DNA of 60,231 nt. Origin: Spirochaetota bacterium. Its GTDB lineage: Bacteria > Spirochaetota > Spirochaetia > Treponematales > Rectinemataceae. The position numbers were made by a program, and so were the translations under genes. The number at the start of each line of letters is the position of its first letter. The stretch's first letter is position 1. The DNA lies in contig JBFLXC010000002.1 of assembly GCA_040757435.1 (NCBI GenBank), forward strand, positions 1 to 60,231, in the 5' to 3' direction. Below are positions 1-60,231 of the stretch, in pieces. The notes beneath the pieces are model-generated. The model worked only from the letters and a program-made list of their open reading frames with translations. It ran no database searches and was not told the origin of the DNA.

Positions 1-167
1 CGGTACATCCTGCGCCCTCATCTGCACGGGTTTTTATCCTTTTTACCCTATTTTCGTGCACTTCAGGCCTTGATTATATCATATATCTCTATACTTTTTA
101 ACAATTTATTACTTTTTCAGGAGCCCCTAATTGACTTTCCCCAATCCCGGCGGTATCGTCTTCTGTA

Positions 168-1331
168 ATGAGCATTACCACGGGCCTCTTCAACGATGGA
201 TTCATCCCGATCATCGACGGAGTGACGATGACGGTGAAAAACTACGCGTATTGGCTGGACAAGCTCCTAGGTCCCACCTACGTGGTCACTCCCTATGTTC
301 CCAACTACGACGAATCGGAACCCTACAAGGTCATCCGTTTCCTCTCCGTCCCCACCATAATCAGGCCTCCCTACCGCCTCGGCCTTCCCGACCTGGACCT
401 GCGGCTCCAATTCCTCCTGAAGAACCGGCAATTCGACATCGTCCACGCCCACACCCCCTTCGGCGCGGGGCTCCTGGCCCGCCGCGTAGCCCGGGAGCGA
501 CATATTCCCGTGATTGCCACCTTCCATTCTAAATACAAGGACGACTTCGAGCGCTTCATCTCCATCAAGTCCATCGTGGACGACCAGATAAAGCGCATCG
601 TGGATTTCTACTACAGCGTCAACCATGTCTGGGTTCCCCAGGAATCCGTGGCCCGGACCCTGAGGGAATACGGCTACAAGGGTCCCTACGATGTGGTGGA
701 GAACGGCATAGACATGAAGGCCGTGGAGGACATATCCGAGCCCCGGAGGCGGGGAGCAGATTACCTGCGCCTCCCCGAGGGCATCCCCGTGGGCCTGTAC
801 GTAGGCCAGCATGTCCTGGAGAAAAACCTCGAATTCCTTATAAAGACCCTTCCGGCCATAATGGCCAGGTTCCCTGAGTTCAGGATGGTCTTCGTGGGCG
901 GCGGCTACGCCAAGCCACAGCTCCAAGCCTTGGCCAAGGAGCTTGGAATCGCAGACAAGATACTGTTCCACGACGTGATCTACGACCGAAGCTTGCTCCA
1001 GGCGGTATACGCCAGGAGCGATATCTTCCTTTTCCCCTCCCTGTACGACAACGCCCCCCTTGTGGTTCGGGAAGCCGCGGCCTACAAGAGCCCGGCGGTC
1101 CTCATAAAGGGAGCCACCGCGGCGGAGGTGATACGGGACGGAGACAACGGCTACCTGTCGGAAAACAACCTGGAGGCCTTCGCCGCCCGGGTGGTCCAGG
1201 CCTTGGGGGATTCCGAAACCCACGGGAATGTGGCGCGCAACGCCCAGAAGACCCTCTGCAGGACCTGGGAGGACGTGGTCATGGAAGTGAAGGAACGATA
1301 CATCAAGATTCTGGACCGTTGGGAACGGTAG
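168..1331 (+). CDS. GT4-family (group 1) glycosyltransferase, possibly a diacylglycerol glycosyltransferase
   Basis: 387-aa ORF with GT-B/GT4-like sequence (C-terminal 'FLFPSLYDNAPLVVREAAA' region). An AT-rich promoter-like stretch lies at about 60-165. The opposite-strand ORF 267-1223 is a shadow frame. Confidence 0.75.
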   Translation: MSITTGLFNDGFIPIIDGVTMTVKNYAYWLDKLLGPTYVVTPYVPNYDESEPYKVIRFLSVPTIIRPPYRLGLPDLDLRLQFLLKNRQFDIVHAHTPFGAGLLARRVARERHIPVIATFHSKYKDDFERFISIKSIVDDQIKRIVDFYYSVNHVWVPQESVARTLREYGYKGPYDVVENGIDMKAVEDISEPRRRGADYLRLPEGIPVGLYVGQHVLEKNLEFLIKTLPAIMARFPEFRMVFVGGGYAKPQLQALAKELGIADKILFHDVIYDRSLLQAVYARSDIFLFPSLYDNAPLVVREAAAYKSPAVLIKGATAAEVIRDGDNGYLSENNLEAFAARVVQALGDSETHGNVARNAQKTLCRTWEDVVMEVKERYIKILDRWER

Positions 1332-1352
1332 GCGCCGACGCCTGGAAAATTG

Positions 1353-1401
1353 GAAGGGCGCCCTTGGGTCCGCTGTCGGCGGAAACCCCGGGGCGCCCTT
1401 C
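1353..1401. terminator. Hairpin between convergent genes (possible bidirectional terminator)
   Basis: A perfect 10-bp stem, GAAGGGCGCC (1353-1362) with GGCGCCCTTC (1392-1401), lies between the stop of the GT gene (1331) and the stop of tpx (1425). The loop is long and there is no clear U-tract. Confidence 0.35.
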
Positions 1402-1424
1402 TCAATGCCCGCCTGGACAGGCGT

Positions 1425-1934
1425 TTACTTGGCCTGCTTGGCGGCGGCCAGGGCGGATGCGTAGTCCGGTTCCTGGGCGATCTCGGGAACCTGCTGGACG
1501 TAGACCACCCGATCGTCGGAGGAGAGCACGAGGACGGCGCGGGAGAGAAGGCCCGCCAGTGGGCCGTCCAGCATGGCGGCGCCGTAGGCCTCTCCAAAGG
1601 ATCTGTCCCTCAGCTCCGAAAGAGTCACCACGGAGCGTATTCCCTCGGCTTCGCAAAAGCGGATCTGGGCGAAGGGGGCGTCCCTGCTTATGGTCAGGAC
1701 GACGGCGCTACCCAGCTGGTCCGCGGCCTTGTTGAAGGCCCGGGCGCTGGCGGCGCAGACGCCGGTGTCGATGCTGGGAACGATGTTGAGGATCTTCACC
1801 TTCCCCGCGTAGTCCTTGAGGGATACGTCGGTCAGGTTCTTGGTCGTCAGCTTGAAATCCGGAGCCTTGCTTCCAACCGCGGGAAGGGTTCCGGAGGTGT
1901 GCACGGGATTTCCCTTGAACGTGATGTTCGCCAC
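1425..1934 (-). CDS. tpx: Thiol peroxidase (atypical 2-Cys peroxiredoxin)
   Basis: 169 aa. 'MANITFKGNPVHTSG.LP..G..APDF.L' and 'PSIDTGVCA' are typical of the Tpx family. Confidence 0.9.
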   Translation of the reverse strand: MANITFKGNPVHTSGTLPAVGSKAPDFKLTTKNLTDVSLKDYAGKVKILNIVPSIDTGVCAASARAFNKAADQLGSAVVLTISRDAPFAQIRFCEAEGIRSVVTLSELRDRSFGEAYGAAMLDGPLAGLLSRAVLVLSSDDRVVYVQQVPEIAQEPDYASALAAAKQAK

Positions 1935-2003
1935 TTTTGTTCCTCCATGGAAAGTCGGATTGTTATATCCATAACATAGCCAGGATAATCCCCGGCGGCA
2001 AAT

Positions 2004-2372
2004 TCATCCCTTTCGGCTTTCCACCAATTGGACCTTGGCTCCGTTGGGATCGTCGATGTAGATGAACCTCACCGTCGGACCCGGCTGGAAGGGGCCTGAA
2101 ATGCGCGTCACTCCCTTGGCCCTCAATCCCTCCATGGCTTCATCCAGGGAAGGCACCTCGAAGCCGATGGAGATGTCCCTTCCATGGGACGGTTCCGGAT
2201 TTTTCGCGTTGTGGATGAGCTCGACTTCCGTTTCCCCGACCCCGAGGAAGGCAATCTCCGTCCCCGGCATGGGGTTCATGCGCCTTCGCACGGCCAAGCC
2301 CAGCACATCCCGATAGAAGGCTAGGGATTCCTCCATGTTCCGCACGTTGAGGGTGACCCAGCAGAATCGCAT
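2004..2372 (-). CDS. VOC/glyoxalase-family protein (lactoylglutathione lyase-like)
   Basis: 122 aa. 'WVTLNVRNMEESLAFYRDVLGL' and C-terminal 'FIYIDDPNGAKVQLVE' are glyoxalase/bleomycin-resistance fold hallmarks. Confidence 0.8.
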   Translation of the reverse strand: MRFCWVTLNVRNMEESLAFYRDVLGLAVRRRMNPMPGTEIAFLGVGETEVELIHNAKNPEPSHGRDISIGFEVPSLDEAMEGLRAKGVTRISGPFQPGPTVRFIYIDDPNGAKVQLVESRKG

Positions 2373-2406
2373 ATCTCCTCCTTGTCTCGCCCTTCCTCCA
2401 TCCAGC

Positions 2407-3051
2407 CTACATGTCGTAGGGGAACAAGAGGGTTTGCTTGTCCTGCAGCCTTTGGCGGACCGTGGACACGATGGCCTTCAGGTCCTGGGAGTCCTCCACG
2501 AAGTCCAGCCTGTCCCCGGGTATGGTGAGGACAGGGGAGAGCTCGAAGGACTGGATCCATTCCTCATAGAGCATGTTGAGGCGCTCGAGGTACTCTCCTG
2601 AAATATTAAGCTCGAATTCCCTGCCCCGCCGGGAAATCCTTTTCCTCAAGGTATCAACGGAGGCGCGGATGTAGATCACCAAGTCCGGAGGCGGGAGGGT
2701 TTCGGCCAAGGTGGCGTAGAGTTCCTTGTAGACGCCCCATTCCTCGGCCTCCATTGAGCCTTGGAGGTAAAGGTTCCGGGCGAACACTTGCGCGTCTTCG
2801 TACAAGGACCTGTCCTGGACCACGGAGCGTGGATCGTCCATCATCTGGCGGTGGCACCGCGCCCGGGATGCCAGGAAAAAAGCCTGTGATTGGAAGGCCC
2901 AGCGCTTCATGTCTCCATAGAATCGTTCCAGGAATGGATTTTCCTTCACTGGTTCGTAATAGGGGTAAAAATCGAGTTTTTCGGCCAAGAGGCCGACGAG
3001 GGTGGACTTGCCCGCCCCTATGTTCCCCGCCAGCACCAAGTATTTCTTCAT
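2407..3051 (-). CDS. Deoxynucleoside kinase (dAK/dGK/dCK family)
   Basis: 214 aa. P-loop 'GNIGAGKST', 'YYEPV..NPFL..FY', and a 'DRSLYED' motif. Confidence 0.85.
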   Translation of the reverse strand: MKKYLVLAGNIGAGKSTLVGLLAEKLDFYPYYEPVKENPFLERFYGDMKRWAFQSQAFFLASRARCHRQMMDDPRSVVQDRSLYEDAQVFARNLYLQGSMEAEEWGVYKELYATLAETLPPPDLVIYIRASVDTLRKRISRRGREFELNISGEYLERLNMLYEEWIQSFELSPVLTIPGDRLDFVEDSQDLKAIVSTVRQRLQDKQTLLFPYDM

Positions 3052-3143
3052 TCCTGTCCCTGTGTCCGGTTCCCTAGGCTATCGACCATCGCTTCCTTTT
3101 GCAAGGTCGCGGCCATGAAGGAGGGGTGGAATTGGGATCGGAA

Positions 3144-3173
3144 AGGATTTGTTAGTACATCGAACCTTGTTGC
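3144..3173. repeat. Left terminal inverted repeat of the IS-like element
   Basis: 25/30 match to the reverse complement of 4431-4460. Weaker similarity extends about 9 bp further outward. Confidence 0.55.
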
Positions 3174-4384
3174 TGGTGTGAAAGAGCATACTTAGGGAGG
3201 AAGTCGGGATGGGCGGCAAGCGGCGTAGGGCAGCGCTTCTCCCATACCATCAGCGCCCATTCAGGCAACGCATCCCTCGAGACGAAGGGCCTCTCTGTAA
3301 ATAGCCGTTTCCACGCATTCGCAATATCCTCCCGATCTATCCCCGCCACATGAGCATGACATGCGACAGGCGGCGCAGCTGCCGTTCGTCTGATCCTATG
3401 AGGCCTTTGATAATTATGCCAGGCGAGATAACAGGCGGATCTCAAGAGCCCCGCAGCGACATTACGGGTGAAGCAAGTGGATTCCCGGTGGAAGGCAGCC
3501 AGGTCCTTACGCAGCTCACGGTCGTAGTAGTTTACGGGGAAGAGGGGATTGGTCACGGTTCTGGGTGCGGAGGAAGGGATGCGGCGGTGGTGGAAGACGG
3601 TTGAGGAGCTGCTTGAGAAGGCGCTTGAAGAAACGGTGGGGAAGAGCTCGGGCACGGAGGCGATGGCGCGGGGGTAAGCGGGATGTTCATCGGTGGTGAG
3701 AGTGAGGGAGGGGAGGAGGGAATGGTTCCAGTGGGAGGGGATCTCGCGCATGAGGAGGGAGAAGGAGGAAAAGAGGGCTGACTTGGGAGGGGTGAAGCGG
3801 TGTTCGAGGGTGGCGCGGGTGCGTTTCTGGAGATCGGACATGCGGCCTTTGCGACGCAGGGTGGAGTGGGTGAATCCGAAGAGGAACTGGGACCTGGAGC
3901 CGACGAGGATGTTTAGGTGGGAGGGGAAGTATTGGGAACGTTCGAAGGATTCGAAGCCGTCGGCGACGAGGTCCTCGGCCAGGGGGAGGGAAGAGGAGAG
4001 GCGGGCGTGGAGGGCGAGGCTCGCCCTGCCGAGGCGATCCAGGCGGTTTTGGATGGATGCGCAGGAGCAGGAGAGATGGCGGGCGATGGCGGAGAGGGAT
4101 TCGCCTTCGGTGATGGAGCGGAAGATCTGGGGGAGGTCCAGCTTTCGCTTGGCGTAGTAGTCAAGGGAGAAGGTGGAGGCTGAGAAGGTCGCATGGCAGG
4201 ATGAGCAGCGGAACCGAGGGACGAAGCCATCCCGGGCTGAGTGGAAGGACCCGAACCGACGGAAGAAGGGCCTTTCAGGGTGCGGGGTTCGGTCATGCTG
4301 GTGGTGGCGGCATGAGGGATTGGGGCAGAAAGGGGGAGTGAAGGAAGTATCCATGTGAGGAAGACGCACACGAAGTGCATCCAT
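3152..4384 (-). CDS. Putative DDE transposase (zinc ribbon + HTH + IS1/IS1595-like catalytic region)
   Basis: 410 aa. N-terminal Cys pairs 'CPNPSC...RFRCSSCHATF'. HTH-like 'ESLSAIARHLSCSCASIQNRLDRLG'. Candidate acidic residues occur in 'LVADGFESF', 'LTTDEHPAYPRAI' (compare IS1 'TDxxxxY') and 'YYDRELRKDLAAFHRESTCFTRN' (compare IS1 'E..N..LR....R..RKT..FSKS'). Confidence 0.55.
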   Translation of the reverse strand: MDALRVRLPHMDTSFTPPFCPNPSCRHHQHDRTPHPERPFFRRFGSFHSARDGFVPRFRCSSCHATFSASTFSLDYYAKRKLDLPQIFRSITEGESLSAIARHLSCSCASIQNRLDRLGRASLALHARLSSSLPLAEDLVADGFESFERSQYFPSHLNILVGSRSQFLFGFTHSTLRRKGRMSDLQKRTRATLEHRFTPPKSALFSSFSLLMREIPSHWNHSLLPSLTLTTDEHPAYPRAIASVPELFPTVSSSAFSSSSSTVFHHRRIPSSAPRTVTNPLFPVNYYDRELRKDLAAFHRESTCFTRNVAAGLLRSACYLAWHNYQRPHRIRRTAAAPPVACHAHVAGIDREDIANAWKRLFTERPFVSRDALPEWALMVWEKRCPTPLAAHPDFLPKYALSHQQQGSMY

Positions 4385-4430
4385 GCTTCAGGAGGATGTG
4401 ATGTATGGAGATTATTCTCCCTGCCCTCTC

Positions 4431-4460
4431 GCAACATTCTTCGATGAACTAATAAATCCT
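4431..4460. repeat. Right terminal inverted repeat of the IS-like element
   Basis: Partner of 3144-3173; see the alignment under the mobile_element entry. Confidence 0.55.
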
Positions 4461-4716
4461 CTCCATTCCTGAAAATCCTGTCCTCTTTTCCCCTTTCTCC
4501 AATAAAATATAAAAATATTTCCCGTCTATCCTGACAGATCCGGTTATCCTGTCGTATTCCCCGCGCGAGGACCAGCCCCGGGGTGGAGAAATTTTGCGAA
4601 ACGGAAGCGTTCCTGAATTGTTGGTTAGAGAGTATGCCAAAAATTCGATTTGGAGTATATTTGGAGCTTAAATCCATCTGCCCGAGCATTGCGATGGAAA
4701 GGTTAAAGGAGAAAGC

Positions 4717-6159
4717 ATGAAATTATTTTCCGCAACAAGGAAATACGCGCCCAGGGCCGCGATCCTGGCGCTCCTGCTGGCGGCCATGGCCGCCTCGGCC
4801 TTCGCCCAGGCCGCTGTTCCCCAGTTTTTCGAAGACGCCGCGGAGGCGGACAAAGCCGCGATAGCATCATCCCGAACACTGACCGAACAGGGCAAGTGGC
4901 TCCAAGCCTGGAACGCCCTCTCAGCCTACGACCCGGAGAATAAAAACGGCTTCGTCCTGGCGGAAAAGATTCGGATAGCCATGGAAGGCCATGTCCAGAC
5001 CACCATGCACCTGGTATTCGGATTCGTCGACCTTCAGGAAGGACAGGACCTGGAAACCCTCAGGTACGAAGCGAACGACAGCATTGAACCAGTGGAGTTC
5101 AACCCCGGCGACCTCGCCATGGCCATCGAGGATTCAGGCGAAGCGGTGCCCCCCGTCCTCTCCCTCGCCATGGGCGACTATTACCAAACAGTATGGATGC
5201 TCTACCAGGGCCAGTGGGTCCAGGACGACACCACCCTCCTTAGCCTCGCTGCGGAACACTACGAACGGGCCCTGGCCTACGACACCTTCACCCCCGGGAG
5301 CCTGGACCGCCACGCCGAGATCCTTCTCTCCCTGGAAAGGTTCGACGCCGCCGAAGCCGTGGTGTCCAAAGCCTTGGAAATCCAGCCCGACGACAGCCAC
5401 CTCATGCTCCACCTGGCGAACATCTATTTCTCTTCGCAGCGCTTCGAGCAAGTATTCCCCCTGGCGGACAAAATCATCGCCCATGCCGCGGACGACCAGG
5501 AACTCAACGAAGGCTACATAGTGGCCATCAAGGCGGGACTCTCCCTCAAGGACGCGGAAAGCCTGGAGAAATACATCTCCGGCCTCGAGGCGGCCTTCCC
5601 CATGGACTACATGCCAGGGCTCATCCGCCACCTCGTGGCGGTCCAGCTGGGCGATCAGGAAGGAGCCCGGAAAGCCGCGGACGCCGTGACCGCCAAGTTC
5701 CCCGGCAACCCGGACATCATCAGGTCCATCCTCTCCACCTGGCTCTCCGCCAACGACCCCCAGTCGGGTTTCGACTACCTGGCGAGATCCCTGGAGACCG
5801 CTCCCGGAGACGAAGCCAAGGCGGCCCTCTATTTCTACAAGGCGCTCCTGGGCGCCGAAGTGGTGGAAAATCCCGAATCCCTCGCAGGACCCTTGGCGGA
5901 CCTCGCCGCGGCTGAGGAATACTTCAAGAAGGCGTATCCCGAAGGACATGAGATTTTCGGCATGATCCAGGAAGTGCGGGGACAGTGGGAGGAAGCCGTG
6001 GCTGGCTACAAGAAAGCCCAGGAAGAGCAGGCGGCGGCCCAGCCCGCGGAAACCCAGACCCCGGCAGCCGAGGCGTCGACTCCTGCCGCCACCCCAGCGG
6101 CAACCGAAGCCGCCGAGGACGCCGACGCCACCTCTGCCGCCTCCAGCGAAGATTGGTGA
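4717..6159 (+). CDS. Secreted TPR-repeat protein with an Ala/Thr/Pro/Glu-rich C-terminal tail
   Basis: 480 aa. Signal peptide 'MKLFSATRKYAPRAAILALLLAAMAASAFAQA'. TPR-like helical repeats. RBS AAAGGAG before the ATG. The upstream region is AT-rich. Confidence 0.65.
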   Translation: MKLFSATRKYAPRAAILALLLAAMAASAFAQAAVPQFFEDAAEADKAAIASSRTLTEQGKWLQAWNALSAYDPENKNGFVLAEKIRIAMEGHVQTTMHLVFGFVDLQEGQDLETLRYEANDSIEPVEFNPGDLAMAIEDSGEAVPPVLSLAMGDYYQTVWMLYQGQWVQDDTTLLSLAAEHYERALAYDTFTPGSLDRHAEILLSLERFDAAEAVVSKALEIQPDDSHLMLHLANIYFSSQRFEQVFPLADKIIAHAADDQELNEGYIVAIKAGLSLKDAESLEKYISGLEAAFPMDYMPGLIRHLVAVQLGDQEGARKAADAVTAKFPGNPDIIRSILSTWLSANDPQSGFDYLARSLETAPGDEAKAALYFYKALLGAEVVENPESLAGPLADLAAAEEYFKKAYPEGHEIFGMIQEVRGQWEEAVAGYKKAQEEQAAAQPAETQTPAAEASTPAATPAATEAAEDADATSAASSEDW

Positions 6160-6163
6160 TCCA

Positions 6164-7108
6164 CTAAAACCCGGCAAGCTCCCGGGCGAGGATGCAGGCC
6201 CCCCGGGCCGCATCCTCCCGGGGAGGGAAAAACCTATAGGAAGGGAGCCTTGCCGCAAGGCTCTCTTCCAAGGCCGCGGCGAGGAATCCGTCGTTGGCCA
6301 CAAGCCCTCCCGCCATAGAAATCCTGCGCTCTTCCTCCGTCGATCCGATTTCCTTCGCCACCGAGACCACCAAATCGCCAAGCTCCCTCACCGCCGAGTC
6401 GAAGATCTCCTTCGCCACAGGATCCCCTGAGGCCCTGGCCTTGCCCACCTCGGCCGCGAAGCCCGCGATCCTCGCCTTGTCGAAGCTTTCATAGACCTCC
6501 GGAATGATGGAAAAAGGATCCTGGATGGAAAAGTATGCCAACATGGCGTCCAGGAGGACCGTAGGCGGACCCCGGCGGTCTCGGAAGCGGAGAGCCGCCG
6601 AGATCCCCTTCCGGCCGACGTCGTAGGCCGAACCCTCGTCGCCCAGGATATGGCCCCATCCCCCGGAACGCACCACTCCGGCCATGGCCTTGCGGGACCC
6701 CAGGGCGATCGAACCCGTGCCGGCGATGAGGAGGATCCCCTCCCGGCTGCCCAAGGCTCCCACCAAGGCGGGGAGGGCGTCCGTATCCGCCTCCAGGGGA
6801 CAGGAGAGGCCGGTCTCTTCCCTTATCAGGGAAAGAAGCTTCTCCCTGTCCCCCGTCCTCCCCACGCCCGCCACTCCCGCGAAGCCTCCGGCGCAGGCTC
6901 GGATGGGGAAGCGGCCGTCCAGCGCCACCCCCTGGAAAAGGCTCGCGATGGATTTGCGGGCGCCCTCCCAGCCTGCGGATCGGGGATTCATGCCCGAAGC
7001 CTCGAAGCGGGCCGAGACATCTCCGGAAAGGAATTCCGCCCTGAGCCGCGCCGTGGTTCCTCCCCCGTCGATGCCGAAGACCCAGCCCTCCGCCACGCTC
7101 CCGCTCAT
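6164..7108 (-). CDS. BadF/BadG/BcrA/BcrD-type ATPase, probable N-acetylglucosamine kinase
   Basis: 314 aa. 'FGIDGGGTTARL' phosphate-1 motif and 'LIAGTGSIA' phosphate-2 motif. Its start overlaps the upstream SGNH gene stop by 4 nt. Confidence 0.7.
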   Translation of the reverse strand: MSGSVAEGWVFGIDGGGTTARLRAEFLSGDVSARFEASGMNPRSAGWEGARKSIASLFQGVALDGRFPIRACAGGFAGVAGVGRTGDREKLLSLIREETGLSCPLEADTDALPALVGALGSREGILLIAGTGSIALGSRKAMAGVVRSGGWGHILGDEGSAYDVGRKGISAALRFRDRRGPPTVLLDAMLAYFSIQDPFSIIPEVYESFDKARIAGFAAEVGKARASGDPVAKEIFDSAVRELGDLVVSVAKEIGSTEEERRISMAGGLVANDGFLAAALEESLAARLPSYRFFPPREDAARGACILARELAGF

Positions 7109-7767
7109 GGATTCGCGGCACCCTTTTCCGCTGGATTTCCCGCCGCCCAGGCGCGGAGATACGAAGCCATGGCCAGGCCGAGGGCCTTCTGGGATTCCGG
7201 GGAGAGGTGGATCCCGTCGATCGGGCTGCTCTTTACAACGGAGCCGCAGTCGAAGAAAAGGAGCCTGTTCTCCTTCGCGACCTGCCTCCCCGTCTCCGCG
7301 AAGCGGGCTGACTTCTCGACCGCCCCGGCGAAGCTTTCCGACAGGGCGGGGCAGGACAGCACGGGAGGCGGGACGGCCAGGAGGATCTGTGGAGCCGGGT
7401 AGGGGAACCAGAGGCAGCGTTCCCTGACAGCCTTGGCGAGGCGGGCCCAGCCAAGGCCGATGTCCCTGGGAGCCGCGCCGTAGCGGGTCTTAAGGTCGTT
7501 CGTGCCCAGCATGATGACCACAAGGTCCAGCGGCATGTGGGTCTCAAGGAGCATCACCAGGGAGGAAAGGCCCCGTCGTCCCGCCTCTATCTCGTCTTCG
7601 AACACCGTCGTCCGGCCGTTCAGGCCCTCCTCGATGAGGTGCCACCCCTGGCCCAGGGCGGCCTGGGCCACGCAGGGCCAACGCACGCTCCTGCCGTATC
7701 TCTTGCCGTCCGAGGGATCGAAGCCCCAGGTGTTGGAATCGCCGAAGCAAAGAATTTCCTTCTCCAT
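7105..7767 (-). CDS. SGNH/GDSL-family hydrolase (esterase)
   Basis: 220 aa. Block I 'CFGDSNTWG', block III 'GTNDLK', and a C-terminal 'DGIH' block V. Confidence 0.8.
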   Translation of the reverse strand: MEKEILCFGDSNTWGFDPSDGKRYGRSVRWPCVAQAALGQGWHLIEEGLNGRTTVFEDEIEAGRRGLSSLVMLLETHMPLDLVVIMLGTNDLKTRYGAAPRDIGLGWARLAKAVRERCLWFPYPAPQILLAVPPPVLSCPALSESFAGAVEKSARFAETGRQVAKENRLLFFDCGSVVKSSPIDGIHLSPESQKALGLAMASYLRAWAAGNPAEKGAANP

Positions 7768-7789
7768 GATCGCCCATTCTCGGGCCTGG

Positions 7790-7806
7790 GATTGACGCTG
7801 TCAATC
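7790..7806. promoter_or_regulatory. Operator-like perfect palindrome in a divergent intergenic region
   Basis: GATTGAC-gct-GTCAATC (7-bp arms, 3-bp spacer) lies between the SGNH/kinase operon (-) and the ABC operon (+). A small CCGCC-ttg-GGCGG hairpin follows at 7808-7820. Confidence 0.4.
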
Positions 7807-7828
7807 GCCGCCTTGGGCGGATTTCTCA

Positions 7829-7856
7829 TTGACTTTTTCCAGTTAAGGTTTACAAT
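7829..7856 (+). promoter_or_regulatory. Sigma70-like promoter of the sugar ABC operon
   Basis: TTGACT (7829-7834), 16-nt spacer, TACAAT (7851-7856), about 40 nt upstream of the SBP start codon. Confidence 0.45.
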
Positions 7857-7897
7857 GAAAATAAATTTCAATCCTAGGGACGCAGTAGGAGGCTACG

Positions 7898-9142
7898 ATG
7901 CGTATGAAGAGAATCGCGATCCTCGCCTTGGCGGCGACGCTCGCCGTTGGAACAGTCTTCGCGCAGAAGACGGAGTTGAATTTCTGGACCTGGAGGCCCG
8001 AGGACACGGAAAAGTACCAAACCCTCCTCGCCTCCTTCGAAAAGCAGAATCCAGGCATAACCGTGAAGATTTCCGCATTCAAGAATACGGAATACAACAC
8101 CATTCTTTCCGCCGCCCTGGCGGGAGGATCGGGTCCGGACGTCTTCCAGAGCCGAGCCTACGGAGGACTCGAGACCTTCGCCCAGTCGGGCTACCTGGAA
8201 CCCCTGGACGCCTGGGTGCCGGAGCTGAAGGGCTTCGACAAGGCTCCCTTGGGCGGCGCCACATCCATAAAGGACGGCAAGGTCTACGGGGTGCCCTTCG
8301 CGAGCCAGACCCTCTTCGTCTTCTACAACAAGGCGATCTACAAGGAACTGGGCCTCAAGGTCCCGGAGACCTGGGACCAGTTCCTGGCCAACCTGGCGGC
8401 CTGCAAGAAGGCGGGGTATCAGGCCCTGGCGAACGGCGGCAAGGAAGGATGGACCTTGGAAGTCATGATGGGGGCCCTGGCGCCCAATTTCTACGGCGCC
8501 AACGATTTCTTCCAGGCCGTGGTGGCCGGGAAGACCAATTTCCTCGATCCCCGCTTCAAGGGCGCCGTCGAAAAGCTGAAGGAACTGACCCCCTTCATGC
8601 CCGACCTTTTCATGGGCGTGAGCTACACTGACATGCAGGCTTCCTTCATCAACGAAATGGCGGCCCATTTCGTGGGCGGATCCTTCGAGGCCGGCTACTT
8701 CTCCACCCAGAATCCCAAGCTCGACTTCGGGATCTTCCCGGGCCCAGCCGCGAAGGCAGGGGACCCCCGCTACGTCTCGGTCTACGCGGACGGAAATTTC
8801 AGCATGAACGCGGGATCGAAGAAGAAGGACGCCGCCGCCAAGCTGCTTAAATTCTTCGCCAGCAAGGAAACGGGCAACTTCTTCATCAGCGAGCTCAAGC
8901 AGGTCTCGGCCGTTCCCGGCGCCGACACCTCCAAGTCTCCGTACATCAAGGAAGTCCTGGCCCTCCAGAAATACAACACGCCCTATATCTTCCTCGTGGG
9001 ATTCCGCTACAACCAGCCCACGGGATCGGCGCTCTACCAGTCCGCCGCCCAGGGATACTTCGGGGGGACCATCAGCTCCGCGGATCTCTGCAAGCAGGTC
9101 CAGGACGGCATCGCCACCTACTACGCGCCGTTCAAGAAGTAG
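7898..9142 (+). CDS. CUT1-family ABC transporter substrate-binding protein (sugar)
   Basis: 414 aa. Signal peptide 'MRMKRIAILALAATLAVGTVFAQ'. SBP_bac_1-like sequence ('LNFWTWRPED', 'GSGPDVFQ'). RBS GGAGG upstream. Confidence 0.85.
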   Translation: MRMKRIAILALAATLAVGTVFAQKTELNFWTWRPEDTEKYQTLLASFEKQNPGITVKISAFKNTEYNTILSAALAGGSGPDVFQSRAYGGLETFAQSGYLEPLDAWVPELKGFDKAPLGGATSIKDGKVYGVPFASQTLFVFYNKAIYKELGLKVPETWDQFLANLAACKKAGYQALANGGKEGWTLEVMMGALAPNFYGANDFFQAVVAGKTNFLDPRFKGAVEKLKELTPFMPDLFMGVSYTDMQASFINEMAAHFVGGSFEAGYFSTQNPKLDFGIFPGPAAKAGDPRYVSVYADGNFSMNAGSKKKDAAAKLLKFFASKETGNFFISELKQVSAVPGADTSKSPYIKEVLALQKYNTPYIFLVGFRYNQPTGSALYQSAAQGYFGGTISSADLCKQVQDGIATYYAPFKK

Positions 9143-9253
9143 GATTTTCCCCTTGCGGAAATGATAGGCGCCTGTAGGCGGCGGCGGGAAGCCTCCCGCC
9201 ACCGCCCGGGGCGCCTTTCTTTTTCCCTCGGGCCGCCGTAAGGTAAGCCACAG

Positions 9254-10165
9254 ATGCGAAAGAAGAACTCCGAAAGGCTTTGGATAGCCTTTTTCATAAC
9301 CCCGGCGCTGGCCATCGTCGTCTCCATCATCCTCCTGCCCCTCTTCATGTCCTTGTTCAACAGCCTTTTCTCCTGGCGCCAGCTCATCCGCGACCAATTC
9401 GTCGGTCTTGAGAACTTCCGCCGGGTGTTCTTCACCGAACCCTACAGGACCCGGTTCTCCAACGCCATCGGGAACAACCTGGTGTGGCTGGCCGCCACCA
9501 TGGCGGTGCAGAACACCCTGGGGCTGGCCATGGGGTATTTCCTTTCCCGCCGGATCCGTGGGAGCGAGGTGTACAAGCGGGTGATCTTCATACCCGTCCT
9601 CTTCTCCATCGTGGCGGTGGGCTTCCTCTGGGGCCTGTACCTCAAGCCCAACGGCCTTTTGAACGGATTCTTCAAGCTCCTGGGCGCCCCGGAGATGGCC
9701 AGGGCCTGGCTGGGCGACGAAAAGCTGGCCACCTTCTCCATAATCGCCGTGAACATTTGGCGCTGGGTGGGCTTTCCCAGCCTCGTCTTCCTGGCGGCCA
9801 TAGACAACATCCCGGCGGAATGCATGGAGGCCGCCTGGCTTGACGGGGCCAAGGACAGGACGGTTTTCCTCAGGATAATCCTTCCCCTCATCGTGCCCTC
9901 CATCCTGATCATCACCGTGCTGACCATCGTAGGGAGCCTAAACGTCTTCGAGCAGATCTACACCATGGCCGGCCTGGACGGATCGCCCAACTTCTCCACA
10001 GACACCATAGGCACGCTCTTCTACCGCACAGGCTTCGGCTCCGTCGATTCGGGCAATCCGGAGATCGGCGTGGGATCAGCGATCGGAGTGATCATCTACA
10101 TCCTCACCCTCGCGGCCTCCCTCATCTCCATAGTTTCCCTGGGCAGGAAGGAGGTGGAGCTGTGA
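9254..10165 (+). CDS. Carbohydrate ABC transporter permease (MalF/UgpA-like)
   Basis: 303 aa with multiple TM segments and an EAA-loop-like 'AAWLDGAKDRTVFLRIILPL'. Confidence 0.85.
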   Translation: MRKKNSERLWIAFFITPALAIVVSIILLPLFMSLFNSLFSWRQLIRDQFVGLENFRRVFFTEPYRTRFSNAIGNNLVWLAATMAVQNTLGLAMGYFLSRRIRGSEVYKRVIFIPVLFSIVAVGFLWGLYLKPNGLLNGFFKLLGAPEMARAWLGDEKLATFSIIAVNIWRWVGFPSLVFLAAIDNIPAECMEAAWLDGAKDRTVFLRIILPLIVPSILIITVLTIVGSLNVFEQIYTMAGLDGSPNFSTDTIGTLFYRTGFGSVDSGNPEIGVGSAIGVIIYILTLAASLISIVSLGRKEVEL

Positions 10166-11016
10166 GCGCCGACCTTCGATTCTCCTCATCCTCCCCGGGC
10201 AGGAAGATCCTCGTGGCGGCGGTGCAGTTGTTCTTCATCATCTACTGCCTGCTTATCTTCTATCCCCTCTTCAACATGGTAATGTCGTCCTTCAAGAGCA
10301 CCAGGGAAATCCTGCGCTTTCCCTTCGCCCTTCCCAGATCCTTCGATTTTTCCAACTACAAGACCGTCCTGGTGGACAGGGGCTTCGGGAGGTTTTTCTT
10401 CAACAGCCTGTGGATGACGGCCACCACCATGGCCTTCGTCCTCCTCTTCGGCTCCATGGGAGCCTACGGGGTGTCGAGGTACGCCTACAAGCTGAGGACT
10501 GCGGTCTACCTCGTCTTCCTGTCGGGGATCATGCTGCCACTGAAGGCCGCGGTGATCCCCCTCTTCATCATCATGAAAAGGCTGGACTTCGTGAACAAGC
10601 CCATCTCGGTGATACTCATTTTCATCGCAATGAGCCTTCCCTCCACGATCTTCATCCTCTCGGGCTTCATGAAGACCATTCCCAAGGACCTTGAGTACGC
10701 CGCCCGCATCGACGGCTGCTCGGACTGGATGATCTACCGCCACGTGGTCATGCCCGTGGTGGCTCCCGCCATAGCCTTGGTGACAATCTACAATTCCGTG
10801 CCTGTGTGGAACGATTTCTTCTTCCCCCTTGTGTTCCTCCAGGACCAGAGGTTCAAGACCCTGCCTCTGGGGCTGACGAATTTCTTCGGCCAATACTCCA
10901 CGGACTGGAGTCTCCTGTTCACCGCCTTGAGCCTGGCCATACTGCCCATGCTCCTGCTCTATGCCTTCATGGCCAAGTATTTCATCAAGGGGATGACTGC
11001 CGGGGCGGTCAAGTAA
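10162..11016 (+). CDS. Carbohydrate ABC transporter permease (MalG/UgpE-like)
   Basis: 284 aa. EAA loop 'EYAARIDGCSDWMIYRHVVMPV'. 4-nt overlap with the upstream permease. Confidence 0.85.
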   Translation: MSADLRFSSSSPGRKILVAAVQLFFIIYCLLIFYPLFNMVMSSFKSTREILRFPFALPRSFDFSNYKTVLVDRGFGRFFFNSLWMTATTMAFVLLFGSMGAYGVSRYAYKLRTAVYLVFLSGIMLPLKAAVIPLFIIMKRLDFVNKPISVILIFIAMSLPSTIFILSGFMKTIPKDLEYAARIDGCSDWMIYRHVVMPVVAPAIALVTIYNSVPVWNDFFFPLVFLQDQRFKTLPLGLTNFFGQYSTDWSLLFTALSLAILPMLLLYAFMAKYFIKGMTAGAVK

Positions 11017-11028
11017 AGCGAGGTGTGT

Positions 11029-12216
11029 ATGGACAAGGACATTCCCGCCCGGGCGGCGCTGATCGGCGCCCAGATGCGCAGCGAGCTCTTCGATTCCGTG
11101 GTGCCGTTCTGGGAGTGCCACAGCCCTGACCGGGAGTTCGGGGGCTACTTCTCCTGCCTGGACAGGGACGGCTCCGTATTCGATACGGACAAGTTCCTCT
11201 GGATGCAGGGCCGGGAGCTCTGGTGCTTTTCCCATCTCTATCGCCAGGTGGAGCGGAAGGAAGCCTGGCTGGACCTGGCGAGGCTGGGTGCGGATTTCCT
11301 TAGGAAGTTCGGCAAGGCCGAAAACGGGGATTACTACTTTTCCCTGGACCGCCGGGGCCTTCCCCTCGTCCAGCCCTACAATATTTTTTCCGATTGCTTC
11401 TGCGCCTCAGGCCTGGCTGAGTACGCCAAGGCCTCGGGAGAATCCTGGGCGGCGGAGGAAGCTGCCGCCGCCTGGCGCCGCATCCAGGCGAGGAAGGCGA
11501 ATCCCAAGGGAATATGGACGAAGCAGATAGCCGCCAACCGCCCGGTCCGCGCCATGGCCATGGCCATGATCAACCTCTGGATGGCCGAGGTTTTCCAGGG
11601 GATCCTGGAGCCTGGGGAGACGGGGCCGGTGGTGGCTTCCAGCGTCGAGGATGTGCTCACCCGCCATGTGGACTGGGAGCGGAAGGCGGTGTTCGAGCGG
11701 GTGCTCGCCGGAGGGGGCAGGCCGCAGGGCATGGATGGGCGGCTCCTCTCCCCGGGGCATGCCCTGGAGACCCTCTGGTTCGTCCTGGCGGCGGAGCGGA
11801 GGCTCGGCGGCCTTGTGAAGGACGTGCATCAGGTCGCGGAGGCCATGCTCTGGACCGCCCAGCGGGGCTGGGACCACGAGTTCGGGGGATTTTATTATTA
11901 TAGGGACTATGAGGACAGGCCGACCGAAAAGCTTGAGGCGGACATGAAGCTCTGGTGGGTCCACGCCGAAGCCCTCTGCGCCTTTCTCCTCGCGCACAGG
12001 ATGACGGGCAGGAAGGAATTCTGGGACTGGTTCGAATCGACCTGGGCATGGACAAGGGAGCATTTTTCCGATCCACGCTTCGGCGAGTGGTACGGCTATC
12101 TGGATCGCCGGGGAAATCCGGCCCTGACCTTGAAGGGCGGCAAGTGGAAGGGCATGTTCCATACTCCCCGGGCCCTTCTGGTTTGCCTGCGCCTTTTGGA
12201 TGAGTACGGGAGGTAG
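11029..12216 (+). CDS. AGE-family (N-acylglucosamine 2-epimerase / renin-binding-protein-like) isomerase
   Basis: About 395 aa. 'PFWE.HS.D.E.GGYF..LDRDG', 'KFLWMQGRELW' and (alpha/alpha)6-barrel family signatures. I prefer the ATG at 11029, which has GAGG 5 nt upstream, over the track's GTG at 11023. Confidence 0.8.
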   Translation: MDKDIPARAALIGAQMRSELFDSVVPFWECHSPDREFGGYFSCLDRDGSVFDTDKFLWMQGRELWCFSHLYRQVERKEAWLDLARLGADFLRKFGKAENGDYYFSLDRRGLPLVQPYNIFSDCFCASGLAEYAKASGESWAAEEAAAAWRRIQARKANPKGIWTKQIAANRPVRAMAMAMINLWMAEVFQGILEPGETGPVVASSVEDVLTRHVDWERKAVFERVLAGGGRPQGMDGRLLSPGHALETLWFVLAAERRLGGLVKDVHQVAEAMLWTAQRGWDHEFGGFYYYRDYEDRPTEKLEADMKLWWVHAEALCAFLLAHRMTGRKEFWDWFESTWAWTREHFSDPRFGEWYGYLDRRGNPALTLKGGKWKGMFHTPRALLVCLRLLDEYGR

Positions 12217-12220
12217 GAAG

Positions 12221-13402
12221 GTGGCATACACCTGCATTCACAACGCCACGGTGGTCGCGGGCTACGCCCAGATGCCCGAGAGCGCCGTCCTGGTGGAGGG
12301 CGCCTCGGTGGTGGAAGTGTTTTCGGAGCGGCGTTTCAGGCAGAAAAGCTTCTCCCGGGACGACACAGTCATCGACGCGGAAGGATCCTACCTGGTTCCG
12401 GGGCTCATCGACTCCCATATCCACGGCTTCGCGGGATACGGAACCGAGGACCTGTCCACTGACTCCATCCTCCACATGTCCGAAAAGCTCGCGGGATACG
12501 GAGTCTCCGCATTCTGCCCCACCCTCTACCCCATGGCCGAAGAAGACATGGTCAAGGGCATACGGGCGATCGTGGCCGCCATGGGCCTGGAGAGGGGAGC
12601 TACCGTGCTGGGCGTCCACCTGGAGGGACCCTTCATATCGGAGCACCAGCTCGGGGTCCAGCGCAAGGAGTTCGTGAAGCCGGTGGACATAGAGTTGATG
12701 CAGAGGCTCTACGAGGCCAGCGAAGGCAAGATCGTCAACATGACCGTGGCGCCCGAGCTCAAGGGGATGAGGGAGCTCGCCCTGTACTGCAACAACAAGG
12801 GCATTGTCCTCCAGGCCGGCCACACGGACGCCACCTATGAGAACATGATAGAGGGAATGCAGGCGGGGATCCGGCATTCCACCCATGTGTTCAACGCCAT
12901 GAGCCGCCTCCACCACCGCAACCCCAACGCCGTGGGCGCCATCCTCATCCAGCCCGACCTCTCCTGCGAGATCATCGCCGACGGCCATCATGTCCATCCC
13001 GACCTGGTGAGGCTTCTCGTGCGGGACAAGCCGGACACCAACATCGTCCTTGTCACCGACGCCCTGAAGCCTACGGCGCAGAAAAAGGGGCCCTTCTTCG
13101 CCAACAATGAGGAAGTCTACTTTTCCGACGGCATATTCCTAAGGGCCAGCGACCATGTGATTGCCGGCAGCTCCCTCACCATGCTGGACGGATTGAGGAA
13201 TCTCGTCTCCTACGGTATTCCTATGGAGGTGGCGGTAAAGATGGCCTCGCCCAACCCGGCCCGGATCCTCCACCTCAAGCGGATGGGGGAGATCAGCCCG
13301 GGATTCCAGGCCGACATGACCCTCCTCACCAGGGAATTCCAGGTCCTCGCCTCCATGGTGAAGGGCGAGTTCGTCTACGGCGGGGAAAGGAAGCAAGGAT
13401 GA
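12221..13402 (+). CDS. nagA: N-acetylglucosamine-6-phosphate deacetylase
   Basis: '[12 protein letters not shown]', '[10 protein letters not shown]' and 'AGHTDATYE' motifs. GTG 12221 is preceded by GGGAGG. The in-frame ATG at 12200 is an alternative but overlaps the upstream gene. Confidence 0.85.
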
Positions 13403-14199
13403 GAGTGATCATACAGCCCGACGCGGAAAAAGTGGCCCAATGGGCGGCCAACCATGTGGCGCGCCGGATCGCCGCGGCGCAAAAGGGGAGGCCCTTCGTG
13501 CTCGGACTTCCCACGGGCTCGACTCCCCTGGGCATGTACAGGAAGCTGATCCAGCTCCACGAGGCCGGCAAGGTTTCCTTCTCCAACGTCGTCACCTTCA
13601 ACATGGACGAATATGTCGGCCTGGACCATGGCCACCCCCAGAGCTACCACCGGTTCATGTGGGACAATTTCTTTTCCCGCGTCGACATCCCCAAGGAGAA
13701 CGTCCACATCCTGGACGGGATGGCCAAGGACCTGGAGCAGGAGTGCGCCCGCTACGAGGCGGCCATGGAGGCGGCTGGTGGCGTGGACCTCTTCGTGGGC
13801 GGCGTGGGGGCTGACGGCCACATCGCCTTCAACGAGCCTGGCTCATCCCTCTCTTCCAGGACGAGGATAAAGACCCTCACGGCCGATACGCGCAGGGCCA
13901 ACGGAAGGTTCTTCGGCGGAGATCCGGCCTCGGTGCCTTCCACCGCGCTGACGGTGGGCGTGGGAACCGTGATGGGAGCCCGGGAGGTCCTGGTGCTGGT
14001 CACGGGCCAGGGAAAGGCTCGTGCCTTGCGCCACGGCGTGGAGTTCGGCGTGAACCACATGTGGACCATCTCCTGCCTCCAATTGCATCCCAAGGCGATC
14101 ATCGTGGCGGACGAGGACGCGACGGTGGAACTGAGGGTGGGAACGGTGCGGTACTTCGCCGAGATCGAGGCAGCCAACCTGGAGAACGGCCTGGCGTAG
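13399..14199 (+). CDS. nagB: Glucosamine-6-phosphate deaminase
   Basis: 266 aa. 'LGLPTGSTP', 'FNMDEYVGL' and '[17 protein letters not shown]' are canonical NagB motifs. 4-nt overlap with nagA. Confidence 0.92.
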
Positions 14200-14318
14200 G
14201 GAAAAATTTGCCCATAAGCTGACCGCTGGAAATCGCAGAGCTTTGCGATACGGAGGACTGATTTTTTAATTTGTTTTCATATAATAATATAAGTATAATA
14301 CGATGAATATTTGCTATT

Positions 14319-14334
14319 TGGCACACTTCTTGCT
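14319..14334 (+). promoter_or_regulatory. Sigma54 (-24/-12) promoter candidate
   Basis: TGGCAC-acttc-TTGCT matches TGGCAC-N5-TTGC(A/T) with exact spacing. It sits in an AT-rich intergenic region about 60 nt upstream of the DUF2202 start codon. Confidence 0.5.
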
Positions 14335-14392
14335 TTATAAATTGTGTCGAGGCAATGATGCCCGAACAATTACGCTATACAGGAGTTACCAG

Positions 14393-14926
14393 ATGAAAGC
14401 AACCTATAAAGCCCTCACGATCGCGGCCATGATCCTCGCCGCCACATTCGCGGCCGGCGCCGCGGATTCCACCTCCCTTCCCTCCCTTTATGGAAACGCC
14501 GCGGCCAAGGCCGACGACTCCCTCACCATAGAAGAGATGCTCACCTACGCTGCCCAGGACGAATACCTCGCCCGGGGCGAGTACGAGGCCATCATGGGGA
14601 AGTTCGGAGTGGCCAGGCCCTTCAGCAACATCATGAGGTCCGAGGAAACCCACCTCGACCTGCTCAAGGCGGCCTTTTCCACCTACGGCCTGGCCTTTCC
14701 CTCCGACGCCTCCAAGGCATACCTGCACGTCCCATCAACCCTCAAGGAAGCCTTCGAGACGGGGGTGAAGGCTGAGATCGACAACATCGCCATGTACGAG
14801 AAATTCCTCGCCACTTCGATCGTCAAGGATCCCGCCAACACCTACCTGAAGACGCTGTTCACCAACCTGATGAAGGCATCGGAGAACCACCTGCGGAGCT
14901 TCCAGACTCAACTGGCCAAGTACTGA
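14393..14926 (+). CDS. Exported ferritin-like DUF2202 protein
   Basis: Signal peptide 'MKATYKALTIAAMILAATFAAGA'. 'AAQDEYLARGEY..I...F....PFSNI..SE..H...L' is typical of DUF2202. RBS AGGAG lies 8 nt upstream of ATG 14393. The track start at 14303 falls in AT-rich promoter DNA. Confidence 0.7.
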   Translation: MKATYKALTIAAMILAATFAAGAADSTSLPSLYGNAAAKADDSLTIEEMLTYAAQDEYLARGEYEAIMGKFGVARPFSNIMRSEETHLDLLKAAFSTYGLAFPSDASKAYLHVPSTLKEAFETGVKAEIDNIAMYEKFLATSIVKDPANTYLKTLFTNLMKASENHLRSFQTQLAKY

Positions 14927-14936
14927 CGGGCAGGGC

Positions 14937-15701
14937 TCACCGGGCCAGGCCGGATTTTTCCACCTTGGGCGCCACTACGGCTACGCAGTAGCCGTAGTCC
15001 GGGTTCTTGCGGAAGAAATCCTGGTGGTATTCCTCGGCGATCCAGAAATCGCCGGCGGGGACCACTTCGGTGACGATCTTGCTCGCCCACTTAGGCTGCT
15101 GCCGCTGTATCGAAGCGGCGGCGGCCTTTTTTTGTTCCTCCCCCATGTAGAAGATCGCCGAGCGGTATTGGGTGCCTATGTCGTAGCCCTGGCGGTTGAG
15201 TGTGGTGGGGTTGTGGATTTTCCAGAACATGTCCAGGAGCTGGTCGTAGCTCACAATGGCGGGATCGTAGACTATGCGCACCGCCTCGGCGTGGTTCGAC
15301 CGGCCCATGGATACGTACTGATAGGAGGGTCTGTCGCCCTCTCCGCCTATGTATCCCGAAACTACGTCGATCACGCCGGGCATGAGTTCGTACACCGCCT
15401 CCAGGCACCAGAAGCAGCCTCCCGCCAGGATGGCTACCTGGAGTCCGTCCTTGGCTTCCTTGGGAAGGGGCTTGTCGAAGTCGTGGCTTGAGAAGGGCGG
15501 CGACTTGCTCCAGGGGAAATCCTCCGCCCCCGGGGCGGGCGCCGCCTGGAGGGAAGGGGCTCCGGACCTGCTCGGCGCAGGAAGCTTCGACGAAGGGGTT
15601 TCCTGCTCCTGGGCGGAGGCGGGAGTTCCCGTGCAGGCTGAAAAGAGGAACAAGGTTCCTATCCCCAGGGTGAGGGGAAAAAATCTTTTATCGTGGTTCA
15701 T
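14937..15701 (-). CDS. msrA: Peptide-methionine (S)-S-oxide reductase, predicted lipoprotein
   Basis: 'GGCFWCLEAVY' active site with a full MsrA domain. The N-terminus 'MNHDKRFFPLTLGIGTLFLFSAC' carries a lipobox, followed by a Pro/Ala/Ser linker. Start set at ATG 15701. Confidence 0.85.
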   Translation of the reverse strand: MNHDKRFFPLTLGIGTLFLFSACTGTPASAQEQETPSSKLPAPSRSGAPSLQAAPAPGAEDFPWSKSPPFSSHDFDKPLPKEAKDGLQVAILAGGCFWCLEAVYELMPGVIDVVSGYIGGEGDRPSYQYVSMGRSNHAEAVRIVYDPAIVSYDQLLDMFWKIHNPTTLNRQGYDIGTQYRSAIFYMGEEQKKAAAASIQRQQPKWASKIVTEVVPAGDFWIAEEYHQDFFRKNPDYGYCVAVVAPKVEKSGLAR

Positions 15702-15814
15702 GCATATAGTATAAGCAATATGTACAAGCCTGGGAAACCGCCGGCCTCTGGAAGCGGGCGGGTCCCGACCCACCCCCTTTATCCACCCCCGGCCTTTCGG
15801 GGTATAGTCTTCCC

Positions 15815-17497
15815 ATGGCCACATACGACGACAAGAAAATCATTTACTCCATGTACCGGGTTTCCCGCAAGCATGGCATGAAGCAGGTCCTGAAGGACAT
15901 TTCCATATCCTACTACTACGGCGCCAAGATCGGCGTCATCGGCCTCAACGGCTCGGGGAAGTCCAGCCTCCTTCGCATCATGGCGGGGAAGGACGGGGAT
16001 TACTTGGGGGAGATCAGCCTCGCCCAGGGCTACACCATAGGGTTCCTCGAGCAGGAGCCCCACCTGGAGGACGGAAAGACAGTCCGGGAGGTGGTGAGCG
16101 AGGGCGTGCAGGAGATCGTGGACGCCTTGGCGGAATTCGACGCGGTGAACGAAGCCTTCGGGGATCCGGACGCGGACTTCGACAAGCTCGCCTCGAAGCA
16201 GGCGGCCCTGCAGGAAAAGCTCGACGCCTTCGACGCCTGGAACCTGGATTCCAAGCTGGATTTCGCCATGGAAGCCCTCAGGTGCCCGCCTCCCGACCAG
16301 TTGGTGGACCATCTTTCCGGAGGGGAGCGGAGGCGGGTGGCCCTGTGCAGGCTCCTTCTGAAAAAGCCGGACATCCTTCTCCTGGACGAGCCCACCAACC
16401 ACCTGGACGCAGAGACCATAGCCTGGCTTGAGCGCCACCTGAGGGACTACGAGGGCACGGTGATCGCCGTTACCCACGACCGCTATTTCCTGGACAATGT
16501 CGCCGGCTGGATCCTTGAGCTGGACCGAGGGGAAGGCATCCCCTGGAAGGGCAACTACTCCTCCTGGCTGGACCAGAAGAAGAAGCGCCTGGAGCAGGAG
16601 GAGAAGGGCGAATCCGAAAGGGCCAGGACCCTGGCCAGGGAACTCGACTGGATCGGCATGAGCCCCAAGGGCAGGCACGCCAAGAGCAAGGCCCGCATCG
16701 AGCGCTATGAAAAGCTCCTGGCGGAGGACGGAAAGGAAAAGCTCAAGGAATCCAAGATCGTCATTCCCGCCGGTCCCAGGCTGGGAAAGGTGGTCATCGA
16801 GGCCAAGGCCCTCTCCAAGGCCTACGGGGACAAGCTTTTGTTCGACGGCTTGGACTTCGAAGTTCCCCCCGGGGCGGTGGTTGGCGTCGTGGGTCCCAAC
16901 GGGGCGGGGAAGACAACCCTCCTCAACCTCATCACAGGAAGGGAAAAGCCCGATTCCGGGGAGATCCGCCTGGGAGACACGGTGGTCCTGGCCTACGCGG
17001 ACCAGATGCGCGCCTCCCTGGATCCCGAGAAGACCGTGTGGGAGCAGCTTTCCGACGGCCAGGACATCATCGTCCTTGGGGGCAAGCGGGAAGTGAATTC
17101 CCGCGCCTATTGCTCCTGGTTCAACTTCTCCGGCCAGGACCAGCAGCGCAAGGTGGGTGTCCTTTCCGGCGGGGAGCGCAACCGGCTCAACATGGCCATG
17201 ATGGTGAAGCAGGGGGCCAACGTCCTTCTTCTGGACGAGCCCACCAACGACCTGGACGTGAACACCATGCGCGCCTTGGAGGAAGCCCTGGATTCCTTCG
17301 CCGGCGTCGCCCTTGTGGTGAGCCACGACCGTTGGTTCCTTGACCGGGTCTGCACCCACCTTCTGGCCTTCGAGGACGGGTCGAAGGTGCATTGGTACGA
17401 CGGAAACTGGTCGGAATACGCCCAGTGGCGCCGCGAGACCCTGGGCATCGACGCAGAGAGACCCCACAGGATCGTGTACCGGAAGCTGGAGCGCTGA
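15815..17497 (+). CDS. ettA: Energy-dependent translational throttle protein (ABC-F ATPase)
   Basis: 560 aa. Two ABC cassettes ('GLNGSGKSS', 'LSGGERRRVAL', 'GPNGAGKTT', 'LSGGERNRL') and an EttA-like N-terminus 'YSMYRVSRKHG'. Confidence 0.9.
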   Translation: MATYDDKKIIYSMYRVSRKHGMKQVLKDISISYYYGAKIGVIGLNGSGKSSLLRIMAGKDGDYLGEISLAQGYTIGFLEQEPHLEDGKTVREVVSEGVQEIVDALAEFDAVNEAFGDPDADFDKLASKQAALQEKLDAFDAWNLDSKLDFAMEALRCPPPDQLVDHLSGGERRRVALCRLLLKKPDILLLDEPTNHLDAETIAWLERHLRDYEGTVIAVTHDRYFLDNVAGWILELDRGEGIPWKGNYSSWLDQKKKRLEQEEKGESERARTLARELDWIGMSPKGRHAKSKARIERYEKLLAEDGKEKLKESKIVIPAGPRLGKVVIEAKALSKAYGDKLLFDGLDFEVPPGAVVGVVGPNGAGKTTLLNLITGREKPDSGEIRLGDTVVLAYADQMRASLDPEKTVWEQLSDGQDIIVLGGKREVNSRAYCSWFNFSGQDQQRKVGVLSGGERNRLNMAMMVKQGANVLLLDEPTNDLDVNTMRALEEALDSFAGVALVVSHDRWFLDRVCTHLLAFEDGSKVHWYDGNWSEYAQWRRETLGIDAERPHRIVYRKLER

Positions 17498-17545
17498 GGG
17501 TGTAAAACGCCGAGATCCTTCAGCCCCACCCTGGTGCAAAGCAAG

Positions 17546-17590
17546 CCCCGAGGACGTCAAATTACAGGATGTCCTCGGGGTGTTTTATTT
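17546..17590 (+). terminator. Rho-independent terminator after ettA
   Basis: CCCCGAGGAC (17546-17555) pairs perfectly with GTCCTCGGGG (17571-17580), followed by TGTTTTATTT. Confidence 0.8.
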
Positions 17591-17689
17591 CGACTGCGCC
17601 ATCCACTACTAGGCGCTTTCTCTGATAAATTCAATAGATAAATATAATTGTCAGATTTCCCCAAGAAGAGGCAAGGGAAAAAATGTTGA

Positions 17690-17718
17690 TTGACAACTAT
17701 AAAATAGTCGACTATTAT
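17690..17718 (+). promoter_or_regulatory. Sigma70 promoter with an embedded palindromic operator (TRAP operon)
   Basis: TTGACA, 17 nt, TATTAT. The spacer and -10 contain the perfect palindrome ATAGTCGACTAT (17704-17715). 25/29 identical to the promoter at 27287-27259 on the minus strand. Confidence 0.7.
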
Positions 17719-17784
17719 TAAACTCACCTAATGGAAATCGAGTCTTCCATAGCGAGGTTTTTACTTGTTCGAAAGGAGGAAAGC

Positions 17785-18873
17785 ATGAAAAGGAAAGGAT
17801 TTTTTGTCGCGGCCATAGCCCTTATGCTCTTTGGGCTGGTCTTCGGCGCCTTTGGCCAGGCCAAGCCGGGAAGCGCGAGTTCAGTCATCGCGGAAAGCAA
17901 GTTCAAAGGTGTCAAGGCGGATTACACCTTGAAATTCTCCCTTCAGGAGCCCAGCGCCGACAATCCGGAATTCAACGCCGCCGTAGCCTTCAAGAATTAT
18001 GTGGAATCCCAGACGGGCGGGAAGGTCCAAATCCAGCTTTTCCCCAGCGCTCAGCTCGGGAACGAACGTGAGATAGTCGAGGCCATCAAGGCGGGCAACG
18101 TCGACCTGGGGACTTCCGCGGAAGGTCCTGTGGCCGGATTCGTCCCTGAAGTCTCCGTCCTTTCGATCCCCTACCTCTTCAAAGCCGGTCCCGTTGCATG
18201 GAAGGTGCTGAGCGGCCCCTTCGGCGAAGAGTTGAAGGAATTGATCTGGAAAAAGGGCAAGCTGCGGGTCTTGGCCTTCGGCATGAACGGCTTCAGGAGC
18301 TTTACCAATTCCAGGAAGCCGATCTATAAGCTGGAAGATCTCAAGGGCCTGAAGATCCGGGTCATGCAGGACAAGACCTATGTGGCCATGGTGAACGCCC
18401 TTGGAGCGATGGCGACCCCGATGGCAGGCGGCAACGAGCTGTACAGCGCCCTGCAGCAGAAAGTGGTGGACGGACAGGAAAACCCGCTGGACGGTATCTA
18501 CGCCTACAAGCTGTACGAGCAGCAGCCCTACATCACCGTCGACGCCCACACCTACAGCACGAAATTCCTCTTCGCCGACGACAAGAAGCTTAAGTCCATG
18601 CCCAAGGATTACCAGCTGGTCATCATGAATGGTGCCAGGATCTGGCAGTCCCACCTAGAAGGTCCCAAGGAAACCGCTTCCGTCGCTTCGTTCTTCATCC
18701 TCAAGGACCTGGTGAAGGAAATCTACACCCTGCCGCCCAGCGAGAAGGAAAGATTTAGGGCGGCGGCGCAGCCTGCGGTCATAGACTACATGAAAGGCAC
18801 CATCGGCGGCGAATGGATCGAAAAAGTCCAGGCGGCGGTCAAGCAAGCCGAGTTGGAGATCTACGGCGAATAA
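17785..18873 (+). CDS. dctP: TRAP transporter substrate-binding protein (DctP family)
   Basis: Signal peptide 'MKRKGFFVAAIALMLFGLVFGAFGQA' and DctP-like sequence ('GNEREIVEAIKAGNVDLG', 'KGLKIRVMQ'). Start taken at ATG 17785, preceded by AAGGAGG. Confidence 0.85.
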   Translation: MKRKGFFVAAIALMLFGLVFGAFGQAKPGSASSVIAESKFKGVKADYTLKFSLQEPSADNPEFNAAVAFKNYVESQTGGKVQIQLFPSAQLGNEREIVEAIKAGNVDLGTSAEGPVAGFVPEVSVLSIPYLFKAGPVAWKVLSGPFGEELKELIWKKGKLRVLAFGMNGFRSFTNSRKPIYKLEDLKGLKIRVMQDKTYVAMVNALGAMATPMAGGNELYSALQQKVVDGQENPLDGIYAYKLYEQQPYITVDAHTYSTKFLFADDKKLKSMPKDYQLVIMNGARIWQSHLEGPKETASVASFFILKDLVKEIYTLPPSEKERFRAAAQPAVIDYMKGTIGGEWIEKVQAAVKQAELEIYGE

Positions 18874-18890
18874 GCCTTTTCGATTGAGAT

Positions 18891-18938
18891 GGATAGTGCG
18901 CCGGATTCGTTCGGGTCTGGCGCCCTATCCTTTTTTTT
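18891..18938 (+). terminator. Intra-operon hairpin plus T8 between dctP and dctQ
   Basis: GGATAGTGCGCCGG (18891-18904) pairs 12/14 with CTGGCGCCCTATCC (18917-18930), followed by TTTTTTTT (18931-18938). Confidence 0.7.
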
Positions 18939-18971
18939 CCGGCCTAAGGATCAAATACGGAGGGGAGCGTC

Positions 18972-19472
18972 ATGGTGTGGTTGGCGAAGTTGCTGAGCTC
19001 GATCACTGAAAAAATTCTGTTCGTCCTTCTTTCTGCGATGACAGTCATCGTTTTCTGCCAGGTGCTGTTTCGGTATGTCCTCAACGCCCCCTTGTATTGG
19101 ACTGAAGAAGCCGCCCGCTACCTGATGATCTGGATCGTTTTCCTTGGGGCGAGCATCGGAATCCGCAAAGGGGCGCACCTGGGATTCACATGGTTCGTGG
19201 AGAGGTCCAACTCCAAGATGCGGAGATTTTACGGCATTGTCGCCCACCTTGGGCTTCTAGCCTTTTCCCTGAACATCACGTATTACGGGACCATCGTCAC
19301 CTTTCAGAATTTCGACCAGCTCTCGCCGGGCCTGCAGATGCCTGTGGCGTTTGTCTACGCCTGTCTTCCCGTAGGAGGCTTGTTGGCGATAGTCCAGCTC
19401 ATCCCCATCCTCGCGAAATTGATAGGCGCCCGGGAAGAGGGGGCGAAGAATCCAACGGGAGCGGCATCATGA
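18972..19472 (+). CDS. dctQ: TRAP transporter small permease (DctQ family)
   Basis: 166 aa, 4 TM segments, 'RYVLNAPLYWTEEAARYLMIWIVFLGAS'. Confidence 0.85.
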   Translation: MVWLAKLLSSITEKILFVLLSAMTVIVFCQVLFRYVLNAPLYWTEEAARYLMIWIVFLGASIGIRKGAHLGFTWFVERSNSKMRRFYGIVAHLGLLAFSLNITYYGTIVTFQNFDQLSPGLQMPVAFVYACLPVGGLLAIVQLIPILAKLIGAREEGAKNPTGAAS

Positions 19473-20755
19473 TAGTGTTCATCGTATCCGTAGCCTTCGT
19501 TGTCCTTCTCTTCGTCGGGATGCCCATCTCCTTCACCATTGGGCTCACATCGGTCATAGCGAGCTTCCTCGACAGCGGGATCTCGCCGACGGCCATCACC
19601 ACAAAGCTTGTCACGGGTATCGATACCTTCCCGCTCATGGCCGGCGCGTTCTTCATCCTGGCCGGGGAAGTCATGAGCACGGGGAGCATAACCAGAAGGC
19701 TTGTTGAATTCTCCAAGGTGATAATCGGCAGGGTTCGCGGAGGAACGTCCCTGACCGCCGTAGCCGCCAGCGTGTTCTTCGCGGGGATCAGCGGAGCCGC
19801 TGTGGCGGACCTCGCCGCCGTGGGCTCGATGCTGACTCCTGCCATGAAGCAGGAAGGCTACGACGACGACTTCGCGACGGCGTTGCCGGTAGCCGCCTCG
19901 GTGGTTGGTCCGATCATCCCGCCTAGCACCATCATGGTCATATACGCCATGGCCACGGGAACTTCCATCGGCGCGTTGTTCGTAGCGGGCATAGTGCCTG
20001 GCTTGCTCTTTGGGTTGGTCTTGGGCGGTATGGCGTACTACTACGCCGTGAAGAGAAAGTATCCCCGCAACGACGCCCCCTTCCCAGGCATCAAGGAGTT
20101 CTTCAAGCTTACCAGGAAGGCCATGCTGGTGCTCTTCATGCCCATCATCATCGTAGGCGGAGTGTTGAGCGGTGTCTTCACCGCCACGGAATCGGGCAAC
20201 ATCGCGGCGGTTTACGCGTTGATCCTTTCGATTTTCGTCTACAAGGAATACAAGCTCAAGGATCTTTACAGGATCCTGGTCAACTCCTCGGTCACAATAT
20301 CCATAGCCCTTCTGGTGATTTCCACGGCTTCGAGCCTCGCGTGGATATTCTCCATCATGCAGTTGCCCCAGAAGGCCCTTATCCTCATGACCTCCATATC
20401 GGAAAACCCCTATGTGTTCCTCATGCTCCTCAACGTATTGCTCATGGTGGCAGGCATGTTCCTGGATCCCGGGGCGGCAATAATAATATTGGCCCCCATG
20501 CTGGTTCCTCTCACCCGGTACTTCAACATCGATCCATTGCACATGGCCATCGTCGTCTGCCTCAACCTCACTGTCGGCCTGATAACGCCGCCTGTCGGGG
20601 TATGCCTCTACGTAGGCGCCGGGATAGGCAAGATCTCCATCGAGCGGGTCATCAAGAACGTCACACCCTTCATGATCGCGGAATTCGCCATCGTCCTTCT
20701 CATCACCTACCTTCCCGCGATCGCCACAACGTTGCCCAGGGCCCTGGGCTTTTAG
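19469..20755 (+). CDS. dctM: TRAP transporter large permease (DctM family)
   Basis: The 'MIVFIVSVAFVVLLFVGMPISF' start forms an ATGA overlap with the dctQ stop. About 428 aa, polytopic. The track start at 19190 lies inside dctQ. Confidence 0.88.
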   Translation: MIVFIVSVAFVVLLFVGMPISFTIGLTSVIASFLDSGISPTAITTKLVTGIDTFPLMAGAFFILAGEVMSTGSITRRLVEFSKVIIGRVRGGTSLTAVAASVFFAGISGAAVADLAAVGSMLTPAMKQEGYDDDFATALPVAASVVGPIIPPSTIMVIYAMATGTSIGALFVAGIVPGLLFGLVLGGMAYYYAVKRKYPRNDAPFPGIKEFFKLTRKAMLVLFMPIIIVGGVLSGVFTATESGNIAAVYALILSIFVYKEYKLKDLYRILVNSSVTISIALLVISTASSLAWIFSIMQLPQKALILMTSISENPYVFLMLLNVLLMVAGMFLDPGAAIIILAPMLVPLTRYFNIDPLHMAIVVCLNLTVGLITPPVGVCLYVGAGIGKISIERVIKNVTPFMIAEFAIVLLITYLPAIATTLPRALGF

Positions 20756-20764
20756 GGAGATATA

Positions 20765-21529
20765 ATGGACAGGCTTATAGGAAAGGTGGCGGTCATAACA
20801 GGCGCCGGTTCAGGCATAGGCAGGGCTGCGGCGATCCGCTTCGCCAAGGAAGGAGCCGGGGTGGTGGCGGCTGACATCAATCTCGCCGCCGCACAGGAGA
20901 CCTGCGTCCTTGTCGAGAGAGCAGGGGGCAAGGCCGTGGCCGCCAAGGCGGACGTAAGCAAGTCCCCGGACGTGAAGGCCATGCTGGACATGGCGGTGGA
21001 TCGATTCGGGCGCCTTGATATCCTGTTCAACAACGCGGGCCTTCCCCAGACCAACCAAAAGATCCAGGATTATCCCGAGGAATTGTTCGACCGCATCGTC
21101 GGCGTCAACATCAAGGGAGTCTTCCTGGGCTGCAAGCACGCGGTTCCCATCTTTGAAAGGCAGGGATGGGGCGGGGTGATCATCAACACCGCCTCCATAG
21201 CAGCCTCAAGGCCCAGGCCGGGGCAGAACATCTACGCCGCTTCAAAGGGCATGGTGGTGACCTTGACAAGGGCGTTGGCGGGGGAACTGGCTCCCATGCG
21301 GGTAAGGGTGGTGGCCATCAATCCCGTGGCCGTTGACACCCCGATGTTCTTCGGTTTCATAGGGGACCGGGACGAGGCGGAAGCCAGGAAGGCCTTCACC
21401 GAATCGATTCCCCTGGGCAGGTTCGCCCAGCCCGAGGACATAGCCAACGCGGCCCTCTACCTGGCGTCTGACGAGGCGTCCCTGGTGACGGGGACCATCC
21501 TGGACGTGGACGGCGGCCGCGGCGTCTGA
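20765..21529 (+). CDS. Classical SDR-family oxidoreductase
   Basis: 254 aa. 'TGAGSGIG', 'NNAG', and catalytic 'YAASK'. Confidence 0.85.
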   Translation: MDRLIGKVAVITGAGSGIGRAAAIRFAKEGAGVVAADINLAAAQETCVLVERAGGKAVAAKADVSKSPDVKAMLDMAVDRFGRLDILFNNAGLPQTNQKIQDYPEELFDRIVGVNIKGVFLGCKHAVPIFERQGWGGVIINTASIAASRPRPGQNIYAASKGMVVTLTRALAGELAPMRVRVVAINPVAVDTPMFFGFIGDRDEAEARKAFTESIPLGRFAQPEDIANAALYLASDEASLVTGTILDVDGGRGV

Positions 21530-21541
21530 AAGGAGTGATCC

Positions 21542-21889
21542 ATGGTCCGAGATTCGGAAGCGATGCGCGCCGAGCTGCGTCGCCACATGGGCGGGGGCAA
21601 GGGCGAGGTGGCGGTGATGCACATCCTGGAGAAGGATGAGATGAAGGGCCACGGGAGGCTCTTCGCCCGGAACATCCTCAAGCCCGGAACTTCCATAGGG
21701 ATGCACCAGCATGTGGGGGATTTCGAAGTCTACTACATCGCCAAGGGCCGCGGAGTCTTCAACGACAACGGAACCCTGGTCCCCGTCAAGGAAGGCGACG
21801 TGGGGATCATCGACAATCTCCAGAGCCACGCCATCGAAAACACAGGCAACGAAGACATGGAAGTGATAGCGGTGGTCCTTTACGAATAA
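21542..21889 (+). CDS. Small cupin-domain protein
   Basis: 115 aa. Cupin motif 1 'GTSIGMHQHVGDFEVYYIAKGRG' and motif 2 'GDVGIIDNLQSHAIEN'. Confidence 0.8.
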   Translation: MVRDSEAMRAELRRHMGGGKGEVAVMHILEKDEMKGHGRLFARNILKPGTSIGMHQHVGDFEVYYIAKGRGVFNDNGTLVPVKEGDVGIIDNLQSHAIENTGNEDMEVIAVVLYE

Positions 21890-21915
21890 TTGACGATGCC
21901 CAACAGGAGAGACTC

Positions 21916-23103
21916 ATGGACAAGCAGCAGGCGCAAAAGTTGTACGATTTCATAGACCGGGGCGAGTTGACCGATTTCCTCCAGAAGGCGCTGCAGATAC
22001 CCAGCCACATCGAATATCCGGACCAGGAGAAGGAGATGGGCGAATTCATCGCCCAGAGGATGAGGTCCGAAGGCATCGAGACCCAGATGCAGTTCGTCGA
22101 GGGCAAGAGGGCCAACATCCTGTCGGTCATCAAGGGATCCTCGGGCGGAAAGAGCGTGACCTACAACGGCCATATAGACAGCATCCCTCCCTTCGACATG
22201 GCCGAGCCCTATTCGGGCAGGATCGACGGTGACATGATGTACGGCCGCGGCGCCAGCGACATGAAGAGCGGCATAATCGCCATGGCCTACGCCATGATCG
22301 CCATAAAGAGGTCGGGCTTCGCCCCTCCCGGAGACATAGTGCTCTCCGCGGTGGTGGGCGAGGAGTACGGGAGCTTTGGCGCGACCCATTACGTGAAGCA
22401 CAGTCCTCTCACGGACTACGGGGTGTGCGGCGAGCCCACGGGGCTCAAGATCGCCTCGGCCCAGAAGGGCCTGCACTGGTTCGAGTTCAACGTGCCCGGC
22501 AAGCGCATCCATTCCAGCGTGTCCTCCCAGGGCATAAACGCCTTGAAGCGCCTCAACGCATTGATGAGCCTGATCAACGGGAAACTGGAGCCAGAGCTGA
22601 AGAAACGCACCCATAGGCTCCTGGGCTCCTCGCTGGTCAACCTGGGGAAGGCATGGGGAGGGGAGCAGCCCAACGTTGTCCCCGGGGAAGCCCATCTTCA
22701 GATCGAAAGGCGCTACATCCCCGGCGAGACGTTGGAAAGCGTGATGAAGGAGTTGGACGATATCGTTGCGGAATGCAACGTGGGATACGAGGGATATCCC
22801 GTAACCTACGACCACATGCCCTACAGCCTTCTGGTGAGCAAGACTCCCATGGATGTTCCCGCGGAGCACCCCATCGTGCAGGGCATGCTCAAGGCGGGAC
22901 GGGATGTGCTCGGGTCGGAGCCTGAGATATTCGGCGCTCCCTTCTGGGGCGACGCGGGGGTGCTCAACGATGCTGGCGTCACCACGGTGCTCTTTGGCCC
23001 CGGCGAGGTCGCGGACGCCCATACCGCCACGGAGCATGTGAGCCTGACCAATGTGTACAAGGCGGCCAAGGTCTACGCCGCCCTGCCGTTCTTCCTGGGG
23101 TAG
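21916..23103 (+). CDS. M20-family metallohydrolase (ArgE/DapE/ACY1-like deacylase)
   Basis: 395 aa. 'NGHIDSIP', 'GRGASDMKSG', 'VVGEEYGSFG'. Confidence 0.8.
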   Translation: MDKQQAQKLYDFIDRGELTDFLQKALQIPSHIEYPDQEKEMGEFIAQRMRSEGIETQMQFVEGKRANILSVIKGSSGGKSVTYNGHIDSIPPFDMAEPYSGRIDGDMMYGRGASDMKSGIIAMAYAMIAIKRSGFAPPGDIVLSAVVGEEYGSFGATHYVKHSPLTDYGVCGEPTGLKIASAQKGLHWFEFNVPGKRIHSSVSSQGINALKRLNALMSLINGKLEPELKKRTHRLLGSSLVNLGKAWGGEQPNVVPGEAHLQIERRYIPGETLESVMKELDDIVAECNVGYEGYPVTYDHMPYSLLVSKTPMDVPAEHPIVQGMLKAGRDVLGSEPEIFGAPFWGDAGVLNDAGVTTVLFGPGEVADAHTATEHVSLTNVYKAAKVYAALPFFLG

Positions 23104-23107
23104 GGCG

Positions 23108-23977
23108 ATGGAACGCATAGGCCTTGTGGGCATAGGCGCCATGGGGAGCGGCATAGCGGAAAACCTCCTCAAGGCCGGCCATCCCGTATGGGCCTTCCAT
23201 CGGCCCACGCCATCGGGAAAGGCCGCGGCGGAAAAACTTTCCGCCCTTGGAGCCGAAACTTGCGAAGACTTGGGGGAAGTGTTCTCGAAGGCCGACGTCC
23301 TTGCGATCTGCCTGCCCCGCTCGGAGGACGTGGAGTCCATCATCCTCGGCCCTGGGGGATTGGCGGAGGCCAGGGGCACGACGGTCCGGACGGTTCTGGA
23401 TTTTTCCACCGCCCATCCCGATTCCACGAGGAAACTACACTCCCTTCTCAAGGGCGAGGGCGTGGATTTCCTCGACATTCCCATGACGGGCAGCGTGAGG
23501 GAAGCCAAGGAGGGAACCCTGAACCTGATCGCAGGGGGAGAGGAGGGAGTGTTCCGCCGCGTGGAGCCCCTCCTGCGGAAAATATCGGCCCTTGCGTTGT
23601 ACGCCGGACCCAGCGGATCGGGCAACCTTGTGAAGCTAGCCAACAACCTGCTGGCCATCCTCGACCAGGCGGTGACAGCCCGCATTTCCATCGAACTCGA
23701 CAGGAATGGAATATCGCCTAACGTTTACACCGAATTTTTGGGCAAGAGCAGCGCGAACAGCGGCGGGTTCAGGCTCATGATGTATCGCATAATGTCAGGA
23801 GATTTCGCGAGGAAATTCGAGCTCAGCCTCGCCCTCAAGGACATAGGCTACTGCAGGGATGTCTTTCCCTCGCCCTTCGCCGAGGAATTGCACTCCTTCC
23901 TGACGAAGGCGAGCGAGGCGGGGTATGGGGACAAGGACATAGGAGCCATGTACCATTATCTTAAGGAAAATTCCTAG
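23108..23977 (+). CDS. Beta-hydroxyacid dehydrogenase (HIBADH/6PGDH NAD-binding family)
   Basis: 'IGLVGIGAMGSGIAENL' Rossmann motif and 'GSGNLVKLANN' catalytic-Lys motif. Start taken at ATG 23108, just after the upstream stop. Confidence 0.8.
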   Translation: MERIGLVGIGAMGSGIAENLLKAGHPVWAFHRPTPSGKAAAEKLSALGAETCEDLGEVFSKADVLAICLPRSEDVESIILGPGGLAEARGTTVRTVLDFSTAHPDSTRKLHSLLKGEGVDFLDIPMTGSVREAKEGTLNLIAGGEEGVFRRVEPLLRKISALALYAGPSGSGNLVKLANNLLAILDQAVTARISIELDRNGISPNVYTEFLGKSSANSGGFRLMMYRIMSGDFARKFELSLALKDIGYCRDVFPSPFAEELHSFLTKASEAGYGDKDIGAMYHYLKENS

Positions 23978-24639
23978 GCCTTTTTCTTCCCGTAGGTTTT
24001 CTGGAAATTGACCAGCCCCGCCTTGATGTGCTCCTCCATGAGGGCGCCGTATTTCTCCGGGCTCAGGTCCTTCGTCTCCATGTGGGCCACAAGATCGTCG
24101 TGGGTGTGGAGATCGAAATCCATGTTGATGTTGATGAACTGCAGTCGGTATCGGATATTCTGTATCCTGAGACTCTTGCAGAAATCCGCAAGGATTTCGT
24201 TCTCGCTTTTCTCGGCGAAAAACTCATGGAACTGGTCGTGGGAATCCAAGAAGCTGCGCAGGTCCTTTTTTTCCGCAGCCTCCTTCATGAGCCCGTAGAA
24301 TTTCTTCAATTCCGCCGCCGCGGAAGTCCCGACCCTTTCGTAGGCAAGGCGGGCCGCGAGTCCCTCCACCGTGGTGCGCACCACGAAATGGTTGAGCACG
24401 TCCTGGGTGGATATGGTTTTGACGTAGCAGCCTCTCCGGGGCCTGTATTCCACCAGGCCGACCTTCATCAGGCCTTGCAAGGCCTCCCGAACCGGCGACT
24501 TGCTGACGGAAAATTCTTCCATCACATCAGTCTCTATGAGCTTCTGGCCAACTTCATATTCGCCGGATAAAATCTTCTCCGCGATCTTGTCGAAGAGAAA
24601 CTCGGAAAGGTTCTGGAAACGTTGCTCGCTCTTTTTCAT
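23974..24639 (-). CDS. GntR-family (FadR/FCD subfamily) transcriptional regulator
   Basis: N-terminal wHTH 'GQKLIETDVMEEFSVSKSPVREALQGLMKVGLVEYRPRRG' plus a helical FCD-like C-domain. I prefer ATG 24639 (MKKSEQRF). The track's TTG at 24690 would place an operator-like site inside the coding sequence. Confidence 0.8.
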   Translation of the reverse strand: MKKSEQRFQNLSEFLFDKIAEKILSGEYEVGQKLIETDVMEEFSVSKSPVREALQGLMKVGLVEYRPRRGCYVKTISTQDVLNHFVVRTTVEGLAARLAYERVGTSAAAELKKFYGLMKEAAEKKDLRSFLDSHDQFHEFFAEKSENEILADFCKSLRIQNIRYRLQFININMDFDLHTHDDLVAHMETKDLSPEKYGALMEEHIKAGLVNFQKTYGKKKA

Positions 24640-24678
24640 CCTTTTTGACCTCGGCGCTTTTTCGGTAACTCTTTGCGA

Positions 24679-24690
24679 AGAGTCGACCAA
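24679..24690 (-). promoter_or_regulatory. Degenerate copy of the GTCGAC-centred operator upstream of gntR
   Basis: The minus strand reads TTGGTCGACTCT, a 9/12 match to TTAGTCGACTAA, about 40 nt upstream of the preferred gntR ATG. Confidence 0.35.
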
Positions 24691-24749
24691 TTATACCGAC
24701 CTGTGAAACATCCCGCAATATGGTTTCGCTCCATAAAGTTTCATGAAAT

Positions 24750-24786
24750 AAAAAAAAGGTCCGAACCTTCGCCTCGGTTCGAACCT
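24750..24786 (-). terminator. Rho-independent terminator after the transaldolase-like gene
   Basis: On the minus strand, GGTTCGAACC and GGTTCGGACC form a hairpin with one mismatch/wobble, followed by a run of 8 T (plus-strand A-run 24750-24757). Confidence 0.7.
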
Positions 24787-24796
24787 TTTATCAGCC

Positions 24797-25843
24797 TCAA
24801 GCTTTTCGAAGCGCCTTGATCTCTTCCAGCACCGCCTTCCAGGACTTGAGGAACATGCTCCTGAAAAGCTCCACGGGGCCGAACTCCTCGAACTCGTCCA
24901 GCTCAAGGCCCTTGGGGTCCCAGCCCTTGCGGAAGTCGGGGAGCTTCTCCAGAAGCTCGTCCACCACAAGGGGAGGGACGGGATTGAAGAAGCGATGGAC
25001 CACGTCGGGATTCTGCTCTATGAGGGTGTCCGCCGTGCCCTTCCAGTTGATGGTGACCACCTGGTGCCCTCCCACCATTTCGGTGAAATGCCGCAGCTGC
25101 CGCGCCCCGCCTCCTATTATGACCGGCGCGTAATTCCGGTCGTGGAGGACTTGGTACATTTTTCTCGTGGCGGCCATGCCGGCTTGGCGGACAACGTCGC
25201 CTTCGATATCCACCTTGTTGTCCCGCACATAGTTTTCCAGGTACTCGTCATAGATGCCGGTGATGAAGGAAAGCCATATGGGAGGCCTTTTGTTCGCCTT
25301 CCTGGTGATCGCCTCGTACATCTCGCAGAGCTCTATCCCCTGGGCGATGGACATGATCTCCGTGGCGTTGATGGGATAGCCCTCGGGAATGAGGGTTTCC
25401 ATCGCCTTCAGGCCAGCCTTGGTGCAGGGAATCTTGATCGCGATGTTCTTGCCCAGGGCTCCGTTCTTCCGCGCCTCGTCGATGATCACCTGGGGATCGT
25501 GCTCATGGATGGGATCCCCCTGGATGCTCACGTAGCCGTGCTTTCCATCGCTCTCCTTCCAGAGGGGATAGAAGATTTCCTGGATCGGCTTGACCAGCTT
25601 CCTTTGGAAAATGGCCGCGGCCTCGTCGTCGTCGGAGCTTTCCTTCACAGCCTCGAGGAGGAAGGGGCGGGCGTAGGAACCTTCCTGGAGGTGGGTGAGC
25701 ATCTTGTGGCTGTAGGATGGGTTGTTCGTGCAGCCGAGGGCTCCGCTTTCTATGGCGAGCCTGGCTTCCTCCCTGGTCGGATTGTTGATCCAGAACATGG
25801 TGGGGGAGAGTCTATGGACTCGGTGGAAATATCCGTTTTTCAT
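24797..25843 (-). CDS. Transaldolase-family protein (class I aldolase fold, Schiff-base Lys retained)
   Basis: 348 aa. 'GCTNNPS' (compare D.TTNP), 'IAIKIPCTKAG' (catalytic Lys motif), 'INATEIMS'. Confidence 0.75.
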   Translation of the reverse strand: MKNGYFHRVHRLSPTMFWINNPTREEARLAIESGALGCTNNPSYSHKMLTHLQEGSYARPFLLEAVKESSDDDEAAAIFQRKLVKPIQEIFYPLWKESDGKHGYVSIQGDPIHEHDPQVIIDEARKNGALGKNIAIKIPCTKAGLKAMETLIPEGYPINATEIMSIAQGIELCEMYEAITRKANKRPPIWLSFITGIYDEYLENYVRDNKVDIEGDVVRQAGMAATRKMYQVLHDRNYAPVIIGGGARQLRHFTEMVGGHQVVTINWKGTADTLIEQNPDVVHRFFNPVPPLVVDELLEKLPDFRKGWDPKGLELDEFEEFGPVELFRSMFLKSWKAVLEEIKALRKA

Positions 25844-25861
25844 GAAGGACTCCTTAGGCGG

Positions 25862-27223
25862 CTAGAGTGTTAGGCCCAGCTTGCGTTCCACATCCGAAAG
25901 GGCCTGGTCGAGTATACCCAACAAATCCTCGACCTGTCTCTCGGTGATCACCAAGGGCGGGCCGAGCATGATCATGTTTCCTTCCACCCCGTCCAGGCAG
26001 CCGTAGCAGGGGAATACGATGAGACCCCGGTCCCGGGCGGCCTTCTCCACCATCCTGCTCACGTTGGCTGAGACGGGGAAGGGCGCCTTGGTCTTCTTGT
26101 CCGCCACGCATTCGAAGCCTACCATCAGCCCCTGGCCGCTCACCCTGTCCATCATGGGGTGCTTTTCCGAAAGGCTTTGCAGGCCTTGCTTGAGCTGCCT
26201 CCCACGGGCTTCCGAGTTCTCCGCCAGATGGTTCCGGTCCATGTAGTCTATGGCGGCCACGGCGGCGGCGCAGGATACTATGTTCGCGTTGAGGGTGTGG
26301 CCGGACTTGAAGGCGGAGTTGCTCTTCTCCAACGTTTCCCATATGTCGTCCCGGGCGATGGTGGCGGCGATGGGTATGTATCCCGAGGTCATTCCCTTGG
26401 CCGTTGCGACTATGTCCGGGGTGACGCCCGAGTAGTCGATGCCCCAGGCCTTGCCCGTCCTGCCCCAGCCTGTCATCACTTCGTCGGCGATGAAGAGCAC
26501 GTCGTAGGCGTCGCAGATCTTCCTGATCAGCTCGAAGTAACCCTCCGGGGCGGACACGGCGGCCAGGGCGGCGCCCACCATGGGTTCCGCTATGAAGGCC
26601 GCCACGTTCTCCGGGCCTTGCTGGCGTATCGCGGTCTCCAGGGCACGGGCGCAGAGAAGGCCGCAGGAGGGATGGGATTTTTCATAGTGACAGCGGTAGC
26701 AATAGGCGGGAGGGATGTGGGGGGAGTCGACGAACATGGGCTGGAAAAGCTTACGCCTGGCCGTGAGGCCGGAGAAACCCGCCACGGCGATATTGTTCCC
26801 GTGGAAGGATTGCCAGCGGGAGATGACCTGGAACTTGGAGGGCTTTCCCTTTTCCACCCAATATTGCCTGGCGAGCCTGACGGCGTCGTCGGTGGAGTCG
26901 GTGCCGGTGCAGGAGAACCAGACCCTGCTCGTTCCCTTCAGCGTTCCCGGCGCCTTCTGCACCACCTTTTCCGCCAGCTTGAGGACCGCCTCCCCCGTGA
27001 AGGCGTGGGTGGGGGCGTAGGATATCTTCTTCGCCTGCTCGAACATGGCGGCGTAGACTTCCTCCACGCCGTGCCCCAGGGAGGTGCAGACCGAGGAGCC
27101 CCCCGATCCGTCTATGTATTTGTTGCCTGCGCTGTCGTAAAGATAGATCCCCTCCGCCCGCTCGATGATCGGGAATTCCTTGTTCCAGTCCCGCATGACC
27201 GCGTAATTCTTGTTGTCCGCCAT
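25862..27223 (-). CDS. Class-III (omega-type) PLP aminotransferase
   Basis: About 453 aa. 'FIADEVMTGWGRTG' and PLP-Lys 'ATAKGMTSGY'. ATG 27223 is preceded by GGAGG. Confidence 0.85.
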   Translation of the reverse strand: MADNKNYAVMRDWNKEFPIIERAEGIYLYDSAGNKYIDGSGGSSVCTSLGHGVEEVYAAMFEQAKKISYAPTHAFTGEAVLKLAEKVVQKAPGTLKGTSRVWFSCTGTDSTDDAVRLARQYWVEKGKPSKFQVISRWQSFHGNNIAVAGFSGLTARRKLFQPMFVDSPHIPPAYCYRCHYEKSHPSCGLLCARALETAIRQQGPENVAAFIAEPMVGAALAAVSAPEGYFELIRKICDAYDVLFIADEVMTGWGRTGKAWGIDYSGVTPDIVATAKGMTSGYIPIAATIARDDIWETLEKSNSAFKSGHTLNANIVSCAAAVAAIDYMDRNHLAENSEARGRQLKQGLQSLSEKHPMMDRVSGQGLMVGFECVADKKTKAPFPVSANVSRMVEKAARDRGLIVFPCYGCLDGVEGNMIMLGPPLVITERQVEDLLGILDQALSDVERKLGLTL

Positions 27224-27258
27224 GGATATCCTCCACAATTGCTGGGAATCTTATTTTT

Positions 27259-27287
27259 ATATTAGTCGACTAAAGTATAGTTGTCAA
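27259..27287 (-). promoter_or_regulatory. Sigma70 promoter with an embedded palindromic operator (aminotransferase-transaldolase operon)
   Basis: The minus strand reads TTGACA-ACTATACTTTAGTCGAC-TAATAT. It contains the perfect palindrome TTAGTCGACTAA (27262-27273). 25/29 identical to 17690-17718. Confidence 0.7.
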
Positions 27288-27339
27288 TAAGAAACCTTCA
27301 TTTTTAGCGCCCCCTGCCCAAGCCGCGGCCCCCATCGGC

Positions 27340-27403
27340 CGGCGTGGCGGCCCCCAACGTGCGGCGTGGCGGCCCCCAACGTTCGGCGTGGCGGCCCAAA
27401 CCC
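27340..27403. repeat. 22-bp tandem repeat, about 2.9 copies
   Basis: CGGCGTGGCGGCCCCCAACGTG / CGGCGTGGCGGCCCCCAACGTT / CGGCGTGGCGGCCCAAACCC, located in the divergent intergenic region upstream of the EamA gene. Confidence 0.85.
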
Positions 27404-27445
27404 ACCGCTAGAACCTGGCGCCGCCGTTCTGATAGACTCCGGGAT

Positions 27446-28339
27446 ATGAAATTCGCCGGGAACCTTGTTGGAAGGCGTCACAGGAGCGACCAGGCGGCGG
27501 GCATCCTGGCGATGCTGGGCTGCGCCCTGCTCTGGAGCACCGCCGGCTTGTTCATCAAGCTCATAGACTGGCAACCCTTCGCCCTGGCGGGGATCCGGAG
27601 CTCCGTGGCGGCCGTATTCCTCTGGATCGTCGTCAAGAAGCCGAAATTCACGTTTTCCTTTCCCCAGATGGTTTCCGCCCTGGCCTACGCCTCCACCATG
27701 ATCCTCTTCGTCTTCGCCAACAAGAAGACCACAGCCGCTAACGCCATCCTCCTCCAGTATGGAGCTCCCGTATACGTGGCCATCCTTGGCTCCCTGATAC
27801 TCAAGGAAAAGCCGAGGAAAGAACACGTCCTCGCCCTAGCCGCCGTTGTGGTGGGCATGGTGGTGTTTTTCGTCGAGTCCCTGGGGGGCGGCAGCCTCCT
27901 TGGTGACGCCGTGGCCGCCATAGCCGGCCTCACCTTCGCCACCAACATCGTATTCCTGCGCAAGCAGAAGGATGCCTCGCCCATCGACTCCCTCCTTTTG
28001 GGCCATATCTTCACCGCCCTCATCGCCGGGGCCATCTCCCTATCCTTCCCCGCTCCTCGGTTCAGCTTCAGCTCCATCGCCGCCGTAGCCTCAATGGGAG
28101 TCCTGCAGATCGGCGTCCCGGCCCTCCTTTTCGCCTACGGGATCAAGAGGATCACCGCCCTGGAGAGTATCCTCACCGCGGTGGTGGAACCTCTTTTCAG
28201 CCCCCTCTGGGTATTCCTGGCCACCGGCGAGGCTCCGGGCCTAAGCGCCTTCGCCGGCGGTTCCATAATCCTGGGAGCTGTGGTCAGCTCCTCCGTCGCC
28301 TCGGTGCGGCGCAACGCAAGGACAAGGACGGCGCGGTAA
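27446..28339 (+). CDS. EamA/DMT-family transporter
   Basis: About 297 aa, 10 predicted TM segments, 'LLWSTAGLFIKL'. Start taken at ATG 27446, because the track start runs through the tandem repeat. Confidence 0.75.
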   Translation: MKFAGNLVGRRHRSDQAAGILAMLGCALLWSTAGLFIKLIDWQPFALAGIRSSVAAVFLWIVVKKPKFTFSFPQMVSALAYASTMILFVFANKKTTAANAILLQYGAPVYVAILGSLILKEKPRKEHVLALAAVVVGMVVFFVESLGGGSLLGDAVAAIAGLTFATNIVFLRKQKDASPIDSLLLGHIFTALIAGAISLSFPAPRFSFSSIAAVASMGVLQIGVPALLFAYGIKRITALESILTAVVEPLFSPLWVFLATGEAPGLSAFAGGSIILGAVVSSSVASVRRNARTRTAR

Positions 28340-28340
28340 T

Positions 28341-28949
28341 ATGATGAACCAAAGTTTTCTTTCCTCAACGATCCTCCTCATACTCATCACCGATCCCTTG
28401 GGGAACATTCCCCTCTTCGTGGCCGCCTTGAAGCACGTGGAGCCGTCGCGGCGCGCCAAGGTGATCCTGCGGGAATGCGCCATCGCCTTCGCCACCCTGG
28501 TGATCTTCCTCCTCTTCGGCAACGGCTTCCTCTCCGCACTCCACCTGTCGGATGAAACCTTGAGGATCGCGGGGGGAGTGATTCTTTTCCTCATCGCCAT
28601 GAACATGGTCTTCCCCGGCACCGGGGCGCGTCTTGTGGACGAGGAGGCGGGAGCCGAACCCTTCATCGTCCCTGTGGCCATCCCCCTCATCGCCGGACCC
28701 TCGGCCATGACCACGGTGATGCTGTTCTCCAAGGGCTCGCCTGAGAGGATGCTGGAATGGGTGGGGTCGATTTTCATCGCCATGGCGGTGACCACGGCGG
28801 CCTTCCTGTCTTCGGGCAAACTATCGGAATGGCTGGGATCCCGGGTCTTGAGCGCCGTCGAGAAGCTCATGGGACTGGTCCTCACGGCCATCGCCGTGGA
28901 GATGCTCCTGGGGGGGATCGCCAACTACATCAAGTTCATCCAGGGCTGA
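28341..28949 (+). CDS. marC: MarC-family (UPF0056) integral membrane protein
   Basis: 202 aa. 'ITDPLGNIPLF' and 'PLIAGPSAMT' family motifs. Confidence 0.8.
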   Translation: MMNQSFLSSTILLILITDPLGNIPLFVAALKHVEPSRRAKVILRECAIAFATLVIFLLFGNGFLSALHLSDETLRIAGGVILFLIAMNMVFPGTGARLVDEEAGAEPFIVPVAIPLIAGPSAMTTVMLFSKGSPERMLEWVGSIFIAMAVTTAAFLSSGKLSEWLGSRVLSAVEKLMGLVLTAIAVEMLLGGIANYIKFIQG

Positions 28950-31086
28950 GGGAGAAATAGGCCGTGGTGCCCTCGCCGGGCGCCGATTCAAGCCAGATCC
29001 TTCCCCCGTGCCTGTCGATTATGCGCTTGGCAATGGATAGGCCTATGCCGTTCCCGGAGTATTCGTCCACCCCGTGGACGCGGTGGAAGGGCTGGAAGAG
29101 GGACTGGGCGTAGGCCATGTCGAAGCCTATCCCGTTGTCCTTCACGAAGTAGGCTGTCGAACCGGGATGCTTGGGATGGCGGTTGGTCGAGCCGATCTCG
29201 ATCACAGTCCTGGGTTGGCCCTGGGAAAACTTGAAGGCGTTGTCTATGAGGCTCCTCAGGAGGGCTTCCAGGAGGATGGAATCCCCCTCGCAGGCCATGG
29301 ATGTCTTGATGGATATGGAGACCACCCTGTCCGGCTCGCGCTTGATGTATTCCGAGACGATGGCGTTGGCCATGTGTCCCAGGTCCACGGTTTCCCGGCG
29401 AAGCTCGACGTTGGAAATCTTGGACAGGGCGACCAGGTCGTTGATGAGCTCCGTCATCCTGTGCCCGGCCTTCCTGATCCTCGCCAGGTAATGCCTCCCC
29501 GATTCGTCAAGGCTCCGCGAATGCTGCTCTTCCAGGAGCTCCGCGAAGCCCTCCAGGGACCTCAAGGGGCTCCTCAGGTCGTGGGACACGGTGTTTACGA
29601 AGGTCTGGAGCTCCTGGTTTGTGCGTTCCAACTGCATGGTACGCTCCCGGACCCTGTCCTCCAGGCTGTCGTTCATCTCCCTGAGCTGTCGCAAGGTCCG
29701 GCCCTTCTCCGTGATGTCCGTCATTATCTCGCCGATCAGGGAGACTCCCCCCTCCAGGTCGATCCTGAACTTCTGGGTTGAGAGGTGCAGCTTTTCTCCC
29801 GCGCGGTTCTGCCAGGTTTCCTCGAATTCCACATAGCCTTTTTCCATGGCCGCCCTGTCCCAGTAGCGGATGCTGTTCGCCACCTCGGGCTCGAAGAGCT
29901 CTTCCACGGATTTTCCCACCCATTCCTTGCCCTTGTCCCTGTCCTGGAGGGTTTTGTTGGCGAAGAGGACCAAGCCTTTTTCGTTCTTGATCACCACGAA
30001 GGCGGGCATGCGGTCCATGAAGGCCAGGAATTTCCTCTCCGCGGTGCGCAGGTTTTTTTCAGTTTCCAAAAGGTTCTTGTAGCGCCTTGAGGTGCTGGCG
30101 TGGATGGCCACGGAGCCGAAGAGGATGAAGGCCAGGCTCCCGGCTACGAACACCAGCCCGGCGAAGACGAAGTTTATGATCCAGGGGGCGAAGACTTCCT
30201 TCCTCGATATGGTGGACACCAGGATCCAGTCCGTTCCCTCCACGGGCTTGGCAAGCCCGAAGGTCCACCGGCCCTGGTAATTCTTGGCGACGATGAGGTC
30301 CCGGCCCTCATCCATCGCCAGAGTTTCGACGGTCCTCCGGCCCTCCAGGGGCCAGGAGGTGGAAAGGGCGGCGCTGGGAAGGGCCTTGAGGTTTCCCAGC
30401 GCTTCCACGGTTCCCTTCCCCTTCCTGAGCAGGAGGGATTCGGCGGTTTCCGAGGGGCCGGGCCATTCCGAGATGATGGGGAAAAGCTCCTTGTCCGCCT
30501 CGAGGAAGTGCACGATGAAGCCCAGGAGGCGGGCTTCAGGCGACCGGTCCCCGAAGATGGGGATGATGATGTTCAATCCCGGTATGCCGAAGGGCGGCAG
30601 ATGGTAGAGGGGCGTCATGACCGGTCCCCGGGTGACCGAGGCGTAGCGCAAAAACCGGTCCAGGGAGGCGTCGTAGGCCACGGAGGGGTGGGTCGAGATG
30701 AGGAGGGAAGTGTCGGGGCCCAGGGCGAGTATGGCGGAGTAGGGGTAATTCTCCTTGAAGTTTTCGAAGGTGGCGCTCAGCTCTGCCCTGGCGGATGAAT
30801 CCTTGCCCTCCGCCAGCCTGCGGAAGTCCTCGATTATATACTCCATGGCGGCTAAGGTCTTCGCCTCCTTGAGGTAGCCCTTCCTGAGCTGCTGGATCTG
30901 CCGCACCTTCTGGGTGGCGACGCTGTCCAGGAGGGCGGAGGTATCCGCCATGATCTTCCCTACATAGGAGTATGCGAAGATGGCCAGGGCCAGAAAGAGG
31001 AGGAAGATGAAGCCGGCGGGCAGGAGCCAGCCGCCCTGGATCGGAAGAGATCTATCCCTTGTCTTCCCCGTTCTCGTCATGGACAT
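28936..31086 (-). CDS. Sensor histidine kinase (large extracytoplasmic domain, PAS, HisKA, HATPase)
   Basis: 716 aa with two TM segments flanking a sensor domain of about 270 aa. H-box 'VSHDLRSPLRS', N-box 'LIDNAFKF', G-boxes 'DNGIGF' and 'GNGIGLSI'. No response regulator is adjacent. Confidence 0.85.
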   Translation of the reverse strand: MSMTRTGKTRDRSLPIQGGWLLPAGFIFLLFLALAIFAYSYVGKIMADTSALLDSVATQKVRQIQQLRKGYLKEAKTLAAMEYIIEDFRRLAEGKDSSARAELSATFENFKENYPYSAILALGPDTSLLISTHPSVAYDASLDRFLRYASVTRGPVMTPLYHLPPFGIPGLNIIIPIFGDRSPEARLLGFIVHFLEADKELFPIISEWPGPSETAESLLLRKGKGTVEALGNLKALPSAALSTSWPLEGRRTVETLAMDEGRDLIVAKNYQGRWTFGLAKPVEGTDWILVSTISRKEVFAPWIINFVFAGLVFVAGSLAFILFGSVAIHASTSRRYKNLLETEKNLRTAERKFLAFMDRMPAFVVIKNEKGLVLFANKTLQDRDKGKEWVGKSVEELFEPEVANSIRYWDRAAMEKGYVEFEETWQNRAGEKLHLSTQKFRIDLEGGVSLIGEIMTDITEKGRTLRQLREMNDSLEDRVRERTMQLERTNQELQTFVNTVSHDLRSPLRSLEGFAELLEEQHSRSLDESGRHYLARIRKAGHRMTELINDLVALSKISNVELRRETVDLGHMANAIVSEYIKREPDRVVSISIKTSMACEGDSILLEALLRSLIDNAFKFSQGQPRTVIEIGSTNRHPKHPGSTAYFVKDNGIGFDMAYAQSLFQPFHRVHGVDEYSGNGIGLSIAKRIIDRHGGRIWLESAPGEGTTAYFSLSPG

Positions 31087-31170
31087 GGAAATGCGCCTCT
31101 TCCTTTATCATTCTCTCCGCATGGATGGATGTGTTTCGGGGAAGTATAGCACGCAGGGACAGGGACGCAA

Positions 31171-31212
31171 GGATCTCGCGCCGGCAAATGGAAATTTCCC
31201 GGCGCGAGATCC
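31171..31212. repeat. Perfect 14-bp inverted repeat downstream of tkt
   Basis: GGATCTCGCGCCGG (31171-31184) and CCGGCGCGAGATCC (31199-31212) with a 14-nt loop containing GAAATTTC. There is no clear U-tract on the minus strand. Confidence 0.5.
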
Positions 31213-31236
31213 GAATTCCCGCTGCGGCGGGCCGGC

Positions 31237-33240
31237 CTAAAGAAGCTTGCCCTCGATCATGGCGGCGAAGGCTTGGGCGGTGAAGCCTAGATGTGCGGCC
31301 ACCTCGTCGCCGGGGCCGGACTCGCCGAAGCGCTGGATCGAGAGGATATGGTCCCTCGGGGCCAGGGCCTCCCATCCCATTGCTATGCCGGCCTCCGCCA
31401 CGAACACCTGGGCGGGCGGGGAGAGGATGGCGTCCCTCACGGGCTGGGGCGCCCTGAGGAAGGCTTCCCGGTCGGGTACGGACACGACGCTGACAGCCAG
31501 GCCCGGGCGCTTGGCCTCGACAATCTCGGCGGCCTTCATGGCAAGGCTCAGCTCCGATCCCGAGGCGAGGAGGACGGCGTCGGGGGCCTTGGCGGGATTC
31601 TTGGCCACGTAGGCGCCCAAGCCCATGGTGTAGGGCCACTCGGGGTCGTCCTTCTGGAAGACAGGCAGGTTCTGCCGGGACAGCACAAGGACGGTCGGGC
31701 CGTCCAGCCTCTCCATGGCTTGCCTCCAGGCCACGGCGGTCTCCTCGGCGTCCGCGGGGCGCACCACAGCGAGGTTGGGGATGGCGCGCAGGGAGGCGAT
31801 CGTTTCCACGGGCTGGTGGGTGGGTCCGTCCTCGCCTATGAAGATGGAGTCGTGGGTGAGGATGTAGATGACGGGCAGCTTCATGAGTGCCGCTAGGCGG
31901 ATGGCCGGCCTCAGGTAGTCCGCGAAGACCAGGAAGGTGGCGGCGAAGGGCCGCAGGCCACCGTGAAGCGATAGTCCGTTGGCTATGGCGCCCATGGCAT
32001 GCTCACGCACACCGAAATAGATGTACCTGCCGCCTTGGTGGTCCTTGGTGAAAACCAAGGATTTCCCGCTGGGATCGGCGGGCAGCTGGGTGACGTTGGG
32101 GCCCGTGAGGTCGGCCGAGCCGCCCACCAGGTTGGGCCAGGCCTTGGCCACCGCGGCGAGGCTCTTTCCCGAGGCGTTGCGGGTGGCGATCTTTTCTCCC
32201 ATAGCGAAGGAGGGGAGGTCCGGCTCCGCCACCGGCCGGTTGAAGTACCAGAAGCTCAGTTCTTCCGCCAGGGCAGGGTTCTCCTTGGCCCAGGCTTCGT
32301 AGGAAGCCTGCCACGACGCTTTCCGGGCCAGGAGTTCCTTTTTCCTGCCTTCGAAATAGGCGTAGGCCTCGGGGGCGACGAAGAAGGGCTGGTCCGTGGG
32401 GATTCCCAAGGCGAGCTTGGTCTTTTTCCCTTCCTCCTCCCCCAGTGGGGCGCCGTGCGCTCCGGCGGTGCCCTGTTTGTTGGGGGATCCCTTGCCGATG
32501 ATGCTCCGCAGGATCACGAGGCTAGGCCGTTTGGAGTCGGCCTTGGCTTGGGCGGTGAGGGAGGCGAGGCCTTGGTAATCGTACATGTCCCCCGAAAGGA
32601 CCTGCCAGCCGTAGGCCTCGTAGCGCCTGGCCACGTCCTCGGTGAAGGCAAGGTCGGTGGAGCCGTCGATGGAGATCGAGTTGGAGTCGTAGTAGACGAT
32701 GAGCTTCCCGAGCCCCAGGTGGCCCGCCAGGGAGGATGCCTCCGAGGCCACGCCCTCCATGAGGCAGCCGTCCCCCGCGAGTACGTAGGTGTAGTGGTCG
32801 ATTATTTCCTTCCCCGGAGCGTTGAACTTGTCCGCCAGGATCCTCTCCGCCATGGCCATTCCCACAGCCGTGGCTATTCCCTGGCCCAGGGGGCCGGTGG
32901 TGGTTTCCACTCCCGGCGTGAGGCCGTATTCCGGGTGGCCCGGGCACTTCGAGCCTATCTGGCGGAAGCTCTTTATGTCCTCCAGGCTCAAGGGGAAGCC
33001 GGCCATATGGAGGATGGAGTAGAGAAAGGTCGAGCCGTGGCCCGCGGAGAGGACGAACCTGTCCCTGTCGATCCAGTAGGGATCGGTGGGATCGTAGCTC
33101 ATCTCCACGCCGTAGAGGTAGGCGCCCAGCTCCGCCGCACCCAGGGGAAGGCCGGGGTGTCCGGAATTTGCCTTGTTCACCGCGTCGATGCTGAGGCTCC
33201 GCATCGAGAGGGCGATTTTTTCCAGGGATCTTATATCCAT
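31237..33240 (-). CDS. tkt: Transketolase
   Basis: 'SGHPG', the ThDP motif 'GDGCLMEGV', and 'GEDGPTHQP'. Start taken at ATG 33240 (MDIRSLEK). Confidence 0.92.
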
Positions 33241-33315
33241 ACGAAGAACTCCTTTACGAATGCTTAAGGTAAGATACATCCAATCGTGCGGTATTTGTAG
33301 CCCGCCCCACAAAGG

Positions 33316-35148
33316 CTAGGCGAAAGTTCCGTAAGCCGCCACCGCCTTTTCCTTGACCCTGAGGGCAAGGGCTTCCGAAATCCCCCCTGCCTTGGCGATG
33401 TCGGCGAGCTCCGCGAAGGCAAGGTTCTCCAGGGATCCGAAACCTGTGATCAGCTTCCTGGCCCTGGCTTCCCCTATGCCGTCCACGGAGGTGAGGACCG
33501 AGAGCCTCAGGTCCTTCTCCCTCAGCTTCCGGGACAATCCGGTTGCGAAGCGGTGCGTCTCGTCCCTCACCGCCACCAGGACCCTTAAGGCCGGGGAATC
33601 CTTGGGAAGGACGACAGGCTCTGTCCGGTCCGGCAGGTATACTTCCTCGTTCCTTTTCGCCAGCCCCGCGAGGTCGCAATCCATGCCCAGGGCATCCAGG
33701 ATTTCCCTGGCCGCCGAAACCTGGCCCGCGCCTCCGTCTATCAGCACCAGGTCGGGGAGCTCCGCCTCCTCGTTCACCAGCTTGGTGTACCGCCGGGCCA
33801 CCGCCTCCCTGACGGCGCCGAAGTCGTCCACCGCGCCTTTCAGGCTTTTGATCTTGAAATGCCGGTAATTCTTCTTGTCCGGAACCCCGTTCTTGAAGCT
33901 GATCAGGGAAGCCACGGTGTGCTTCCCCGAAAGGTGGGCGATGTCGAAGCCCTCGATCCTGAGGGGAAGGCAGCGCAGCCCCAAGGCTTCCTTAAGCTGG
34001 AGGAGGGCCGCGGCGTCTCCCGCCTCGCGGCGCTTCTTGACCAGTTCCTCCCTGGCGTTCTGGACGGCCAGGTTCATGACCGCCTCGTGCCGGGCTTCCT
34101 TGGGGGATAACAGCTGGACCTTCAGTCCAAGGCTGCGCCGGAAATACTGGCCCACGGCGCGGAATCCCGTGGTCTTCCTCAGGTAGAGGAGGCCGGGGGG
34201 CAGGCGCCCTTGGTGGTAGTAGAAGGCGCAGAAGGTCTGGACGGCCTCAGCCTCCTCGTCGTAGAAGGGGAATATGAAACTGTCCCTGCCGACCATCTTG
34301 CCCTCCCGCATGGAAAACACCACGAAGGAGATGAGATCCCCGTCGGGATGCCAGGCGAGGTAGTCCCGGGCCTCTGGATCGAAGTCCTGCACCTTGGAGC
34401 TCCCCACGAAGCCTTCCACGGCCCTGACCGCGTCGCGCAGCTTCGCGGCTTCCTCGAATCGGAATTCCGCCGCCGCGGCGTCCATCTTCGCCCTGAGTTC
34501 CGCCGCCAGGGCCTCGGTTTCTCCGGAGAGGAGCTTGCGGATCTGGTCCACCCTTTCCATGTAGGCCTCCCTGCTGATCTTGCCGGCGCAGGGACCTGGG
34601 CAGCGGCCTATGTGGTAGTACATGCAGGGGCTCTGGCGCTTTTTCATCACCGCGCAGCGGCGGAGGGGAAAGAGCTCCTTTATGAGGCCGAGGTAGGTGT
34701 CGATCGTCTCGGCGCTTGGGAAGGGGCCGAAGTATTCGCTCCCGTCGGCGATGATGCGCCGGGTGCGGAACACCCGGGGGAACTCCTCGTTGGTGATCCT
34801 GATGGATGGATAGGTCCGTCCGTCCTTGAGGCTGATGTTGTACTTGGGCTTGTGTTCCTTGATGAGGTTGTTTTCCAGGATGAGGGCGTCGTATTCGCTG
34901 CCCGCCAGGGTCCATTCGATGCTGGATATGTGGGAGACCAGATGGCGGGTCTTCGTATCCTTCTTGCCGGAGAAGTAGGAAACCAGGCGGTTCTTGAGGA
35001 CCTTGGCCTTTCCTACGTAGATGATGGCCCCTTCGCTGTCCTTCATCACATAGACTCCCGGCGATTCGGGAGCCTGGCGGGCCTGGGCCCTCAGGCGCTT
35101 GTATTTTTCTCCCCCCGCCCCGGGGACCTCGTCACTCATGTCTGCCAT
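33316..35148 (-). CDS. uvrC: Excinuclease ABC subunit C
   Basis: 610 aa. GIY-YIG 'GVYVMKD..G.IIYVGKAK.LKNR', a UVR domain, and a C-terminal (HhH)2. Confidence 0.92.
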   Translation of the reverse strand: MADMSDEVPGAGGEKYKRLRAQARQAPESPGVYVMKDSEGAIIYVGKAKVLKNRLVSYFSGKKDTKTRHLVSHISSIEWTLAGSEYDALILENNLIKEHKPKYNISLKDGRTYPSIRITNEEFPRVFRTRRIIADGSEYFGPFPSAETIDTYLGLIKELFPLRRCAVMKKRQSPCMYYHIGRCPGPCAGKISREAYMERVDQIRKLLSGETEALAAELRAKMDAAAAEFRFEEAAKLRDAVRAVEGFVGSSKVQDFDPEARDYLAWHPDGDLISFVVFSMREGKMVGRDSFIFPFYDEEAEAVQTFCAFYYHQGRLPPGLLYLRKTTGFRAVGQYFRRSLGLKVQLLSPKEARHEAVMNLAVQNAREELVKKRREAGDAAALLQLKEALGLRCLPLRIEGFDIAHLSGKHTVASLISFKNGVPDKKNYRHFKIKSLKGAVDDFGAVREAVARRYTKLVNEEAELPDLVLIDGGAGQVSAAREILDALGMDCDLAGLAKRNEEVYLPDRTEPVVLPKDSPALRVLVAVRDETHRFATGLSRKLREKDLRLSVLTSVDGIGEARARKLITGFGSLENLAFAELADIAKAGGISEALALRVKEKAVAAYGTFA

Positions 35149-35217
35149 ACTCTATACTAATAGTACGGAAAGCGGGAGCGTTGGAAAAGTGCGCCCCGGA
35201 TAGGCGCGGAGGATGGA

Positions 35218-36687
35218 ATGGCAAAGAGGACGAAGATAGTTGCGACCCTGGGACCGGTCTCGTGGAAGCCGGAGATGATCGAATCCCTCATCAGGGAGGG
35301 CGTGGATGTCTTCAGGCTCAACTTCTCGCACGCCGACCACGGCATCGCGGACCGCACGGTGGACGAAATACGCAAGGCCAGGGAGAGGCTCCGCGCTCCC
35401 GTGGCCGTCATGGCTGACATAAAGGGGCCGGCCTTGAGGCTCTACGGCTATTCCGAAGCCCTGGCCTTGAGCCAGGGCGACGAGCTCACCATCGAGAGCC
35501 GCGAGCCCGCTGGGATAGAGGCCCTGTCCTCCGGCTCCCCCTTCCTGGTCTACACAAACCTGCCGGACATAGACAGGCTCTGCTCCCCCGGACAGAGGAT
35601 CGTCCTCATGGACGGATACTTCTCCTGCACCGTGGCGAGGGTGGGGAAGGGCTTCGCGACGGTAAGGATCGAGAACGACGGAGCCCTGCGGCCCAAAGCC
35701 CACCTCACCATACCCGGGGCCGACTACCCCATCCCCTTCCTTTCGGACAAGGACATCGCCGACATCCTCTGGGCGGTGGGCAAGGACATCGAATACATCG
35801 CCCTTTCCTTCGTCCGCTGCGCCACGGACATCGAGGAGGTGCGGCGCCTGGTGCAGAGGGCCGCCGTCTCCGCGGGCAGGAAGCCCAACTTCAAGCTCAT
35901 CGCCAAGATCGAGTCCGCCCGGGGCCTTGCGAACGTGGACGAGATCATCAGGGAGGCGGACGGGATCATGGTGGCCCGGGGGGACATGGGCGTGGAGATG
36001 CCCATCGAGACCGTCCCCATCGCACAGAAGAACATTATCCGCAAGGGCTACCTTGCGGCCAAGCCTGTGATCACCGCCACCCAGATGCTTGAGTCCATGA
36101 TCGACAATCCCATGCCCACCCGCGCCGAGGCCTCGGACGTTGCGAACGCCTGCTTCGACTCCACCTCCGCCGTCATGCTCTCGGGCGAGACGGCCATCGG
36201 CAAGCATCCCATCCAGGTAGTACGCACCATGCGCTCCATCATCGGCGCCGTGGAGGAGGAGTTCGACTACGACGACTTCCACCTCCTGGTCCCCCCGGAG
36301 GTGAAGACCGGGGAGGTGCCCGCCATCATGTCCTATTCGGCCGTATCCGTGGCCTATCTCTGTGGAGCCAAGGCTGTCATCGTCCTCACGGAGACGGGCT
36401 CGGCGGCCCGGCTCATCTCCCGGCTCAGGCCCAGGATGCCCATCCTCGCCTTCCTCACCGACAAGAAGCTGTACAACCAGCTCGCCTTGAACTGGGGCGT
36501 GAGGCCCATGCTGCACAGCGGCAAGGGGACGAGGCTTGACGAGGTGGTGGAGGAAGCCCTGGGCATCTGCAGGGCCGAAGGGATCCTGAAGCCTGGCGAC
36601 AAGGCGGTGATCATAGCCGGCCTTCCCCTGGCCCAGCAGGGCAGCACCAACATGATCCGCGTGGAGACTGTGCGAAGCGAACCTTGA
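35218..36687 (+). CDS. pyk: Pyruvate kinase
   Basis: 489 aa. 'KIVATLGP', 'MVARGDMGVE', 'ATQMLESM'. Confidence 0.92.
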   Translation: MAKRTKIVATLGPVSWKPEMIESLIREGVDVFRLNFSHADHGIADRTVDEIRKARERLRAPVAVMADIKGPALRLYGYSEALALSQGDELTIESREPAGIEALSSGSPFLVYTNLPDIDRLCSPGQRIVLMDGYFSCTVARVGKGFATVRIENDGALRPKAHLTIPGADYPIPFLSDKDIADILWAVGKDIEYIALSFVRCATDIEEVRRLVQRAAVSAGRKPNFKLIAKIESARGLANVDEIIREADGIMVARGDMGVEMPIETVPIAQKNIIRKGYLAAKPVITATQMLESMIDNPMPTRAEASDVANACFDSTSAVMLSGETAIGKHPIQVVRTMRSIIGAVEEEFDYDDFHLLVPPEVKTGEVPAIMSYSAVSVAYLCGAKAVIVLTETGSAARLISRLRPRMPILAFLTDKKLYNQLALNWGVRPMLHSGKGTRLDEVVEEALGICRAEGILKPGDKAVIIAGLPLAQQGSTNMIRVETVRSEP

Positions 36688-36717
36688 CAGGGGACTTTAG
36701 CGGTGAAAGGATGAAGC

Positions 36718-37878
36718 ATGGATGTCAAAACAGCCTTTGTCCTTCTCTTAAGTGAAAATATCCTCATCCTCCTGCTCCTCATCTTCCATAGGAGAAGCAA
36801 CACCGAACCCGCTGTTTCCTTCCATCTCCGATCCCAGGCCTTCACCACGCTTTCCATGGTCTTCATCATCCTGCGGCTGGTTTCCAACCTTTGGATCTTC
36901 CCGTTCCTCAATTCCGTGTTCCTCCTGGCGGGCTCCTACTTCGAGGCCTTGGCCCTGCTCAGCCTGGCCGATGCCCTTGACGGAAGGTCGAGGCGGCTGT
37001 ACGGGACCCTCCTCGGAGTCTCGATATTCCTCTTCGCCCTGAGCTTCATCCTTTTTCCCCGCCCCTTCGTGCGGGTGATCGTATTCGCCTTCTGCAACAC
37101 CGTCATACTTGTCCATCCCGCCGTGAAGGTGCTCAAGGCCAAGGATCCCTCGCCCTTGAGGCTCCTCCTGGGCGCCCTCTTCATCCTCATGATGGCCGGA
37201 TTCGTCATACGCATCATCGACGCCATCCGCCTGGGGCCGGCATTGGAACCCCTGGGTTCCAGCTTCGGGGAACTTGCGGCCGTGGCGAGCCTCTCGGCCT
37301 ACGCGATCCTCGGAGGCGTGGGGATAATCCTCCTGGCCAAGGAAAAGACGGACAGGCAGCTCCTCAGGATGTACAAGTACGACCGCCACACCAAGGTCCT
37401 CAACCGGGACGGCTTCATAGCCGACCTTGAGGAAAGGCTGGAAAAGGCCAACTACCACAACTTTTCCTTCGCCGTGGCCTTATGCGACATAGACAAGCTT
37501 GATCAGATCAACGAAGCCCGGGGCCACGAGACGGGGGACGCGGTCATCCTGCACGCCGCTACCCGCCTCGATGAGGCCGTGGAAAAGGGAGGTTTCGTCG
37601 GCCGCATGGGAGGGGACGACTTCATGGTCTACCAGGCTGTGGAGAACGAGGCTTCCGTGAGGGTTTTCGCCAAGACGCTTTTGGAGGCTGTGAAATCCGA
37701 TCGGCCCGAGGGGGTGGAATACGCCCTCAACATTGGGGTGGTATGGTTCGAGTATCCCGCGGGCAGGAAGTTGGAATTCCCCCAGATCTACTCCTACTGC
37801 GCCTCCGCCCTGGGCCAGGCGCGCAGGCGCGCCCAGCGGGACGGAGTCGCCGGCGGCATGGAAATCGTAGCCTACTGA
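36718..37878 (+). CDS. Membrane GGDEF-domain protein with a degenerate GGDDF motif
   Basis: 386 aa with about 6 N-terminal TM helices. The GGDEF domain has 'RMGGDDFMVY' at 37609-37623. No RxxD I-site lies 5 residues upstream. Confidence 0.8.
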   Translation: MDVKTAFVLLLSENILILLLLIFHRRSNTEPAVSFHLRSQAFTTLSMVFIILRLVSNLWIFPFLNSVFLLAGSYFEALALLSLADALDGRSRRLYGTLLGVSIFLFALSFILFPRPFVRVIVFAFCNTVILVHPAVKVLKAKDPSPLRLLLGALFILMMAGFVIRIIDAIRLGPALEPLGSSFGELAAVASLSAYAILGGVGIILLAKEKTDRQLLRMYKYDRHTKVLNRDGFIADLEERLEKANYHNFSFAVALCDIDKLDQINEARGHETGDAVILHAATRLDEAVEKGGFVGRMGGDDFMVYQAVENEASVRVFAKTLLEAVKSDRPEGVEYALNIGVVWFEYPAGRKLEFPQIYSYCASALGQARRRAQRDGVAGGMEIVAY

Positions 37879-37880
37879 CC

Positions 37881-38561
37881 ATGGCGCCCGAGGCTCTCGT
37901 CGTTCCGTTGGCCTTCGCGAGGGCCGAGACCAAGGTATCGAACTCCCGTTTCATAGCAAGTCTGGATTACATTGATTCCGTGGAGGCCGCGAAGGCCTTC
38001 ATCGCCCGAATCCGCGGGGAGTTCCCCGACGCCAGCCACAACGTGCCCGCCTTCGTCGTAGGGGGAGGGAAATCCCGGATCGAATTCTGCTCCGACGACG
38101 GCGAGCCCTCGGGCACCTCGGGCAAGCCCCTCTTGGCGGTACTTAAGGGCTCGGGTCTGGGCTGCGCGGTCCTGGTGGTGACCAGGTATTTCGGCGGAAC
38201 CCTCCTGGGGACCGGAGGCCTTGTGAAGGCCTATTCCGAGGCGGGCAGGAAAGTGCTGCAGTCGGCGCCAAAGGCGGTTCTCACCGAAATATCCCGCCTC
38301 TCGATCGAACTACCCTATAGGCTCTACGATCCCTTCGCGAGGCTGGCCGCCGAGACCAAGGCGGCGGTGGTGAAAAGCGGCTTCGGCGAAACCGTGTCCT
38401 TGGAGATCGAGATCCCCAGCCAAAGGCTCAAGGAGTTCGACGGCCGCCTGGCCGAGCTTGGCGCCGGAAGCCTAAAGGCGCGCCTTGGGGGGACGAGGAT
38501 CGCCCGGACCCCCCTGGGCGGCTTCCATGGGGGCTGTGAAAGCGGCTGTCCGGTCGGCTAG
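37881..38561 (+). CDS. yigZ: YigZ/IMPACT-family protein (UPF0029)
   Basis: 'SRFIASL..I.S.E.A..FI', 'ASHNVPAF' and 'DDGEPSGTSGKPLL' are family motifs. Start taken at ATG 37881. Confidence 0.8.
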   Translation: MAPEALVVPLAFARAETKVSNSRFIASLDYIDSVEAAKAFIARIRGEFPDASHNVPAFVVGGGKSRIEFCSDDGEPSGTSGKPLLAVLKGSGLGCAVLVVTRYFGGTLLGTGGLVKAYSEAGRKVLQSAPKAVLTEISRLSIELPYRLYDPFARLAAETKAAVVKSGFGETVSLEIEIPSQRLKEFDGRLAELGAGSLKARLGGTRIARTPLGGFHGGCESGCPVG

Positions 38562-40389
38562 GCTCTTCGGGAACAAGGCACTTGGGGCCTGCGCCGATGA
38601 GGTCCTCCCTTCCCGCGAGGCAGAGGGCCTCCCTGACAAGGCTTGCGTTCTCCGGATTCTTGAAATGGAGCAACGCGCGCTGCATGGCCCTCTCTTTCAC
38701 GGATTTCGCCACGTAGACCGGCTTCCCGTCCAGGGGATTCCGTTCGCACCACCACATGGCCGTGGAAAGGGTTCCGGGGGTGGGATAGAAATCCTGGATC
38801 TGGTCGGGGGCGAACCTCCTGTCCCTCAGATATTCCGCAAGCTCTATGGCCTCCTTGAGCCCCGACCCGGGGTGTGAGGAGATGAAATAAGGGATCAGAT
38901 ACTGGGGTTTCCCTCGGTCCGCGTTCAGTTTCGAGTAGGTTTTTTCGAAGGCTTCGTAGCTTGACCGGGGGGGCTTTCCCATGAGGCGGAGAACGTTCTC
39001 GGCCACGTGCTCCGGAGCCACCTTGAGCTGCCCCGAGATGTGGTGGTCCACCAACTCGCGCAGGAAGGACGGATCGGGGTCGAGCATGGCGTAGTCGTAT
39101 CGTATCCCGGAGCGGTCGAAGACCTTCTTCACCTTCGGCAGGGCCCTGAGGCTCCTCAGGGCGCGCAGGTATTCCCCGTGGTCAGCCTTGAGGGCCGGGC
39201 AGGGTTCGGGAGCCAGGCAGAGCCTGTCCTCGCAGGCCCCCCTACGCTCCATCTTCGGACAGGCTGAAAAGCGGAAATTCGCCGTGGGCCCGCCCACGTC
39301 GTGGATGTAGCCCTTGAAGTCCGGGAGGGAGCTTAAAATCCTGGCTTCCTCCACCAAGGCCTCCACGCTCCGGGAGGTGACTTTCTTCCCCTGGTGGAAG
39401 CCGATGGCGCAAAACGAACAGGCGCCGAAGCAGCCTCGGGAGGAGAGGAGGGAAAACTTCACTTCCTCAAGGCCCGGCACACCGCCGAAGGGGGCGTACA
39501 TGGGATGGGCCTGGCGCTGGAAGGGAAGGGCGTAGAGCCGGTCCAAGGCTTCCCTGTCCAAGGGAAAGGCGGGGGGCTCCTGCAGTATCGACCTGTCGCC
39601 ATAGGATTCGGTCAGCCTTTTCGCCGTATATGGGTCGGTGTTGGCATGCTGGAGGGCGAAGGACCGGGCGTAGGCCTCCTTCGACGCCTGGTCGGCGCCG
39701 CGGACTTCGTCGTAGCCAGGAAGGGCCAGCGCGTCGTCGGCCTTGCCTACCCGGACTGTTCCGCGGATCCCCGATAGATCGGCCTCGGGGCCGGATGCGG
39801 CGAGGCGGGAAAGGATGGTCAGGATCTGGCTTTCACCCATGCCGTAGACCAGGATGTCCGCCTTGGAGTCCAGGAGGATCGATCTTCGCACCGTCTCGGA
39901 CCAATAGTCGAAATGGGCGGCGCGGCGCAGGCTGGCCTCCAGTCCGCCTATGACCACGGGGACTCCCTTGAAGGCATGGCGGCACTGGGATGTGTAGGCG
40001 ATCACGGCCCTGTCCGGTCGGGCGTTCTTCCGCCCCCCTATCCCCTCGCCGATGCTTCCATCCGCCCTTTGGCACAACTCCGGCCTGCCTCCCGGGGCGT
40101 AGTCGTCCTGGGAGCGGGGCTTCTTGTTCGCCGTATAGGAGGAAACCATGGAGTCCACGGCCCCTGAGCTGACAAGCCAGGCCAGCCTAGGCCGTCCCAG
40201 GCTGCGGAAGGCCTCCACGTCGTCCGGGTCCGGCCGGGCGAGGATGGCCGCGGAATACCCTTCGGATTCGAGAAGCCGCCCCAGAAGGGCTACTCCGAAG
40301 GAGGAGTGGTCTACGTATGCGTCTCCGGTCACTATGATGACGTCGTATCCCTGGGCGGATTCGCCGGGTATTGCGGGAAGGAAGGCCAT
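38428..40389 (-). CDS. ygiQ: YgiQ-family radical SAM protein (UPF0313)
   Basis: 653 aa. N-terminal 'YDVIIVTGDAYVDHSSFGVA', radical SAM 'CFGACSFCAI', and a basic, low-complexity C-terminal tail. Confidence 0.85.
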   Translation of the reverse strand: MAFLPAIPGESAQGYDVIIVTGDAYVDHSSFGVALLGRLLESEGYSAAILARPDPDDVEAFRSLGRPRLAWLVSSGAVDSMVSSYTANKKPRSQDDYAPGGRPELCQRADGSIGEGIGGRKNARPDRAVIAYTSQCRHAFKGVPVVIGGLEASLRRAAHFDYWSETVRRSILLDSKADILVYGMGESQILTILSRLAASGPEADLSGIRGTVRVGKADDALALPGYDEVRGADQASKEAYARSFALQHANTDPYTAKRLTESYGDRSILQEPPAFPLDREALDRLYALPFQRQAHPMYAPFGGVPGLEEVKFSLLSSRGCFGACSFCAIGFHQGKKVTSRSVEALVEEARILSSLPDFKGYIHDVGGPTANFRFSACPKMERRGACEDRLCLAPEPCPALKADHGEYLRALRSLRALPKVKKVFDRSGIRYDYAMLDPDPSFLRELVDHHISGQLKVAPEHVAENVLRLMGKPPRSSYEAFEKTYSKLNADRGKPQYLIPYFISSHPGSGLKEAIELAEYLRDRRFAPDQIQDFYPTPGTLSTAMWWCERNPLDGKPVYVAKSVKERAMQRALLHFKNPENASLVREALCLAGREDLIGAGPKCLVPEEPSRPDSRFHSPHGSRPGGSGRSSSPQGAPLGFRRQARPGGRRTP

Positions 40390-40461
40390 AGGTCATCATT
40401 ATAGTTGATCCTGGGGCTTATGCCATCCACATGCCGGAATAGGGATCGGAAAGGGAAAACC

Positions 40462-41613
40462 ATGAAGGCGCCGCGCGCAAGAATGCTCATCCTCCTCGTC
40501 TCCGCCCTAGTCCTGGCATCCTGCCCCTTGGCGGCCCAGCAGTTTCCGGTTCCGGACCAGGGGCCGCGCTTTGTCTTTCTTTTCATAGGCGACGGGATGG
40601 GCAAGGCCCATGTGGAGGCGTCGATCATCGATCAAGCCGAAAGGGGAGCCCCGGAAGGCAGCGTGTTCGAGGTCTTCCCCGTCGAGGGCGAGACAGCGAC
40701 GAACAACGCCCTGGGGGGCACCACGGATTCCGCCGCCGCCGCGACCGCCTTGGCCACGGGATCCAAGACATTGAACGGCAAAATCAACGTAAACCCCCTT
40801 GGGAAGATCCTTCAGCCCACGATATCCCGGCTGTCCGCCTCCGCGGGGCGCCGGGTGGGGGTGGTCAGCTCCGTGCCCCTCAACCACGCCACGCCCTCGG
40901 CCTTCTATGCCTTCAGCGATTCCCGCTCCGACTACTACGACATCGCCCTCCAGATGCTGACCTCGGGATTCGATTATTTCGGCGGCGGTGGAATCCTGGA
41001 TCCCCGGGGCGAAGGGGGAACAAAGCCGGATATTCGGGACGAGGCGGCGAAAAAGGGCTACAGGGTGCTGGAGAGCCGGACGGAGCTCCAGGCCTTGGGT
41101 TCAGGGGACGTTCGGGTGATCGCGTTCGCCGACCCCTTGGACTCGGACCTGTCCATCCCCTTCCTCGCGGACCGGAGCGCTGGAGGGCAGAGCCTTTCGG
41201 ATTTCGTCGCCGCGGGCATCCGTATCCTCGACAATCCCCAAGGTTTTTTCCTCATGGTGGAGGGGGGCAAGGTGGATTGGGCGAGTCACGACAACGATGG
41301 TCCGAGGATGCTGGGGGAGATGAGGGATTTCGACGCCGCCATTCGGACCGCCCTGGCCTTCCTCAAGGAAAGGCCCGGGGAAACCTTGGTGGTGGTGACG
41401 GCCGACCATGAGACCGGCGGGCTCTCCATCGCAGACGCGGGCGCTTCCATACTGGGCCGCCTCTCCTGGTCCAAGACAGGCCACAGCTCCGCCAGGGTGC
41501 CGGTCTTCGCCCAGGGAGCGGGCGAGGATCTTTTCACCGGCTCCTACGACAACACCGGCCTGTTCCTGCGGCTCAAGGCCCTGTTGGAAGCTTCCCTTCC
41601 GGGGAATCCATGA
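40462..41613 (+). CDS. Alkaline phosphatase, predicted lipoprotein
   Basis: Lipobox 'LVLASC'. 'GDGMG' metal site and 'TDSAAAATALATG' nucleophile motif. Start taken at ATG 40462. Confidence 0.85.
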   Translation: MKAPRARMLILLVSALVLASCPLAAQQFPVPDQGPRFVFLFIGDGMGKAHVEASIIDQAERGAPEGSVFEVFPVEGETATNNALGGTTDSAAAATALATGSKTLNGKINVNPLGKILQPTISRLSASAGRRVGVVSSVPLNHATPSAFYAFSDSRSDYYDIALQMLTSGFDYFGGGGILDPRGEGGTKPDIRDEAAKKGYRVLESRTELQALGSGDVRVIAFADPLDSDLSIPFLADRSAGGQSLSDFVAAGIRILDNPQGFFLMVEGGKVDWASHDNDGPRMLGEMRDFDAAIRTALAFLKERPGETLVVVTADHETGGLSIADAGASILGRLSWSKTGHSSARVPVFAQGAGEDLFTGSYDNTGLFLRLKALLEASLPGNP

Positions 41614-42032
41614 ATCCTTCCCTGGCCTTGGCCCTCCTTTCGGGCATCGTGGTCCTGGCCGCAGTCCTCTTGGGCGTGACGGCGGGGAGGCTTGCGGAGA
41701 GGGCGAAAATAGAAGCCAGCCTGGGGGAGAGGATAGGGTTTGAACGGGAGGACGCGGTCAAGCGGTCCAAGGCGGTGGTGGGAGGCCAGGTGGCGGAGCA
41801 GCTCGCCCCCTACCTTCCCGATTTTCCCTGCCCTCCCAGGACCGCCCATTTCCTAGGAAAGCCCGTGGACTTCGTCTGTTTCCCCGGTGAGGAAGCCGGG
41901 GGGATCGACGAAATCGTATTCGTGGAGGTCAAGACCGGCTCCTCAGAGCTTGGAGCCGGGGAAAGAAGCATCCGCGACGCGATCCTGGAGGGGCGGGTCC
42001 GCTGGGTGGAATACAGGATACCCCTGGACTAG
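41610..42032 (+). CDS. Membrane-anchored Holliday-junction-resolvase-like endonuclease (PF10107-like, PD-(D/E)xK fold)
   Basis: 140 aa. N-terminal TM helix. C-terminal 'VDFVCF...IVFVEVKTGSSELGAGERSIRDAI..GRV.W' shows a D...E-x-K pattern. ATGA overlap with the phosphatase stop. Confidence 0.6.
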   Translation: MNPSLALALLSGIVVLAAVLLGVTAGRLAERAKIEASLGERIGFEREDAVKRSKAVVGGQVAEQLAPYLPDFPCPPRTAHFLGKPVDFVCFPGEEAGGIDEIVFVEVKTGSSELGAGERSIRDAILEGRVRWVEYRIPLD

Positions 42033-42095
42033 AGCGGGAGGCAGGCCCATGGCGCGACAGGGCCGGGATTCCCGCGGGCAGGTCTTCCCCCAGGG

Positions 42096-43403
42096 TCAGT
42101 AGCCCTGCCTAAGCTCGGGATTCCTTTTCAGGAAGGCATCCAACCGCAAGGCGAAATCTTCGGACGAAGAGCCGCCATCGGAAAGCCACGGTATGACAAG
42201 CTCATCCTTAAGCCGCTTCCAGCCGGGAGGCATCACGGCCGGCGCGGCCACGGACTCCGGCGGAGGGGTCCGCCCCCTCAGCTCGGGGTAGAAGGAGGGG
42301 AAGTCGGAGGTGGTGACATTTTTCAATGCGGAGAAGCCTCCTGCGATGCCGAAGGAGCTTTCCGAGGATCTCCGGATCTTGGAACGCTCCAACAAAGCCT
42401 GTTGGTTCCTTGGATCGAAGAACCAGAGTATGAATTTTTCCGCCGCCCTCTTTCCCTTCGCCTTTTTCAATATTCCCATGTAGCGTATATCCTCCAGGGC
42501 GATAAGCACGCCGTTTTCTCCGAAGTAGCTGAAGCCCAGCCTCGCTTTTGCCACAGGGGAAAGGAGGAAATAGGCGGAGGAATCCATGGCCCCGTAGAGG
42601 AGACGGCCCGATTCGACGTTGCGGTAGGTTGGGGCGGAAAGATATCTGAAGGCGAAGGCGTCTTCCTTCTCCTTCGAGGCATTGAACTCCTGGATGAAAT
42701 CCTCGAGGTCCCGGGCCGCCTTCTCCAAGCCCTCGCCGCTCCAGGACAAGGGCGCCGGGGAAGAAGCCTTGTCCCGCCGGTCCGTCCTTTCGGCGAACAT
42801 TGCTCCTCTTTGTTGTGCGAACTGAAATAGAAAGTCCCTGTCGGGCCAGCGGGGAGAAAATCCCATAGCCGCTTCGCCCGCCGGGTTCCGAGCCAGGTTT
42901 CTCCTCAAGCCTTCCATCCCCAGGAGAGGAGTCTCCAATGCCGGGGCTTCCAAGGTCTCCAGGTTTCCCCCTGGGAAATCCCTTTTGGAGATCAGCATGA
43001 GGGCGTTGAAGCTCACGGGAAGGAGGACTTGCCTTTCATCCACTCCTCCGGCGGCAAGGAGGGAAGGATAGAAGGATTCCTTTTCAAGGCCGAGGCCGCC
43101 GAAAAGATGGTCCAGGCCTGCGAAGGCATCCTTGAGGCTGGAGGTCCTGAGCCCCCTGCCCAGGGCCAAGGCGGGCAATTCCTCCTGGGAATCCGCGGCT
43201 CTTGAAAGGCTCGTCGCCAGGTCCTCCTCGAAGGAGACCACGATCCTATGCCGATCCTGGGAGGCGTTGAACATTTCCGCCGCCGCCAGGATCTCCGGCG
43301 TGTCGGTCCACAGGACGGCCATGGAGCCGCCTAGGGCGCAGGAGGTCGACAGGGCCGCGATAATCGCGGCGGCGATGAAAAGGCGGGGAAGGACGCTTGG
43401 CAT
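42096..43403 (-). CDS. Lipoprotein of unknown function (possibly type-1 solute-binding-protein-like)
   Basis: Start taken at ATG 43403: 'MPSVLPRLFIAAAIIAALSTSC' is a signal peptide plus lipobox. The track ORF extends 252 codons further upstream, across the opposite-strand radical SAM gene. Confidence 0.6.
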   Translation of the reverse strand: MPSVLPRLFIAAAIIAALSTSCALGGSMAVLWTDTPEILAAAEMFNASQDRHRIVVSFEEDLATSLSRAADSQEELPALALGRGLRTSSLKDAFAGLDHLFGGLGLEKESFYPSLLAAGGVDERQVLLPVSFNALMLISKRDFPGGNLETLEAPALETPLLGMEGLRRNLARNPAGEAAMGFSPRWPDRDFLFQFAQQRGAMFAERTDRRDKASSPAPLSWSGEGLEKAARDLEDFIQEFNASKEKEDAFAFRYLSAPTYRNVESGRLLYGAMDSSAYFLLSPVAKARLGFSYFGENGVLIALEDIRYMGILKKAKGKRAAEKFILWFFDPRNQQALLERSKIRRSSESSFGIAGGFSALKNVTTSDFPSFYPELRGRTPPPESVAAPAVMPPGWKRLKDELVIPWLSDGGSSSEDFALRLDAFLKRNPELRQGY

Positions 43404-43553
43404 AGGCGACCTTCGGTTTTTCCGCGGCGAATCCGAGGGAATGCTTGCCAGCTTTGGAAAGGTTCTGCCAGAATGTCCAAGGAAGATCGAGCCGATGCGC
43501 GCCATGGCTTGACCATATAGCGTACGGCAGCCTCTGGCAACGGGGCCGAAAGG

Positions 43554-44543
43554 ATGGACATGGAAGCACCGCCGCGGGAATCCCGCTGGAACCGCCATGG
43601 GGACAGGCTCCTGGAGCGCCATGGCCATAGGATTTGGAGACTGGGCGTGGACGCGGGTTTTTCCTGCCCCCACAGGGAGGGAGGGAGGGGCGGGGGAGGC
43701 TGCTCCTTCTGTTCGCCCGACGCCGGGTTGGCGGCCTACCAGCACAATGGCGAAGAGAGGGTGGTGGACCTTGAGGAGCAGATCCGCCGCGCCCTGGGCT
43801 TCACCCGGAGCAGGTATGGAGCCGAGGCATTCTTCCTCTATTTCCAAGCCTATACATGCACCAACCTCCCGGCGGAACAGCTGGAGGAAATCTACGGCAG
43901 GGCGGTCGCCATCCTGGACGGACTGGCGCCCGGAACCTTGAAGGGCCTCGTGGTGTCCACCAGGCCGGACTGCCTTTCCCGGGAAAAGGCGGAATTGTTG
44001 GCCGGGTATGCCGCGCGTGGCTTGGAGGTATGGCTGGAGCTTGGTCTGCAGAGCGCCTCGGACAGGACCTTGGAGAGGATAAACCGAGGCCACGGCTTTT
44101 CCTCCTTTGTCCAGGCGGCGCGGCTTACGGAAAACCTCGGGCTTAGGAGGGCGAGCCACATCATCCTGGGATTGCCCGGAGAGTCGAAGCGGGACATGGA
44201 GCGGACGGTACGGAGCGCCGTGGAGGCAGGCATGGAAGGGCTAAAGTTCCATGATCTCCGCCTGGTCCGCGGATCCGCCCTGGAGCGGAATTTCCCCGCC
44301 GGAGAATTCGCGCCCCTTCATCCTTCACGCCTTCCTTGCCTGCTTGCGGATCTTTTGGAGATCACTCCCGAACATGTGGAAATCCTGCGGCTCTGCGCCG
44401 ATTTCCCCCGGGGCCGGTGCCTTGACCTGTTTCCGCCGCCGGAGAAGTTCCAGCTCCACAGGGCGGTGGAGGCGGAGCTGGAATCCCGGGGCTCCCGGCA
44501 AGGCCGGCTATGCGGATCAAATGCGGAAGGGGGCGGCGAATGA
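43554..44543 (+). CDS. TIGR01212-family radical SAM protein
   Basis: 329 aa. 'GFSCPHREGGRGGGGCSFC' cluster motif and 'LELGLQS' typical of the YtqA/YhcC family. Confidence 0.85.
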   Translation: MDMEAPPRESRWNRHGDRLLERHGHRIWRLGVDAGFSCPHREGGRGGGGCSFCSPDAGLAAYQHNGEERVVDLEEQIRRALGFTRSRYGAEAFFLYFQAYTCTNLPAEQLEEIYGRAVAILDGLAPGTLKGLVVSTRPDCLSREKAELLAGYAARGLEVWLELGLQSASDRTLERINRGHGFSSFVQAARLTENLGLRRASHIILGLPGESKRDMERTVRSAVEAGMEGLKFHDLRLVRGSALERNFPAGEFAPLHPSRLPCLLADLLEITPEHVEILRLCADFPRGRCLDLFPPPEKFQLHRAVEAELESRGSRQGRLCGSNAEGGGE

Positions 44544-44815
44544 AGGCGATCCATTGTTTCGTCCGGGGTGAAGTCCAGGGCGTGGGCTACCGCTATTCCG
44601 CGGCCAGGGAGGCCCGCTCGCTGGGAGTGGTCGGCTGGGTGCGCAACCTGGAGGACGGCTCCGTGGAAGTCTGGGCTGAAGGGCGGGAGGAGGACCTCAA
44701 GGTCTTCGAGGATTGGCTCTGGAAGGGCCCTTCCTCCGCCGTCGTCAGGGGAGTCGATGCGTCCTGGGCGACTCCGACAGGCAGGTACGAATCCTTCGGC
44801 GTGGCTTTTTCCTGA
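44540..44815 (+). CDS. acyP: Acylphosphatase
   Basis: 91 aa. 'V.G.VQGVGYR' and 'GWVRN..DGSVE' signatures. ATGA overlap with the upstream stop. Confidence 0.88.
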   Translation: MKAIHCFVRGEVQGVGYRYSAAREARSLGVVGWVRNLEDGSVEVWAEGREEDLKVFEDWLWKGPSSAVVRGVDASWATPTGRYESFGVAFS

Positions 44816-44853
44816 AACAAATCCTGCGTATATTCAATATGCAAGGAGATACA

Positions 44854-45654
44854 ATGGACACTGGACTGAAAGGAAAAGTCATTTTCGCCTCCGCCGCCAC
44901 CGACGGCCTGGGGCTCGCCATCGCCAAAAAGGCAGCCGAGGAAGGTGCCCTGGTATTCTTAGGCGGCAGGAGCAAGGAGAGGCTTGACCAGGCCGTCGGG
45001 GCTCTTTCCGCCCTGGCCGGGCCTTCGGGCGGAAAGGCGGCGGGCTTTGCGCTGGACATGGCGTCGCCCGAGTCCATCCTCGCCTGGGTGGAGGAGGGGA
45101 TGAAAGCCTTGGGCGAACCCTGGGGCGTACTGGTCAACTCAGGCGGGCCGCCTCCCGGAGACTTTGAGTCAATCCCGGACGACAAGGCCTGGTACACGGC
45201 CTTCGAACTCACCCTCATGTCCTCCGTGAGGCTCATCCGGGCTGTCCTGCCCTCGATAAAGAAGCAAAGGGGATCGATCCTCACCATCACCTCCAGTTCC
45301 GTCAAGGAGCCTTGGCCGGGGCTTATCCTCTCAGGCATCATGAGGTCAGGGGTGGCGAGCCTGGTCAAGTCGCTTTCGATAGAACTGGCGCCCGCGGGGG
45401 TGCGGGTCAACAACATCGCCCCGGGAAACATTGCCACGGGCAGGCTGGACAGGCTCATCGCCTCCGAAGCATCCCAGAAAGGCATCAGGCCCGAGGAGCA
45501 GAGGGCGGTACGACAAGCCGCCATACCCTTGGGGAGGATAGGAGAAACCGAGGAGTTCGGAGCCGCCGGAGCCTTCGTCCTTTCCCCCGCCGCTTCCTAC
45601 ATCACCGGCCAGACAATCATGGTGGACGGCGGAGCCACCAAGTTCCTCTACTGA
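44854..45654 (+). CDS. SDR-family oxidoreductase
   Basis: About 266 aa. The Gly-rich motif 'ASAATDGLGLA' is atypical, with an SDR-like remainder. Start taken at ATG 44854, preceded by AAGGAG. Confidence 0.7.
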   Translation: MDTGLKGKVIFASAATDGLGLAIAKKAAEEGALVFLGGRSKERLDQAVGALSALAGPSGGKAAGFALDMASPESILAWVEEGMKALGEPWGVLVNSGGPPPGDFESIPDDKAWYTAFELTLMSSVRLIRAVLPSIKKQRGSILTITSSSVKEPWPGLILSGIMRSGVASLVKSLSIELAPAGVRVNNIAPGNIATGRLDRLIASEASQKGIRPEEQRAVRQAAIPLGRIGETEEFGAAGAFVLSPAASYITGQTIMVDGGATKFLY

Positions 45655-45656
45655 AA

Positions 45657-46436
45657 TCAGGTCCTGAAGGTCCTCGGATCGCGGCGGAAGAATAGGCTCA
45701 GGTGGGCGTACACCTGGGGATATTCCTCCGCCAATACTCTTGGGGTTTCCCAGAAATACTCGCAGGCCACGGCGAAAAACTCGTCCGGGCTTTCGGCCCC
45801 GTAGGCGTCGATGGGACTCCGCTTTCTCTTTCCTCGGGCGGATTTTCCCTTGAGATCCTGGAAAGCCTGGGAAAAGTCCCTGGTCCAGGCGTCTTGGTCC
45901 ATGCCCCTGTGGAGGGGAGGGCAGCCGTCGCAGGCGCCGTCGAGGCCGTCCAGCTTGTGGGCCATCTCATGGATCACCACGTTGTAGCCTTCTCCCCAGC
46001 CCGAGGCTTCGATGTCCGGGATGGAGAGGGCCACGGGGCCTAGGGAAAAGGCTTCTCCGGCGAATTCGTCCTCGTACTCCTGGACGACCCCGCCTTCAAG
46101 CTCGATTTTCTGGGTCACAGGGTAGGCCTTTGGCGTGAGGTAGATGGTGGAGAAATCCCTGTACCAGCCGAGGTCAAGGCCAAGGAGGGGGAGGCAGGCC
46201 TGGGCGGCCACCGAAACCTTCGTCTCCTCTTCGGCCGCGGCGCCCCCCACGGGGATGAATCGCTTCGCGGCCAGGAAGGCGGCGGCAAGGTTCCTGAGGC
46301 GGAGGGAGTCCGGCTCCCCAAGGCCGCGGAAAATCGGATGCTCCTTGATAGCCCATGCCCAGAGCTCCTCGCGGATGGGCGGCGCCTTGGGGCCTGCGGA
46401 GTTCCGCCAGTTTTTCAGCCTCTCCCAGATTCCCAT
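45657..46436 (-). CDS. mtfA: MtfA-like zinc metallopeptidase (M90 family)
   Basis: 'HEMAHKLD' zinc motif, and the N-terminus aligns with E. coli MtfA from MGIWERL. The GTG at 46463 is a possible alternative start. Confidence 0.8.
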   Translation of the reverse strand: MGIWERLKNWRNSAGPKAPPIREELWAWAIKEHPIFRGLGEPDSLRLRNLAAAFLAAKRFIPVGGAAAEEETKVSVAAQACLPLLGLDLGWYRDFSTIYLTPKAYPVTQKIELEGGVVQEYEDEFAGEAFSLGPVALSIPDIEASGWGEGYNVVIHEMAHKLDGLDGACDGCPPLHRGMDQDAWTRDFSQAFQDLKGKSARGKRKRSPIDAYGAESPDEFFAVACEYFWETPRVLAEEYPQVYAHLSLFFRRDPRTFRT

Positions 46437-46466
46437 GGCTCCACTATACCCGTCCCTAGGCACGTC

Positions 46467-46495
46467 TTGACAACCCCTTTCCTTTCGCGTAATGT
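46467..46495 (+). promoter_or_regulatory. Sigma70-like promoter of the tRNA/ffs array
   Basis: TTGACA (46467-46472), 17 nt, TAATGT (46490-46495), about 30 nt upstream of the first tRNA. Confidence 0.5.
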
Positions 46496-46526
46496 CATCA
46501 CTCGCCGATTCATTGGATTTGCGTGT

Positions 46527-46611
46527 GGAGCGGTGTCCGAGTGGCTTAAGGAGGCGGTCTTGAAAACCGTTGTACCGCGAGGTACCGGGGGTTCGAATCC
46601 CCCCTGCTCCG
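46527..46611 (+). tRNA. tRNA-Ser (anticodon UGA)
   Basis: Class II cloverleaf with a long variable arm. Anticodon loop CTTGAAA, T-loop GGTTCGAATCC. The acceptor stem pairs with one G-U. CCA is not encoded. Confidence 0.85.
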
Positions 46612-46629
46612 TAGCCTTAGGTCCTGCCA

Positions 46630-46717
<88 letters not shown>

Positions 46718-46723
46718 TTTCGC

Positions 46724-46797
46724 GAGGCTATAGCTCAGCTGGATAGAGCTTCAGATTGCGGATCTGAAGGTCGGAGGTTCGAATCCTCTTAGCCTCA
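46724..46797 (+). tRNA. tRNA-Arg (anticodon GCG)
   Basis: 74 nt. Acceptor GAGGCTA/TAGCCTC. The D-arm TAGCTCAGCTGGATAGAGC (with A20) is nearly identical to E. coli tRNA-Arg. Anticodon stem TCAGA/TCTGA, loop TTGCGGA. Confidence 0.8.
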
Positions 46798-46807
46798 TTC
46801 TTCTTGT

Positions 46808-46894
46808 GGAGAGATGCGAGAGCGGCTGAATCGGGCGGTCTCGAAAACCGTTGAACCTTCATTGGTTCCGGGGGTTCGAATCCCCCTCTCTCCG
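46808..46894 (+). tRNA. tRNA-Ser (anticodon CGA)
   Basis: Acceptor GGAGAGA/TCTCTCC, anticodon loop CTCGAAA, long variable arm. Confidence 0.85.
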
Positions 46895-46963
46895 CCTAGC
46901 CGCCTTCTGCCTTCGCTCCCGGAAGAAAGATGCGGTTTTTGTCTTCGTTTCGTTTTTCGCCTT

Positions 46964-47050
46964 GGAGAGATGACCGAGCGGCCGAAGGTGCGCGATTGGA
47001 AGTCGCGTGTATCCGTAAGGGTACCGAGGGTTCAAATCCCTCTCTCTCCG
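46964..47050 (+). tRNA. tRNA-Ser (anticodon GGA)
   Basis: Acceptor GGAGAGA/TCTCTCC, anticodon stem CGCGA/TCGCG, loop TTGGAAG, long variable arm, T-loop GGTTCAAATCC. Confidence 0.8.
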
Positions 47051-47056
47051 TAGCAT

Positions 47057-47179
47057 CCTGGAGCGCAAGAAGCCAGGCACTGTGCTCGTAACCGCCGCGG
47101 AACCCCGCCAGGTCCGGAAGGAAGCAACGGTACGCGGAAGGTGCGGTGCCGCAGAGCGCCTGGCTTCTTGCGCTCCAAG
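47057..47179 (+). ncRNA. ffs: Small (4.5S-type) signal recognition particle RNA
   Basis: A 22-bp closing helix (47057-47078 pairs 21/22 with 47158-47179). The conserved domain IV core CCAGGTCCGGAAGGAAGCA lies at about 47108-47126. It sits directly upstream of dnaX, as in many bacteria. Confidence 0.85.
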
Positions 47180-47217
47180 TGCTTTACCCTCTTCGCCCTC
47201 CGTGCTATTTTCATCCC

Positions 47218-49314
47218 ATGCCCTATGAAGTGACCGCCTCGCGAAAAAGACCCCAATCCTTCGAACAGCTGGCGGGCCAGGATTTTGTCGCCGCGACCTT
47301 GGAAAAATCCCTGGAGACGGGGCGGATTGCCCACGCCTATCTTTTTTCCGGGCCCCGAGGCTGCGGCAAGACCAGCACGGCGCGGATCCTCGCCAAGGCC
47401 CTCAACTGCGAGACCGGACCAACCCCACATCCCTGCGGCTCCTGCGATTCCTGCAAGTCCATCGCGGCGGGCTCCTCCTTCGACGTGATCGAGATAGACG
47501 GGGCGTCCAACACGTCCGTGGACAATGTGAGGCAGATCAAGGACGAAGTCCTGTTTCCGCCCAACTCCTCGAAATACAAGATCTACATCATCGACGAAGT
47601 CCACATGCTCTCCACCAGCGCCTTCAACGCCCTGCTCAAGACAATAGAGGAGCCTCCTCCCTATGTGGTCTTCATGTTCGCCACCACGGAGCAGCACAAG
47701 GTGCCGGCCACCATAAAAAGCCGCTGCCAGCAATTCACCTTCCGCCTCGTAGGCGCTGAAACCATCGTGGGCCTCCTAGGCCAGGCGGCCCGGGAGATGG
47801 GGGTGGAGGCGGAGGAGGAAGCCCTGCTCTGGATCGCCCGTGAATCGGGAGGCTCCGTGCGGGACGCCTACACCCTCTTCGACCAGGTTGTATCCTTCGC
47901 CGAGGGCAGGATCAGCGCAGCATTGATCCGGGACAAGCTGGGCCTGGTTGGCCAGGACAGGATGAACGCCCTATTCGGCCGCTTCGTCGCCGGGGATACG
48001 CCGGGGGCCTTGGAAGACTTGAACTCCCTCCTCTCCTCCGGAGTCTCGCCCGAGCAGTTCATCGTCGACACGGTGGAATACTGCCGCGCCCTTCTGCTCA
48101 TCAAGAACGGCATCACCAAGGAGAGCCTCCTCGGCGCCCCGCTGTCCTCCTTCGACCTCTCCGTATCCGAGGCCTTGGGCGCGGAAAGCGTGGAACGGCT
48201 TCTCTCGATCTTCCTTTCCTCCTACAGGACACTCAAGGATTCCATCGATCCGCGCTACGAGCTTGACTTGGCCGCGGCCAAGGCATCCCATATCGCCGAC
48301 TACGTCTCCCCGGGGGAGCTTTCCAGGGCGGTGAGGACCCTGAGGCAGGTCTTGTCCCAGCCTTCCTCGGGCCAAGGCCTGGAGATCCGCTCCTCGCCCC
48401 GGGTAGCCTCCCCGACCCAGGCCCAGGCCCAGACCCAGGCGAGGGCTCAAGGGGCGGAGCCTCGGACGCAGCCGCTTTCCCAGGCCCAGCCGTCGGCTAG
48501 GTCCCAGCCGCCTGCCCAGGTCCAGCCGCCGTCCTCGCCTCAAGCGCAGCCCCAAGCCCAAGCCCAACCCCAGGCGCAGCCCCAGGCGCAGCCCCAAGCC
48601 CTCCCCTCCTTGGGGGAGCTGAAGAAATCCCTCGTGGCGGAGATCAGGAAAAACAACGTCCTTCTCGCCACGACCCTGGACAAGAGCGCCGATTGGAAGC
48701 TTGGGGGCGGGAACCTCAGCCTGGCCGCGGCCTCTGCCATGGAATTCGACCTCCTGCGCCGCTTCGTCGGGATAATCGCCGAAGTCGTGGTTCGAAAGTA
48801 CGGAGTCTCCCTGCGGATAGACATCGAGGCGCGCCACGCGGCGAGACCCCCCGCGCCGGTCCAGGAACAGGCCCGGGATCAGTCCCAGGTACAGCCTCGG
48901 GATCAACCCCAGGAGCAGTCCCAGGAGCAGGCGGCCTCGCTTTCTCCCTTCCGGCCGGAAGGTACGGGCGGGGAGCAACCTCCCAGGATTGCCAGGGATC
49001 CGGCCGTGCGGGAAGGGCGGTTCAGGGAAGGCCAAGCCGCCCATATAGGCATGGGCGCCGACACAGGCCCGTCCTTAGGAACTTCCGGCGCCGCGGATGC
49101 GGCATATGTCGCGGATGAAAGGGAGAAAGAGGCGGTGGGGATGGTGGAGAGATTCTTCAAGGGATCCGTGGTAGGCTACGCTGCGCCCTCGCGGTCGTCG
49201 GGGGAAAAGGCCCTGGGTTCTCCTGGGGCTGAGAAACCAGGGCGGCGTCCCGTGGATTCCTCCTACGGCGCCGACTACGACGACAGGCCCGATCCCGTGG
49301 ATCTGGGCGACTAA
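47218..49314 (+). CDS. dnaX: DNA polymerase III subunit tau/gamma with a long low-complexity linker
   Basis: 'MPYEVTASRKRPQSFEQLAGQ', Walker A 'GPRGCGKTS', zinc module 'CGSCDSC', 'IDEVHML'. Start taken at ATG 47218, because the track start 47146 lies inside the SRP RNA. Q/A/P-rich repeats occupy the middle of the protein. Confidence 0.9.
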   Translation: MPYEVTASRKRPQSFEQLAGQDFVAATLEKSLETGRIAHAYLFSGPRGCGKTSTARILAKALNCETGPTPHPCGSCDSCKSIAAGSSFDVIEIDGASNTSVDNVRQIKDEVLFPPNSSKYKIYIIDEVHMLSTSAFNALLKTIEEPPPYVVFMFATTEQHKVPATIKSRCQQFTFRLVGAETIVGLLGQAAREMGVEAEEEALLWIARESGGSVRDAYTLFDQVVSFAEGRISAALIRDKLGLVGQDRMNALFGRFVAGDTPGALEDLNSLLSSGVSPEQFIVDTVEYCRALLLIKNGITKESLLGAPLSSFDLSVSEALGAESVERLLSIFLSSYRTLKDSIDPRYELDLAAAKASHIADYVSPGELSRAVRTLRQVLSQPSSGQGLEIRSSPRVASPTQAQAQTQARAQGAEPRTQPLSQAQPSARSQPPAQVQPPSSPQAQPQAQAQPQAQPQAQPQALPSLGELKKSLVAEIRKNNVLLATTLDKSADWKLGGGNLSLAAASAMEFDLLRRFVGIIAEVVVRKYGVSLRIDIEARHAARPPAPVQEQARDQSQVQPRDQPQEQSQEQAASLSPFRPEGTGGEQPPRIARDPAVREGRFREGQAAHIGMGADTGPSLGTSGAADAAYVADEREKEAVGMVERFFKGSVVGYAAPSRSSGEKALGSPGAEKPGRRPVDSSYGADYDDRPDPVDLGD
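48415..48603 (+). repeat. In-frame (CAG/CAA-GCC/CCC)n microsatellite-like repeat inside dnaX
   Basis: It encodes 'QAQAQTQARAQ...QAQPQAQAQPQAQPQAQPQA'. The densest part, 48541-48600, reads caagcgcagccccaagcccaagcccaaccccaggcgcagccccaggcgcagccccaagcc. Confidence 0.8.
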
Positions 49315-49352
49315 ATTAAATTGCGGACTCAAGGGAAGGGGAGAGAAAACCC

Positions 49353-49700
49353 ATGGAACTGAACGATTTATTCAATATGATCAAGAATCCCCAGGCCATA
49401 CAGGCCAGGGCCGAGGAGCTTCGCCGCAAGACCGCTGCCTTGCGGGCCACTGGCCAGTCCGGGGGAGGAATGGCGAAGGTCACCCTTTCCGGAGAAATGG
49501 AAATGCTGGAGTGCTGGATTTCTCCCGAGATCGTGGATCCCTCTGATCCGGCGATCATAGGGGACTTGGTGCGGGCCGCCCACCACGACGCGGCGGAGAA
49601 AATCCAGGGAGCCATCAGGCAGCAGCTGGCGGAAAGCATGGGCGACATTCCCCTGCCGCCGGGAATGTTCGGCAACGGCAACCCCTTCGGCAGCTTCTGA
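49353..49700 (+). CDS. ybaB: YbaB/EbfC-family nucleoid-associated protein
   Basis: 115 aa. 'GGGMAKVTLSGEMEMLE..I.PEIVDPSD...IGDLV.AA..DA' is typical of YbaB. It occupies the conserved dnaX-ybaB-recR position. Confidence 0.88.
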   Translation: MELNDLFNMIKNPQAIQARAEELRRKTAALRATGQSGGGMAKVTLSGEMEMLECWISPEIVDPSDPAIIGDLVRAAHHDAAEKIQGAIRQQLAESMGDIPLPPGMFGNGNPFGSF

Positions 49701-50293
49701 TGCGCGCCTTGGAGGAACTTGCCTCCCTCTTCACCCGTCTTCCCGGCATAGGGCGCAAGAGCGCCTTGAGGATGACCTACCACCTCCTCAAGGCTGACCA
49801 GAAGTTCGCGGACGCCCTGGCCGAGAGGATCAGGAAGCTGAGGGAGGAGGTGCGGTTCTGCTCGGTCTGCGGATCCTATACCGAAGAAGACCCCTGCCCG
49901 GTCTGCCAGGGCGCTGACAGGGACCGCCGCATCATCTGCGTGGTGGAGCAGCCCCAGGATGTCCTCACCCTGGAAGCCTCCAGGGAATACAGGGGCTTGT
50001 ACCACGTCCTGGGAGGACTCCTCTCTCCCCTGGACGGCATAGGGCCGGACAAGCTGAGGATATCCTCCCTCCTCCAGCGCATCCGGGATGCCGCCGTCCC
50101 GATCCAGGAAGTCGTGCTCGCCACCAACCCCACGGTGGAAGGAGACACCACGGCCCTCTATATCAAGAAAGTATTGGAAAGGGAAGGCGTAAGGGTCACC
50201 CGACTCGCCACGGGTATACCCGTGGGAGGGGACCTGGAGTACGCCGACCGGCTGACCTTGGCGAGGTCCTTCCTGGGAAGGACGCCCCTTTAA
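49700..50293 (+). CDS. recR: Recombination protein RecR
   Basis: 197 aa. 'LPGIG.KSA.R', zinc finger 'CSVCGSYTEEDPCPVC', Toprim 'ICVVE...D'. 1-nt overlap (TGATG) with ybaB. Confidence 0.92.
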   Translation: MRALEELASLFTRLPGIGRKSALRMTYHLLKADQKFADALAERIRKLREEVRFCSVCGSYTEEDPCPVCQGADRDRRIICVVEQPQDVLTLEASREYRGLYHVLGGLLSPLDGIGPDKLRISSLLQRIRDAAVPIQEVVLATNPTVEGDTTALYIKKVLEREGVRVTRLATGIPVGGDLEYADRLTLARSFLGRTPL

Positions 50294-50318
50294 TTGCCTT
50301 GATCCATAAGGAGAAGCG

Positions 50319-50678
50319 ATGCTCATCCACGACATAGTCCGCACCTTGGACGCCCACGTGTACTGCGGCGAAAGCCAGCTCGGCCTTGAGGTGCAGGCCG
50401 CCTGCGGAGCCGACCTCATGAGCGACGTCATGGCCTTCGTGAAGGAACGGGTCGTCCTGCTCACGGGGCTCATGAACCCCCAGGCCCTTAGGACAGCCGA
50501 CCTCCTGGACATCAAGGTCGTAGTGTTCGTGAGGGGCAAGAAACCCACCCCGGATCTGATCGCCATGGCCGAGGAGTCGGGCATGGTCCTCATGACCACC
50601 AAGTATTCCATGTTCCTGGCCTGCGGCAGGCTCTACGAGGCGGGCCTAAGGAGCGGCGGCGTGCGGGAAATTTCCTGA
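50319..50678 (+). CDS. DRTGG-domain protein
   Basis: 119 aa. 'GADLMSDVMAFVKERVVLLTGLMNPQALRTADLLDIKVVVFVRGKKP' matches the DRTGG-domain pattern (DRTGG position reads LLTGL). RBS AAGGAG. Confidence 0.65.
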   Translation: MLIHDIVRTLDAHVYCGESQLGLEVQAACGADLMSDVMAFVKERVVLLTGLMNPQALRTADLLDIKVVVFVRGKKPTPDLIAMAEESGMVLMTTKYSMFLACGRLYEAGLRSGGVREIS

Positions 50679-50686
50679 GGCCGCAG

Positions 50687-51130
50687 GTGAGGGTCAGCTA
50701 CACCATACCCGCCATGGATTTCCAGGCGGCGGGCAAGGCGTCCACGGAGGTCAAGAGGCTTTTGGCCCGGTTGGGATTGGACGCCGAATTCATTAAGCGC
50801 GTCGTCGTGGCCATGTACGAAGGGGAGATGAACATCGCCATCCACGGGGGAGGGGGATCGGTTGAGCTGGATGTCGACCCTTCCCTGGTGGAAATACGCC
50901 TTGAGGACCAGGGCCCGGGCATAGAGGACATTGGGCTTGCCATGACGGAAGGGTATTCCACCGCCAGCGAAGCGGTTCGCAGCATGGGATTCGGGGCGGG
51001 CATGGGCCTTCCCAACATGAAGCGCAACGCCGACTCCCTTGAGATCGAGAGCGCCCCGGCCAAGGGAACCAAGGTTCTCCTGCGCTTCGCCATCCCGACG
51101 GACCGAGGAGCCGCAGGCGGGACGGCATGA
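50687..51130 (+). CDS. Small HATPase_c-type ATP-binding protein (anti-sigma-factor/serine kinase-like)
   Basis: 147 aa with a GTG start. 'E...N...HG', 'DQGPGIED' and 'GFGAGMGLPNM' are N-, G1- and G2-box-like motifs, as in SpoIIAB/RsbW-type kinases. Confidence 0.7.
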   Translation: MRVSYTIPAMDFQAAGKASTEVKRLLARLGLDAEFIKRVVVAMYEGEMNIAIHGGGGSVELDVDPSLVEIRLEDQGPGIEDIGLAMTEGYSTASEAVRSMGFGAGMGLPNMKRNADSLEIESAPAKGTKVLLRFAIPTDRGAAGGTA

Positions 51131-52401
51131 GCGAAAATCTCTTCCATTCGGTATATCTCGACCGGTCCCTATGCATAGGCTGCACCACCTGCATCAAGCG
51201 GTGCCCTACCCAAGCCATACGGGTGAGGGACGGGAAGGCCCATATCATGGAGGAGCGGTGCATAGACTGCGGCGAATGCATACGCGCCTGTCCCAAGGGC
51301 GCCAAGAAATCCGTCTCCGACCCTTTGGCCCTCATGGACGGCTTCGACTATAAGATCGCCCTTCCCGCCCCTTCCCTGTACGGGCAGTTCGGCGGGAGTT
51401 ATGGCTTGGAGGAGATCGCGCAATCCCTCCTTTCCGTCGGCTTCGATGAAGTCTTCGACGTCGCCTGGGGAGCGGAGATCCTCTCCGACGCCATCGCCAA
51501 GGACAATGGTACAGCCCGGCCCAGGATTTCCAGCGCCTGCCCCGTGGTGGTGCGCCTCATCCAACTTCGTTTTCCTTCCCTCATTCCCAACCTCGTGCCC
51601 TTCCTGCCCCCCGTTGAAATCGCCGCCCGGGAGATCCGGGGGAAGAGGGAGGGAAGGGCGGCGAGGGTGGGAGTGTTCTTCATAAGCCCCTGCACCTCCA
51701 AGGTCACCGCCATCAGGTCTCCCCTGGGCTACGGCGCCTCCGCCGTGGACGCGGTGTTTTCCTTCCATGATCTCTACGCAGGCCTCAGGCAGGCCCTGAA
51801 GCGGAACGCCCGGGAAGGAATCGTGCATAAAAATACCGATCCCGATTGGAAACGGATCCGGGAGGCCGCGCAGGCGCCCAAGCTGCGCATAGGAAGAGGA
51901 CTGGGCTGGGCAAGGTCGGACGGAGAGCTGGAAGCCTTGGACCTGGCGGGGGCCGTGTCGGTGGACGGGATCGGCAACGTGATCGCCTTGCTGGAGGAAT
52001 TGGACAACGGGAAGCTGGAGGAAATCCCTTATATCGAGGCCCTGGCATGCCCCGGGGGATGCGTGGGCGGACCCATGGCGGTGGCCAACCCCCACGTGGC
52101 AAGGACAGCCATCAAGGCCATGGCCAGGGAGGCGGCCTCGGGCTACGCCGTCGAAGCCCCGGATTTCTCCCTCCTTTGGGAAAGCGATTTGCCGCCCAAA
52201 CCCGTCATGGTCCTCCACAGGGACATGGCCAAGGCCCTGGAGATGGCCGAAGCCATGGAAAAGATCGTCGCGTCCCTGCCCGGACTGGATTGCGGGGCCT
52301 GCGGAGCCCCGGATTGCGCGGCCTTGGCGGAGGACATGGTGAAGGGCCAGGCCAGGCTAGAGGACTGTTTGGTGAGGCTCAGAACTTCGCATAGTTATTG
52401 A
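51127..52401 (+). CDS. [FeFe]-hydrogenase-like protein, putative sensory type (2x[4Fe-4S], H-domain, C-terminal Cx2Cx4Cx16C)
   Basis: 424 aa. 'CIGCTTCIKRCP' and 'CIDCGECIRACP' ferredoxin motifs. H-cluster-like L1 'SSACP' (canonical TSCCP), L2 'SPCTSK' (MPCxxK), L3 'ALACPGGCVGGP'. C-terminal 'CGACGAPDC-x16-C'. ATGA overlap with the upstream gene. Confidence 0.75.
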   Translation: MSENLFHSVYLDRSLCIGCTTCIKRCPTQAIRVRDGKAHIMEERCIDCGECIRACPKGAKKSVSDPLALMDGFDYKIALPAPSLYGQFGGSYGLEEIAQSLLSVGFDEVFDVAWGAEILSDAIAKDNGTARPRISSACPVVVRLIQLRFPSLIPNLVPFLPPVEIAAREIRGKREGRAARVGVFFISPCTSKVTAIRSPLGYGASAVDAVFSFHDLYAGLRQALKRNAREGIVHKNTDPDWKRIREAAQAPKLRIGRGLGWARSDGELEALDLAGAVSVDGIGNVIALLEELDNGKLEEIPYIEALACPGGCVGGPMAVANPHVARTAIKAMAREAASGYAVEAPDFSLLWESDLPPKPVMVLHRDMAKALEMAEAMEKIVASLPGLDCGACGAPDCAALAEDMVKGQARLEDCLVRLRTSHSY

Positions 52402-52408
52402 AGAAAAT

Positions 52409-52437
52409 TTGACAAATACCGATAAGATCATTATAGT
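52409..52437 (+). promoter_or_regulatory. Sigma70-like promoter upstream of the glycoside hydrolase gene
   Basis: TTGACA (52409-52414), 17 nt, TATAGT (52432-52437). This predicts a leader of about 100 nt before the TTG start at 52545. Confidence 0.5.
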
Positions 52438-52544
52438 GGGTTACACATATTTCGCCATAATCCGCCAAACGGGATACTTTGCTGATACTTGCGTAAGAAT
52501 ACAGGCGTCGCAGTCCGTGAAAGCATCCGAGAGAGGGTTCGTTC

Positions 52545-54062
52545 TTGAATAAAAAAGACTTTCCGCGTGTCCATTTCTATGACCAGGACTTCGTAGAAAT
52601 ATACGACCGAACATGGGCATGGGTAGCCGATTGCTGGACCAGCGGCGGACAAGGCTCGGGCTTCGAAAAGATCAAATTCTTCCATTATCCCCAGAAACCC
52701 TCGCTGGATGTGATGGAGCAGGTGTTTTCATCCTTCTTCCTGGTGTACAGCAACAGGATCTTCGCCGCCTCCAACGGCCTTGACGCCCTCTACGCCCGCC
52801 AGTCCGATGACGGAGCCATACGCTGGGCCTACGACGTCGAAACCGGCTCCCCCATCTACGATCCCGAGAACCCCGAGGGAGTGATCCTTCCCCTCTTCGC
52901 CTGGGCGGAATACAACCTGTACCACAAGACGGCCAACAAGAAGCGGGTGAAGGACATCCTTCCCTTCCTGACCAAGCACTACAAGTGGCTGGAGAAGACC
53001 TACAAGAACGCCAACGGCCTTTACGCCACGCCCGTGGCCTCCAGCGGAATGCCCAATTCGCCCCGTGGCAAGGCCAAGTTCCTGGTGGACTTCAACGCCG
53101 CGATGGCAATGAACGCCCTGTACATCTCCGCCATGGGCGACATCCTCAACGACAAGGAAACCTCCTTCCAATACAAGCGGGATTACTTCTCCCTCAAGAC
53201 CCGGATAAACGGCAAGATGTGGAACGCCGAGGACGGCTTCTACTACGACCTGGACGAAGAGGAAGGCCAGGTCAAGGTCAAGACCATAGGCAGCTACTGG
53301 CTGCTCCTCGCCGAGATTCCCAACGAGGAAAGGGCGGAAAAGCTGGTGGCCAAGCTGAAGGATTCCCGTTATTTCGGCACCGAAAACCCCTTTCCCACCC
53401 TCGCCGCTGACCATCCCGACTACGACAGGAAGGGCAACGGCTACAAGGGCTCGGTCGTCACCGCCTTTACCTTCATGGTCATCAAGGGGCTGGAAAAATA
53501 CAATTTCTATGAATTCGCCCGGGACTGCGCCATCCGGCACCTCTATTTCATCCTGGATTCCATGCACGCGGGAAGCCACGATGAGGGCAAGGAAGGCAGG
53601 GAGTCGGGGGAAGACGGCGAGCCTGAGGCTTCCGAGCGCCACTCCTCGGGAGGCCATGGACACGGCAAGGACCACAAGCCCATCGTGTGGGGGGCCTACC
53701 AGCCCCAGGCGGAGGGCAAGGCATACTGGGAAGGCCGCCCCGACTGGCCCTATCCCCACTATCTGCCCTTCAATGGACTGGCCAGCGTGACCCTGATGAT
53801 CGAGAACATCGTGGGACTCTACGCATCCCTCCCCCGCAAGACCGTGGACTGGATAATCCCCAACCTGGAGATCATGGGCATAGAAAACCTATCCTTGAAG
53901 AGGAACATGGTCACCATCCTGTCAAGCAAGTCAGGCAGAGGCTGGGAGATCCACATGGAGAGCGAAAAACTCTACTACTTCACGATCAACGTGCTGAACA
54001 AGAAGAAGAAGACCTTGCCCATACCCTCGGGCAAGTGCTCCATGCTCATAGACAAGATCTAG
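52545..54062 (+). CDS. (alpha/alpha)6-barrel glycoside hydrolase, GH63/GH37-like (MGH1-like)
   Basis: 505 aa. TTG start preceded by GAGAGAGGG, with no upstream in-frame ATG. The family assignment rests on overall sequence resemblance from memory only. A charged/His-rich insertion lies at 53562-53681. Confidence 0.55.
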   Translation: MNKKDFPRVHFYDQDFVEIYDRTWAWVADCWTSGGQGSGFEKIKFFHYPQKPSLDVMEQVFSSFFLVYSNRIFAASNGLDALYARQSDDGAIRWAYDVETGSPIYDPENPEGVILPLFAWAEYNLYHKTANKKRVKDILPFLTKHYKWLEKTYKNANGLYATPVASSGMPNSPRGKAKFLVDFNAAMAMNALYISAMGDILNDKETSFQYKRDYFSLKTRINGKMWNAEDGFYYDLDEEEGQVKVKTIGSYWLLLAEIPNEERAEKLVAKLKDSRYFGTENPFPTLAADHPDYDRKGNGYKGSVVTAFTFMVIKGLEKYNFYEFARDCAIRHLYFILDSMHAGSHDEGKEGRESGEDGEPEASERHSSGGHGHGKDHKPIVWGAYQPQAEGKAYWEGRPDWPYPHYLPFNGLASVTLMIENIVGLYASLPRKTVDWIIPNLEIMGIENLSLKRNMVTILSSKSGRGWEIHMESEKLYYFTINVLNKKKKTLPIPSGKCSMLIDKI

Positions 54063-54070
54063 GAAGGAGT

Positions 54071-54095
54071 CTTCGGGGAACCGAAGGCCCCTTTT
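54071..54095 (+). terminator. Possible terminator hairpin between convergent genes
   Basis: CTTCGG-GGAA-CCGAAG stem-loop (54071-54086), then GCCCCTTTT. Confidence 0.35.
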
Positions 54096-54096
54096 G

Positions 54097-54768
54097 TCAA
54101 TCCATCGCCTTCACGACAATCGAGCCCATGAGGGCGACGCCCGAGACTTCCACGTAGGATTCGCCCCGGACCACGCGCCTCTCAACGGACTTGTGCAGGT
54201 TCGCCTCTCCCATGAAGGGGAAGGCGGACATCTTCACGGGCAGGCCGGGAGGGACGATGATCTTGAGCTCCCCCATGATGGCCAAGGCTTCGATCTTGAG
54301 CCTTCCGGGGGGAAGGGCGGTGTCGCGGAGGTCCAAGGTGGTGCTGCCCATGAGGGTGAGGCTGGTGGCCTGGTCGGAGCTGAGCCAATCCCCGGTGAGC
54401 TTCCTGTCTCCCATGACGCAGAGTGAAAACTCGGGCGAGCCGTTTCGCGCCTCAACCAGGAAGTCCCGGGGAGCATAGCGCTCGGGAGCCCGGGAAGCCG
54501 AGGCGGCGCCGCGGCCTGAGGGCTTGTTCCCCTGGTGGGAGGAGGCCTGGGGAGACGAGAACGCCGAGGCGGGGAGGTCCAGGGTCTGGGCGTCTATGTC
54601 CGCGTAGGATTTGGCCTTTTGAAGGGCCGAAGCCCGGGATTCGTAGTCCTCGAGGCTTAGGCCGCCGTTTGCGTAGGCGGTGGTGAGGGCATCCAGGGCA
54701 TAGTCCCTGCGATCCTCGATTGAGTCGGCTCCGCCGTTTCCCGACGCGAACCTCTGGCGGTGATCCAT
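54097..54768 (-). CDS. DUF1707 (SHOCT-like) plus LiaF-C-terminal-like domain protein
   Basis: 'RRDYALDALTTAYANGGLSLEDYESR' (DUF1707), a Ser/Pro/Ala linker, and a beta-rich C-domain 'LTLMGSTTLDLRD...LKIEALAIMGELKIIVP'. ATG 54768 has AAGGAG 6 nt upstream. Confidence 0.6.
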   Translation of the reverse strand: MDHRQRFASGNGGADSIEDRRDYALDALTTAYANGGLSLEDYESRASALQKAKSYADIDAQTLDLPASAFSSPQASSHQGNKPSGRGAASASRAPERYAPRDFLVEARNGSPEFSLCVMGDRKLTGDWLSSDQATSLTLMGSTTLDLRDTALPPGRLKIEALAIMGELKIIVPPGLPVKMSAFPFMGEANLHKSVERRVVRGESYVEVSGVALMGSIVVKAMD

Positions 54769-54885
54769 ATCCGCTCCTTGTGGCCCCATGGCGCCACATC
54801 GTTGGTATGCAGGCCCTGATTTTTCCGGCGCCCGCCGGAAAAGAAATTAACCAAATTCCTCACAAAAATCCAGAGGCCGGCGCAT

Positions 54886-55587
54886 TCAACCGATGACTGT
54901 TCCCACGAAAGGCTTTCCGTCCAGGATCCTGAAGAGGTTGTCCAGGTCCTTGCCCGCGGCGCAAACCACTTTCATGCCCGCCTTCTCGGCCCTTTCGGAG
55001 GCGATGGGATCGAAGGGGAGGTTGGCTCCCGGCACCCATACGGAGCCTACCAAGCCGCGGAAATCCTTCCAGGAAATCGCGTCCAGGGGCTTGGCTTCGG
55101 GATCGAGGCGCGGATCGGCGGTATATACCTTGGCGATATTGGAAAGGTTGAGCACCGTGGAGGCGCCGAAGCGTTCGCCCAGGTACACGGCGTCGAAGTC
55201 GCTGGAAAAGCCAGGCTTCCACCCTGCGGCCACCAGGACGCGGCCGGAAAAGGCGATGGGGCCCGAAGGATCCTCCACCACGGGATCGAGGCAGAGCTCT
55301 CCCAGGGCTGCGGCCACGAGCTGGGCGTTGATCCTGGTGGCGGCTATGCCGATCCTGTCCAGGACCTCGTCCCGGGCGGCGGGACTTCCGGAGCGGGAGA
55401 GGAACTCCTTGAAGGCGGCCTGGAAGGTCCTGGCGGGGCCGCCGCCCCCGGTCACGAGGATTACCTTGCGGGAACCGTCCTCCTTGAGCCAATGGTCGAG
55501 CTTCCTTCGGAACTCCACCAGGAAGTTGACGTCCGGGCCCTCCGGAGGGGCTATGATCGAACCGCCCAGGGATAGGACATAGGTCAT
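54886..55587 (-). CDS. pyrH: Archaeal/spirochete-type UMP kinase (amino-acid kinase fold)
   Basis: 233 aa. 'VLSLGGSII', 'VILVTGGGGPAR', 'SDFDAVYL', 'NIAKVYTADPRLDPEAK' align well with my recollection of archaeal UMP kinases such as the Pyrococcus enzyme. Confidence 0.7.
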   Translation of the reverse strand: MTYVLSLGGSIIAPPEGPDVNFLVEFRRKLDHWLKEDGSRKVILVTGGGGPARTFQAAFKEFLSRSGSPAARDEVLDRIGIAATRINAQLVAAALGELCLDPVVEDPSGPIAFSGRVLVAAGWKPGFSSDFDAVYLGERFGASTVLNLSNIAKVYTADPRLDPEAKPLDAISWKDFRGLVGSVWVPGANLPFDPIASERAEKAGMKVVCAAGKDLDNLFRILDGKPFVGTVIG

Positions 55588-55599
55588 CGAACCACCTCC

Positions 55600-56241
55600 T
55601 TATAGAAGCCCGTAGTCGTCGCGCAAGGTTTTTTCCAGGGCCGCGGCGGCGGTGAACAGGTGGGTCCTTATGCCCAGCTCCTCCGCCGCTTTCAAATTCC
55701 TCTCGATGTCGTCTATGAAAAGGCAGGCCCCGGGCGCCGCCGCGGCCCTGCCCAGGCAGTGCTCGTAGATCCGCCGCTCGGGCTTTATCATACCGACGTC
55801 GCAGGAAAGGACGACATCGTCGAAATAGGAGAGCCAGTCCTCGCCGCCCAGCCATCGCGCGCTCCCGTACATGCGGAGCTTGCCTTCCAGGTTCATGTTG
55901 GACAGCATGAGGATCCTGCAGCCCCTCTCCCCAAGCCGCTTGGCCAGGGAGACGGTGCCGGGGTTGATGGTGAACCAGCTGTCCATGTCCAGGTCCGAAA
56001 GTTCCTCGACCTGGCCTGGGCCGAGGCTTCGGCCCAGGCGGGCGGCAACGGCTTCCCAATAGGACCGGACCGAGAGGACGCCCCGGTCGTACTCGCCTCT
56101 CTCGGCGATGTAGGCGGCTTCGAATTCCTCCGCCCCGGCGCCCAGGAGTTCGGCCATCCTTCCAACATAGGTCTTGTTCCATCCCAGGGTGATCACTTGG
56201 CCGCAATCGAAGATCACCGTGCGGATTTCCGGTTCCGTCAA
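55600..56241 (-). CDS. HAD-superfamily hydrolase (subfamily IA)
   Basis: 213 aa. Motif I 'VIFDCGQV', motif II 'LSN', motif IV 'FIDDIERN'. Confidence 0.8.
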   Translation of the reverse strand: MTEPEIRTVIFDCGQVITLGWNKTYVGRMAELLGAGAEEFEAAYIAERGEYDRGVLSVRSYWEAVAARLGRSLGPGQVEELSDLDMDSWFTINPGTVSLAKRLGERGCRILMLSNMNLEGKLRMYGSARWLGGEDWLSYFDDVVLSCDVGMIKPERRIYEHCLGRAAAAPGACLFIDDIERNLKAAEELGIRTHLFTAAAALEKTLRDDYGLL

Positions 56242-56256
56242 TTCATTACTCCTGTT

Positions 56257-57726
56257 TCAGGGCAAGGCCAGGGCGGCGTCGAAGGCCGGATCCCCGCCTG
56301 ATGCGTATTCTGCGTAGACTGGGACGACCACGCGCTCCGCCTCCGGCTCAAGGACTCCCCGGGCGGGATAGATGTCCGTGGCGGCGTCGTATCTCCACAG
56401 CTTGCTCGATCTTCCGACGACCAGGCCGGAGTTGGGAAGGGCGAAGCGGCGCACTTCCCCGTAGTGCCGCAGGGGTTCCACCAAGGGCTCGCCAAGGAGG
56501 AGGGCAGTGCCTGGGCTTCCGTCCCCGCCTCCGCCTAGGACGCCCCGGGCTCCGCAGGCCTTGAGGATGTCGGCCGTATTCTGCATGGCCGAGGAAAATG
56601 TGGCCGCCGAGACGAGGACGACCACGCCGCCTGGCGCCTCGGAGACGCGCTTGCTCCCCAGCGCCTTGGCGAAGCGCGTTCCGGGCATGGAATTCCCGCC
56701 GGAGTTGTACCTGAGGTCGACTACAAGGCGCGAGGGGCCTTGGTTTTGGGAACCCTTGTCGGGGAGGAGGGCCAGGACTTCGGAGAGGCTGTCCCAGGCT
56801 TGGGAATCGCAGTCGTCGTAGCGGAGGTAAAGCACGTCTTCCCTATCGGGGGGGCTTGCGTGCCACCAGGGAAGGCCGGGGCCTGAGCGGGTGAAGTGCC
56901 GGTCCTGCGCCGGGACGGCCTGGAGGACTGTCTTCCAGCCCTGGGCGGCCATGTCCTGGGGCTCCAGGCTCAAAAGGACCTGGGCCGACGGATCCATGGG
57001 ATCGGCGTCCCTGGGCAGGATGAGGACTTCCATGGGACCTTGGGCCGGGGCGAGGCCGGCGCCGCGGACCAGGGAAGGGTCGGCGAAGCTTTGCATGATT
57101 TCGTTCCTGATCGCATGGGCCAGGAGGGCGGAAGCCTTTCCGGATCGGACAGCGCCTTCCAGGGAGAGGAATTCCGCCAGGTCTTCGGCTGCTTCTGCGA
57201 TATCCTTGCCCCCCACGGAGAGGATCTTCGCCCCAAGGTAGGATTGGTTGGCCGGATCCGTGGCCACGAGCCGGGCTTCCCAGTCCGCAAACCCTTCGAG
57301 GCGGGGGGAGGCGCCACCCAGGCTTTCGGCGGGGAAGAAGCGTAGGATGAAGGGAAAAGACTCCCTGGGTGAGGCGTTTATCCTGGTATGGCCGTCCCCC
57401 ACCAAGGCCAGGATCCTCCTGACCTCCGCGACTCCCAGGTCGGCCAAGGCCGGATCTCCTTCTCCCCGAAGCTCTAGGCGTTCAGCCGCGGCTGAAATAG
57501 CCTGCCTGATCGTCTGGGCGAGGGCTGGATCGGCGCGGAGCTTGGGATGAAGGGCGAGTTCCTTCTCCAGGGCGGCGAGGTCCTCCTTCCACATGCCGAG
57601 GTCTATGGAACCCAAATCCTCGGGGTATAGGCTCCATCCCAGCTGGTTGGCGCAGGAGGAAAAGGCCAGGGCGGCGATGGCCAGGCAAAGGAGGGGGAAC
57701 AAAGGCGGCCTTGGGGTTCCTGCCAT
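56257..57726 (-). CDS. S41-family peptidase-like lipoprotein
   Basis: 489 aa. Lipobox 'LAFSSC'. 'VVDLRYNSGGNS' and 'VVVLVSAATFSSA' are S41 (tail-specific protease) motifs. Confidence 0.7.
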   Translation of the reverse strand: MAGTPRPPLFPLLCLAIAALAFSSCANQLGWSLYPEDLGSIDLGMWKEDLAALEKELALHPKLRADPALAQTIRQAISAAAERLELRGEGDPALADLGVAEVRRILALVGDGHTRINASPRESFPFILRFFPAESLGGASPRLEGFADWEARLVATDPANQSYLGAKILSVGGKDIAEAAEDLAEFLSLEGAVRSGKASALLAHAIRNEIMQSFADPSLVRGAGLAPAQGPMEVLILPRDADPMDPSAQVLLSLEPQDMAAQGWKTVLQAVPAQDRHFTRSGPGLPWWHASPPDREDVLYLRYDDCDSQAWDSLSEVLALLPDKGSQNQGPSRLVVDLRYNSGGNSMPGTRFAKALGSKRVSEAPGGVVVLVSAATFSSAMQNTADILKACGARGVLGGGGDGSPGTALLLGEPLVEPLRHYGEVRRFALPNSGLVVGRSSKLWRYDAATDIYPARGVLEPEAERVVVPVYAEYASGGDPAFDAALALP

Positions 57727-57730
57727 GGAA

Positions 57731-59392
57731 TCAAGCCTCCGGATCCAGGATCGCCGCCACCAGGCGGCTCAGGAGGAGGGGCATTTCCTCGAAGCTGTAG
57801 TGGCGGTGGACCCGCTCGCCCAGCTGGTGGTACTCCCTGCCCCAGGGCCCGAGGTTGATCACGGGGCAGCCTACCCTCGTCCTTGCGCTCTCGGAGCTGG
57901 AGATGTCGGCAACGGGGGTCAGGTTGCGCACGAAGGCCCTCTGCTGGGCCGAATCCGAAGGGGAGAGGAAGCTCATGTCCGATATGCCGGGGAAATACGG
58001 CCTCACCCTGACGCTCTTGCCGATTTCCCTGGAGAAACGGGAGAGCTCGGCCCTCAGCATCTGCAGGAATGAGGAATGGGTTTCCCGGTCGAAGTCAGCC
58101 CGGGCGTAGTAGGGAGGCGCGAAACCCAGGACCACCGCGGGTCCTTCGAGGCCCGAGAATGGCAGGAGGGATTGGAGGACCGAGAGGGTCTGCTGGACCT
58201 TGTCGTCCGGGAACTGGGCGGCGGCGAAGCTTCGGGCGCTCTCGAGCATTCCGGGGCTGGTTCGTTCCGCCATCCGTACGAATTCGTCGAAGCCCACCAC
58301 CGCGGGTTGGGAGGCGGGGATGTTGAATTGCCAGGATAGGCGCCGGGATAGGGTGGAAGCCCTCTCCCGCAGGGTGGAGATGGATCTTTTCATCGCCGTG
58401 TCGGCGATCTTGCCCATGGCTTCGATGATATCCTCGGGATTCCTGGTGTGGCTCAGGACATTGAGGGCGCAGAACACCGCCTGGGGAGTGGTGACGTCGT
58501 AGCTTTGCCTGGATTCGCGGAAATAGAGGACCGTGGGAGGGGGAGCCTCCTCGCCCGGGGCGGCCTGCCTCTCCTGGAGGGCGTCGGGGTTGCTTTCCAC
58601 TTCCGAGGCGAACTCCGAGGCCAGGAGGACGGGATTGATCCCGTCGTAGGGCGCTCCGGCATGGGTGCATCGGCCTACGAAATAGGCGAAAGGCAGGGCT
58701 TTGCCCACTGACCCTACGAAGACCGCCCTCCCTTGCTCGCCTGCGTCCTGGTCCACCGAGGCGTCTAAGTTGATCACCGCAGAGGCCCTAAGGCCCCGTT
58801 CCTCCAGGTAGGGGGCGAGGGCGGGGGCCGCGGCCTTCATCCCCCGGGAGGATCCTTCTTCGTCCGCCACGGCGAGGAAGAGCAGGTTGCCCTTCCTTTC
58901 CCTGGGAAGGCTGAAGCCCGCCAGGACCGAGATCCCCGCCGCCAGGCCTGACTTCATGTCCAGAAGGCCCCGGCCGGGAAGGAATTCCCCGGATTCAAGG
59001 TCGGCCCTCAGCTTATACAGTCCCTCGTCCTTGGCGCTCACCTCCCCCAGGGTTTCCAGGATCTTGCGCTGGAGAGTCTCCGGGTCGAAGGCCCAGGGTT
59101 CAAGGGAGCCGTACATGGATGTGTGGACTACGTCGTAGTGCCCGGTGAGGACTACGCAATCCTGGCCGGAGCCCCGGACCAGGGCGAAAAGATTGCTTCG
59201 TTCCTTGGGGTCTCCCTCGATCCTCTGCAGCCAGATGTCCCCCGGGTTGGCCTTGAAATAGGGAATCTTGGCCAGGACGGAGTGAAGAAAGGCCGGGAAA
59301 GCCTTCTCCCCCGCCGAGTCGGTCACGCTGGAGGCTTTGGATAGAAGGATCGCGAGGCCCTGCACGTCTTTATATATGGTCTTTTTTTCCAT
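57731..59392 (-). CDS. M20/M25/M40-family metallohydrolase (RocB-like)
   Basis: 553 aa. 'VLTGHYDVV', 'GRGLLDMKSG', 'LAVADEEGSS'. Confidence 0.7.
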   Translation of the reverse strand: MEKKTIYKDVQGLAILLSKASSVTDSAGEKAFPAFLHSVLAKIPYFKANPGDIWLQRIEGDPKERSNLFALVRGSGQDCVVLTGHYDVVHTSMYGSLEPWAFDPETLQRKILETLGEVSAKDEGLYKLRADLESGEFLPGRGLLDMKSGLAAGISVLAGFSLPRERKGNLLFLAVADEEGSSRGMKAAAPALAPYLEERGLRASAVINLDASVDQDAGEQGRAVFVGSVGKALPFAYFVGRCTHAGAPYDGINPVLLASEFASEVESNPDALQERQAAPGEEAPPPTVLYFRESRQSYDVTTPQAVFCALNVLSHTRNPEDIIEAMGKIADTAMKRSISTLRERASTLSRRLSWQFNIPASQPAVVGFDEFVRMAERTSPGMLESARSFAAAQFPDDKVQQTLSVLQSLLPFSGLEGPAVVLGFAPPYYARADFDRETHSSFLQMLRAELSRFSREIGKSVRVRPYFPGISDMSFLSPSDSAQQRAFVRNLTPVADISSSESARTRVGCPVINLGPWGREYHQLGERVHRHYSFEEMPLLLSRLVAAILDPEA

Positions 59393-59435
59393 GCCGAAGA
59401 CTATACAACAGGCGCGCGAGGCGTGATAAGGCCTT

Positions 59436-60231
59436 TCAGCCCTTCTTGAAAAGCCGCGCCACGGTTTCCAGGTTCCTCGGGTTGACCGTCGTGGAGCCTT
59501 CCGGGGTATAGGAATACTCCAAAAGCTCTCGGTAGACCTCGGCCACCTTGTAGCGCACGATCTTCATGGTGGAGTTGACCGTCCCGTCCTTCTCGTTGAA
59601 GGGCGTGGCGATGATCTGGAAGGTTCCCGGTATCCAGGCTCCCTGCACTTTCTTCGCCTTGGGATCGGACTTGAAGGCGTAGAATTCCTTGACCAGGGCG
59701 TCCAGGATCGCCTGCGGGGTGGAGAGCCCCTTGGCGGCCGCGTAGCGCTGGAGCTTCGCCGTATCCAGGGAGACCAGGGCGCAGGAATACTTCTTGTGGT
59801 CGCACCAGACCATGATCTGGTCGATGAGGTCAGTGGAGGTGATGATGGCTTCCTCGATCTCCTCGGGACTGTACTTTTCCCCGTCCTCGGCGATCAGCAC
59901 CGCCTTGGCCCGGCCAACCACGTAGAGGAATCCGTCCTTGTCCATGTAGCCCAGGTCGCCGGTCCACAGAAGTCCGTCGTGGAGGGCTTCGGCGGTGGCG
60001 GCGGGGTTCTTGAAGTAGCCCTTCATGACGTTTTCCCCTTGGACGGTTATCTCGCCGGAAACTCCCAAGGGCACCTCGGTGCCGTCGGGGCGCATGATTT
60101 TACAGGTTACAGAAGGAGCTATGACGCCGGAGGAGCCGAACTTGTGCTTCTTCGGGGTGTTGGAGGATATGATTGGCGCCGCCTCCGTGAGGCCGTAGCC
60201 CTGGAAGACCGGAACGCCCAGGGCGGCGAAG
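59436..60231 (-). CDS. AMP-dependent acyl-CoA synthetase/ligase, C-terminal part (5' end lies beyond the window)
   Basis: The frame stays open to the window edge. 'GYGLTE' lies near the window edge, and 'TGDLGYMDKDGFLYVVGRAK' and 'GEKYSPEEIE' are ANL-superfamily motifs. Confidence 0.8.
   Translation of the reverse strand, partial: FAALGVPVFQGYGLTEAAPIISSNTPKKHKFGSSGVIAPSVTCKIMRPDGTEVPLGVSGEITVQGENVMKGYFKNPAATAEALHDGLLWTGDLGYMDKDGFLYVVGRAKAVLIAEDGEKYSPEEIEEAIITSTDLIDQIMVWCDHKKYSCALVSLDTAKLQRYAAAKGLSTPQAILDALVKEFYAFKSDPKAKKVQGAWIPGTFQIIATPFNEKDGTVNSTMKIVRYKVAEVYRELLEYSYTPEGSTTVNPRNLETVARLFKKG

Follow-up and report, generated by a model that had tools for sequence, protein, structure and literature searches.

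Local repressors of the FadR/FCD subfamily of GntR regulators, such as ExuR/UxuR, LldR, PdhR, GlcC and DgoR (Suvorova et al. 2015, PMC4494728), join a wHTH to an FCD domain and bind palindromic operators with the consensus NyGTM-N0-1-KACNy, and weaker extra half-sites are recorded for the subfamily at 7-12 nt from the palindrome centre (PMC4494728). E. coli FadR, the founding member, acts as a dimer, with one half-site of a GT...AC palindrome read by each monomer until a ligand in the C-terminal domain releases the protein (PMC4494728, PMC7797058). Another relative, Atu1419 of Agrobacterium fabrum (VanR-group FCD GntR, PDB 6Z74), binds a 10-bp palindrome that recurs unchanged in several promoter regions of a local gene cluster, one copy being between the -35 and -10 boxes, and also uses a degenerate second site (8/10); its FCD metal site of three His and Asn/Asp contacts the ligand (PMC7797058).

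The locus described here comes from an uncultured spirochaete, a phylum that is not in the taxon table of PMC4494728. It resembles the local repressor systems of that study in the wHTH + FCD architecture of its regulator, the palindromic GT...AC form of the candidate operator, a regulator gene adjoining the putative targets, a probable weaker additional half-site near the palindrome and the carboxylate-type effector to be expected. However, its boxes are TAGT/ACTA (17/22 cassettes) whereas TKGT/ACMA are common in the subfamily, its GT and AC are spaced by 2 nt instead of the typical 3, and -35 box, auxiliary box, operator and -10 box form a fixed 29-nt unit in eight lineages.

In the window (the whole stretch of 60,231 nucleotides that was analysed), the FadR/FCD-type gntR gene lies between two operons (Table 1), as the first-pass annotation had stated. 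One of them encodes a TRAP transporter (Pfam DctP, DctQ and DctM, E-values 7e-74 to 7e-108) followed by SDR, cupin, M20 and HIBADH-like genes with intergenic gaps of 5-27 nt, while the other pairs an aminotransferase with a divergent transaldolase-like (TAL-like) protein whose best solved relative reaches 44 bits only. In orthologous loci the TAL-like gene is always immediately 3' of the aminotransferase gene. A terminator-like hairpin sets gntR apart from the aminotransferase-TAL unit.

Table 1. Features of the two operons, the regulator gene and their promoters (positions in the window)
Feature	Position	Strand	Remarks
dctP-operon promoter/operator	17690-17718	+	-35 TTGACA 17690-17695; ACT(A) 17696-17699; core TAGTCGACTA 17705-17714; -10 TATTAT 17713-17718
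dctP	17785-18873	+	TRAP transporter; Pfam DctP
dctQ	18972-19472	+	TRAP transporter; Pfam DctQ
dctM	19469-20755	+	TRAP transporter; Pfam DctM
SDR	20765-21529	+	Enzyme gene, dctP operon
Cupin	21542-21889	+	Enzyme gene, dctP operon
M20 ArgE/DapE-type deacylase	21916-23103	+	Enzyme gene, dctP operon
HIBADH-like dehydrogenase	23108-23977	+	Enzyme gene, dctP operon
GntR-family regulator, FadR/FCD subfamily, 221 aa	23974-24639	-	ATG at 24639; Pfam GntR 1.5e-16 and FCD 3.5e-16; proposed repressor
Putative gntR promoter and weak operator	24680-24718	-	TTGCGG 24718-24713; 17-nt spacer; TATAAT 24695-24690; TGGTCGACTC 24689-24680 (about -6 to +4)
Intrinsic-terminator-like hairpin	24754-24789	-	14 pairs, then T8; between TAL-like gene and gntR
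Divergent transaldolase/FSA-family protein, 348 aa	24797-25843	-	Second gene, aminotransferase operon; Pfam TAL_FSA 3.6e-25
Class-III (omega-type) aminotransferase, 453 aa	25862-27223	-	First gene, second operon; Pfam Aminotran_3 7.8e-87
Aminotransferase-operon promoter/operator	27259-27287	-	-35 TTGACA 27287-27282; ACT(A) 27281-27278; core TAGTCGACTA 27272-27263; -10 TAATAT 27264-27259

Both operons are headed by a 29-nt cassette (TTGACAACTATAAAATAGTCGACTATTAT before dctP and TTGACAACTATACTTTAGTCGACTAATAT before the aminotransferase gene) with the consensus sigma70 layout TTGACA-N17-TAnnAT. The identity of 25/29 and the abrupt end of similarity on both sides, as first annotated, both hold: a base-by-base count gives four differences, and an unbiased repeat search ranks the cassette pair first among the inverted repeats of the region (34 nt, 85%, arms 17689-17722 / 27255-27288), so that similarity is lost within about 3-4 nt of the 29-mer. 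The palindrome does overlap the spacer and the -10 element as had been claimed, since in both cassettes eight bases of its core close the spacer and the remaining two open the -10 box; in the 10-bp form T(A/G)GTCGACTA it lies roughly at -20 to -11 relative to the predicted start. The perfect 12-bp palindromes of the earlier description (ATAGTCGACTAT and TTAGTCGACTAA, sharing the core) are both present in the window, but relatives keep just the 10-bp core. An ACT directly after the -35 hexamer, overlooked in the first-pass annotation, is nearly invariant among the cassettes and probably serves as an auxiliary half-site. The ACT(A) box and the palindrome are 12 nt apart, measured centre to centre.

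Searches of the window confirm the cassette observation. With at most one mismatch the 10-bp core is found only in the two cassettes (0.37 expected), TTGACAACT is restricted to the same two sites, and the 29-mer with at most three mismatches never occurred in 100 shuffles. The best sigma70-like matches in 17300-27600 are also the two cassettes (11/12 and 10/12, 17-nt spacer). The two exact cores and a 2-mismatch site at the gntR promoter all occupy non-coding promoter positions. Eleven other 2-mismatch matches occur in the window, ten inside genes and one (25855-25864) in the short gap between the aminotransferase and TAL-like genes, where the mismatches disrupt the GTCGAC core.

The test proposed earlier, conservation before orthologous operons, was run: in eight lineages, with GntR proteins 65-87% identical to one another, no transcription unit of the orthologous gene set lacks the cassette at its head. 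For instance, three loci (L003, L160 and L163) have two cassettes like the window, while in L002, L159 and L165 the genes are reshuffled into three units with three cassettes, the M20-HIBADH pair being a unit with a cassette of its own. The cassette is located upstream of dctP in L002, L003, L159, L160, L163, L164 and L165, and upstream of the aminotransferase gene in L002, L003, L080, L081, L159, L160, L161 and L163; L165 probably belongs to the latter group as well, the downstream gene being unannotated and cut by the contig end. One cassette is also found in the divergent M20/gntR region of L081 and L159. Across 22 non-redundant cassettes the information content is 2.00 bits per column in the -35 box, 1.85 in ACT, 1.92 in the core and 1.49 in the rest of the -10 box, against 0.89 in the inner spacer and 0.27 in both flanks, and the core tolerates variation only at position 2 (A/G), in the half lying clear of the -10 box. 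Orthologous cassettes have spacer variants in common (e.g. ACTATCATT before dctP in four lineages), indicating that the copies are old and maintained rather than recent duplicates.

Among the loci compared, the cassette occurs exclusively together with the present gene set and the clade of its regulator. All 21 occurrences of a strict 18-base pattern fall in 13 orthologous loci, with none in 152 other loci, and enrichment of the exact core is about 60-fold (10 in 139 kb of orthologous loci versus 2 in 1.74 Mb of unrelated loci); three matches in viral contigs are due to chance and lie in coding context. The resemblance of the core to FadR/GntR-type half-sites noted at first is borne out, because GT-C-G-AC agrees with NyGTM-N0-1-KACNy (PMC4494728). 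The conservation in eight lineages, the enrichment of the core and the fit to the FadR subfamily support the earlier suggestion that the shared cassette ties the two operons to GntR, as far as sequence comparison can tell.

The GntR orthologues are 219-222 aa long, and D135, H180 and H204 are invariant while H138 is His in 18/23 sequences. In alignments with solved FCD proteins these four residues fall on Asp/His positions, and they are the conserved counterparts of the Atu1419 metal site (PMC7797058), although the similarity to Atu1419 amounts to 51 bits only and is confined to the N-terminal part. Atu1419 also differs in its palindrome (ATGTATACAT versus TAGTCGACTA here). As a tetramer it loops the DNA between sites spaced by 109-190 bp; the locus described here gives no sign of a tetramer or of looping, and its two cassettes are 9.5 kb apart. 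Kinship with E. coli FadR is distant, and the latter differs in its ligand, acyl-CoA, in the lack of a metal site and in also activating fab genes. The regulator of this locus matches no NCBIfam equivalog (best model phnR_burk: 99 bits, cut-off 271). Its recognition helix VSKSPVREA is uninformative on specificity, as it is also present in more distant homologues whose loci show no core enrichment and it served as one of the patterns for fetching homologues.

We consider, with good though not full confidence, that GntR-repressed and effector-released operator/promoter cassettes account for these findings. Each cassette would be a near-consensus sigma70 promoter with a built-in repressor operator, and most likely a GntR dimer on the palindrome occludes RNA polymerase from both promoters until the FCD domain, probably at its Asp/His metal site, takes up a carboxylate effector (the TRAP-imported compound or an intermediate formed from it) and the repressor is released. 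The dctPQM uptake genes would then be induced together with those for the SDR, cupin, M20 deacylase, HIBADH-like, aminotransferase and TAL-like aldolase proteins. In this scheme, which protein binds, whether it represses, where transcription starts and what the effector is are all predictions from sequence.

The annotated degenerate operator copy about 40 nt before the gntR start was also found (TTGGTCGACTCT, 24690-24679 on the - strand, ending 40 nt upstream of the ATG). It scores 9.9 with the PWM (consensus 19.2), a level reached by 0.047 sites per kb in control DNA, and five other window sites that equal it are all within coding sequence. The closest relative, L001, shows the same layout with a better site, TATAAT-TAGTCGACTT. 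Most other lineages have no site at this position, with gntR placed differently or its promoter lacking one. The autoregulation suggested at first hence appears plausible only in the lineage of the window and L001, given the weakness of the site; there, the site just 3' of the gntR -10 box would probably confer negative autoregulation.

A true operator bound by some other factor encoded elsewhere (MarR-type, another winged-helix protein or a global regulator), with GntR recognising something else, is the least improbable of the alternatives but still unlikely. In the unrelated bacterium Corynebacterium glutamicum, DNA protected by the MarR regulator AesR includes CATAGTCGACTA, made up of two adjacent inverted repeats; this DNA holds the same 10-mer, which is therefore not exclusive to GntR proteins, and the window cassette (ACTAT-AAA-ATAGT, then CGACTA) looks similar. 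However, of the ACTAT-N3-ATAGT symmetry only ACT-N7-AGT is conserved, the core matches the FadR-subfamily consensus, and gntR alone among regulator genes accompanies the cassettes and gene cluster through all rearrangements. The gntR promoter itself has a site in the window and L001. Moreover, paralogous GntR regulators (37-50% identity) have AGTCGA-type sites (full AGTCGACT or with one mismatch) adjoining their own TRAP/aminotransferase operons in different promoter contexts: where the upstream promoter is readable (L006, L008, L087 and L164), the site is 3' of an unrelated TTGACA promoter, at the ribosome-binding site.

These sites, like the one after the gntR -10 box, place the same core outside the cassette layout. 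This speaks against a mere strong promoter inherited by duplication, with the palindrome as spacer architecture or passenger, which we find very improbable even if near-consensus hexamers would be conserved anyway: spacers are normally variable, yet 8 positions are invariant beside 6 varying neighbours in the 22 cassettes, and the variable positions of orthologous cassettes have diverged, indicating that the core was long held by selection. An activator or dual regulator deserves similarly little credence. MerR-type activators do bind between -35 and -10, and some FadR-subfamily proteins, including FadR, are capable of activation. However, the MerR mode needs a spacer of 19-20 nt, while all 22 cassettes have the optimal 17 nt with a perfect TTGACA and should thus be strong unaided; the site also overlaps the -10 box, and those of gntR and the paralogous clade, 3' of the -10 box, are in repressor positions. 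Chance insertion of a small MITE- or REP-like element might explain short near-identical palindromic sequences in several places, but is scarcely credible, because copies occur only at the 5' ends of regulon units, always in sense orientation and at promoter distance, with none in the 152 other loci, chance matches in viral contigs, no flanking repeats and similarity that is over within 34 nt.

The genes proposed to be repressed by GntR suggest a catabolic role. The nearest solved relatives of DctP bind sugar acids or sialic acid. Sulfo-TAL sulfoquinovose clusters combine a TAL-family enzyme with a HIBADH-family aldehyde reductase, a pairing also present here among the regulated genes, to which this comparison is limited, and the HIBADH-like protein matches the sulfolactaldehyde 3-reductase model (125 bits, far below the family cut-off), while SF-transaldolase (8bc3) is among the weak matches of the TAL-like protein. 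This cluster differs in having an aminotransferase and an M20 deacylase as well, and in a TRAP transporter with binders of carboxylate sugars as its nearest solved relatives. Nothing found here speaks for a sulfonate substrate, and all the sulfo-TAL-type scores are far below family cut-offs. What the cassettes point to is a genuine local repressor circuit of textbook style, governing a catabolic pathway in an uncultured spirochaete.

Read in the window sequence, the two 29-nt cassettes, TTGACAACTATAAAATAGTCGACTATTAT upstream of dctP and TTGACAACTATACTTTAGTCGACTAATAT upstream of the class-III aminotransferase gene, differ at four positions, which agrees with the 25/29 identity claimed in the first-pass annotation. 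The abrupt end of their similarity, claimed there as well, was recovered by an unbiased repeat search of positions 17400-27600, where the cassette pair is the top inverted repeat (34 nt, 85%); because this repeat spans just 34 nt, the likeness ends a few bases beyond the 29-mer. With at most one mismatch allowed, the palindromic core TAGTCGACTA has no match in the 60-kb window outside the two cassettes (0.37 matches expected), TTGACAACT is present at both cassettes and nowhere else in the window, and the 29-mer with up to three mismatches did not occur in 100 shuffles. In a consensus scan of the region, the cassettes came out on top among the sigma70-like sites (11/12 and 10/12, spacer 17 nt), and in each of them the core overlaps the -10 box (17705-17714 with 17713-17718 for dctP; 27272-27263 with 27264-27259 for the aminotransferase). 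No additional regulon members were detected in the 60-kb window by a core scan allowing two mismatches, as the matches outside the cassettes and the gntR promoter are either intragenic or have lost the GTCGAC centre.

Features of the two operons and the regulator gene in the window
Feature	Position	Strand	Remark
dctP cassette	17690-17718	+	29 nt
dctP	17785-18873	+	
dctQ	18972-19472	+	
dctM	19469-20755	+	
SDR	20765-21529	+	
cupin	21542-21889	+	
M20 ArgE/DapE-type deacylase	21916-23103	+	
HIBADH-like dehydrogenase	23108-23977	+	
GntR+FCD regulator (gntR)	23974-24639	-	
Terminator-like hairpin	24789-24754	-	strong, T8 tail; divides TAL gene from gntR
TAL/FSA-family protein (TAL)	24797-25843	-	
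Class-III aminotransferase	25862-27223	-	
Aminotransferase cassette	27287-27259	-	29 nt

The plus-strand genes are separated by gaps of 5-27 nt, except for a 4-nt overlap of dctQ with dctM and a gap of 99 nt after dctP. The latter holds an 11-pair hairpin with 7 GC pairs (18898-18923), which may act within the operon as an attenuator or stabiliser, giving more binding protein relative to the membrane subunits. For the dctP leader of about 65 nt, an RNA element was considered and rejected: RNAalifold on seven orthologous leaders gave only four pairs at -0.08 kcal/mol, and an Rfam search of the window returned nothing in this leader, its hits being tRNAs and an SRP RNA elsewhere. A five-tRNA gene cluster followed by a small SRP RNA gene (46527-47168) is unconnected to the regulon. 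At the other end of the operon, the HIBADH-like gene converges on gntR so closely that their stop codons share 4 nt (23974-23977), whereas the convergent gap in other lineages is 26-89 nt. No terminator-like site was found between the two genes in the window. Transcripts of the induced dct operon would continue antisense into gntR, which could sharpen induction. On the minus strand, a two-mismatch core (TGGTCGAGTA, 25905-25914) adjoins a promoter-like GAGACA-N18-TATACT (25940-25911, - strand) within the aminotransferase gene, at its 3' end and immediately 5' of TAL; the pair may form an internal promoter or be coincidental. A GC-rich tandem repeat (27325-27397; 22 nt in 3.3 copies, 92% matches) is placed between the aminotransferase cassette and a divergent EamA-type transporter gene.

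Loci from other genomes and contigs were gathered by protein alignment, independently of the DNA motif, with more added by exact-protein look-up, and the regulon proteins and the core motif were then mapped onto them; anaerobic digester and sediment samples (VKGY01, CAYXUF01, CAYRXK01) are among the source habitats. The cassette is conserved 5' of orthologous operons, in accordance with a check proposed by the first-pass annotation, and 22 non-redundant cassettes were collected from eight lineages between which the GntR proteins share 65-87% identity. Three loci (L003, L160 and L163) have the layout of the window, with one cassette 5' of dctP and another 5' of the aminotransferase gene. Three cassettes are found in each of L159 and L165 and also in L002, where they belong to three units, M20-HIBADH-gntR, aminotransferase-TAL and dctPQM-SDR-cupin. 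One cassette lies within the divergent M20/gntR region of L081 and L159, and L161 has a cassette 5' of the aminotransferase gene. Three modules, dctPQM-SDR-cupin, M20-HIBADH and aminotransferase-TAL, have been reshuffled among the lineages, each keeping or gaining one type of cassette, which makes a clean case of modular evolution.

The closest relative of the window is L001, a locus of the Spirochaetes MAG X1_MetaBAT.41, which is syntenic at about 80% nucleotide identity (L001:8600-11100 against window 17493-27294). It is without the entire dctP-to-HIBADH operon and its cassette (window 17493-23933) and without the gene body of the aminotransferase (window 25921-27184), but retains gntR, the site at the gntR promoter and the cassette, here 5' of TAL. 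The cassette segment is the best-conserved stretch between the two sequences (88%). The absences look like regulon decay in L001 or gain in the lineage of the window. One deletion endpoint (25921) adjoins TGGTCGAGTA and its promoter-like site, and the tandem-repeat segment 27325-27397 has no alignment to L001.

Conservation within the 22 non-redundant cassettes is concentrated in the promoter and operator elements. The -35 hexamer carries 2.00 bits per column, the ACT that follows it 1.85, the 10-bp core 1.92 and the rest of the -10 box 1.49, against 0.89 for the six inner spacer positions and 0.27 for the flanks (35 nt upstream and 46 nt downstream). Spacer variants are common to orthologous cassettes, such as ACTATCATT 5' of dctP in four lineages, and the copies are therefore old and kept by selection rather than recent duplicates. 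For the strict 18-base pattern TTGACAACT-N6-TNGTCGACTA, 21 copies were counted in 13 orthologous loci and none in 152 others; the exact core has 10 copies in the 139 kb that the orthologous loci make up, compared with two in 1.74 Mb of unrelated loci. A mobile repeat of the MITE or REP type is inconsistent with the confinement of the cassettes to regulon promoters among the loci compared and with a likeness limited to 34 nt. The 18-base pattern was also found in three IMG/VR contigs (L166:5923-5947, L167:7015-7039 and L168:5490-5514), two of which represent the same phage; these viral matches were put down to chance, as they lie in a coding-like context, lack a following -10 box and have no regulon genes nearby.

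We infer that the protein binding the cassettes is the adjacent GntR. Among the loci compared, no regulator gene other than gntR remains linked to the cassettes in every rearranged layout. Moreover, the core, T(A/G)GT-C-G-ACTA, fits the operator consensus of the FadR subfamily, NyGTM-N0-1-KACNy (PMC4494728), with GT, M = C, N0, K = G and AC, so that the resemblance to FadR/GntR half-sites suggested in the first reading is upheld by the published consensus. It does not have the commonest form, in which TKGT/ACMA boxes leave 3 nt between GT and AC (PMC4494728): the boxes are TAGT/ACTA in 17 of the 22 cassettes and TGGT/ACTA in the other five (5/22), and the GT-AC distance is 2 nt. Because of these differences, the core is a variant inside the broader consensus. 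In the subfamily, a palindrome is frequently, though not obligatorily, accompanied by a weaker half-site 7-12 nt from its centre (PMC4494728). The ACT(A) box after the -35 hexamer, present in 20/22 cassettes and centred 12 nt from the palindrome centre, falls in this range and stands out from the adjacent spacer (1.85 vs 0.89 bits). A literature search for the 10-mer gave no account of the regulon, the sole regulator match being the unrelated MarR protein AesR.

The regulator itself consists of an N-terminal winged helix-turn-helix GntR domain (PF00392, residues 12-73, E = 1.5e-16, 60 bits, cut-off 27) and a C-terminal all-helical FCD effector domain (PF07729, residues 85-206, E = 3.5e-16, 60 bits, cut-off 24.3). 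About 23 clear orthologues were found at 49-82% identity, one of them from a Spirochaetes MAG, and their lengths of 219-222 aa support the ATG at 24639 as the gntR start. Candidate residues for the metal/effector site of the metal-binding FCD subgroup, composed of Asp/Asn and three His, are D135, H180 and H204, which do not vary among the orthologues, and H138, a His in 18/23 of them; in sequence alignment, these four residues correspond to Asp/His positions of the solved FCD proteins 7xp0 and 3fms. The recognition helix, VSKSPVREA, is identical in every fetched homologue, but is uninformative on the motif variants because it was also used as a fetch pattern.

Paralogous regulators with 37-50% identity (L005-L010, L087-L089 and L164) are associated with sites of the AGTCGA type, which match AGTCGACT in full or with one mismatch and commonly have a second partial repeat. 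These sites adjoin the paralogues' own TRAP/aminotransferase operons. Where the upstream promoter is readable (L006, L008, L087 and L164), the site lies 3' of an unrelated TTGACA promoter, at the ribosome-binding site; this promoter is TTGACA-N17-TATGAT in L008 and L164. As the paralogue sites adjoin their own operons at other promoters, the motif tracks the regulator clade and not one promoter. The cluster of this clade comprises a TRAP transporter, a glutamate-1-semialdehyde-aminomutase-like aminotransferase, an amidohydrolase and a nickel-pincer (LarA-type) isomerase. Its loci include L008:3900-12000 as well as L006, L009, L087, L088 and L164:1-1700 (40-45% identity), and in the first of these CAGTCGACTA-N6-ATCGAT sits between the TTGACA-N17-TATGAT promoter and the dctP ribosome-binding site.

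A fourth pointer to GntR is a site directly after the -10 box of gntR itself, seen in both the window and L001. In the window, the putative gntR promoter, TTGCGG-N17-TATAAT, lies 3' of the terminator-like hairpin and is followed directly by TGGTCGACTC (24689-24680). The first-pass annotation had described a degenerate operator copy upstream of gntR and taken it to suggest autoregulation. Its presence and position are confirmed in the window sequence, the copy ending 40 nt 5' of the ATG, while autoregulation is plausible for certain lineages only and the site is weak when taken alone. Its cassette-PWM score is 9.9, where the consensus reaches 19.2; control DNA has 0.047 sites per kb that score at least as high, and five equal-scoring sites exist in the window, all intragenic. 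Autoregulation is nonetheless plausible in the window because the site directly follows TATAAT and L001 has a better copy, TAGTCGACTT, at the same position. Elsewhere gntR is arranged differently, which suggests that such control would be lineage-specific: in L002, L080 and L091 gntR is 3' of a cassette-driven M20-HIBADH unit and also has its own promoter without the site, in L081 and L159 it is divergent from a cassette, and in L082, L164 and L165 an exact core is present about 180 nt upstream.

All 22 cassettes have a sigma70 layout (-35 TTGACA, 16-18 nt spacer and TATAAT-like -10), with TTGACA, a 17-nt spacer and TAnnAT, except for one TATTGT. Because of the optimal 17-nt spacer and the perfect TTGACA, these promoters should be strong without bound protein. 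The palindrome spans the last eight bases of the spacer and the first two of the -10 hexamer, and core variation is limited to A/G at position 2, in the half clear of the -10 box. MerR-type activation requires an over-long spacer of 19-20 nt, and an activator site of this kind is rejected by the 17-nt spacer of 22/22 cassettes. It is close to certain that the cassette is a functional promoter-operator unit. Repression by occlusion, in which RNA polymerase would be kept off the promoter by a GntR dimer bound to the palindrome, probably describes how it works; which protein binds, and whether it represses or activates, are the less sure parts of this model. In a less likely extension, the repressor may use a three-box operator (the ACT box and then the palindrome) that covers both hexamers. 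In addition, the -35 hexamer with its extension, TTGACAACTA (17690-17699 and 27287-27278), matches TAGTCGACTA at 7/10 positions, possibly as a further site of low affinity that overlaps the -35 box.

Among proteins of known structure, those closest to DctP are binders of sugar acids and sialic acid. The M20 enzyme scores above the threshold of the ArgE/DapE deacylase model, and the aminotransferase belongs to the omega-type class-III enzymes. The TAL-like protein has diverged strongly, with 44 bits against the best-matching transaldolase of known structure, but it keeps IAIKIPCT, which we take to be the motif that holds the Schiff-base lysine in this family. For the HIBADH-like enzyme, the closest models are those of tartronate-semialdehyde, sulfolactaldehyde and L-threonate dehydrogenases, none of which reaches its cut-off. 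As both regulator clades join uptake, deacylation and transamination, their gene content points to substrates of the N-acylated amino (sugar) acid type. A speculative scheme, drawn solely from family-level homology and a literature search without a matching description, would account for every gene as a carboxylate analogue of the sulfo-transaldolase (sulfo-TAL) route. An N-acetyl-hexosaminuronate would be taken up by the TRAP transporter, de-N-acylated by the M20 enzyme and reduced by the SDR, after which the class-III aminotransferase would transaminate C2 to give a keto-uronate. The divergent TAL-family enzyme would then cleave this into a C3 ketol unit and tartronate semialdehyde, the latter to be reduced by the HIBADH-like enzyme. 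The literature search found no description of this gene combination, regulon or pathway, and an undescribed catabolism of N-acylated amino (sugar) acids in uncultured Treponemataceae-like spirochaetes, with the cassette as its mark, is a rather unlikely extension.

On the features tested, the system belongs among the FadR/FCD-subfamily GntR repressors of local catabolic operons, although the host phylum is missing from the taxon table of the main survey of the subfamily (PMC4494728). A similar case, well studied and of solved structure, is the FCD GntR Atu1419. Within one gene cluster it binds several promoters through identical 10-bp palindromes, in one case located between the -35 and -10 elements, and it also uses a degenerate second site (PMC7797058). 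Its metal site is formed by three His and Asn (PMC7797058); the candidate counterparts here, judged from sequence, are D135, H180 and H204 with the less constant H138. The present system further differs from the class in its TAGT/ACTA boxes with 2 nt between GT and AC, where TKGT/ACMA with 3 nt is commonest, and in keeping the entire 29-nt promoter-operator conserved as one unit. It leaves the picture of GntR regulation as it was. The regulatory logic is textbook; the mildly interesting parts are the regulated pathway and the portable cassette. The cassette, in which a single tight operator is built into a strong consensus promoter, could be a switch in spirochaete genetics. The sharp and specific 18-25 nt signature can locate regulon members in MAGs of unculturable spirochaetes, and by uniting seven enzyme and transport genes with the aminotransferase/TAL pair the cassette offers a start for working out the substrate.

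Follow-up and report, generated by a model that had tools for sequence, protein, structure and literature searches.

The catabolism of L-threonate and D-erythronate through LtnD or Ltn3D, OtnI, OtnK and OtnC was reportedly described by Zhang et al. in 2016, and ectoine and hydroxyectoine are handled by the Doe/Eut clusters with the UehABC TRAP transporter, which combine a TRAP importer, an amidohydrolase, a deacetylase, a class-III aminotransferase, a dehydrogenase and the Asp/Glu-racemase-like EutA. L-threonate and D-erythronate catabolism has also been treated by Watanabe et al., 2026 (PMC12994016), with decarboxylation of 3-oxo-threonate giving dihydroxyacetone. The oxidised-chitin (GlcNAc1A) pathway of OngB/OngC includes the deacetylation of an N-acetyl amino sugar acid, in formal terms also an N-acetyl amino acid, and the deacetylase evolved from an amino-acid deacetylase (PMC9537276; PMC12017989).

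Gene content and comparison with described systems

The window analysed here is a whole stretch of 60,231 nt of contig JBFLXC010000002.1 (assembly GCA_040757435.1) from an uncultured Spirochaetota bacterium (Rectinemataceae). All eleven genes of a putative catabolic cluster are present; the family given to each by the initial annotation was confirmed with Pfam and NCBIfam, and both motifs that it had quoted, GSGNLVKLANN and IKIPCTKAG, were found in the translations.

17785–18873, plus strand: dctP, TRAP solute-binding protein with signal peptide (Pfam DctP, 249 bits)
18972–19472, plus strand: dctQ, small TRAP membrane subunit (Pfam DctQ, 118 bits)
19469–20755, plus strand: dctM, large TRAP membrane subunit (Pfam DctM, 361 bits; TIGR00786, 407 bits against a cut-off of 268), its ATG overlapping the dctQ stop codon
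20765–21529, plus strand: classical SDR oxidoreductase (Pfam, NCBIfam)
21542–21889, plus strand: metal-binding cupin of the TM1287 type, 115 aa (Cupin_2)
21916–23103, plus strand: ArgE/DapE-family M20 deacylase (TIGR01910, 233.7 bits against a cut-off of 217.6)
23108–23977, plus strand: HIBADH-type (beta-hydroxyacid) dehydrogenase (NAD_binding_2 and NAD_binding_11)
23974–24639, minus strand: gntR, GntR/FCD regulator (Pfam GntR and FCD)
24797–25843, minus strand: transaldolase-like (TAL-like) TAL_FSA protein, a Schiff-base enzyme of transaldolase fold with a rebuilt active site (Pfam TAL_FSA, Foldseek, alignment)
25862–27223, minus strand: class-III (omega-type) aminotransferase (Aminotran_3, 292 bits)
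27446–28339, plus strand: EamA-family carrier, divergent from the aminotransferase

The threonate/erythronate system resembles the proposed function of this locus in acid-sugar uptake, in a hydroxy-acid dehydrogenase of the HIBADH family and/or the SDR type, in a keto-hydroxy acid intermediate with an ending in CO2 loss and a triose-level product, and in the physical linkage of OtnK and OtnC genes to orthologues of the window M20. However, OtnK, OtnC and OtnI are all missing from the window, which has a deacylase and an aminotransferase in addition; the keto group would accordingly derive from an amine, and the last step would fall to a Schiff-base enzyme without phosphorylation. The deacetylation logic of OngB/OngC is that proposed for the window M20, although OngB has a D-aminoacylase TIM-barrel fold; the GlcNAc1A pathway deaminates with a lyase to give KDG, whereas the window has a transaminase, and it includes a KDG kinase and no TAL-like enzyme. 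Ectoine clusters share the TRAP importer, amide hydrolase, N-deacetylase, class-III aminotransferase, dehydrogenase and dedicated regulator, but use other hydrolase and deacetylase families; the window lacks DoeA/EutD, EutB and EutC and has an additional cupin and TAL-like enzyme. Likewise, the sulfo-TAL pathway has a TAL-fold enzyme, a HIBADH-type reductase and anion handling, but its SF-TAL (8bc3) is a short canonical transaldolase with Asp, Glu and Lys that the TAL-like protein matches at E = 3.7e-4, and the window holds amine-handling enzymes instead of a sulfoquinovosidase or isomerase. The view that this combination fits no textbook pathway was upheld, since no characterised pathway matching the gene set was found in the literature and the TAL-like protein, aminotransferase, SDR, HIBADH and cupin all stay below every NCBIfam equivalog cut-off.

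Our preferred reading, to which we give a probability of roughly 45%, is that the cluster imports and degrades an acylated amino-hydroxy acid, as a regulon under one GntR/FCD repressor made up of three independently moving units: dctPQM-SDR-cupin(-M20-HIBADH), aminotransferase-TAL and gntR. We infer the substrate and the reaction order, and each enzymatic step from family membership and gene neighbourhood.

Shared promoter and operator element

A 25-bp element, TTGACAACTATAnnnTAGTCGACTA, occurs exactly twice in the 60 kb, at 17690–17714 (plus strand) and 27263–27287 (minus strand), each copy pointing toward its own operon, one before dctP and the other before the aminotransferase gene. The chance expectation is 0, and 100 shuffles gave no match. 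Furthermore, both sites are the region's top two sigma-70-like promoters (11/12 and 10/12 matches). The regulatory features are as follows.

17690–17718, plus strand: promoter P1 with operator (−35 TTGACA, 17-nt spacer, −10 TATTAT)
18898–18923, plus strand: stem-loop between dctP and dctQ (11 pairs, weak T tail)
24680–24695, minus strand: probable gntR promoter with operator-like site (TATAAT, then TGGTCGACTC)
24754–24789, minus strand: intrinsic terminator after the TAL-like gene (14 pairs and a T-run)
27259–27287, minus strand: promoter P2 with operator (−35 TTGACA, 17-nt spacer, −10 TAATAT)

The palindrome TAGTCGACTA lies at 17705–17714 in P1, overlapping the spacer and −10, and at 27263–27272 in P2. 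Every unit bears the same promoter with the palindrome TAGTCGAC(T/C)A across spacer and −10, so that a repressor sitting there would shut RNA polymerase out until released by an effector, for which the substrate or a pathway intermediate is the probable candidate. The operator-like site of gntR is weaker than those of P1 and P2; at the equivalent position in L001, the closest relative (TAL 89% identical), TATAAT is followed by TAGTCGACTT. The shared element precedes each transcription unit of the gene set in four related spirochaete contigs (L001, L002, L003 and L090), where it is found upstream of dctP, M20, the aminotransferase, TAL or gntR, with the P1-type composite upstream of dctP in L002, L003 and L090. 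The exact repeat in the window and its retention before each unit in related genomes support the co-regulation through a shared operator that the initial annotation had proposed. The terminator running from 24789 to 24754 is the best terminator-like site on the minus strand and, because it follows the TAL-like gene, gntR probably forms a unit of its own under autoregulation instead of being third in the aminotransferase-TAL operon.

Gene order differs among L001, L002, L003 and L090, the SDR gene adjoins the cupin gene in every related locus, and the HIBADH gene comes after M20 in all of them; in the window its stop codon overlaps that of gntR on the opposite strand. The single catabolic ‘island’ described earlier is real in its genes and families, but it is rather three mobile sub-modules, TRAP-SDR-cupin, M20-HIBADH and aminotransferase-TAL-GntR. 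The divergent orientation reported for EamA was correct, but whether this gene belongs to the regulon is questionable, given that it sits in a conserved flank (EamA-MarC-kinase-Tkt-UvrC) that L001 also has without most of the island; in L090, EamA and the TAL-like gene share a strand, with EamA downstream.

The transaldolase-like protein and its operons

The TAL-like protein retains Lys137 (the Schiff-base residue), Asn159 and Thr161, with Asn20 in place of Asp, Gln108 of Glu, Ile194 of Phe/Tyr and Ile197 of Arg. It shares its fold with FSA, TalB and the N. gonorrhoeae transaldolase (Foldseek TM 0.76–0.79), together with the Schiff-base Lys, Asn and Thr, and FSA likewise has Gln for the transaldolase Glu. 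In contrast, sequence identity is 18–20%, Asp has become Asn, Ile194 occupies the acid/base position held by Tyr in FSA and Phe in transaldolase, and the phosphate-binding Arg is Ile. These changes (Asp to Asn, Glu to Gln and loss of one phosphate-binding Arg) are invariant among 187 relatives, a clade with Glu162, Asp199 and His252 as new invariant residues; the Arg lost is the one that binds phosphate in TalB and FSA, and the sister clade retains it. The earlier description of a transaldolase-like enzyme that keeps its Schiff-base lysine thus holds for the lysine and is otherwise incomplete. Because invariant Asn and Gln replace the catalytic Asp and Glu, C–C rearrangement by ordinary transaldolase chemistry is unlikely, and we know of no described reaction for a transaldolase-fold enzyme with this rebuilt active site. 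Genes of the clade occur in at least seven operon types, the majority without an aminotransferase or amidohydrolase; they lie in catabolic operons with TPP enzymes, unlike a stand-alone pentose-phosphate gene, and are frequently beside transketolase genes. We regard this clade as the most promising part of the cluster for further study.

Orthologues of the window aminotransferase (63–65% identity) head Anaerolineae operons that end in the same TAL-like gene, in the order aminotransferase, IolO-like keto-acid epimerase, TIM barrel, E1a, E1b, E2, Asp/Glu-racemase-like and TAL-like, with a divergent amidohydrolase (M24) and SDR. This linkage in another phylum supports a joint action of aminotransferase and TAL.

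It is also conceivable, if unlikely, that the locus is not one pathway: the TAL-like gene and gntR would be an older self-contained unit, perhaps with a housekeeping sugar-rearranging role, and the TRAP, M20 and aminotransferase genes later insertions using a borrowed promoter. L001 keeps only TAL, gntR and the operator of the island, and TAL therefore has a role without TRAP, M20, aminotransferase or dehydrogenases; the frequent transketolase neighbours, as for pentose-phosphate genes, and a GC content slightly reduced over 18–26 kb point the same way. Weighing against it are the same operator before each unit in four genomes despite rearrangements, the Anaerolineae linkage, and an active site lacking Asp, Glu and the phosphate-binding Arg, with which an ordinary transaldolase function is unlikely.

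Candidate substrate, proposed route and other explanations

DctP retains the Arg/Arg/Asn carboxylate-binding triad in its sequence (NGFRSF, KIRV, GQENP), with 7bbr, 4p9k, 4pdh and 4pdd, then SiaP, as best PDB matches. The nearest solved relatives hold 2-keto-3-deoxygluconate (7BBR), pantoate or erythronate, with sialic acid next (PMC11668362). Of the carboxylate or sulfonate ligand suggested initially, the carboxylate fits and the sulfonate is unsupported.

The M20 deacylase belongs to a narrow orthologue group (55–82% identity, falling then to 41% and 34%), and in three other contexts its orthologues have a class-III aminotransferase adjacent every time, alongside a carrier for anions or amino acids and genes for 3-oxo-tetronate kinase/decarboxylase. 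Those of 60–70% identity (Blautia, Synergistaceae and other contigs) occur in one operon type in 6/6 loci, comprising GntR/FCD, a LarA-like 2-hydroxyacid racemase, class-III aminotransferase, M20, a DcuC/DUF3100 carrier, a DUF1537 kinase (416 bits on the 3-oxo-tetronate kinase model, cut-off 350) and a class-II aldolase-like last gene whose best model is 3-oxo-tetronate-4-P decarboxylase. The M20-adjacent aminotransferases of other phyla may act on different amines from that of the window, because they are only 36–38% identical to it. An N-acylated anionic amino compound, the substrate class put forward earlier, fits both the DctP triad and relatives and the constant pairing of M20 with a class-III aminotransferase. 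Counting against our proposal, ArgE/DapE enzymes normally use L-alpha-amino acids and D-glucosaminate-type acids have the D configuration. The low identity between the aminotransferases, the TAL-like gene of L001 apart from the other enzymes, the many clade operons with neither aminotransferase nor amidohydrolase, and the cupin, HIBADH and SDR results given below weigh in the same direction.

For the remaining enzymes, the nearest PDB entries to the SDR are uncharacterised Brucella SDRs and TsaC. The cupin has both motifs intact, with three His and one Glu, and matches 1o4t at E = 1e-34; its relatives elsewhere adjoin M20 amidohydrolases and anion carriers, and among them no linkage to this gene set was found. 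HIBADH obtains near-equal scores, each far short of its cut-off, on the tartronate-semialdehyde, sulfolactaldehyde, HIB and L-threonate dehydrogenase models, and profile and structure matches yield no substrate-specific signal for either HIBADH or SDR.

In the proposed route, the TRAP system would take up a carboxylate with hydroxyls and an acylated amino group, either an amino sugar acid or a shorter amino-hydroxy acid of about C4 to C6. M20 would strip the acyl group and the aminotransferase convert the freed amine to a carbonyl, yielding a keto-hydroxy acid, on which the two dehydrogenases and the metal cupin would shift or epimerise the carbonyl and hydroxyls, or reduce an aldehyde. The TAL-fold enzyme would then bind the resulting ketone as a Schiff base, cleave a C–C bond (aldol cleavage, or CO2 loss from a 3-oxo acid) and supply central metabolism with small neutral products. 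The scheme would need neither kinase nor phosphate, consistent with a regulon without a kinase and a TAL-like clade without the phosphate-binding Arg; the TAL-fold step would stand in for the kinase and decarboxylase (OtnK/OtnC) encoded after the M20 orthologue in other bacteria.

A ureide or beta-amino-acid route is no more probable than a locus of unconnected parts. The substrate would be an N-carbamoylated compound or a similar small amide, for example N-carbamoyl-beta-alanine derived from pyrimidines, a derivative of isoserine or a ureide resembling allantoate; M20 would free the amine, the aminotransferase would give malonate semialdehyde, tartronate semialdehyde or glyoxylate, and HIBADH/SDR would form 3-hydroxypropionate, glycerate or glycolate. 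HIBADH enzymes reduce 3-oxo-propanoate-type semialdehydes, class-III aminotransferases include beta-alanine:pyruvate and alanine:glyoxylate (AGXT2) enzymes, and the M20 family includes beta-ureidopropionase. Moreover, HIBADH scores best in NCBIfam on tartronate-semialdehyde reductase (141 bits), L112 has a ureide cluster in which a cupin of 46% identity is flanked by allantoate amidohydrolase and ureidoglycine aminohydrolase, and the closest M20 outgroup (34% identity) has a cyclic amidohydrolase as its partner. However, the window M20 is of the ArgE/DapE and not the carbamoylase type, neither dihydropyrimidinase nor allantoinase nor glyoxylate carboligase is encoded in the window, and this route leaves the TAL-like enzyme and cupin without a role and the 3-oxo-tetronate kinase and decarboxylase genes that always follow the M20 orthologues unexplained.

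Deacetylation, transamination and semialdehyde reduction of N-acetyl-2,4-diaminobutyrate or its hydroxylated form, from ectoine or hydroxyectoine, is suggested by the cluster composition noted above, by the M24 (creatinase/DoeA-like) and racemase-like genes of the Anaerolineae operons and by an M20D beside a cupin relative that scores 297 bits on the DoeB2 model. We consider it quite improbable, as the window has no DoeA/EutD, DoeB, EutB or EutC, the M24 reaches only 41–51 bits on DoeA models, ectoine-binding proteins are absent among the best DctP matches in the PDB, and the TAL, cupin and OtnK/OtnC link are unaccounted for.

Salvage and breakdown of pantothenate or pantoate would make M20 a pantothenate amidohydrolase and the TAL-like protein a ketopantoate aldolase, with the aminotransferase acting on beta-alanine and the dehydrogenases on pantoate. 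DctP relatives have been crystallised with pantoate (PMC11668362; PMC5812351), and coaBC, an ECF component and coaX stand immediately before the M20 operon in two contigs that are Lachnospiraceae-like. This is very unlikely, since CoA genes are adjacent in just 2/6 loci, the kinase after M20 is clearly a 3-oxo-tetronate kinase while pantoate is unable to form a 3-oxo acid, and no pantoate enzymes were recognised. An organosulfonate route (sulfo-TAL-like, or through taurine/N-acetyltaurine), raised in the initial annotation, is the least probable: the TAL fold and HIBADH-type reductase do resemble SF transaldolase and sulfolactaldehyde reductase, and isethionate-binding IseP is a detectable DctP relative (E = 7e-29), but the TAL-like protein matches BmSF-TAL only at that E = 3.7e-4 and is without the catalytic Asp and Glu, HIBADH reaches 125 bits where the YihU cut-off is 348, the window has no sulfoquinovosidase, isomerase, Xsc, sulfolyase, sulfite exporter or desulfonating enzyme, and the M20 orthologues are linked to tetronate and not sulfonate genes.

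Several details of the gene models were also refined. The mechanical ORF of gntR reaches 24690, and its start is probably the ATG at 24639, giving 221 aa as in the L001 orthologue. For the aminotransferase, the ATG at 27223, with GGAGG ahead of it, is the probable start, not 27238, and gives 453 aa, the length of its orthologues; EamA probably starts at 27446. The dctP-dctQ stem-loop may be an attenuator or stabiliser that would provide a surplus of binding protein.

Gene content and control of the island

The gene set was checked by mechanical ORF listing together with profile searches (Pfam, NCBIfam). All of the gene families named in the initial annotation were confirmed in this way, and the motifs quoted there were found in the window's translations.

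Genes of the island and the divergent EamA gene (coordinates, strand, product)
17785–18873, +, dctP (DctP profile above cut-off)
18972–19472, +, dctQ (DctQ profile above cut-off)
19469–20755, +, dctM (DctM profile above cut-off)
20765–21529, +, classical short-chain oxidoreductase (SDR)
21542–21889, +, 115-aa Cupin_2 protein with both metal motifs
21916–23103, +, M20 enzyme passing the ArgE/DapE family cut-off
23108–23977, +, beta-hydroxyacid dehydrogenase of HIBADH type
23974–24639, −, GntR/FCD regulator (gntR)
24797–25843, −, TAL_FSA (transaldolase-like) protein
25862–27223, −, class-III aminotransferase
27446–28339, divergent from the aminotransferase gene, EamA carrier

The minus-strand aminotransferase, transaldolase-like and gntR genes converge on the plus-strand genes running from dctP to the HIBADH gene, and no kinase gene is present in the regulon. 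The stop codons of the HIBADH and gntR genes overlap by 4 nt at 23974–23977 with no terminator between the two, so that read-through from either would be antisense to the other. An 11-bp stem-loop between dctP and dctQ, at 18898–18923, may determine how much binding protein is made relative to the membrane subunits.

The shared operator proposed initially proved to be real. The window contains exactly two copies of TTGACAACTATAnnnTAGTCGACTA, at 17690–17714 (+) and 27263–27287 (−), with each copy directed into its own operon; 100 shuffles gave none. Read as promoters, both have TTGACA, a 17-nt spacer and then TATTAT or TAATAT, and they are the top two sigma-70-like sites within 11 kb. The palindrome TAGTCGACTA, which covers the spacer and −10 element at both promoters, carries the GT..AC core that is usual for GntR operators. 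The regulator has wHTH (GntR) and FCD domains (Pfam), consistent with a GntR/FCD repressor and a palindromic operator that is predicted, from sequence, at the regulated promoters. A weaker copy, TATAAT followed by TGGTCGACTC, lies upstream of gntR. Between gntR and the transaldolase-like gene lies a strong intrinsic terminator, suggesting that gntR is autoregulated. With an exact operator and a clear promoter architecture, the regulatory part is directly testable. A GC-rich 22-bp unit, GCGGCCCCCAACGTCCGGCGTG, also lies between the aminotransferase promoter and the divergent EamA gene, in 3.3 tandem copies (92% matches) at 27325–27397.

The window is from an uncultured spirochaete, and the contigs nearest to it are MAGs labelled Spirochaetes or Treponemataceae. 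Contig L002 carries the entire set in the same order, its HIBADH gene being broken by masked bases, and L003 and L090 carry the entire set rearranged as (TRAP-SDR-cupin), (M20-HIBADH) and (GntR/aminotransferase/transaldolase-like). The same promoter/operator composite precedes dctP, M20, the aminotransferase, the transaldolase-like gene or gntR in related contigs, wherever these have been relocated; the genes form a single operator-controlled regulon. That the set has been kept together through rearrangement, under the same operator throughout, speaks well for one common function. The catabolic gene set is real, well delimited and co-regulated, and combines common families with one unusual enzyme clade.

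The closest relative, L001, encodes a transaldolase-like protein 89% identical to that of the window and retains only this gene, gntR and the operator, within the same flanks (nagAB, ABC-F, EamA, kinase, Tkt). Comparison of L001 (VKGY01000018.1, 8863–13858) with 15815–28339 of the window revealed a presence/absence polymorphism of ∼7.6 kb in two pieces, L001 being without the TRAP-SDR-cupin-M20-HIBADH operon and without the aminotransferase. The difference reflects either an insertion or a loss of these genes. EamA is part of the conserved flank, and its role as a dedicated exporter is unsupported. At 12200–14199, 3.6 kb upstream of the cluster, ORFs for GlcNAc-6-P deacetylase-like and GlcN-6-P deaminase-like proteins (nagA and nagB) were identified from translations only; both are also present in L001, placing them outside the variable island.

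A transaldolase-fold clade with a non-canonical active site

The TAL_FSA protein has the TIM-barrel fold of a transaldolase (EC 2.2.1.2, TalB/NgTAL type), with a Pfam score of 89 bits and an AF2 model of pLDDT 94. In Foldseek it came closest to two long transaldolases, those of N. gonorrhoeae and C. glutamicum (TM 0.76–0.79, 18–20% identity). Lys137, within IKIPCT, aligns with IKVPAT at the Schiff-base position (TalB K132). The earlier description of a transaldolase-like enzyme keeping its Schiff-base lysine therefore holds for the fold and for Lys137, but the catalytic Asp and Glu are replaced. Profile alignment placed Asn20 at the position of the catalytic Asp (TalB D17; FWINNPT vs iWLDNlsR) and Gln108 at that of the catalytic Glu (TalB E96; VSIQGDP vs VSLEVSP), with Asn159 and Thr161 retained along with Lys137. 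The residues that are invariant across 187 members, drawn from many phyla, are Asn20, Gln108, Lys137, Glu162, Ile194, Ile197, Asp199, Arg248 and His252.

The TalB phosphate-binding arginines are R181 and R228. In a manual register on the S-x-x-x-G motif, Ile197 appears to fall at the R181 position, whereas Arg248 is kept. Position 197 is thus probably that of the phosphate-binding Arg in both TalB and FSA. Gln in place of the catalytic Glu is the signature of FSA, an aldolase, which keeps the Asp and has Tyr where the clade has Ile194. Compared with FSA (Asp6/Gln59/Lys85/Tyr131), the window's protein shares the Gln and Lys but has Asn20 for Asp and Ile194 for Tyr, and the two match only at E = 2.5e-4 over 54 residues.

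An exhaustive profile search recovered ∼209 family clusters at E ≤ 1e-30. Their alignment separated a sister clade with the FSA-like pattern Asp/Gln/Lys plus Arg, the latter at position 197, from the window's clade, which has Asn and is without this Arg. The sister clade (proteins P0400–P0482, 340–360 aa) also appears uncharacterised. The window's clade comprises ∼200 clusters at 50% identity, from at least 355 species genomes in Chloroflexota, Acidobacteriota, Bacteroidota, Spirochaetota and Planctomycetota, and no NCBIfam model names it. Its genes recur after a split transketolase and a racemase-like gene, after E1/E2 genes, adjoining GH51 or HpcH genes, and in Bacteroidales operons of GntR, tartrate-dehydrogenase-like, cyclase, transaldolase-like, MFS and GFO genes. 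In the Bacteroidales loci (L048, L057, L058, L064 and L070) the cyclase is of PF04199 and GFO stands for GFO/IDH/MocA; L048 is from Labilibacter marinus, a cultured strain in which a genetic study of the clade would be possible.

The active site, the clade pattern and the varied genomic contexts argue that this is not an ordinary pentose-phosphate transaldolase, a function rejected on the missing catalytic Asp and Glu. The protein most likely acts on an unphosphorylated ketone. The clade is large, widespread and uniformly annotated ‘transaldolase’, yet the textbook mechanism is impossible for it. Knowledge of its reaction would put many annotations right and possibly provide a new tool for breaking C–C bonds.

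Partner enzymes and their contexts in other bacteria

The strongest clue to the substrate class came from the M20 enzyme, which carries Peptidase_M20 and M20_dimer domains and scores 233.7 bits on TIGR01910 (cut-off 217.6), without reaching the cut-off of any NCBIfam equivalog model (ArgE, DapE). Its orthologues form a narrow group of 55–82% identity, followed by a gap to 41% and 34%. Outside the spirochaetes one operon type was found in all six contexts read, including Blautia and Synergistaceae: GntR/FCD, a LarA-like 2-hydroxyacid racemase, a class-III aminotransferase, M20, a carrier of DcuC or DUF3100 type, a DUF1537 kinase and a class-II-aldolase-like protein. The kinase scores 416 bits on the NCBI model for 3-oxo-tetronate kinase (OtnK; cut-off 350), and the last protein has 3-oxo-tetronate-4-phosphate decarboxylase (OtnC) as its best model, at 180 bits, below the cut-off of 250. 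As this operon contains no dehydrogenase, the keto group required by the kinase/decarboxylase pair must come from transamination of the amine freed by M20, pointing to an N-acylated amino-hydroxy acid. OtnK and OtnC adjoin M20 orthologues only in other phyla; ORFs and profiles revealed neither within 17.7–28.4 kb of the window. The aminotransferases of these operons are only 36–38% identical to that of the window and may be its analogues, not its orthologues. The operon (L081, L083, L085, L087, L088 and L089), present in Blautia, Synergistaceae and further anaerobes, is apparently uncharacterised; in two of its loci it comes immediately after coaBC, an ECF component and coaX.

Orthologues of the window's own aminotransferase (63–65% identity) are abundant in Anaerolineae, where they are the first gene of tight operons with a transaldolase-like protein last. 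Between them lie a 5-keto-L-gluconate-epimerase-like TIM barrel, a second TIM barrel, E1 alpha, E1 beta, E2 and an Asp/Glu-racemase-like protein. Divergent from the operon are an M24 creatinase-like amidohydrolase and an SDR, adjoining MttB-family methyltransferases, a sugar-type ABC system and LacI. Thus an amide hydrolase, an aminotransferase, keto-acid/keto-sugar enzymes and a final transaldolase-like protein recur together in another phylum, and the context gives a hint that a methylated compound resembling an amino sugar is catabolised. In these loci (L014, L026, L061, L091 and L092) both TIM barrels are xylose-isomerase-like, with DUF4432 and a URO-D-like protein also nearby.

The importer is a complete DctPQM system with a carboxylate-clamping Arg. 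DctP retains the Arg/Arg/Asn carboxylate site, its spacing (Arg, 21 residues, Arg, ∼40 residues, Asn) matching Arg156/Arg177/Asn217 of IseP (PMC11668362). Its nearest solved relatives are binding proteins with 2-keto-3-deoxygluconate, pantoate or erythronate as ligand, followed by sialic-acid binders, the ligands being taken from the same source (PMC11668362). The dehydrogenases were uninformative. For the HIBADH protein, four equivalog models (tartronate-semialdehyde, sulfolactaldehyde, 3-hydroxyisobutyrate and L-threonate dehydrogenase) gave similar scores, each far short of its cut-off, so that none is diagnostic. A PDB search with the SDR returned only uncharacterised Brucella SDRs and TsaC, and the SDR bears no close resemblance to the new L-threonate 3-dehydrogenase or to 4DYV (PMC12994016).

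The cupin is closely related to TM1287 of T. maritima; a KdgF-type function was dropped, as no KdgF structure was found at E ≤ 0.001 in the PDB search. A metagenome scan gave 27 relatives (39–53% identical), none with other genes of the cluster; these relatives adjoin M20 amidohydrolases of other subfamilies and anion carriers. In one locus (L112, 3641–9044) a 46% identical small cupin lies between allantoate amidohydrolase (461 bits) and (S)-ureidoglycine aminohydrolase (316 bits), both above cut-off, and the locus also holds a GntR/FCD regulator and a dicarboxylate symporter. At two further loci (L108 and L109) a relative follows a CpsA/DoeB2-like M20D. Small TM1287-type cupins thus recur beside M20 amidohydrolases of three subfamilies.

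Candidate pathways and a proposed route

The cluster resembles three known systems in logic but lacks the defining gene content of each: the threonate/erythronate pathway, whose OtnK/OtnC pair is lacking in the cluster; the oxidised-chitin GlcNAc1A pathway (PMC12017989), whose defining gene content is unmatched; and ectoine catabolism. The ectoine-type likeness noted initially was not borne out, as Pfam detected no M24 or AstE/AspA-type protein in the cluster that could represent the DoeA/EutD hydrolase or the DoeB deacetylase. The suggested likeness to the sulfo-TAL route (SF transaldolase, SQ isomerase, sulfoquinovosidase, SLA reductase/dehydrogenase) was rejected on active site and gene content: the transaldolase-like protein is non-canonical, neither GH31 nor an isomerase is present, and HIBADH scores 124.7 bits on the SLA reductase model against a cut-off of 348. 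Sialic-acid catabolism, considered since SiaP is among the DctP matches and nagA/nagB lie upstream, was rejected because NanA/NanK/NanE are lacking and because the island-less L001 has nagAB as well. The literature on transaldolase with aminotransferase and TRAP, on transaldolase-like decarboxylases and on DUF1537, LarA and M20 named no pathway, nor did papers on the LarA superfamily in which amino-hydroxy acids were sought as substrates.

The regulon encodes an importer for carboxylates and a transaldolase-fold enzyme with a non-canonical site, and no kinase; its deacylase and its aminotransferase both have orthologues tied to keto-acid/keto-sugar enzymes. In the route that we propose, an N-acylated amino-hydroxy acid would be taken up, deacylated by M20 and transaminated to a keto-hydroxy acid; HIBADH, SDR and cupin would make a redox or isomerase adjustment, and the transaldolase-like protein would perform Schiff-base C–C cleavage in place of the kinase/decarboxylase pair used elsewhere. 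If correct, this would give anaerobic spirochaetes a route for an acylated amino sugar acid or amino-hydroxy acid; for compounds of that class only one, quite different pathway is known (OngB/OngC, oxidised chitin). It would also link two uncharacterised operon types sharing parts with the regulon, namely LarA-AT-M20-OtnK-OtnC of gut Firmicutes and Synergistetes and AT...E1E2-racemase-TAL of Anaerolineae, where AT is the aminotransferase and TAL the transaldolase-like protein.

A decarboxylative version of the last step is speculation. It would make the Asn/Gln/Lys clade a new enzyme class, a Schiff-base decarboxylase (‘decarboxylative aldolase’) acting on 2-hydroxy-3-oxo acids in unphosphorylated form, for example 3-oxo-tetronate, a reading that we regard as unlikely (probability about 0.15). 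The lysine would form an imine with the 3-oxo group, and CO2 would depart from the position at which transaldolases take the proton of the C4 hydroxyl, which would explain both the change of Asp/Glu to Asn/Gln and the loss of the phosphate-binding Arg. The resulting dihydroxyacetone-type enamine would then be protonated or handed to an aldehyde. The idea is attractive since the lost Asp and Glu act exactly where a 2-hydroxy-3-oxo acid would have its carboxylate, and since 3-oxo-threonate is known to give dihydroxyacetone (PMC12994016). If true, the enzyme would replace the ATP-consuming OtnK/OtnC pair in the window's regulon, and the route from an N-acylated amino-hydroxy acid down to products at the triose level would be complete without a kinase; the same step would serve the many operons in which its relatives follow TPP enzymes, tartrate-dehydrogenase-like or C2-epimerase-like proteins.
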